The notes below the pieces were generated by a model, which was not told where the DNA came from, did not search any database, and saw nothing but the letters and a program-made list of their open reading frames with translations. Shown here one piece after another: positions 1 to 64,000 of a stretch of 64,000 nucleotides of DNA. The stretch lies in NCBI GenBank assembly GCA_030265395.1, contig JARFYF010000017.1, forward strand, positions 21,898,549-21,962,548, written 5' to 3'. Every line of letters starts with the position of its first letter. The first letter of the stretch is position 1. The position numbers and the translations under genes were made by a program. This DNA is from Rhina ancylostomus. Lineage: Eukaryota.

Positions 1-25300: not shown

Positions 25301-28300
25301 GATTGGTGGGCCAAGGGGCTGTCTCCACACTGTATCACTCTGGTTCTCTGTGTAAACTGATTCTTTTTGATAAAAATGTGAAAACATAAGATTGAGTTAT
25401 AAGTCTGTTAAAAATATTAATTAATACCATCATGCTTCTTGGAAATGATACTACTCACTGATCTATTTTATGTTAAGCAGAACTATTCTTTATTACTTAA
25501 TGAATTAAATAAGGAATCACATGTTTTTGTTTGTTCATTGCAGTAAATCACACCACCACACTTGCACCTAGATACTCTCATTCACCGCTCCATGGCCTTG
25601 GGCACATGATCATGCGACAGAGCTATATCTGCACACTCATCATCATGATGGTGAGTACCACATGATTTCTGACATTTTGATTGCAGTTTGCTAACTTACC
25701 AGGATGATGCTGATCTTTATAACATTGGAAGATAAATAATCTCCTGCTAGCTGATTCCATTCCCCTCCTCCTCCACCTCCACCCTGTCAGGTACTCTCCT
25801 GTTCCCTCAGTCTGATTCCTCCTGTCCTGGTGTGTCATTTACCTTTGCAGATTAAGCCTCAAGCCACAACATCTTTCATTCGGTCTTATAAACTGTGTAC
25901 TGTTTGCCATGAATATTTTAATCAACTAAGCAGAGCTTTGCTCAAAGCCATTTAAACAGATGTAAAGAAAGTTATTATATTCACAAATGTGTTGCTCATC
26001 TCAAACTTTGATAATCCTCTATTTGGAAATACCAATGGTTTGCTATCAATTTCACTCCGTGATGTTTCCCAATTCCCTTTTTGCTAACTGGCACCTTGGT
26101 TTCCAGGCTCCCTTCCCACTCATCCATGCAGCAGTTCCCACACACCCATTCAAGTCATCTGGGGTCCCAGTTACCACTCTCCCTTTTAACTCACTGGGCC
26201 CTAGTTCCCACACTCCTTTTCAATTTACTTGCTTCACTGGATAATATCCTATAATGTAACAGTTTAAAAAATTGTATTATAAGTTTGTTGAGATATTAAT
26301 AGAAATAACAATTGGTATTCTGGAAATTCTGCTAATTGGGTATCACTAAAGATCATGCTGGATTATCGGAGTTTCTGTATTTCCTCCTTTTATCAGAAGA
26401 TGGAAGTCTCAAACGTTTCAACTGTTTAAATCACTACCCGCAAAAGGAATGACATAACTAACATAGAAGTTAGCAAACATTTTGAATACAAAATGCACCT
26501 GTTTGTTCCCTGTACAAGAATTATGGTTTGGTTTAGTTCTGATTTCTATATTCAGAGTTTGATTCTATGCCCTGTACAAAAAAATGAGGCTGTGGATTTC
26601 AAGTGATTCATAGTATAAAGTGTCCTGTCTGTGTCCTGTGGCAGCAGTGTAAGCCGCTGAGGAAGCTGGCAGTGCCTCCAACAGTTTGGGTGATATCCTG
26701 GTGACCCACGAGGTGCCTGTGGGACAGAATGGTTTCTGTGTTAAGTCCGAAGCTTTGGCACAGACTGGAGGTAGTCTCCATGTATCGCTGTGTGCGTGTT
26801 TACTGTCAGGCTCCCATTTCCTTTTGTGAGCCCATCAACTTTTAGGTGGGTGTGGTCCGCCAGCAATCTTCTTTCTGTTAGGCTGGTACCATTCACACTG
26901 TATCCCCCAGCCCACAAACTTGTGGCAGGCAATGCTAGCCTGCTCTCTAAATTACATGTCTGGTGTCTGAGCTGGCACTCTGGATCAAGTGTCACTTCAT
27001 CACCTGGAAGGGTTACTTTTAAAAGGCAATCTATGTTCGTGTCTTCAACACCAAAAATACCAGGGACATAGCTCTAAAGAGAGAAACATTTCTGAATGGA
27101 GCATCGGCAGTTTAACAGTAAAGTTTGTAAGGTGAGAAAGGAATATTAGGGGAAAACTGAACAAGGTTGTGAACAAACTCTGCACAACACCTCTAATATT
27201 GTCAGGCACCATGATTTAATAGTGGCATTCTTTCCTTTAAAAGGCTGTGGGTTCAAATCCCATCCCAGAGACATGAGCACGAGTATATTTCTGCCTGTCG
27301 GTTGTCTGGGACAGTTTTGCAGCTCTCTTTTAAGAGATGATGACTGCCTGCAAGTGTCTTCAGAGCACAGTTGTGCTGATAACAAATAGGACATTAAATA
27401 ACAGCTGCTCAACTGATCCCAGGTAATGAGGAGGCAGCATGACTACTGTGTGTGACCTGGGGTAGAAAGTACAAGGTTGAGATATACATGTATCCATTTT
27501 TGGGCCAATCAGATTTTTAGGACGTTGAACCGAAAGTGATAGTGAACACCTTTAAGATGGAAACTGCTTAAGAAGGGCAGTTTATTTTATACCAATCCTC
27601 AAAGTATTTGGTGATAACATTTTTCATGTATTCTGTTTTTTGAGTGTTTTAATGTCCTCCTTTTCCAGGTTTGGAGTATTACGTTTCACAGCTGGTTAAC
27701 CTTTGTGCTTTTGATTTGGGCTTGCCTGATCTGGATTGTCCGTAGTCGACGACAGCTTGCCATGTTCTGCTCTCCGTTCATTCTGCTGTACGGAATCATG
27801 CTCTGCAGCCTGCAGTATGTCTGGGGAATGGACTTGACCGAAGAACTTCCAACCAAAATCGGATTTGTGGTTCTGACACAGCTTGGTTTAGTCCACATGG
27901 AGAATCACTGTTTGTGCCTCGGTTTAATGGTCAGTCTTTTCATTAATCTGATGCATGTGCTTACTGAAGGGGGCATTATCAGTCTCGGTTTTATCGACTT
28001 TTACAGCAGACCCCTTGCCAGGCCATACTCTCCACCAGGTGCACAATTAATGTCCAAGCCTTATCACTGAGTCTCACCTTGGTCTTCCCCACTGTTCCTC
28101 TGGCATCTTCTCACCTTGTTTTACTCTCACACCCATTTAAAATCTTTTATGTGTACCTGTCCCCTCCCAAGTCCCACCATGAGAGATTCGTACACAACTG
28201 CTTCTGCCTTCAGCCATTTCACCAACCAAAAGCCAATCCTTGATCATTTCAATTTCCATCTCTACCATCTTGATTCTGTGTTTTGCCCCTACTGGTGACA

Positions 28301-31300
28301 TAGAGATTGATCTTGCCACTGATCATTTAAGTGCTGTCAGATCCCTAGCACCTAGAAAACCAAGAGCAATGAGCCGATGAAAACACTGCCACTTCAAAGA
28401 CCCATCCAAGAAATGCCTCATCCTGACATGAAAATGTTTTGCCATTCTGTAAACATTCCTGAATAAAAATGCTGAACCTCTATCTCTATCGGGACCGTGG
28501 GAGTATTTCCTAACATAGACTGCATTTGTTCAAGGTGGCAAATCGTCCCTGGTTAATGATGAGCAATTAGAGACCTGGAATACATGCTGGCCTTGCCACC
28601 AATGCCCATGTTCTGTGAATGAATGAAAGAAAGAAAGACTGTTGTTTCACATCCAGCCTTTGATGAACCCATAGTTTCCTCATTAAACATCGGTTAGTCC
28701 ATAACTTCTACAGACACGTCACTAATGGTATCCTTCATGCCCATTGTCTCAGGGTGCAGTAGTCTGTCCGTGCCCTCGGTCCTCATCTCATCCTCACGCT
28801 GAGTGTTCAATCCCCTCTCCAATCTATCACAACGTCTGTTTTTACCTGAACCTTTGCCTGCTCTGGTTCATCTGCTGCAATCTCTTCCCTTCTCCTGTGA
28901 CCTTCAGATGTGATTATTGCAGCACATCCTCGGGCAGGCTCTCAAACTCCGTTATTTGTAAGGTCTAGAACACAGCTGTTCATCCTTAACCTCCCCCTAA
29001 ATGCCACTTCCTTGTGCTTGCAAGGACACTCCCTACCTCGCAACACCTCAGATTTAAATTCTCGATCTTCTGTCTAATTTACTCGTGTCATTCCCCACTC
29101 CCTGTCTCTGTAATCTGCTCCAGTACTGGGAAGTGTTTTCCCACATTTCTCCATTTCCTGGGGTCTGGGCATCTGTGCCTCCTCCCATCCCTTCTCCCCA
29201 CCATTGACATCTGTGCCTCCTGGCCAATGTGCATTGTTCCCCGGAGTTCCCTCTTGAAGCCTTTCTCCTCTTCCTTCAGGATTTTGTTTTAAACCAACCT
29301 TGTCAATGCTCCTAGTATATCCTTATTTGCCTCGATATCTCAAGAGTTCCAAAGCCTGACCCGAGTTTATCACAAGTTAGCTTGGGCTAGTGATTGAGCC
29401 ATTTTGCATTGAATTCTCCCCAAACAAACCCAATCGTGCCCTCATGACATATTTCAAAAGGAGTCACTGGAGATATCAGAAAACAAAGAAATGTCAATTT
29501 TTATTATCTTTTACAAAAATAATTTGCTTTGCTCTGTGTCCATTTAAGGAATGGCCATGTCCTACAGCTGGAGCTATGAATACTAACAATTTCATCTCGT
29601 TTTATCCTCAGCTGTTGTACACACTCACTTTTTGGCTCTTATTGCGCCAATTTGTAAAAGAAAAATGCTTGAAGCAGAAAGAGGTCCCATTGAAAGAAGT
29701 AACTGTGCCTGAGGCAGGTGAGTGATGACATGCTTGCAATCAAAATTTCCATCTGGAGAGATGTGGCTACGTTTCCTATTTGGATAATTTTGGCTAAATC
29801 AAATTTCTGATGTTGGCAAAACTAGAAACCAGGGGTTTGGGCAATCAATCAAGAAATGTAAGTTTGATCCAATCAAAGAATCCAAGGAATTAAAGTTCAG
29901 TTAAATAAATTTGTAAATCTGGAATAAAAATGCCGCCATCAGCAATAGTGACAATGAAACTTTTTGATTTTCATTAAACAATCCTGTCTAGTTCATTAAA
30001 TAGTTAAATAGTTTGTCCCTTCAGAGAAGGAAATCTGCTATCCTTGTCCAGTTAGGCCCCTCTGTAACTCCAGACCCACAGCAACAAGGTCAACTTTTAA
30101 TTACCTCTGAAAAAGCCCAGCAAGTCCTTAATTCAGGTTTAAAGTGCAATAAATTCAGCTAATTTTTTAAGAAAAATTAATTGCTAAGTGAACCAAAGTT
30201 AGATGAGAAAATATAAATTCATACATTACAAGCTACCTTGGAACCTAACGTTGTCAAGATCTTTAGGTTCTGATGTATCTTCCAATTGCAGATTCCGGGA
30301 GGTGCTGGTGAGTTAGGTAAATATTCATTTATCTTCTAGCAACAGAAGTTAAGTAAACCAAATTTATGATCAGTTGATTGATTAACTTCTGTTGATTTTC
30401 TCAAATGGCCAGATTCAGCGAGATGGTTTGTAGCTCTGAAGCCTAAACAGGAAAGTGATTGCATTCAAACAGACAAGACACGTGCTGTAACTAATATGTT
30501 TCTTTTTGTCCAATCTATGAAGTATGTCCCTATCTTAGGTTTGTTTATATAGCATTGCATGAGAACTTGGTTCAACTAGCAAAGAAAATTCCTTCCCCAG
30601 TGAAAGGTAGGTTTGGAGAAGAGTTTGACCATTTGGGTTAGAATTTGACCATATTCTGACTCATTATAAAGGAAAATTTAATTACTTTCAGTTAAAATCT
30701 GACATGCAGAAATATTGATTTCTGCAACTTCTACACATTCATTGTATATTTTTTTCCCTATTACAGGCCAGGAGAAGAATGAAGTTTTGAAAGCGCTTGG
30801 GGAAATAGTAATGAGTTTCTATGCCAAGTATTGGATTTACATTTGTGGAGGGATGTTCTTCGTTGTCAGTTTCACTGGAAGAATAGTAGTCTATAAAATT
30901 GTTTATATGTTCCTTTTCCTCCTTTGCCTGTCATTCTATCAGGTGAGAAGACAGTAAAATTAATCTACTGCAGAAAAACCTTACCCCATAATAAATCAGT
31001 TTTAATAATCAGCTATTTAAGAACATACTTTGTTATGAAATACATATAAGGCTTGATATAACTGTGCATCTTGATACACAGCTCCTGATGTAGCCAGGTG
31101 TGCTTGTCTCTGATTGGATAGTGTCTGAGTGAAGATTAAAGGAGATAACTCTGTGATCTGTTCATTTGAAACTACTGCTGTAAAAATCCTGTCTGGTTAA
31201 CCAGTGTCGTACATGGAAGGAAATCTGCCATCCCTACCTACTATGACCTAGATGTGATTCCAAATCCATCAGTCTGGTTTCTGATATGAGTTAGCAACTG

Positions 31301-34300
31301 CTCAGGTCAAAGGGGAATTAATGATGGGGAATAAATATTGACTTTGTCAGTGATATGCAAATCCCATGAAAAAAAATTAAAAGTGTTGTAATAATGTACT
31401 ATTTCAAGCTGTTCCAAATGCCCTCTGCAGCTGAAGTTTTCAATCTCTGCTGCCTTTTGCTAATGTTTTATTCTTGCTGTTCATTTTGCTAGGTTTGTTA
31501 CTTTCTGTGGCGGAAGCTGCTGAAGCTGTTCTGGTGGTTGGTTGTTGCCTACACAATGCTGGTCCTCATTTCCGTTTACACTTTTCAATTTGATGACTTC
31601 CCACATTACTGGATAAACTTTACAGGATTAACAGAGAAACAGTATGTGCCATTTTAATTCTGGAANNNNNNNNNNNNNNNNNNNNNNNNNNNNNNNNNNN
31701 NNNNNNNNNNNNNNNNNNNNNNNNNNNNNNNNNNNNNNNNNNNNNNNNNNNNNNNNNNNNNNNNNNNNNNNNNNNNNNNNNNNNNNNNNNNNNNNNNNNN
31801 NNNNNNNNNNNNNNNNNNNNNNNNNNNNNNNNNNNNNNNNNNNNNNNNNNNNNNNNNNNNNNNNNNNNNNNNNNNNNNNNNNNNNNNNNNNNNNNNNNNN
31901 NNNNNNNNNNNNNNNNNNNNNNNNNACAAGATGGTTGGAACAGCTAACTATATAAGAGTGGAATTATTCATGGGATTGTTCAATGCAGGGGGCCATTTGG
32001 TTCATCCTGTCTGTGCAGGCCCTTTGCCAGAGCTGTAGAATTTGTCTTTCCCTTTTGAAGTTGAGAAGGGAATTACAGCGCACTTTTTAAAATTCTACTT
32101 TTTTTAAAAAAAATCCATCACCATACTACTTAAAAGAAAAGTGATCTGGAATTTAAAATATGGAATTTTAAAAATTGTCACTTTAGAGCTACGATAATAG
32201 TAATGTTACTTGTAATCCAGAGGCATGGATTGCTAATCAGAAGGAGTTCAAATCCCACAACATTAGTGAAATCTAAATTCAGTTAACTAAATACATCCAA
32301 AATAAAAACCTAGTGTCAGTTACAGAGACCATGAAACTAACATTGTTATTTAAAGCTAGCCTGGTTCGCCAACATCCTTTGGGGAAGGAAATCTGTTACC
32401 CTTATCTTGCTTGGTGTATGACCCATAGCAAAGCTGTTGACTCTGAAATACTGCAGCAATGCACTACAGCTGTGCCTTCACACACTGCAGTGATTCTGGG
32501 AGGAGACTCAGCACAACCAAGGAATGGTTTGCCAGCGGTGTCCACATTCTTTGATTAAGAAAGGAAAGTAAAGGCTTTGTAAAACAGTTTCCTGACTAGA
32601 ATTTGGAGCCCTCTGGTCCATAAACTATGAACCCTGTGATAGATGAACTAATTTCATTCCCAAGGCAAGCTGTAAACAGTACTTTGAGGAACTGTTGCTG
32701 ATTCATCAGCCAGTTGATTTTATTCTTTAATGCAGTTTGAGGATTTGGTGTCAGTGTCCAAAAACCCTACAGTGACTTAACAGAATGAGCAGCATTGGAT
32801 GCAGGAGCATTGGAAAATGTGCTAGTAATCTTGGCAGAGCAGTTTCATTATGTCCAGTGGCACGCACTCAGAAGTCAGTAAGCCATAAATCTTTTTAATA
32901 TCCTTGTGTGGTAACTGTTATAAGTAAATGGATTCCATTCATGTCAAAAAACAAGATGGCTAGAAAAGACATTTTGTTATTGAGAAATTTTTCAATATAC
33001 TTAGTCCGGATAAATGTTGTTCTTTTGAATATCCAGGTTAGGTGATATGGGATTGGAAAAATTCGGTGTCAGTGAGCTCTTCTCCAGCATCTTGATCCCT
33101 GCCTTTTTCCTGCTGTCCTGTATTCTACAGCTGCACTACTTCCATCGACGTTTCATGCAGATCACTGATCTGGAGCACGTACCCACAAAAGGAAAAGGCC
33201 CATTGCACCGGTAGGACTTGAATGCATCTGGTTTGATCATTCAAAAAGAGCTAATGCAGATAGTAAATGGAATAAGTTATTCTAATAAAGCTTGTGCATT
33301 AATAAAGAAAACACACAACATAAGGTGATCACACTAAACCTCCTGGATTAGGTTTTGTCCCATTGACCATGAAGTAAAGCACAGATTAATTTTAGGTTTA
33401 TTTGTCTCTCAGTATGAATAGTCACATATAGACACCATGATTATCATAATGAAGGGAACACTGAGACTACTGTAAGTCTGAGATTCCCAAACCTTGACAA
33501 TGAGGTTGCCATCAACTTGCCATCTGAGCATAAAAATAGGAACCCAAAAATGGTCTTTCTTTATTTTTTTTACATATCCATTGAATTTGGATGTCTGATT
33601 GTTTCCTGGAATATATAGATTATCTAGAGCTTTTCCACCTTCAAAGTTAGATCTTTTAGAAATACGTTGGTAGCTAGAAGGGACCACTGACGTGATACGT
33701 TGTTACATTTTTGGAAGGTTCCTTGTGATCCACAAAAGCTGGGCTCTTTCCTGGCCTAACAAGAAACACTTAGTCTCATCTGTGCTGGCCTTCTGCCTCC
33801 TCTGGCCATAGACAGCATGGTTTGCCCAAATGGAGAATGTTTCCTTCAAACTTAAGTAGTAACAGACAACTATATGGTTTCCTTCTCCAACCCGACACCC
33901 ACTGTAATCACCAAGGTCACAAAATGATAATGAGGACCAACAGTTTAAAATCTCCCAGATATTATCCCCAAGGAAACCTGGAAGAATGCCACCTGCTTTT
34001 GCCCCCATACCTCCAGTTCCCACTTCAAGTATTAGAGGTGCTGTTACTACAATGGTGTCCAATCCAGCTGAGCTTTTAAACCACCTGAGCATTATTGTGG
34101 AGTTACAATCAGATTTTGTTTCAGGGAGTCAACTAACACACATGAAGGGCTTCTTAAGGAGATGGTGGAATTTTTCCGTAGCTTTCTGGGAGTTCATATT
34201 TAATCTGAGATGTACCTCAATAGTGTAATCGAGAAGTGTTTGAAGTTACATTGTGTTGGGTAAATAACATTTTGGAGAATTTAACTGCCTTCCTGCACAT

Positions 34301-37300
34301 CTTCTGCCAGACAAATGGGGTTAAAATCAACCCTGATGATTGTACCCCTCAGCCAGCAATTAGAGCATTGACAGGTAGGTTAGCCATATGCATCACATCC
34401 ATGCATTTCTCTTTATTACGTAATTACATCTAGAAGCATTTACCAATTTCCACTGTTTATTTGCTGTTTGCTTTCTTTCCACATATAGGCTGAAGGAAAA
34501 TTTAGCAGCACATTCTGAGGAGTAAGTGTTGTTATTTCTATTTCTTTATTGATTTTGCCACATTCCTGTTTTGGTTTTATAATGTTTTCACTTTGACAAT
34601 CAGTTGGTCTGTCTTTGCATGTAGATCACAGGTGTGGGTATGTAATCCTCTGATTTTTTTGCAGATGATTCTTTTCCTGTTATTATTTTTCACTAAGCTG
34701 CATAATTGCTCAGAGTTGGTCCATTATTGATCCAAGATTCAGCCTTCCAACTTTTCCACAAAGCACAGCTGTTAACAGATGCTAACCAGCAACTTTCCAT
34801 AATATGCTTACACCACTGTGGCAACATTTAATAGTATTTTTAAGAGTTATTATTTACTGTTGCATTGAATTTCAGAGCTAGCTGTCTGGTTTGGGTAAAC
34901 TTAGATAAAAATGCACCTGCTACATGGAAATGTTATTTTTGCAACACAGGGCATGGTTTTGTGCAAGATTGTTAAAAGGTTAAGAACAGCTACCTGGATA
35001 CAGTACTGGATCAGGTAGTGCCACTGCATTAGTCATTGCCTTTGGAAGAATGCTGACAAGTACAAAATTCAGGAACTTTGAGAAGGAATGAATTGCTTCT
35101 GGTGCAGTAAAAATCCACTTTCTGTTTTGCTGCCAGCTTTCTCTCTGTCCCAGATGAAGTTCTTCATTATGGTACAGTTCAATGGAAACTGATGGACATT
35201 ATGCATTGAAAATTCCTATAACATTCAAATACAGTGAGCATTACTGTCACACTTTACGTTTACCTCACTCAATGACTACTCACATATATCCAATTAAGCA
35301 TAAGAAGTAGGACTAGGAGTAGACCATGCATTCATAAGCTCACGAATCTTCCACTTCAGCACCACTTTTACAGGGGCTTGACAAGCTAGATGCAGAGAGA
35401 TGTTTCTGCTGACTCAGGAGTCCAGGGCCAGGGGCAACAGTTTGAGAATAAGAGGTGGGCCATTTTGTACTGAGATTAGGAGAAATTGTTTCATTCAGAG
35501 GGTGGTGAACCTTTGGAATTCTCTACAGGCTATCCCAGGTTAAGAATTCCCAATTTACAGACACCCCTACATATGAACAAGCTCCCATAATATCAAGTCT
35601 GACATATGTACATGCGTTAGTTTCTATAAATTGCAGAACTGGTTTCCCCTCTCTCTCTCCACTTTGAGTTATTGTTCTTTCTTATTAGTCTTATGAGCTT
35701 TTGATGCCATTCATTACAATACTGCAGAGGTGTGGTTACCATATCGAGTAATTTTTGTCTATTTTCCAATATACGGACAAAATTGACTTATGGATGTCTG
35801 TAACAATGGAACCCATTTCTTACCTGGGGACAGCCTGTACTTCAGCTAACTGCGGAAGCTCAATCATTAAGTTTATTTAAAACAGAAATTGATAGAATTT
35901 TGGAAAATGTGGAAGCCAAGGGATATGAATAATCCTTTTGGTAAGTTTCGTTGAGATCTCCTCAATCTTCTAAACTCCAGAGAATACAGTTCCAGTCTAC
36001 ACAATCTCTCCTCATTCAGCAAATCATTTACAGTGCTTCAGTCTGGTGAATCTTTGCTGCACTCTCTCTTTGGCAAGTGTTTCTTTTCTTAGATAAGGAG
36101 ATCAAAACTGCACACAACACTTCAGGTAAAGACTCACCTAAGCCCTATACAACTGCAACAAGATTTCCTTACTCCTGTAACCAAGCTCTCTTGTAATAAA
36201 GGTTAACACATCATTTCCTTTGCAAATCATTTACTTCACCTGCATGTTGGCCTTCAGTGATTCACATTCAAGTGCACCTTGGAGCCTTTGAATATCAGCA
36301 CCAGCCTCTCTCACCATCTAAAAAATACTCTCTTTTTCTCGTCTGTTATTAATTGAAGGACATATAATGTAGATGTGGACCATATTTCGGTCCATTGCAT
36401 CGCTGCTCCCATTCAATATCATCATGGCTGATATTTTATCTCAGCAACACTTTCCTGTATTCACCACATTTCCCTTGAGTCCTTACACTTCAGAGATCTC
36501 TGAGGCCTTGAGTGGGTTGGGTCACACGCACAAGGTTAATATTCTCCTATTTCTTCCTCTGTCATTAATAAAGCAACGGTAAAGCTCAATGGGGAAATTG
36601 TATAAAATAGTCCCAAGTTTTAATCAAATAAAATGTTGTGTGACATTTTTCAAGTTTTGATCTGGCACTCAGAATGGTGATGGCTTTTATAAAAAGAAAA
36701 TGATGTTGAGGATACATGAACATGGACTTGTATGTCTCCTTCCCTCTTTGCATGCCATTAATATACTGCAGAAGGTTTGATGAATACAACAGAATGAAGG
36801 GGGTAAATGGCATGCATTTTATTAGTACAAATGTTGAGGACGCTCTTGCATTATCATCACCTGTTCACATAAATGTGATGGTTGTAAAAAAAGGAATATT
36901 TGATGAATTGATTTGTTTGTGCAAAAATAAATGTTAAAATGAAAGGAAATAACTCAAAGTCAGATGTATTTCAAGGTAATTTTGTCCTTTGTGCATTTGC
37001 AACACAGAGCAGCTGGTACTGAACTCCTTCAGAATGGGGCAGCGGAAGGCACAGACTGTGAGGACGATGATCATCCTCCGGCGGAGGGGAGCAGGCTTGA
37101 AGGGGAAAGTATGTTCTTGTATTTGCACCAAATTACTTCTCCTTTTGAATCCCTTTTCAAATTTAATAGTTAGATCTCCTGTGGTGAGATGAGCCAGTAA
37201 CTAGTTGAAGAGCAAATATCTGTTATTTGAATTTTAAAAGAATGAAAAGATTTAACTGCGTTATCACATCTGAAAAATCATCTTGAGTACTTAACATTAG

Positions 37301-40300
37301 AAAGTTAAATGGCAAACGTACTCACTAAGGTGAACTGTAGTTACTGGTGACGTTAATGTGGGGCAGTGGTCATCCCCTCGCTCTGAACAGGAAAGAAATA
37401 AATACTGGAATTAACTTAGACAAGACTTCACATTCCTGCCAGCTCCCTGTTTCTTGCTGGATGGAAGCATATGTCTAAAATTCTGCATTAGTTCAAGCAC
37501 AGATCAATGTAGGTATAAATTAATAGTTGTAGGCTGCAAGATTCAGTGTCCATGACTTATGCTTGTTTTTAAATATGTGACAAAATGAATTGTTGTTAGA
37601 GAAGTTACACAGCAGCTTACCTGTTATTGCTTATGCTGTATGTTTTCATATCAGGTGGCCTGCCCACATTCTCTCATTCTTTTATTGCAGTTGTTTACAA
37701 TAAGTGGGGCTTAGTGATTGACCGCCTCCTTGTACTTTTCCTGCAATTCTCCAAAATCCTCAATTGCATCCAAGTGATAATTTGGAGGCTCCTGGAATTG
37801 CATGTGATGAAACTTGTGGCCCTGTTCAGTGTGTGGGTTGCATTGAAAGAGGTATGAATTTCTGAGTAATGGTATCTAAAAATTTTGGCAGATTGAGAAT
37901 TAAGTCACAAATCAGTGAACTTTGTCTTGTTATCTTTTTCTTGCAGGTAAATCTAAAATTCTCACTTTCTGCACTATTGTAACTTGATTGTTGCTGATCA
38001 TTGTGACAACACAGAAATTATGATAATGAATATGACTTTCATCATTAAATTTCACTATCAGACTATGCTGTTTCTTCACTATTGTTTCTTCACTGTTGAG
38101 AAGGGAATCGGTTCAGTAACTTATTGAGGTCTATTTCTTCAACTGACAAGGTTTCAGGAAAGCAACATAGATTTCCCTAATTTTTCTTAATTTGTTTTCA
38201 AGCCGTCCGTCATGAACTTTCTCTTCATCGTCCTCTGGGCATTTGCAATGCCATATACCAAGTTCCGTCCAATGGCTTCCTGCATTTCTACTTTGTGGGC
38301 TTGCATCATTGTTGTCTGTAAAATGCTGTATCAGCTGAAGATTGTAAATCCAAAAGAGTATTCCAGCAACTGCACGACGGTAGGAAATTTGTGCATTTGA
38401 TGTGTATAGATAACAATGCTCAGTTAGTCACAGAAAAAGGTTCAGCAATGTCCAAGCTTTATCTTTGTAAGGATACACAACATACAAGATTAGCTCTGTT
38501 AACCTCCATCTACATTCTTGTCCCAAGAGTGTTTAGTGGGCTCATGATGAGCTAACCACAGTTTTTTCTTCCAATTATAAAGTGCAAAATAAGTGCAGTT
38601 AGGATTGATTTATCTGACACTGTTCTTTACTGTATTCATGATTCTGTTAGGCTTCTAGAAATCCTTTCACCTTTCTCTCTATTTTCTTCCTTGGTAATAT
38701 CACCTAAAGTTTGTAACATTTGTTACATCTAAGTTATTCTAAATGTATAAATGCTGCTATTCTTGTTTAAATTCTACATGGTACATTTATGTTGATATGC
38801 AGAAATATTCTTCTCTGCAGCTCTCTCCAAATGAGACTAATCTAAAACCGGATGAAATCGTGCATTCTGCACTGTACAGAGGGCCCGTAGACCCTGCCAA
38901 CTGGTTTGGATTCAGAAAAGAATTTCCTGTCCTTGCTTACCTCCAAGTGAGTCATCAAAGTCTGTGCCAATTAGGGCAGAAGAGTGGGGAAATTGTCTTC
39001 AATAGCTCTGACCCATTTTAAAAAACTATTAGCATGTAAAGGGGGGCATTTTAACTTTACACTATGGCATGACCACTGCCTATTACACACCCTGCAGGAG
39101 GTTCCTTGAATTAATTTGAGGATGCTGCTGACAAAACTGTTTTTTCCCATCTCTTTCCTACTTGCTCTCAGAAGGTGGTGATGAGTCTTCCAAAGTTGAT
39201 GGAGCCTGCCTGCTGCAGGTAGTCTAACTGTTGTTAGATGGAGTATCTAGCTCAGGATGGGTGTGAGCTGGAGGGAAACATCTTGTGATGGTCTTATCAA
39301 ATACCTGTAGCTATTGTTCTCCTTGATGGAAGGCAGTATGGGGTTTACTGTTGAAAAAGCCTCAACAAGTTTCTGCAATGCATCATGCAGTGAGTACTTA
39401 CCACCGGCACAAGCCATAGNNNNNNNNNNNNNNNNNNNNNNNNNNNNNNNNNNNNNNNNNNNNNNNNNNNNNNNNNNNNNNNNNNNNNNNNNNNNNNNNN
39501 NNNNNNNNNNNNNNNNNNNNNNNNNNNNNNNNNNNNNNNNNNNNNNNNNNNNNNNNNNNNNNNNNNNNNNNNNNNNNNNNNNNNNNNNNNNNNNNNNNNN
39601 NNNNNNNNNNNNNNNNNNNNNNNNNNNNNNNNNNNNNNNNNNNNNNNNNNNNNNNNNNNNNNNNNNNNNNNNNNNNNNNNNNNNNNNNNNNNNNNNNNNN
39701 NNNNNNNNNNNNNNNNNNNNNNNNNNNNNNNNNNNNNNNNNNNNNNNNNNNNNNNNNNNNNNNNNNNNNNNNNNNNNNNNNNNNNNNNNNNNNNNNNNNN
39801 NNNNNNNNNNNNNNNNNNNNNNNNNNNNNNNNNNNNNNNNNNNNNNNNNNNNNNNNNNNNNNNNNNNNNNNNNNNNNNNNNNNNNNNNNNNNNNNNNNNN
39901 NNNNNNNNNNNNNNNNNNNNNNNNNNNNNNNNNNNNNNTCCATTAGAGAAAAATGGCTGTTGGCTACCCAAGTGGGATATGAGGTGCAGTTCTTCTGGTT
40001 TGCTATTGGCCTCATGGTGGCAGTGGAGGCAGCCTAGGACAGACGGGTTGGTGTGGGAATGGGAGAGAGGAAATGACACACAACGGAAGCTCCACAAAAG
40101 TGTTCCCGAGCCTACACTTGATCTCGCCAATGTATAGGAGGCCACATCGTGAGCACCAAATGAAGTGGACCAGGTTGGAGGAGGTATTGTATATGTGAAT
40201 CTCTGCCTGACATGGAATGGCCATGTAGGTCCCTGGTGGTGATGAAGAAGGAGGTGTAGGGAAGTGTTGCACCTCCTATGGGTACAGGGGGAAGAGAAGT

Positions 40301-43300
40301 GTCAGAAATAGTCCAGGTGAATTTTTATCTCCAACATTTTGGTCATTTTGTTTTCAATGGCACACAGAACTCCTTGAAATAATTTGCTTGCATTTCATTT
40401 TCCACCTCATCCAGAACCATCTTCTTCTGCTAATGTTACTAATTTTTGAGATAACTGTGTACCGGCACCAAGAGCACTTCCGCAAGTACAACCAGCTGCC
40501 CCAACCCACCACTGGTACTATCTTTCCAGAGGTCACTCGGCAGCACCTGGATGAAAGCGTCATCGGTTGTGCCAAATATTTCAGCAATTTCTTCTTCTAC
40601 AGGTTTGGTTTGGAGGTATGTAAAATGCTACCAATCAAGTTTACATGTAAATAGCACACTTTTAAATGATCACAAGGAGTTAAGTAATTATGTGTTTCTT
40701 TGATCTCTTAAATAAGCCGCTAAGATGGTTTAGTTAAAAAGAAATGGGCTGCTCAAATACATTTAGGATAGGACACAGTCCTAATGCAGGCAAGTGGGAT
40801 TAGTACAGATGGGCAAAAAGGTCAGTATGGACATGGTGAGCTGAAGGGCCTGTTTCGTTGCCGTATGATTTTATGACTCTCTTAGAGAAGTGGCCATGTT
40901 TTAACATTATTAATTTCAGTTTTCTTCATCGAAAAATTGACCTACACATTTAATAGTTCCAGCATTTTTCCTTGGCTGTCACTATTGTTGAACTGTATTC
41001 TCAATGCCATTATGTCACATCAGGCCATGGTGAAAGATCTCTTAGTCTGAAGGGAGGGTTCAGTTGTACCTGTGACAATATAATTAGGTTTTGAGGGCTA
41101 ATGGATGCAGCCAGAGCATATCAGATCCAAGTCTGAAGGGAGGGTTCAGTTGTACCTGTGACAATATAATTAGGTTTTGAGGGCTAATGGATGCAGCCAG
41201 AGCATANNNNNNNNNNNNNNNNNNNNNNNNNNNNNNNNNNNNNNNNNNNNNNNNNNNNNNNNNNNNNNNNNNNNNNNNNNNNNNNNNNNNNNNNNNNNNN
41301 NNNNNNNNNNNNNNNNNNNNNNNNNNNNNNNNNNNNNNNNNNNNNNNNNNNNNNNNNNNNNNNNNNNNNNNNNNNNNNNNNNNNNNNNNNNNNNNNNNNN
41401 NNNNNNNNNNNNNNNNNNNNNNNNNNNNNNNNNNNNNNNNNAACGGCAGGCAATTGCCAGGCTTTGGCCCAAGTACTGCCTCTTCCAGTCCCTTTTCCTG
41501 TTGTACCAATACCTGTTGTGTCTGGGAATTCCTCCAGCTCTCTGCATAGGTATTGAGTTCTTCACTATTTTACTTTGATTGCAGGTAGAATATAGGTGTT
41601 GCTGGCAAGGCCAGCATTTAATGTGAATTCCTAAAGGCCCTTGAGAAGGTTGTAGTGAACCAGTTTGTTCGAACTCTGCTGGTCCAGGTGCTGAAGGTTC
41701 TCCCAATATGCTGTTAGGAGGTTCCCTGTTTTTGACCCAGGTTTTGATGATGAAGTCATGATGGTGTATAACTTGGAGGGAAATGTTCAGGGAATGGTGC
41801 TCCATGACTGCCCTTGGAGGTGGACATCATGGGTTTGGGAGGAGCTCTTGAAAGAGCCTTGGTGAGTTGCTGTGTGTTATATGGTGCACATAGGGAGCAC
41901 GATGCTATAGTGGTGGAAGAAATGCCAGTCTTATGGGCTACTTTAATCTTGACAAAGATGCACTTTAAATGGTCATGCAACATTTTGCTTGTTGTGTGAT
42001 CTCTATAAGTAGATGCACTTGTACAACTAACCACTGCTATTGCATACAGCTGTTTATGGAGCCAAAGATCAAGTCAAACCATCCATGCCTCTTTAGTTTA
42101 AAGTGAGCTGTGGAATTTTTAAATTCCAGTAATACATGCAGAGAGGGTGGAAGTGGTGATCACACAGCTACAGCATGTTTGGTTGTAATTACAGACCATT
42201 GCAAAGCATAGAGTGCACGTAGTATTTTACCAAGTCCAGATCCAGTTTGTATTAATTTGATTTGGCTATGACTTTTTAAACCCAATTTGATTTGGCTAAA
42301 ACCCTCACATTGAGGACGAGGCAATAAATTTGGAGGTTTGTCTTGATTCTAATACTCTTTGATATGACTCTCAAAAATCAATTAAGATGTAATTAAATGT
42401 ACACCATAGTAGAATCTTGATTATCTGCCACATCAGAGCAGCCTCCAAACTAATATGAAAATTGACATATAACTGAGAGTCAGTGACTTTATAACTGATG
42501 AATAAATACTCCTCTTGATTATGAAGCTAAGTTTGGAAGGGCATACAGCTAAGGGACACAAACTTCTATTTAAAACAATATGATATATGTTCTTGAATGA
42601 GAATGCTGGCAGTCTGACCTCTGCTGAAGCTATTCTCATGACCAGTAAATTCCATGAGATACTGAACATCAGAATGGCAGCTACTGCTACTGAACCAAGA
42701 AGCCAAAGCTTGTGAGAATCAATTCAACAACTCTCTCTGACTGGATGTTAGAGGAAGAGGGTAAAATTCTTCAAGGGGAAACCAGAAACCAAGCCACCAA
42801 GCTTGTTTTGTGTTAGATTTGCTTTTGAGGAAGGAAAATCAGGCTTGTTCTATTACCGTGTGATGCTCCCCATCCAATTTCTCATTGGCGCTTCACCCAT
42901 GCGATGCTCAATGCCAAGGTGCTGAAGCTGAAGCTATCAGTTGCAGTTTGACTCCTTTGTGTAAACCTGAGGCCCAAATCCCATTGCAGTTTTGCAGGTA
43001 AACAGGATCTCTGGCACAGAGACTATGGGCAATTGAGCTTCCACGCTGCCCTTCTTATAGTAATGAATTGTGCACAACCTTCAGGACTGTGATAACGTTA
43101 ACACCTCAAAAATTCTCCCTAGAAAATAGCATGGATTGGTGTACAGAAAGAAAGTCTATTCTCAGCTCCTCAGTATTTTCATCAGAAAATGATTTAATAT
43201 TGCAACAAAGAGAGAGATTGGTGTTCTTCCTTTCCAGTGACCTGTCACACTTTTTATTATCATGTTGGCTGCTGATGTAATCAGATGGGTTTTGGTTTGT

Positions 43301-46300
43301 GTCAGGCATGGAAACTGTGCTGTATTAACTTGTATTTCTAATTTGAATATTCCAGCCCATGTCTCCCGGCAAGACAAACACTGGATCTAGAAGCCAGAGG
43401 AATAAAGCCCAGCAAGAAGTTAGTGCTACGCAGGGAGTTTGGGTAAAGATCCAAGCCCTGGGAGGGAGAGGAAAAGCTAGGCCAAGGAAGCCAGTTTGGT
43501 TCAGAGCAGCACCTTGTTTCTCCCAGCCGACGGTGTTTTCACACCAAAGTAATTTATTGAATTCACCCTTGGCCTAACACTGAATATGAAGCAGCTGTGC
43601 TCCAAAACTGTAATTAACTATGCTGAGGGCTCTTGAGGTGATCGTTAGGCTGCAAGCCTCTGTCCTCCTGCAATGTTCTTGGGCATCATTGTGATGATGG
43701 TGAAGTGAGGGTTGATAGATATCAGTGATTTAGAAAATCTTTAGTTTTGCAAATGTCAGGCCAGAACGTTAAATGATTTTAATGGAGTAAGCAAATTTTT
43801 CTTTAATTTTCCACAGATTACCCATGGAGATGGCCATCCCCCATCACCATTCACTCCAGCTTAATTAAATGGTTCTATCTGCCTGACTTTGTGGCTGCCC
43901 CTAGTTCCACACATCTTTTCTGTAAGTATGCATCAATGTTTGATTCTAGAAGCACCAACCACAGCGGGTAGCGTTTCCTCCTCGAGGCCAGAATCTTAAT
44001 GAATGCCGTCAGTAAGGGAAGGGGTGCAGGGGTGGGGTACAGGGTCATATGCTGAGATGGTCACAAGTAGGGTGATACTTGGGGTGGAGGTCAGTCAGTG
44101 GGTGCTCAGTAAACAAGATGTCCTTGTGGAGAGTTGATCAGTGATTGGGTTTGGCCAGGGAGACAAAGGGGGAATGGCTGATTGTGAAGGTGGCCATGAA
44201 GATGAAGAGGACATTCAGGAGGTTGGACAAGGAGACCATTGGGTTGAGTGGAGAGAGACAACTGAGGTGCCCGATAACATTGACACCAGTCAGTATGAAA
44301 GAGTATTCAAGGAAGCCTGTGATGTAGGAGGTGGATGCCTCAGGTAAGGATAGGCCTCCACTGAATAATGCTCGAGAAGGCTTCAGCCTAGCGATTCCTT
44401 CAGTTTTTGAAACCTTTGCTGTTTTCAAGCCTTGTTTGCACAAAAAAAAGCTGTGCATGGCATGTAACAAGAACTCAACGTGTCCAGTGGCCTTGATGTC
44501 ATGCATTGAGCACATGGAACAAAAATCTGTAAGTGCATTGAATGTTATTCTGATGAATTTCCATCGCATAGTACACAAGAGTAATGCAATTACATTTCCA
44601 AGCCTCTACCAAATAGCAGTGACTTTAATTGCATCATTTACCACAGGAGACCATTCAGCCAACATTACTTGTGCCAACTCTTGGAAAGAAATATCCCATC
44701 AGTAATGCACCCTGGTCTTTGTGCACTGCCCTGGACACATTTCCTTTTTGGATATAAATCTAGGCTTGGCAGAATTAGATTTTTATCAGTAAACATGCAT
44801 AAATAATAATTTCAGCTCACATTCATAAACCAACAAAATATATTTCCACTGTTCATAACTTCAGAAATTGTAACAAGAGAATTGTTTTTTTGTATTTTTA
44901 ATTATTTTTCTTACAAATATCACATTACTGCCAAAGGAATATTAAAGCAGAGATGAATTATTGATTTATCCATACTGACTACTTATATTTTGACAGATGA
45001 TTATTTGATATTTTAATGGTATACTGTCATTGATAAAATGTCTAGCTCCACATCCCTAATTTTGTGTCATCCTGAAAATTCATATTGATAAAAAAATAAA
45101 CATTTTTACCTGCAAAATTAATAAAATTAAATTCTGCTAGGTATATTTAATTAATTGCATTAAAATTATTGTATCTTTTTCCATCATCCTGTCAGATGAC
45201 TCTTGAGTTTAAAATAAATAGTTTCTCCAAAATGTTTATTTTGCCAGATTCAAGTTATCTTGAATCTGTGTCCTCTGAGTACCAGTCCTTCTGTTCCTGT
45301 AAATCTTTTCTCTTAAAATCCCCTGTCCTGGCCACACTGTTCATGGGTGATGCAGGCTGCTTATAGAAACAGTTTTAGCTCTTGAGTGCAAAAGGCAAAG
45401 CGTAAAGAACAAGAGCAACCTATAAAAATCAGCTGATGGACTGTGGGAATATTTTGGTATTATTTCATTGTGCATCTGCAAGATGTTTAGTGCTTCTCTT
45501 GAGTCCAAACCTGAGGTGTTTGGGGAGTTCAGTATTGCCTTCAGTCTTGTACAATATTTTTAAATCTGACAGAATCCAGCCTCCCTTATTAAAAGCAACT
45601 TAGGCTCAATGAACTGAAATGCTTAAGAGAGTATATAAGTAATTTAACATTTGCACTATAAATTCAGAGTTAAGTGGTTTAAGGAACTTAATGACTAACA
45701 TTGGATTTGCCAGCAAGATCCTTTAGCTTCTAACTTTTCCTAATTCTGTTAAAAGATCAGGGACTTAAAATGTGAACTAATTTCTCTCTCAACTTGTGCA
45801 GTCTGACATGCTGTTACTGGCATTTTCTCTTTTCACTTCTCTTTAGTTCTCCCTTTTTCCGACTTTCTATCAAACATCTCAGTTCCGCAATGATAGCTGA
45901 TTGATTTTCAACCATTTGCCCATTCTGTTTGTGAGCCAGAAAAAATGGTTTTGTGAATCAAGGAAGTTTAGGAGCCAACCTTTTAAATGTTTCTCTCCCT
46001 TCTCATTAAAGTGTGAGATTGTTTATATTCCCAAAGTAATCCAGCTCCTTAAACCATTTAGCTGCCTCTACTGGGAGCTGTCTGGGATCTGTCAGATGCA
46101 GCAATGCTGTGCTGATGAGGTACTTGCAAAATTTGTGCTGCACAGGTTCATTATGTAAACCTGTCAGAAGGTGAAACAAAGCTTCAGTTCTAAAAGGTGA
46201 AAATGAGGTAATTTCTTACAGTTAATGATTTTTTTTCCTTTTTTTAAAAGTAAATGTCAATCCAACGATGTGCCTGAAGTGAGATGGAGATTTGAGACTT

Positions 46301-49300
46301 AAAGCATTGATAAGAAATCCAGAGTATTAAATGTGTTTTTATTTATAGTAAGATGATTAAGAAGAGCCAAACATGATTCAGGTCTTGAAACTGTGGAGAA
46401 GCATGGATAATTTGGATGTAAGCAGGTTATTTGACTTGGACTATGATCACAGTACTAGAGGATGCACATACAAAATTGATAGGCCTCAAGCAAGGGAGAT
46501 TAAAAGAATTTATTCTCCCACAGAGTGATGGTTATGTGAAACAGATTTTGAGGAAAATTAACCTATGCAGTGTCAATTAACTCTTTCAAGGATGAAAAAA
46601 ATCACGGAGCTAAAAATATCAATTAAGGTTACAGGATTAATTATCAAGTGTGATAATTTAATAATCTGTGGAATATGATTGTTTCTGACTTGCTGCAACC
46701 ACAGTTATTTCCAGGCTCAATAATATGGTGTATTAAAGGGATTATATTGATCTTCCAATCATTGCTATGATATCTATGTTCAAACCTTTGAATTAAAATT
46801 AAATAGAGTCCTAATTAAGAAACTCATGGAACATCACTAGCCACATTGCACCAATTCAAAAATTATCTAGATACCCATACAATATGCTTTCTTATTGACA
46901 TAACCATGGAAAGACACATCACCCTCCAATAGGAAGGGAGACCAATAGTTATACCTTCCTTTATTCAGCACTTTATAAACTGTCTTCTGAAAAAAATTTG
47001 TACAAATGCACTCTTTCCCTTATCTACATAACCATCTCACAATTTACAAAAGGGATGCATTTAGTGAAACTCTGTAAATTGAAAAAGCTGGGTGAAATGT
47101 ATTATGGGTATTTCAGTACAGTGCCCTGATGGGTGGAGAGTGGCACACTATTCATCATTGCGAGAAATAATTTTGTAAATCACATATTTGCAAATCAAAG
47201 AATACCTTTACACACTGTGTTACCTGCAGCAAATAGAACTGAATTAGGGCTTACTTATAGATACTTTTTATCTGTGCTGAGTTGAACTGAGACTTTAAAA
47301 ATTTGATCACTAATTTACTCCCATACTAGAGTCCTACAAAGTTTATTTGCAGTGAATGATAAATAGAATATCTTTTCAAAGAAGAACTATCAGTATTTTA
47401 AATATGATCATTGCTGTTGCCATTTTTAATTCATCATTTTCATTGATGGTACCATCAATACCAAAAGCAACAAAGGATTTGTTCATAGGTGTTCATTCAG
47501 CTGTAGGAGAAAGCCATTTTCCCTTAGATACCACAGTGCAAGTAATCCCAGTTGCTTTGTGCTTCTTCCAACTGCCAGATACCAATTCTGTTCTTCTTCC
47601 AGTTGCCTCCAGTTGTACGATGTTGAAATGACTCTTAACATAAAAAATACATGGAGAACAAAAATTATTCATACTCCTGATAAGGTGCCTGTGAAATTAG
47701 ACAATCCCTGTGCAAATGGTAACTTTCTGTCACTCAAATATATCAAGGTTACACTATTTTAAAATCAGAATTGTGTTCTCGTTTTTTTCTCTCTCTCTCT
47801 CNNNNNNNNNNNNNNNNNNNNNNNNNNNNNNNNNNNNNNNNNNNNNNNNNNNNNNNNNNNNNNNNNNNNNNNNNNNNNNNNNNNNNNNNNNNNNNNNNNN
47901 NGACAGATCAATCACATCATCCCCACTCGCCCCTTTTCTCCCTCTCTCCAACCATCGTCTCCACTCTGATTCGCCTACCACCTACCTACACAGTATGCAA
48001 TTAACCTACCAGCATATCTTTTAGATGCGGGAGGAAACCAGAGAACCCAGCAGCAACAAAGATGAGCACAGGGGAGACACGAGGCCAGGATTGAACCTGG
48101 GTTTCTGGAGGTGTGAGGCAGCTGCAGTAACTGCCGTGTTATTGTGCTGCCCAATTCTGTTTGGATTAAGACATTCAGCATCTTTGTCTTTTCAATGCAC
48201 TTAGGCACTGTTGAAAACTATGATGAGAGTGCCTATGTGCATTATAATTAATACAAATAGTTTTATTAATGTTAACATGCAGTTAACATATGTTCTTAAA
48301 ATGGAAAATATTTTCTTATTTTTTAGTCCATTACAATTTGAGCTCATGGCAACAATTCACCTTGCCTGCTGGCTGCATTCCATTTATTGGAAGAATTGCT
48401 ACTCCATTCCTGTTCTGAACAACCCTTATCGTGAATTTTGCATCTCTGTCTCAGCTTGTACACCTTCTGTACGAATCGCATTTATTACCCTAGACATCAT
48501 TGCCTTTTATTCTGCAGTTAACCCACTTAGCAAAACAGGCAACATCAGCGGAGAGAGGAACAGAGGTAACATTTCAGGTCGATACCTTCCAGCAGAATTC
48601 AACAGCCTCAGTTCTATTTCCATAGATGCTGTCTGATCTGCTGAAGACTTCCAGCATTTCCTCTTTTAGTTAGATTTCCTGCATTCACAGTATTTTGCTG
48701 TAGGTTTTTTACATAAATGCTTCACTTTTTATTCATTGTCTGAATTACAAATGGAATGATGGAATCAGAGAATTGTACAGCACTGGCCACCTGACCCCTG
48801 GAGCCTATGCTGGCTCTTTTGGGAGCAAGTTAATAAGTCCCGTTCCCTTCCTCTTAACCTGAAGACCTGAATTTTTATTTACTTCTGCAGTTTACCCTTC
48901 TGGCTAATGAACCTGCAGCCATTAGAAACTTGTTATTCACTGTAAGCCCTTCATAATTTTCAACACCTCCGCCAAATCTGATCTCAGTCTTCCCTTCTCT
49001 ATAAACTCCAAATTCTCATGCCTGTCCACATAACTGTCATCTTTCACCCTGGAACTCTTCCAGTAACTCTCTTCTGTAGCCCGTCCAAAGGCTTTGGGTT
49101 GTTTCTGGTCTCTGGTGCTCAGATTTGGAAGTGATACTTCAGCTGGGTCTGAGCCAGTAGTTTAAGTGTGTTTGACATAACTTCCCGGCTTTAGTGCCCT
49201 CTGGGCTGGATTTTAAATTCTTGACTTGTTGTGAGGTGAGGGGAGGGTGATCTGAAAGCACGTGGGAACCATAAAGTCCAGCCACTGCATTGCTGTATAA

Positions 49301-52300
49301 TTTAGGAGTTTCCCAAACTCTCTGCTTGAGTGGTCTCAATGACATCCCACACACATTGCGTTTTATCTTCACTGTTTAAAAGAAGCACCAGATATGCAGT
49401 TTGATGGATTCTGGAGTTTGGAGCAAAATGTAAGGCAATGTGGGCTTGCTGGCCTCAACAGTGACTGTGTGACATGCTAAGCTTGGCCAGCTATTACCCT
49501 GTACCAGTGGGGAAGAGCAGGTGGGCTAGGTGAAGGATGATGATGGAGGAGCACGTGGGGACCGAGCATTACACACTTCTACATTACCTGTTGACCCTGT
49601 GTTACCCTCTGACCCTATGTACCTTAAATGGGGCTTCATGCGCTGATGTCTGAGTCTGTCCTTCAGAGGTAAATGGACCAGGCTTTCCTGAGGTACTCTC
49701 AGGCTCCAAATCCAAGTCGGTCAAAAGCTTCACAGTGGCCAGAGCAGGGAACAGAGCATCTTGCCTCAGCTATCGCTGAACCCGCAGCGTTGCACCGCAT
49801 GGACACGCTGAGCCATCACAGAGAAAAGATTCCTCGTAGCACAAGGGTATCCATGGGAGTTATCCACCACAACGTGACTATTGACTTTTTGTATCATTTC
49901 CCTTTCCATGTTTGGCAAGTGGCTCTTTTGCTTAGGAAAAAATGGAAAGACATGATTTGACTCCAAGCTGGGAAATGAATACTAGGTTGTTGGAAGGATT
50001 GCTTTGTGTTGGGACAAGGAAGAGGTTGAGGAGGAAAGAAGGTGAATGAGGTGAATGGACTCACCCACCTTTCTGCTGTGACTCAGTCTCAAAATACCAC
50101 CTGGTGAGGATACCACACACATGGCATGAGCTGGACCAGCTGCCTTGTTGGTGAGGCATTGGTACTTGCACAGCGAACATTCACCGGTGACATGCAGAGC
50201 AGGCTGAGTTAATGCCGGTGCCTCCATTTTGGAGATCAATATTCCAGGCAATGCCTTCTCAAACTTGCACAACTGCTCGCAGTTTCAGCAGCCTGAAGGA
50301 CCTTGGGCAGCCCTACTTAAAGGGGCTGTCAGTGACTCTCCGCTTAGTCACTGACTGGTTTCTCTTACCTATCGGTCCTTCTGCCAATATTCAGTGCTTT
50401 CTGACTGCCACTTGCCCCCCCCCCCCCCCCCACCTTTCCACCCCTTCCACCTTCTCCAGGATGTTCTCTCTCCTGAATTTCAGTGAGGAACATGTAGGCT
50501 ACTTCAGCACATCGATGAAGACGTTGTCACTGAAATCCGACTGTGCTTTAGAAGTTACAGGTCGACTCCAGACAGGGCAGCCAAGCTTATCTGAAGCCAG
50601 CCACTGACAATGTGGATCTGCTGCTGAACTTGCAACCACTCAGCAACATAATCTAATAGTGCTGGCTGAGCATGTCATTGGCAGACAGCAAAAATTTAGC
50701 ATGCTGCTTGCATCACAGGGTTAGCCCACCTTGGAAGCAAGCAAATTTAGTCCATGTGGTGTTTAATTACATTTCTCAATAAAATGCCAAAGCATTTTAT
50801 CTATTGCTCTGAAATAAAGTGAACATTGAAATGGAGGAGCAATCCACAAGCAGTCACGAAATGAAGGATCATTAATCCTTGCTGCTGTTGGCTGAAGGGA
50901 GATCATTGCCTGGGACATAGAAGAATTTTTCTGCTGTACTTTGAAATTGTGCAGTGGGATTGGCTTAACTGTTTCATTTAAAAGATTGATGCCTTGGTAG
51001 TGTAACTTCCCTTTAGCAGTACAACTTGTTAATCAGCCTAAATGTGCTCAGGTTCTTTAGTGGGTCTTGAAGTCATTAGTTTCTGATTTGGAGTGAGCAT
51101 TTATTGACAAGTATCTGTCAATTCCACATTGCAAGCCAGAACAAATCAGCATCAAATAGCTGCAGTTTTTAAAGTGCTACAAAGTGTGACAGGACAGTAG
51201 GTACAAGATATCTAAGTAGAACATAATTTTCTGTTATTTAAGTTTCACATATAATTATCAAGCAGAACTAATTTCTGTTTAGTAGACGATTCTGTTTATT
51301 GGTTCTTTTTAACTGCAGATGATTTTCTGTTACTGATGTGCGTATCCCTTCAGTGGCAAGTATTTATTGACGAAAAGAAGGAAGAGGTTCATACCATAGC
51401 TGGTGAAAATACAGATAACCCTGATCCCATGACTGGCCAGGACCTGAATCCAGTGCCAAACTTTATTTACTGTCGGTAAGTTTAACAGAGGCTTCTCTGT
51501 ACTTCAATGTGAATTCTGATTTCCTGATTTGATGATAAAATTTCATGCATGTTAGAAACCTGTCTTGAACTTTTTTCTAGTGATGAAATAATGCACTTAA
51601 AGTAGAATAGTTTCAGACCTTTTATCTGTAGCTCAGCCTAATGAATTTAGCTCCCAGAGGAGCTGCAATTCAATGACTGGGAAAAGATCTATAGAACAAA
51701 ATTATTATGGTTTGCAGAAAAAATTTCAGCATATTTTGCCTCCAGACTGATTAAAATTATACTGTAATTAGTTTCATTAATGGTTGCAGTTAGTACCTTG
51801 GGCAGTATGGTTAGTGGAACATCGAAAACTAGTTCATGTGCAGTTCTTTCTGCCCTGCAGATGTTACCTGGACATGTTAAAAACTGTGGTCTTCCGGTAC
51901 CTCTTCTGGCTTGTATCGGCAGTCATCTTTGCAGCTGGCTCCACTCGAATAAGTGTATTCGGCCTTGGCTACCTGCTTGCCTCCTTTTATTTGCTTCTCC
52001 TCGGCAGAAGACTTTTACTAAAGCCAGCAGCAAGTCGTTTAAACTTTTGGGATTGTTTAATTATGTACAACATTACCGTCATGATTGCAAAGAATATGCT
52101 CTCGGTGAGTCTTTTCATCATCAAAACTTCAGAAAAATGTAGAAAACAAAGTTCTGAAATAACAAAGAGCAGTGCATGGATTGTGATGTTAACAGCTTTT
52201 CCTAATATTGCTGGAGGTTTCACAATTCAGATTAACCAGTGCAGACAATTTGGGCAGAAGCTCTGACTGCTTAAGTAATTAGATTTTAATTTTGAAATGT

Positions 52301-55300
52301 GAAGTGAAGTGTAACACCCAAGCAATATTTTGATTATTTTGTTTTTTCTGCCTTTTATAAATGAGAACATTTGTGAATGAACTTTAGCAAGAAGTGCAGG
52401 TGCAGATTCATGTAGCATTGAAGTGCTACTTGCAGAATTAATGTAAGCTTCTCTAATAATCGCATACTTATGGATCATAATGTTACATCACAGAAGAGAG
52501 ACTAAAATAAATTTAATTGAATCTGATGTTAGAACCAAGGATGTTAAATAAAAAATAAAATCTGTTGCATGTGTAGCATATTTTAATTGGTGGGAGCTGT
52601 ACATTACAAATTACAATTGAATCAAAAATCAGAAGCAGATTTCAATGTGTGTAATCTGTCACGTGTCTAGCACATGAGATAAATTTCTACCCTAACTTTA
52701 ATACCTTGCTGCTGATATACTCAAGATTTTATTATAAATTTCCAAAATCTTGGCATTTTCCCTCTTTTATTATTTAACATTGTTTTTAAATAGATAAATC
52801 TGATCTTTTAAATACTTGCCCAGAAAATGAAGATAAAAATTGTATCCAGATTGTCCAGTTTTTGTTTCTCAGAGGAAAGATTCATGGATTTTAATGCACA
52901 AATCGCTAATCATCAGCTGGCAGCTTCTTCTGCATTATGGAGTTTTCATTGTTAGATAGGCTTTTGAGCTCTATATGCCCTTGTTTAAACTAAAGTCAAA
53001 GCTATTTTTAAACATAGTGTAATTTTATTCATCAAAGAACTTTCTTCAGACATTTTAAACAGTGAATTATGAATTGCATTTCTGTAGATGTGGCTAGTCA
53101 AAATCCTTTGAATAATTCAACCCATGGTCCTTTCACTCTTTGCCTTCTAAAGATTTTGTAATTAATGTAACCATATCTATAATTATTGCATCAAGCTGAG
53201 ATTGTTTAAAAATTAGGATAGTAATGTGTGATGATTTCTACAGCTCCTGGCCTGCGTCTTCTTGAAGCAACTCCAAAATAACTTCTGTTGGATGATTCAG
53301 TTATTAAGTTTGCACTGCACTATCAAAGGCTACTATAATGGTAAGAGTTTGTTCCTTTTGTGCACCATACTTTCAACTTGTTTGAGGATTAACAATGCAA
53401 ATGGGTAGATGGTGTTTGGGCAGTGGTGCAGAATTTGTGGCTGTGAACTGGCAATCAGTTCTATGCTTTGTCCAACTTTCATCTCAGTGGAAAAGGAAAT
53501 TAAGCAAGCAGGCTATGGATTCATCATTGCTCATTTTGTGCTACCATCCATAAGAAAGTTATTCCTGTGAAATCCAGAGTATATTTTTATTCCTTTAGGA
53601 TTTTCTTAAACTGTGGTGTAAAAAATGTTCAATTTTGTGAATTGCATGCTGTTGATTAAAGGCAGTCTTTTCAGTCTATTTGACGTGCTTGGCCCCAGCA
53701 AGACTATAAGCGAGTAGTGGGCTTTAAGAAGTCTTATAAGCAGAGTATCAAGCTTCTATGATTATAGTTAGGCTGAAGCTCATATTCTAAGCTGTTGTCC
53801 TTCTGAAAATTGCTGAACATTTAGTTAATGATTAAATGTTAGCTATCATGATATGGGATTGAAAATATTGTTCAACTATATTTCCATTATTTACAAAATA
53901 TTCCATTGTTTCAAGTAGCTTTTGATGCCAACTTCATTGTATGTCTATCAATACTTTTTCAGAAAGTGATTTAAAGGATTCAGAATGTACTTTGCCTGTG
54001 GGTGAAGCTGGCATTGTCTGGGATAGCATCTGCTTCTTTTTCCTTTTGCTTCAGCGCAGAATCTTCCTCAGCTACTATTTCATTCACGTGACAGCAGACA
54101 TGAGAGCCTCCAAGCTACAAGCATCCAGGTACAGTAACATCAGTCACTGTGCTCCAAAATCGTAATTTATTGTTCAAAGCACCTTTACAAGTTTCCAGAT
54201 AAGGGCCTAGATATTCTCTGAGCCTAGTGGATGCCCTGTATGGTCAAAGCATGGTGCATCAAGGACTGTTTACTGAATAAGTGTTACACTACTTTGCAGG
54301 TCAGCCTTAATAGCAAGAGATCTGAGTACAGGTGGGAGGATGTTATGCAACAATTATACAGGACCTTGGAGTATTGTGTGCAGTTTTGGTCTCCTTACCT
54401 GAGAAAGGATATACTTGCTATAGAGGGAGTGCAGCAAAGTGATTCCTAGAATTCTGAGACTGTTGTGTGAATAGAGGTTAAGTCAATCAAGCTTAAAAGA
54501 ACGAGAAGAGATTTAACTGAAACTTAGAAGATTCTGACATACTTAACAGATGGAAAGTGAGCAGGATGCTTGCATTGGCTGGGTTTCTCTCGCATCAGGG
54601 ATGAGAGCTGCAGGTTACAAATCAGGAGATTTAGGACTGAGATGAGGAGAAATGTCTTCACCTCAGAGGGTGGTGAACCAGTGAAACTTGCCACCACAGA
54701 GAGCTGCAGGGTCCATATCATTGAACATTTTTAAAAAGGAGATACATTTCTAAACACAAAAGTCATGAAGAAGTATGGAAGAGAGAAGGAAACACAGAAA
54801 CAGGGTTCCACTGACATGGGGAGGGTGGATAGAAGTTCATTACCACTGGAACTCCACTGTCCAGCCATAATGTCATACATCACACATGAGAGACTGTTAT
54901 CTGAATAACATTCTGGGAGTTGCTGATGCTAGCAACGGCCAACACCTTCCAGAGAAAGAGAGAAACTTAAGGGAGTGGAGAGCCCAATGTGACAAAAGGT
55001 GTCCATCTTAATTCCTCAACTAAACTCCAAAAGATGAACCTAGAATGGCTGATGGTGAGATGACTACAGATTAGTACTACTTGATATAAAGGATCACTTG
55101 GTTTAGGATGTGCGATATCTTTTGTAGTTTTGATTCAATTGATAGTCAATTACTTCCCTATTGGAGATAATGACTCATAACCTATGGCTGCTTGAAGCCC
55201 AGTCAGTACACTGCTGTGGCCTATGAGACACCTTCCAAAATGTTCTTTAAATGATGCATGACAAGAACTTTTGTGGATACATGTTACAGAGAGAGCTGTA

Positions 55301-58300
55301 AGTGTACCCCACCACAGCAAGTAGGTTGAGAACAATTAGGCTATATCTTTAAGCCATAACTTTCAGAAGCTTGATTTTGTCCAACAACAATATTAAAAAG
55401 TTGACTGAATTGTGAGAATATGTTGATTTTATTCATAGGGGCTTCCAACTATTCAATGCCAGCATTATCAAGAACATGAATTTCCTGCATGAAATCGAGA
55501 TGAAGTCCAAAGCACAAATAAAAAGACAGTAAGTCCTTTGAATGGGTGGAACTCATCGTCTGATTGTCATCTGCCTGATCACTAGGCATGTTTTAAGAAT
55601 GGGAAGCTTAAAACAAAATCTAATAATGCCATTTTAGTATTTACAGCCATGCATTCCACAGCTGAAGGGTTTTGTTTTAGCCATCTGAATTTCCTACATG
55701 GTTAAATCCAGAATGTTCTAATCCCAAGGTGCTGAAAAATCTACACCTGTTGGTTTCTGTCTGTCCAATGGAAACTGAATGTTTCACCCATAGGGCAAGA
55801 CTACTTATCTAGAATCAGAGTGTGACAGAGTCAAACTATAGGGATTGCCTGGTACTCAGAGGATATCGCATGTGTTTGCCTCAGGGAATGCCCAGACAGG
55901 TTAATGTGGAAGGTTGTTGGGAATCTTTCAATCAGTAAGCTCAATAGGTTTTGCCTATAGGCTCTATAAAGCCAAATGGACAGAATCTCAACCTTCGATG
56001 TTCTGATTCACCTCACCTGAGTTTCATTAGTGACACAATCTACATCAGCTGTCATTAACAACACATGAAAATATTGTACAATTGCTCATCTTGTGAGCCA
56101 GGCTGTCAAGTCTACACCAAATGGTTGACCTCAAAACGTGAATTAATTTGCAGCGGTGAGCTCTCCCATGGTGGGTAATAGGTAAGATAAGCTAAACCAT
56201 AAAATGCTTCCATTCTATTAACTGGAGATGTAGAAATTCAGCTTTTTGCCTCTGCCAATCAATGCACACTTGACAACGATGGTACATGCAATGTCTGTTC
56301 AATGAGACTTTTCTGCAATGAGAGCCACTTGAGGCTTTACAGAATATGAGTACATGGTGTGTGAAGGTCCTCCTACACTCCTTGATGTCTCATAAAAGTA
56401 TAACCCAAGCTGTGCACTTCTTTTGAGAATTAAACCCTGTCTACTTTCTCATGAGCCACAAGAGCACCTGATAAGAATATACGACGACCCAAGTTACAGT
56501 CCATGGAAAACTGAGTTGCTTTTCACTGCTTCCCATTAATACTGCAGGAACAATTGACCAGAAGGTGGCCTGTGGTTGGGACATCACTGGAGAAATATCT
56601 GAACAATCTTATAGGGCAAAATTACATCGTTGCCCAGCACAAGAGGGTTAAGAGCCTGCTGGTCACAAGGCTGAACTTAATGCTGATTGGAATTTTCTTT
56701 TTAAGGTATAGCAGCAGTACCAATAAAGGAAACACTTTAGTTTTAAATTGACAAATTATAAAGAAAGTTAAAATTTCCCAGCTCTGCTATTAAAGGCACA
56801 GGCCTTTATTGCGCTACAAAATTTGGAGGTGCAGGAAGAGGTTTCATTCTTCTTGGATAAAGTAATATGGGAATCACACATCCCCATTTTTGCCTTAAGC
56901 AGAATTTGGATGATGATAATGTCTTGAAGATTTAGTACTTATTAGCCTGGTAATAATTACAATTGATTTTCACCTGACCATTTTCTGTAAACTTTTTTGT
57001 CTGGTAGGATGGAGAGAATCCGAGCAAAACAGGAAAAATACAGAGGTGAAAGAGATTCCAATGACCCCAGTGAAAAAGATGAAGGAGATAAAGGTACAAT
57101 TTAAGGTGTAGAAATATTAGATGAAATAAATGTGCACCGATCTTTGTCATTCAATAAAATGAAGCAGAATGGTTAACACCCTCATACATAATAACACCTG
57201 AAAGATAAAGATACAAATACTTTTTATCCTATTCTGACATAGCTGGGTGGAAGGGGTGTGGTGTGCACAGTTATGCTGTGTAATGAACTACTGTTGTCAG
57301 TCCTTTCAGCATGCATTGAATGCATTGTAGATAGCTTCAGTAGATTAGTCCAGTTCTCTGTCATGAAGAATATCTTTGCAACTATGTTGTAGTGATTAAA
57401 CCAGCTAGATTACAATATGAATGATTCCAATAATCAGTCAATACCTGATGCTTCTTTGGTACAATTAGCATGAAGTTTATGATGCATTTGGTCATGCCTT
57501 GTGGCATGAACTCTCAAAGTTTGCAATTTGTGCTGAAAACATTTAGCGATCAATATTAGCCCGTGTTTAGTATTGTGTTGAGGCAATGAATAATACAGTA
57601 TTTACACTTTTACTGGATAAATGCATCCTTCTGAAGCAAAACAGCTGATTAACTGAATACTTTGATAAAATCAGCTGACATCCTTATTTATCCTCTTGAA
57701 GTGTTTACCAAAGGATTGAAATGCACAAATGTTATTTCACTATTGTGAATATTAGCATGTGGTGGATCTACTGATTGTGTTGGACATTAGAAGGAATTCT
57801 TTTCAGTTGCTTTCATGTTCAGTCACTGAGTACATTTGAGACAGAGATCAATAGATTTTTAAATATTAAAGGAATCAAGGGAAAGGAGTTGGTGCAGAAA
57901 AATGGCATGGAGGTAAAAGACCAGCCATGATGTTATTGAATGGCAGAGCAGGCTACTCCTGCTGCTGTTTCTATCTGGACTCAAGTCAGACGTCACATTT
58001 GTCCCTTGCACTGGCCCCACTGCCATTCTTATCTTTTGCAGCCATGAGGTGCAGCAGTCCTGAGCCAGGACTATGCAGCAAGTGGTTGAAACTAAAATCC
58101 TGCCCATGGACTGCCCCAGTGGTCTTCTGGCAACCCGCGATGTTAATGATTTTCCCACTCTTTGTAAATGCCTTTGATCAGAGACCCTTACAAACAGAGT
58201 AAAAACATTTATATTATTTAATTTGTTTTAATTAATATATAAGTTTGCTTGGATTCACTAAGTAATTTAAAACATTATTTAAAAACACTTTCACTTAGCT

Positions 58301-61300
58301 TTTCAATGAAGTTTGCTGACCCCATTCATGAAGCTGAAGGGGTTGATACAAAATGCACCTGGTCCCACAACTCAGGAGATTCTGCGAATGCCTTTGGGCT
58401 CAGTGATGAGCATAGAGGTGGATTGAAATGTCAGATGTACCATTGTCTGACCGTTAGTGCATTCGTACCACTGTGCCACAGTGTGTAGGCATGGAAGTCC
58501 AGTGAAACATGCTCTGTTGGTGTCCTTCTTAGGAACTGCCTAAGTTAGGAACTGCCACTGTTAGCGAGTTCTGCTGTATTGGCTCACTGCCTGATTGAAG
58601 AAAGTAAATTCTAGGATGAAAAGAAATGTGGGTTATGAAATTATTCAGTGTCTATTTCTCCCTCAGCACTTCTCAGAAGTTAAATCTATATCTAGCAGTT
58701 CAATTGGTCCATGATCAGAACACTCCTTTCTAGTAATTAGCTAAGAACATTCCAAAATTAACTTTTTCCTCATGCAAGGTAGAAACTTTTCATGCAGTAC
58801 AGTAATTGTACTGTAGATTTACTCTGCTGTTATCTAATTCTTTTTAGTGTACATCGTTAATGCTAACTCTTTTTAATATTGATAAAAATGAGAAAATCTT
58901 CCAGGGCTTATGTACTTTTAAAAAAGGCTATTGGCAAGATTTTGACTCTGAAGTCTGAAACCCAGCTTTGAAGGATGTCGTTTTGGTTTACTTCTGGTTT
59001 GTCTATCTCTGAGACACCTTGTTTGTTTCAAGAATAAAGTATGATGTAATAACCAGGGGCAATTCAGCAGTTTGTTTAACAAGTCTCAAATTATGCCATG
59101 AGGTTGAATTAAAAACCAAAGTAAATGCCTATACTTTATTGAAGGAACCTGCAAGACATTTCAAATTTTAATAAAAGATTTATCAGAAGAATATGCTGCA
59201 ACTTCATTTTCTAAATTCTTCTTCTTCCAAAATAATCTAAGATCCACACCATGTTTCATCACCTTCTGGGCATGTTAACTAACAGCTAACATCCTGCTTT
59301 TGGTTTGTTGATGGATCTGATATTTTCACCTCTCTTTTCTTTTACAGTATTATTTTGTTGTAGTGTTCATTTTACATTTTATATATTTTCATTCATATCC
59401 ATTAGCACTGTGCTGCCTTGTTTGTACCTTTGTGTAATTGACTGCTTGAATTGTGCCTTTTAATTTAAATTGAAATTTTATTTACAGCGTGGTAACAGGC
59501 CCTTCTGGCCCAACGAGTCCGCGCCACCCAATTTTAAACCCATATTAACCTACCCGTACGTCTTTGGAATGCGGGAGGAAACCGGAGCACTCAGAGGAAA
59601 CCCACGCAGACACGGGGAGAACATACAAACTCCTTACAGACAGCGACAGGAATCGAACCCCNNNNNNNNNNNNNNNNNNNNNNNNNNNNNNNNNNNNNNN
59701 NNNNNNNNNNNNNNNNNNNNNNNNNNNNNNNNNNNNNNNNNNNNNNNNNNNNNNNNNNNNNAGGAGTTTGTACATTCTCCCATGTCTGCGTGGGTTTCCT
59801 CTGGGTGCTCCAGTTTCCTCCCACATTCCAAAGACATACGGGTAGGTTAATATGGGTTTAAATTGGGCGGTGCGGACTCGTTGGGCTGAAAGGGCCTGTT
59901 ATCATGCTGTAAATAAAATTTGAGATAACACAATTAAAATATTAATTGCTGAGAACAGTATAATTGTTGTTGAGGAGGGTACTCTTAGACTCAGGATGAT
60001 GAGAGGACACAAACTCAGAATGAAAAGAGTTCAAAATCTTATTGTATAAAAAAAATCAGAATGTACTACAAGTGTCCATCTAGGCAGAGGCTCGTGTGTC
60101 ACTTTAAAAGGAATTGGATAAGCACTTTATGCATGTTTTGCTTCAATTTCATATTCTTTATTGCAAAGAGGGCAATATCCAGAAGTGCAGTTTAATTTTG
60201 AGTTACATTTAAGCGGAGGTCTTGACTAACCATTAATAATATTGAATACTGAAAGGCTTGGTTAGAGTGGACATGAAGAAGATGTTTTCATTAGTAGGAG
60301 AATCTAGGATGCAAGAACACAGCCTCAGGATAAAGGAATGTCCCTTTAGAACTAAGGTGAGAGGGAATTTCTTCAGCCAGAGGGTACTGAATCTGTGGAA
60401 TTCTTTGGAGGGCTGTGGAGGCCAAGTCATTAGGTGTATTTAAGGCAGAGATTGATAGGTTCTTGATTGGTAAGGGGATTCAGGGTTATGGGGAGAAAGA
60501 GGTTGAGAAGAAAAAATCAGCCATGATTGAATGGCAGGGCAGACTTGATGGGTCAAATGTCCTAATTCTACTCCTATATCTTATTACACTCCTGTGCAAT
60601 GACTTCTGGATGGAGAATCCATCTGGGATGCCACGTTTCTGAGATGCCATGTGTATGCATGTGCACTTGGAATGCTGTGTGTAGTTCTGGGCTCCATATT
60701 GAAGCAACTTTGACTTAAAAATGAGGATTTTACCAGAGCAGAGAGCATGCAGCAAGCTGAAATAATTGATACTGCTGGGGTGCACAGGAGTGTAATGGGT
60801 CAGTCAATACCTCTNNNNNNNNNNNNNNNNNNNNNNNNNNNNNNNNNNNNNNNNNNNNNNNNNNNNNNNNNNNNNNNNNNNNNNNNNNNNNNNNNNNNNN
60901 NNNNNNNNNNNNNNTACCTCTGCTTAAATGCCTCTGGGGATGTGGGGGGGGAGGGATTTTTGAATCTTAGTTGGTTGAGAGAAATGAGAGACTTGTCGAG
61001 ACAAAATGAGGAGAGTGAACATGGACAAATGACCAGGTGAAGATTGCCTGCCCTGCTTTCGTGGATGGGAAGTAGCAGAATGTGAACAAAATATTTTCTA
61101 GATGTGAGATGCAGAGAATCTGCCAGGTAACAGTCTTTTAGTAACCATCCAATGCAAACAATTCTAATACTGTACTTGCTTCACTCACAGCCAAGAACAT
61201 GGTTCTTTGTTCAAAAGAGTTTAATATCAGCATTGTTACTGATCATCCAAATGTCAGTCCTAACATTCACCCATGGGTAGAGCTCTGGCAACTGCCTTTG

Positions 61301-61931
61301 CTGGTGAATGGGAGGAAGCGTCGCTGTGCCAGGCTTTGTATTTCTATTGTGCAAAACAAGTGACAGTTTTTACAATGGTTTAGTGTGCGCCTGCCACCAG
61401 TTGCTAACCTTGTGCCTGTTTGTTGTGAGCTGTGATGTTCAACATCCTCCAGCTGCTGAATGTTTCAAACCAAAGGCTGCTGCTGTGTTGCAGGTTAGAT
61501 CTGATGGCATAACGTTAATTGTCTTTATGTGCATAGATGCCCAGCTGCTGAGGCATTGCTCCTTGATAGTTGCAACTAAAATTGACAAAATGCATTGATG
61601 GCATTGGATGCTTTTTGCAATGCTTCTGTCAACTACTTGAAGCTGCATGAGTCAGCTTCTCATGGGTTCATGCTGCTTTAAGTGCACCTATGAGAGCCTG
61701 TAAAAAAAAATTTCTGGTAAACTTGTCTGTTCTTGTTCCTTTTGTAATTTTGCTGAGGTGGGAATGCTACAGTAAACCTACCTTAGTAACTGATGTTGCA
61801 AGCTTAAGTTTATGGAGATCCCTGATGTGGAAACAACATGCTTATCTCCTGTATGACAGAGCAAAGTGCAACGAAAGAGAAGTCCCAGGAGAAAAGGAAA
61901 TGGTGGCATCCCTGGGCAAACCATGCGAAAG
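7199..61931 (+). CDS. PIEZO1: PIEZO1 mechanosensitive ion channel, partial multi-exon gene (human exons 6-30 equivalent; blade repeats, beam, lateral plug)
   Basis: 26 GT-AG exons splice in frame. PIEZO1-type motifs CTWWACHFP, SPLHGLGH, LLRQFVKEK, GPVDPANWFG, MERIRAKQEK. Many exon lengths (214, 261, 149, 177, 126, 201, 105, 244, 97, 90, 72) match those I recall for human PIEZO1. Confidence 0.96.
7939..8152 (+). CDS. PIEZO1: PIEZO1 exon 7
   Basis: ttgcag|GA...CCAG|gtaagg; GITVPSAFSGVYYLFFIGICTWWACHFP...PPGGLWSR; 214 nt. Confidence 0.96.
8484..8707 (-). pseudogene. antisense exon-like segment, 74 open codons
   Basis: ctctctactttcttatttacatatag|GT; DLNQRHMDQLPSLSDDTQANLTSGLLTP...PSTSVGTTFD*. 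Confidence 0.5.
10660..13218 (+). mobile_element. degenerate L2/CR1-clade LINE (endonuclease plus RT remnants), interrupted by a Penelope-derived insert at about 11070-11260
   Basis: VLGPTIPSCFINVLP...MLTDDCTMF (RT motifs), QQDLDNIQAWA, DQKLNWTSHIN; 3' tail caataaatg...aatgaatttaaaaaa. Confidence 0.85.
13245..13532 (-). pseudogene. antisense exon-like segment, 95 open codons
   Basis: ttgctcatttgttacacag|GTA; VTKKHVKGKPNLNLVCCTKPEIIEEIKVEEQNKNSAKVLEHESD... Confidence 0.5.
15047..15175. repeat. 63-bp tandem duplication (2 copies, 1 mismatch)
   Basis: tgaaagaggtcaaaagg(g/t)aggccaagtggcatcatattaaagaccatttgacaaaggaatt repeated at 15047 and 15110. Confidence 0.95.
16737..16875 (+). mobile_element. 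young tRNA-derived SINE, 5' part (runs into gap)
   Basis: ggcacagtagtgtagcggttagc...ggttcaattc...ctgtaaggagtttgta; same family as 59473-59921. Confidence 0.85.
20255..20346 (-). pseudogene. antisense exon-like segment, intact 92 nt
   Basis: cttcctgcttattgctgatttcag|T...ACAT|gtaagt; RFWPKDGPTDVLTLLLSGIKPVYKMACDTT; phase-compatible with upstream segment 20514-20590. Confidence 0.55.
21084..21252 (+). CDS. PIEZO1: PIEZO1 exon 8
   Basis: ttttag|G...ACA|gtaagt; LFGLKDIIHSNCSHPHELVLNVNHTWPAFANPAVLLLLYYTVASLLKL. Confidence 0.95.
22597..22689 (+). CDS. PIEZO1: PIEZO1 exon 9
   Basis: tttcag|AAG...AAA|gtaagc; KDIARKSGEEVELVNLDPWSMKQDESEDEAK; 93 nt, phase 0-0. Confidence 0.88.
23511..23607 (+). CDS. 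PIEZO1: PIEZO1 exon 10
   Basis: ttctag|CCA...TCTT|gtaagt; PMLQPASGEHSEGDSYTVHVIRGSGQPDAVES; phase 0-1 fits both neighbours. Confidence 0.85.
25040..25340 (+). mobile_element. tRNA-derived SINE (HE1/V-SINE-like)
   Basis: reverse-complement similarity to 265-605. Confidence 0.8.
25544..25650 (+). CDS. PIEZO1: PIEZO1 exon 11
   Basis: ttgcag|TA...ATG|gtgagt; SPLHGLGHMIMRQSYICTLIIMM. Confidence 0.94.
26741..27073 (-). pseudogene. antisense exon-like segment, 110 open codons
   Basis: tgtttctctctttag|AGC; SYVPGIFGVEDTNIDCLLKVTLPGDEVTLDPECQLRH...SVPKLRT*; the frame opens exactly at the acceptor. Confidence 0.6.
27669..27929 (+). CDS. PIEZO1: PIEZO1 exon 12
   Basis: ttccag|GTT...ATG|gtcagt; VWSITFHSWLTFVLLIWACLIWIVRSRRQLAMFCSPFILLYG; 261 nt. 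Confidence 0.96.
28720..29330 (+). mobile_element. highly decayed L2 LINE 3' region
   Basis: pyrimidine-rich remnant resembling the L2 RLDYCN...FKIL coding region. Confidence 0.55.
29612..29717 (+). CDS. PIEZO1: PIEZO1 exon 13
   Basis: perfect TACTAAC branch point at 29581-29587; cctcag|CTG...GCAG|gtgagt; LLYTLTFWLLLRQFVKEK. Confidence 0.95.
30767..30942 (+). CDS. PIEZO1: PIEZO1 exon 14
   Basis: ttacag|GC...CAG|gtgaga; LKALGEIVMSFYAKYWIYICGGMFFVVSFTGRIVVYKIVYM. Confidence 0.95.
31493..31641 (+). CDS. PIEZO1: PIEZO1 exon 15
   Basis: tgctag|GTT...AACA|gtatgt; WRKLLKLFWWLVVAYTMLVLISVYTFQF; 149 nt. Confidence 0.95.
33037..33210 (+). CDS. PIEZO1: PIEZO1 exon 16
   Basis: atccag|G...ACCG|gtagga; LGDMGLEKFGVSELFSSILIPAFFLLSCILQLHYFH. 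Confidence 0.94.
33409..34128 (-). pseudogene. antisense long reading frame with one internal stop
   Basis: Track ORFs 33703-34092 and 33409-33687 share one frame, separated by a single TAA plus 5 codons; about 240 codons in total. Confidence 0.5.
34489..34521 (+). CDS. PIEZO1: PIEZO1 candidate 33-nt symmetric microexon (between exons 16 and 17)
   Basis: long pyrimidine tract then acatatag|GCTGAAG...GAGGA|gtaagt; phase 2-2, open frame (R)LKENLAAHSE(E). Confidence 0.7.
35370..35935 (+). mobile_element. CR1-type LINE 3' fragment split by a MITE
   Basis: cagagggtggtgaacctttggaattctcta resumes after 35839 as cttcagctaactgcggaagctc...gaaattgatagaatttt. Confidence 0.8.
35526..35837. mobile_element. 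Tc1/mariner (Tigger-like) MITE
   Basis: imperfect TIRs caggctatcccaggttaagaa / ttcttacctggggacagcctg, flanked by TA at 35524-35525 and 35838-35839. Confidence 0.85.
35950..36330 (-). mobile_element. CR1-type LINE fragment
   Basis: tcttctaaactccagagaatacag...aaactgcacacaacacttcagg (reverse of LEYCVQFW-type coding). Confidence 0.75.
37008..37108 (+). CDS. PIEZO1: PIEZO1 exon 17
   Basis: acacag|A...GAAA|gtatgt; AAGTELLQNGAAEGTDCEDDDHPPAEGSRLEGE; phase 2-1. Confidence 0.85.
37691..37851 (+). CDS. PIEZO1: PIEZO1 exon 18
   Basis: ttgcag|TT...GAG|gtatga; NKWGLVIDRLLVLF...WRLLELHVMKLVALFSVWVALKE. Confidence 0.93.
38203..38379 (+). CDS. PIEZO1: PIEZO1 exon 19
   Basis: ttcaag|CCG (AAG acceptor)...ACG|gtagga; SVMNFLFIVLWAFAMPY...CKMLYQLKIVNP; 177 nt. 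Confidence 0.94.
38821..38946 (+). CDS. PIEZO1: PIEZO1 exon 20
   Basis: ctgcag|CTC...CAA|gtgagt; SALYRGPVDPANWFGFRK; 126 nt. Confidence 0.95.
39945..40300 (-). mobile_element. Penelope-like element, GIY-YIG endonuclease remnant
   Basis: TSSNLVHFIWCSRCGLLYIGEIKCRLG and EELHLISHLGSQQP in frameshifted minus-strand frames. Confidence 0.85.
40415..40615 (+). CDS. PIEZO1: PIEZO1 exon 21
   Basis: atccag|AAC...GAG|gtatgt; NHLLLLMLLIFEITVYRHQ...KYFSNFFFYRFGLE; 201 nt. Confidence 0.96.
41044..41206. repeat. tandem duplication, 86-bp period, 77 identical bp, running into gap
   Basis: agtctgaagggagggttcag...gccagagcata at 41044 and 41130. Confidence 0.9.
41442..41549 (+). CDS. PIEZO1: PIEZO1 exon 22, 3' part only (5' part in N gap)
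   Basis: RQAIARLWPKYCLFQSLFLLYQYLLCLGIPPALCI then ATAG|gtattg. Confidence 0.93.
   Translation, partial: NGRQLPGFGPSTASSSPFSCCTNTCCVWEFLQLSA
43817..43921 (+). CDS. PIEZO1: PIEZO1 exon 23
   Basis: ccacag|AT...TTCT|gtaagt; DYPWRWPSPITIHSSLIKWFYLPDF; 105 nt. Confidence 0.95.
47900..48152 (-). mobile_element. tRNA-derived SINE
   Basis: ggaggaaaccagagaaccc...aggattgaacctgggt...gtgaggcagc, similar to 265-605. Confidence 0.75.
51319..51475 (+). CDS. PIEZO1: PIEZO1 exon 24
   Basis: ctgcag|AT...GTCG|gtaagt; DFLLLMCVSLQWQVFIDE...NPVPNFIYCR. Confidence 0.95.
51861..52104 (+). CDS. PIEZO1: PIEZO1 exon 25
   Basis: ctgcag|A...TCG|gtgagt; YLDMLKTVVFRYLFWLV...TRISVFGLGYLLASF...KNMLS; 244 nt. Confidence 0.96.
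53244..53340 (+). CDS. PIEZO1: PIEZO1 exon 26
   Basis: ctacag|CTC...AATG|gtaaga; LLACVFLKQLQNNFCWMIQLLSLHCTIKGYYN; 97 nt. Confidence 0.95.
53963..54128 (+). CDS. PIEZO1: PIEZO1 exon 27
   Basis: tttcag|AA...CCAG|gtacag; CTLPVGEAGIVWDSICFFFLLLQRRIFLSYYF. Confidence 0.95.
54300..54790 (+). mobile_element. CR1-type LINE 3' fragment
   Basis: LEYCVQFWSPYLRKDILAIEGVQ; tttaggactgagatgaggagaaat. Confidence 0.88.
55439..55528 (+). CDS. PIEZO1: PIEZO1 exon 28 (beam)
   Basis: tcatag|G...GACA|gtaagt; GFQLFNASIIKNMNFLHEIEMKSKAQIKRQ; 90 nt. Confidence 0.94.
57008..57093 (+). CDS. PIEZO1: PIEZO1 exon 29 (beam end)
   Basis: tggtag|G...AAAG|gtacaa; MERIRAKQEKYRGERDSNDPSEKDEGDK. Confidence 0.92.
59473..59921. 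mobile_element. head-to-head inverted pair of young SINEs around a 100-N gap
   Basis: 59473-59661 is the near reverse complement of 59762-59921; ends aaattttatttacagc / gctgtaaataaaattt. Confidence 0.85.
60250..60585 (+). mobile_element. CR1-type LINE 3' fragment
   Basis: MFSLVGESRMQEHSLRIKECPFRTKVRGNFFSQRVLNLWNSL; FKAEIDRFLIGKGIQGYG. Confidence 0.9.
61860..61931 (+). CDS. PIEZO1: PIEZO1 exon 30 (72-nt lateral-plug cassette exon)
   Basis: tgacag|AG...AAAG|gtattt; EQSATKEKSQEKRKWWHPWANHAK versus human ...QWWRPWLDHAT; 72 nt, phase 1-1. Confidence 0.88.
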
Positions 61932-62559
61932 GTATTTAATGTGTGTGACTGCTTTGTGTCATATTGATCTAGCACAGTTTACTGCCTCAGTGTTTATATT
62001 TTATCCAAACCGGTAGTAAGCTGTATAGGAAGCACGTGGCAATGCATTTGGTTAAACTTTGGGCTTAACATTGTATGAATATTTCAGCTGCATTTCTCAT
62101 CGGTGTGTGGTTTGTGCTTGGTGTTTTACATGACCTAAAGCAAGTGAAATATTTTGAAATTCTACTGCATTTGCTCTAATCACATCTGACTGGGCCACCT
62201 GATCATGAGCTCTTTTATTATTTCCTTTTACTTTTTGTTACCACACATTCCACTTCACTCTCTCCTGCTCTGTTTACATTTTCTTGATACTTACTCACAA
62301 TTGTTGTCTGTTCTGGTTTCATATTATGGAGCTCACTCATGTCGACAGCTCTGATTTCCGTGAAGGCACAGTGCCCATGAAGTCAGCCGGACAATCAACC
62401 AAACCAACAACCAACAAATACCACAATGACATATAAATAAAATAAACTGTTAACAAGATATGGAGCAGATACAAATGTTACCATGTAAACCATCCTGAGC
62501 CACTCTCGCTGCCCTTCCATGCTCCTGGTATCGTCAGAAAACAAGGAATAGAATCCCAA

Positions 62560-63180
62560 GAGGAGGGCATAAAAATCAGGAACAGATTTAGCCCTTTGAT
62601 CCTGCTCCACCAATCATTCAGATTTATATTAGCTGTATTTTCCTGAGATATCCACAATGTCCCACGATTCTCTTTAATATCCCAAATTCTATTGATCTCT
62701 AATTTGGAAGAACTCAGTGACTAAGCCTCCACAGTCTTCCCGACATAGAGAGTCCCAAAGATTCACCACCCTTTGAATGAAGACGTCTCTCCACATTTCA
62801 GACCTAAATAGGCTGCCCCTTGTTCACAGGTTGTGACCACTTGGTTCCAAACACCTCGGCCAGGGAAAACCTCCTCCCTGCACCCAGCTGTCAAGCCCTG
62901 TAAGAATTTTTAAGCCTTTCATGCCTGCTGCACTGTTCAGTATCCCGAACAACAAGTAGGATTTCCTGCTCTGTCCCCATCCTCCATAATGATCTCAGCC
63001 TTGAAATTCTCTAATGGCAAAACATCCACGAGACTCAACAGTGGAGAATCCCGGAGATGTCCTCCCACTGAGGACAAAGTTCTCTACTCTGTTCTAAAAG
63101 GCTGACCATTTACTCTGAGATGATTTCCCTTCCCTTGTGATGTATTGGACCAGGCTGGACCAGGCTCCTTACCCAGAACC
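62560..63180 (-). mobile_element. two CR1-type LINE 3' fragments
   Basis: gcctccacag...cccaaagattcaccaccctttgaatgaaga, reverse of the CR1 3' end; second weaker copy near 63000-63180. Confidence 0.7.
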
Positions 63181-64000
63181 ACTGCTTCAGTCTCCATGCG
63201 CNNNNNNNNNNNNNNNNNNNNNNNNNNNNNNNNNNNNNNNNNNNNNNNNNNNNNNNNNNNNNNNNNNNNNNNNNNNNNNNNNNNNNNNNNNNNNNNNNNN
63301 NGGCCCCGGCGGGCCCCGGCCCCGGCCCCCCCCCCCCGGCTCCCGGCGCCCTGCGCGCCCTGACCGGGGGTGGACGGGGGGGGGGTTCATCTTGCCGGCT
63401 CTCCACCCCTTAAAAATGTCACATTCAGGGGCATCAGAAAGAGTTACATTTCAAGCAAATAACTTATTAAAACATTACATTTTTAATAAAACAAATTTTA
63501 TTAAAACAAAATACTTAAAAACATCAACTGGAAGCAAATTAATAAAAACTAAAGTAGCTTTATTCTTCTAATCTGCAAGACTGGAATCGCCATTGAAATC
63601 CATGGGCTTTTGAATCTTACACAAAGTCTAAGTGGCAATTTCGCAGAAAGACAATGCCCATGGGGAGTCCAGAGGTGAACTATAGTGACAGACCCATCTC
63701 CCTGAATCTATCAGTGAGTCCCAGGCCCCCAGTATGTCCATGAATTCTGGGGCTTACTTCAACTGAAATGGATGATGCCAGCTCGCACACAATTCAGGTC
63801 TATAAAGTTAATTCTACATTTTAAAATCTTGGTGCTACTTTATTTTTTTCAAGGACAGAAAAATGTTGACTGTAAGCTGAAGTTTCCTACTCGTGCCTTC
63901 ACACTACTAGTGACACTTCACTTTGTGTGATCAAGCTCCATTCCTTGGTGTGTTTCTGTGCAGTTTACAGTGTTGTTCATGGCCAATCTGCTAATCAGCA

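Follow-up and report, generated by a model that had tools for sequence, protein, structure and literature searches.

Is a 33-nt stretch in an intron of a ray PIEZO1 gene a genuine microexon and, if it is, how old is it, and is its inclusion switched between tissues? The window analysed here, 64 kb of a Rhina ancylostomus contig, lies inside the middle portion of a PIEZO1 gene on the + strand (Table 1). Its mapped exons share 90–92% identity with named PIEZO1 proteins of batoids, 85–87% with those of sharks and 76% with that of a chimaera. In a tree, the gene falls in a batoid clade (support 99) within the PIEZO1 clade (98), apart from PIEZO2 and PIEZO3, and for the exon upstream of the microexon mouse Piezo1 (86 bits) is a better match than Piezo2 (58 bits). 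The gene is the batoid (chondrichthyan) PIEZO1 orthologue. One expected PIEZO1 exon is probably hidden in a gap of Ns at 41207–41441; a tandem duplication of about 78 nt (41045–41206) abuts this gap and is likely an artefact of assembly.

Table 1. Features of the PIEZO1 gene and of the microexon region (window coordinates)
Feature	Position	Strand	Details
Mapped PIEZO1 part	7196..61931	+	25 exons mapped
Upstream exon	33037..33210	+	carries the final helix ahead of the loop; 3′ end CAC CG in phase 2; counterpart of PIEZO2 exon 17
Three YCAY motifs (possible NOVA site, putative)	34384..34402	+	at 34384, 34393 and 34399
3′ splice region	34437..34488	+	AG exclusion zone of ~52 nt; candidate branch points -47 and -30; TGC at -27 and -20; acceptor TAG
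Microexon	34489..34521	+	33 nt, symmetric phase 2-2; (R)LKENLAAHSE(E); very probable PIEZO2 exon 19 homologue
Donor, then U-rich tract	34522..34607	+	GA/GTAAGT; T fraction 0.54 in 80 nt
TGCATG, RBFOX-type hexamer	34616..34621	+	+95 from donor
Downstream exon	37008..37108	+	encodes the acidic, disordered loop; starts in phase 2, ends in phase 1; counterpart of PIEZO2 exon 20
Following exon	37691..37851	+	opens next transmembrane unit (KWGLVIDR)

The microexon reads cacatatag/G CTG AAG GAA AAT TTA GCA GCA CAT TCT GAG GA/gtaagt, so that the product with the microexon contains R-LKENLAAHSE-E, and the frame is also kept on skipping. A tblastn search with the Hypanus PIEZO1 protein matches 34487–34522 with 11 of 12 residues identical. 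The symmetric phase 2-2 exon of the original prediction is borne out by its reading frame, by the phases of its neighbours and by protein conservation, which is the decisive evidence that it is a genuine exon. Splice signals by themselves would not prove it, because a rough position weight matrix, several of whose acceptor training sites were mis-set, ranks it just 6th among the 102 stop-free phase 2-2 candidates in the intron. As PIEZO2 exon 22 encodes TM18–19, the loop that holds the microexon lies between TM16 and TM17; we take this loop to be cytoplasmic and unresolved in cryo-EM. The downstream exon has tandem acceptors (CAG/AG/CAG, 37005–37012), and only use of the first is in frame with the mapped donor.

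The exon is conserved across cartilaginous fishes. A search with the Leucoraja protein gave 14 named chondrichthyan PIEZO1 proteins among its best 120 of 729 matches, and 13 of these 14 carry RLKE[NS]LxxxS at an offset of 16 residues from the T of TDL; the 13 proteins span 11 species, chimaera included. Across the 11 species, pairwise identity is 0.76 for the segment, 77% for the tail of the upstream exon and 0.55 for the downstream loop. The fourteenth, the Callorhinchus UniRef model P0289, was not accepted as a sign of skipping; relative to the RefSeq protein, it has a gap of 13 residues here together with 16 other indels. Two further searches added little: an exon-only homologue search returned 7 uninformative matches, and the ESM Atlas returned generic Piezo names only. 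Profiles built from the window's exons on fish scaffolds placed teleosts above the window's own exons and were dropped from the named search.

By contrast, the motif is found in none of 179 named bony-vertebrate PIEZO1 proteins, a set that covers bichir, sturgeons, gar, bowfin, many teleosts, axolotl, Xenopus, lizard, birds and mammals, with three unnamed proteins excluded. The exon had been predicted to be lost from mammalian PIEZO1; it is indeed absent there, and the restriction to mammals does not hold, gar, proposed as one place to look for it, also being without the motif. As far as these protein sets go, the loss is therefore osteichthyan rather than mammalian. With coelacanth and lungfish outside the set of 179, a single loss in the stem of bony vertebrates is the simplest reading, others being possible.

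The length of the loop separates this loss from a second route to the same pattern, in which bony vertebrates fused the exon to the next one by intron loss and then accumulated deletions. Percomorph loops open with KKKSSERTE, which scores 10.8–16 against the shark set, and SKSELLHEGE of Polyodon scores 9.6, as fusion could leave behind; the LKE[NS]L core, however, occurs in 0 of the 179 proteins, and the basal lineages score low. Chondrichthyan loops are 60–64 residues long, and those of 9 of the 10 listed non-teleost bony vertebrates are 50–56 (mouse, 60); bony-vertebrate PIEZO1 loops are about 8–11 residues shorter. The length of the shark loop minus 11 (mostly 51–53) falls in the range of basal bony loops, and we consider fusion highly improbable.

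Some bony-fish gene models have additional residues at this junction. Five percomorph piezo1 models (P0290, P0291, P0293, P0297 and P0328) show a few, QSASR-like, consistent with an alternative acceptor. The insert ending VYLLMNA in Prochilodus piezo1 (P0057) was considered as a surviving exon 18 and rejected, a second characiform model (P0030) opening with the same RQRPF; RQRPF after the junction in both models suggests a GC donor with read-through in the predictions.

PIEZO2 has an alternative exon 19, reportedly described by Szczot in 2017 and covered by Sindoni 2026 (10.64898/2026.02.16.706133) and a review (PMC12490864). It lies at the same TM16–TM17 junction, encodes 11 residues and has an L/I-K-x-x-L core, and its phase is probably 2-2; primers of Sindoni 2026, decoded by eye, give SIKKKLPIHQN, which follows exon 18. 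PDB chain 9vee_A, which has no insert, reads TDLKSIPSKEDNTIY-R-LAHPEG, and chain 6kg7_A has a 14-residue insert, Ser first, ahead of the Arg of R-LAHPEG. The window reads TDLEHVPTKGKGPLH-R, with the same residue count as 9vee_A, and in both PIEZO2 (9vee_A and 6kg7_A) and the window's PIEZO1 the insertion falls at an Arg in position 16 from the T of TDL. The Arg/Ser change that accompanies exon 18 at the PIEZO2 junction fits an AGN codon split in phase 2, a phase read from the protein residues alone. The exon-18 insert has 13 residues in the codon-optimised constructs of Sindoni 2026 and 14 in 6kg7, so the constructs cannot be used to place the native junctions; the 11 codons of the microexon equal the length of PIEZO2 exon 19 as given by codon-optimised cDNA primers.

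Residue similarity adds less. In BLOSUM62 terms, PIEZO2 exon 19 scores 18 against the window's peptide and 10–11 against the chondrichthyan set. The direct p is about 0.005–0.007, with a shuffle p of 0.007 against the chondrichthyan set and of 0.04 against the third clade described below; among the charged loops of the 179 bony-vertebrate PIEZO1 proteins, at least 12 score 10.8 or higher at some position by chance. The similarity is modest for the chondrichthyan set because the highlighted His column varies among H, R and P. Of the 11-residue match first proposed, the junction and the length stand, and the His match is weak; junction, length and inferred phase support homology between the microexon and PIEZO2 exon 19, as judged from sequence. 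The two exons differ in their C-terminal halves, and the microexon has no exon-18 partner in its intron, none of the 102 candidates there being a 42-nt exon-18-like exon upstream of it. Among 7 non-mammalian PIEZO2-like representatives inspected, neither exon 18 nor exon 19 was seen.

A third clade, drawn from 150 unnamed representatives and examined in 12 members, links the two paralogues. It is distinct from PIEZO1 and PIEZO2 (100% SH-aLRT) and groups with PIEZO2 at 94% in a longer quick tree, a shorter tree leaving the order of the three clades unsettled; one member scores better on the Piezo2 than on the Piezo1 chains of the PDB. The published PIEZO3 (si:dkey-11f4.7; PMC13228305) likewise groups with PIEZO2, and by tree topology and PDB scores the third clade appears to match it. 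In 7 of the 12 members, an 11-residue segment follows an exon-18-like stretch, which the window's PIEZO1 lacks (as does one of the seven, P0143): LKENIEKFQQ, IKENIEKIQN, LKDNIEKIQR, VKETLQKLQS, LKVTLRKLRK, LKAALCKLQN and MRSNIGRLIE. The first of these is the closest match to the window's LKENLAAHSE, at the equivalent position (LKENI against LKENL). P0134 aligns without gaps to the end of PIEZO2 exon 17, exon 18 and exon 19 over 15, 14 and 11 residues and into the next Leu-Ala; P0230 (SDKNAESRVYLLAN) is close to PIEZO2 exon 18 and divergent afterwards; and three members have the loop missing. We did not count P0143 (16-residue spacing, then LKAAL, as in sharks) as proof of the layout, as it may be a partial model. 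P0134, P0230, P0131, P0202, P0215 and P0144 are PIEZO3-type proteins with counterparts of PIEZO2 exons 18 and 19. Relative to P0215, exactly the 11 residues are missing from P0144, so that PIEZO3 may be alternatively spliced here.

Could the segment nevertheless be an innovation of cartilaginous fishes, arising by exonisation or intron gain, with an amphipathic composition as its only likeness to PIEZO2 exon 19 and PIEZO3? The modest residue similarity to PIEZO2 exon 19 would allow this, and the segment is absent from all the bony-vertebrate PIEZO1 proteins, from invertebrate Piezo loops, where nothing alike was seen by eye, and from P0136. The last is an unnamed Piezo of vertebrate type that falls outside the three clades and may be cyclostome; its junction shows the same 15 residues and Ser with neither insert. 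The profile of the third clade, however, scores 11.7 against the shark set at offsets set by eye and no more than 5.9 when slid to 28 other offsets (column-shuffle p of 0.004). A free scan places the best score at the chosen position in just 2 of the 12 members, partly owing to helical periodicity. Two observations argue against innovation: the LKEN[LI] match in P0131 scores 18.3 at a background frequency of about 2e-4, and junction, length and inferred phase are common to the three paralogues. We regard innovation as improbable, and homology across the paralogues as very likely. Because PIEZO1 is sister to PIEZO2 and PIEZO3, an exon common to them would date to their common ancestor; an origin before the PIEZO1/PIEZO2 duplication, as originally proposed, is probable and gains strength from the PIEZO3-type clade.

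The ancestral vertebrate Piezo gene would, on this evidence, have had a cassette exon of which the microexon is a relic. At the time when PIEZO1 parted from PIEZO2 and PIEZO3, the TM16–TM17 loop would have held one or two small phase-2 exons, of 14 and 11 codons. Both would survive in PIEZO2, as alternative exons 18 and 19, and in the PIEZO3-type clade; chondrichthyan PIEZO1 would be left with the 11-codon exon alone and bony-vertebrate PIEZO1 with neither. Taken as a whole, including the default inclusion and the helix discussed below, we consider this account likely.

Whether the exon is also regulated depends on how its splice signals are read. The TGC motifs, the YCAY cluster and the TGCATG hexamer on which the original prediction drew are all present as described. 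Singly they are common: TGC precedes 9 of the 24 other mapped exons, TGCATG lies within 150 nt of 3 and a YCAY triple accompanies 1, and the window holds 38 YCAY triples and 28 copies of TGCATG on its + strand. All three types together occur at 0 of the 24 other exons, and their coincidence at random window positions is 0.15%, for window sizes picked post hoc. The AG exclusion zone is the 6th longest among the 25 acceptors of the gene, and the T fraction after the donor is the highest of 24 donors, the runner-up being 0.41. Both TIA1-type U-rich enhancers and RBFOX2 have broad activity, and in the NOVA RNA map an upstream YCAY cluster favours neuronal skipping, not inclusion. Such motifs would suit a regulated exon as well as a short one whose constant inclusion requires aid.

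A tissue-regulated microexon, spliced in by way of SRRM3/4 and RBFOX in neurons or sensory cells and left out in other tissues, would yield a neural form of PIEZO1, in parallel with PIEZO2 exon 19. Its symmetric, frame-preserving length, the two TGC motifs, the long AG exclusion zone, the position of the TGCATG and the YCAY triple are all in keeping with such an exon, and the three-motif coincidence and the candidate branch point at -47 fit one too. That candidate would match the median of 45–47 given for neural microexons in PMC12871342, the candidate at -30 being equally possible. In 10.1101/2024.09.17.613571, UGC occurs in 74–79% of SRRM3/4 targets, and lengthening a microexon can abolish its SRRM4 dependence, which counts against regulation here; the UGC between branch point and AG, moreover, has its like upstream of the 9 ordinary exons noted above. 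Human PIEZO2 offers a precedent, transcripts without exons 18, 19, 35 and 40 making up about 50% in lung against ~2% in DRG (Sindoni 2026).

Gene models, by contrast, favour default inclusion. The microexon is skipped in 0 of the 13 sound chondrichthyan PIEZO1 models among the best 120 of 729 matches, the short isoforms X3 and X4 included. RefSeq isoform numbers may follow length, and if they do, X3 (2,517 aa) and X4 (2,494 aa) of S. canicula leave no slot for a form shorter by 11 residues. These proteins are cluster representatives of gene models, and a skipping isoform could hide inside a 90% cluster; the Piezo1.1-type 24-codon exon at 61860–61931, however, is skipped in 4 of the same 13 proteins, so the set does capture chondrichthyan splice variants. 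Default inclusion is therefore likely as far as gene models can tell, and may be aided in rays and sharks by the long AG-free acceptor region, the U-rich tract past the donor and the RBFOX site. The neural or sensory PIEZO1 isoform first proposed goes unsupported, since all 13 sound models include the exon and the upstream YCAY cluster would predict skipping, and we judge a tissue-regulated exon unlikely. Equally doubtful is its wider form, in which the Piezo gene before duplication had a splice-regulated exon 18/19 module encoding an amphipathic helix in the TM16–TM17 loop, and chondrichthyan PIEZO1 still switches its half by tissue (for example, ampullae, lateral line and ganglia versus blood).

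What would a relic exon included by default contribute to the protein? In an AlphaFold model of Leucoraja residues 569–956 (42 sequences, mean pLDDT of 82), the segment lies in a helix with a pLDDT of about 57–61, followed by disorder. The microexon would add roughly three helical turns, probably amphipathic, where an otherwise disordered loop begins. For human PIEZO2, Sindoni 2026 gives T50 values of 2.1 versus 2.0 mN/m with exon 19 removed and 3.0 versus 3.7 mN/m with it added, with no significant change in tension sensitivity; it describes no known function for exons 18 and 19, and its authors propose binding or modification sites. The likeliest role in PIEZO1 would be a loop helix for contact with a partner or lipid, perhaps a docking or modification surface, rather than a gating element.

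Two known systems bear comparison. Like SRRM3/4-dependent neural microexons, this one is short and symmetric, with UGC between branch point and AG and a long AG-free zone; unlike them, it is included in every sound model, apparently by default, which also sets it apart from the alternative exon 19 of PIEZO2. The lateral-plug exon (Piezo1 exon 30, Piezo2 exon 33; Piezo1.1) is likewise one cassette exon common to both paralogues. It alters conductance, however, and stays in mammalian PIEZO1, whereas the counterpart of the microexon has no measured effect on PIEZO2 gating and was lost in bony-vertebrate PIEZO1. The 72-nt exon in the window (EQSATKEKSQEKRKWWHPWANHAK), which those 4 of the 13 named shark PIEZO1 proteins lack, appears to match Piezo1 exon 30 in position. 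Exon 30 encodes 24 residues of the lateral plug, and skipping it makes Piezo1.1 (PMC12490864); this splice switch seems as old as the jawed vertebrates.

Mammalian Piezo1 has been described with one known splice variant. Automatic RefSeq models already contain the microexon. Searches of the open-licence literature turned up neither a description of it nor a link to PIEZO2 exon 19 or PIEZO3, and so no account of the homology across paralogues; the string 'splic' does not occur in the main text of PMC13228305.

If shark PIEZO1 and PIEZO3 do hold counterparts of exon 19, the earliest vertebrate Piezo already had the module, and the change was a loss in PIEZO1, not a gain in PIEZO2. Its conserved L/I-K-x-x-L/I face would then be a defined target for mutation or pull-down. 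Should tissue switching prove true, sharks and rays would have a class of PIEZO1 isoform that bony vertebrates lost, and the three paralogues would form a natural series for finding the partner of PIEZO2 exons 18 and 19.
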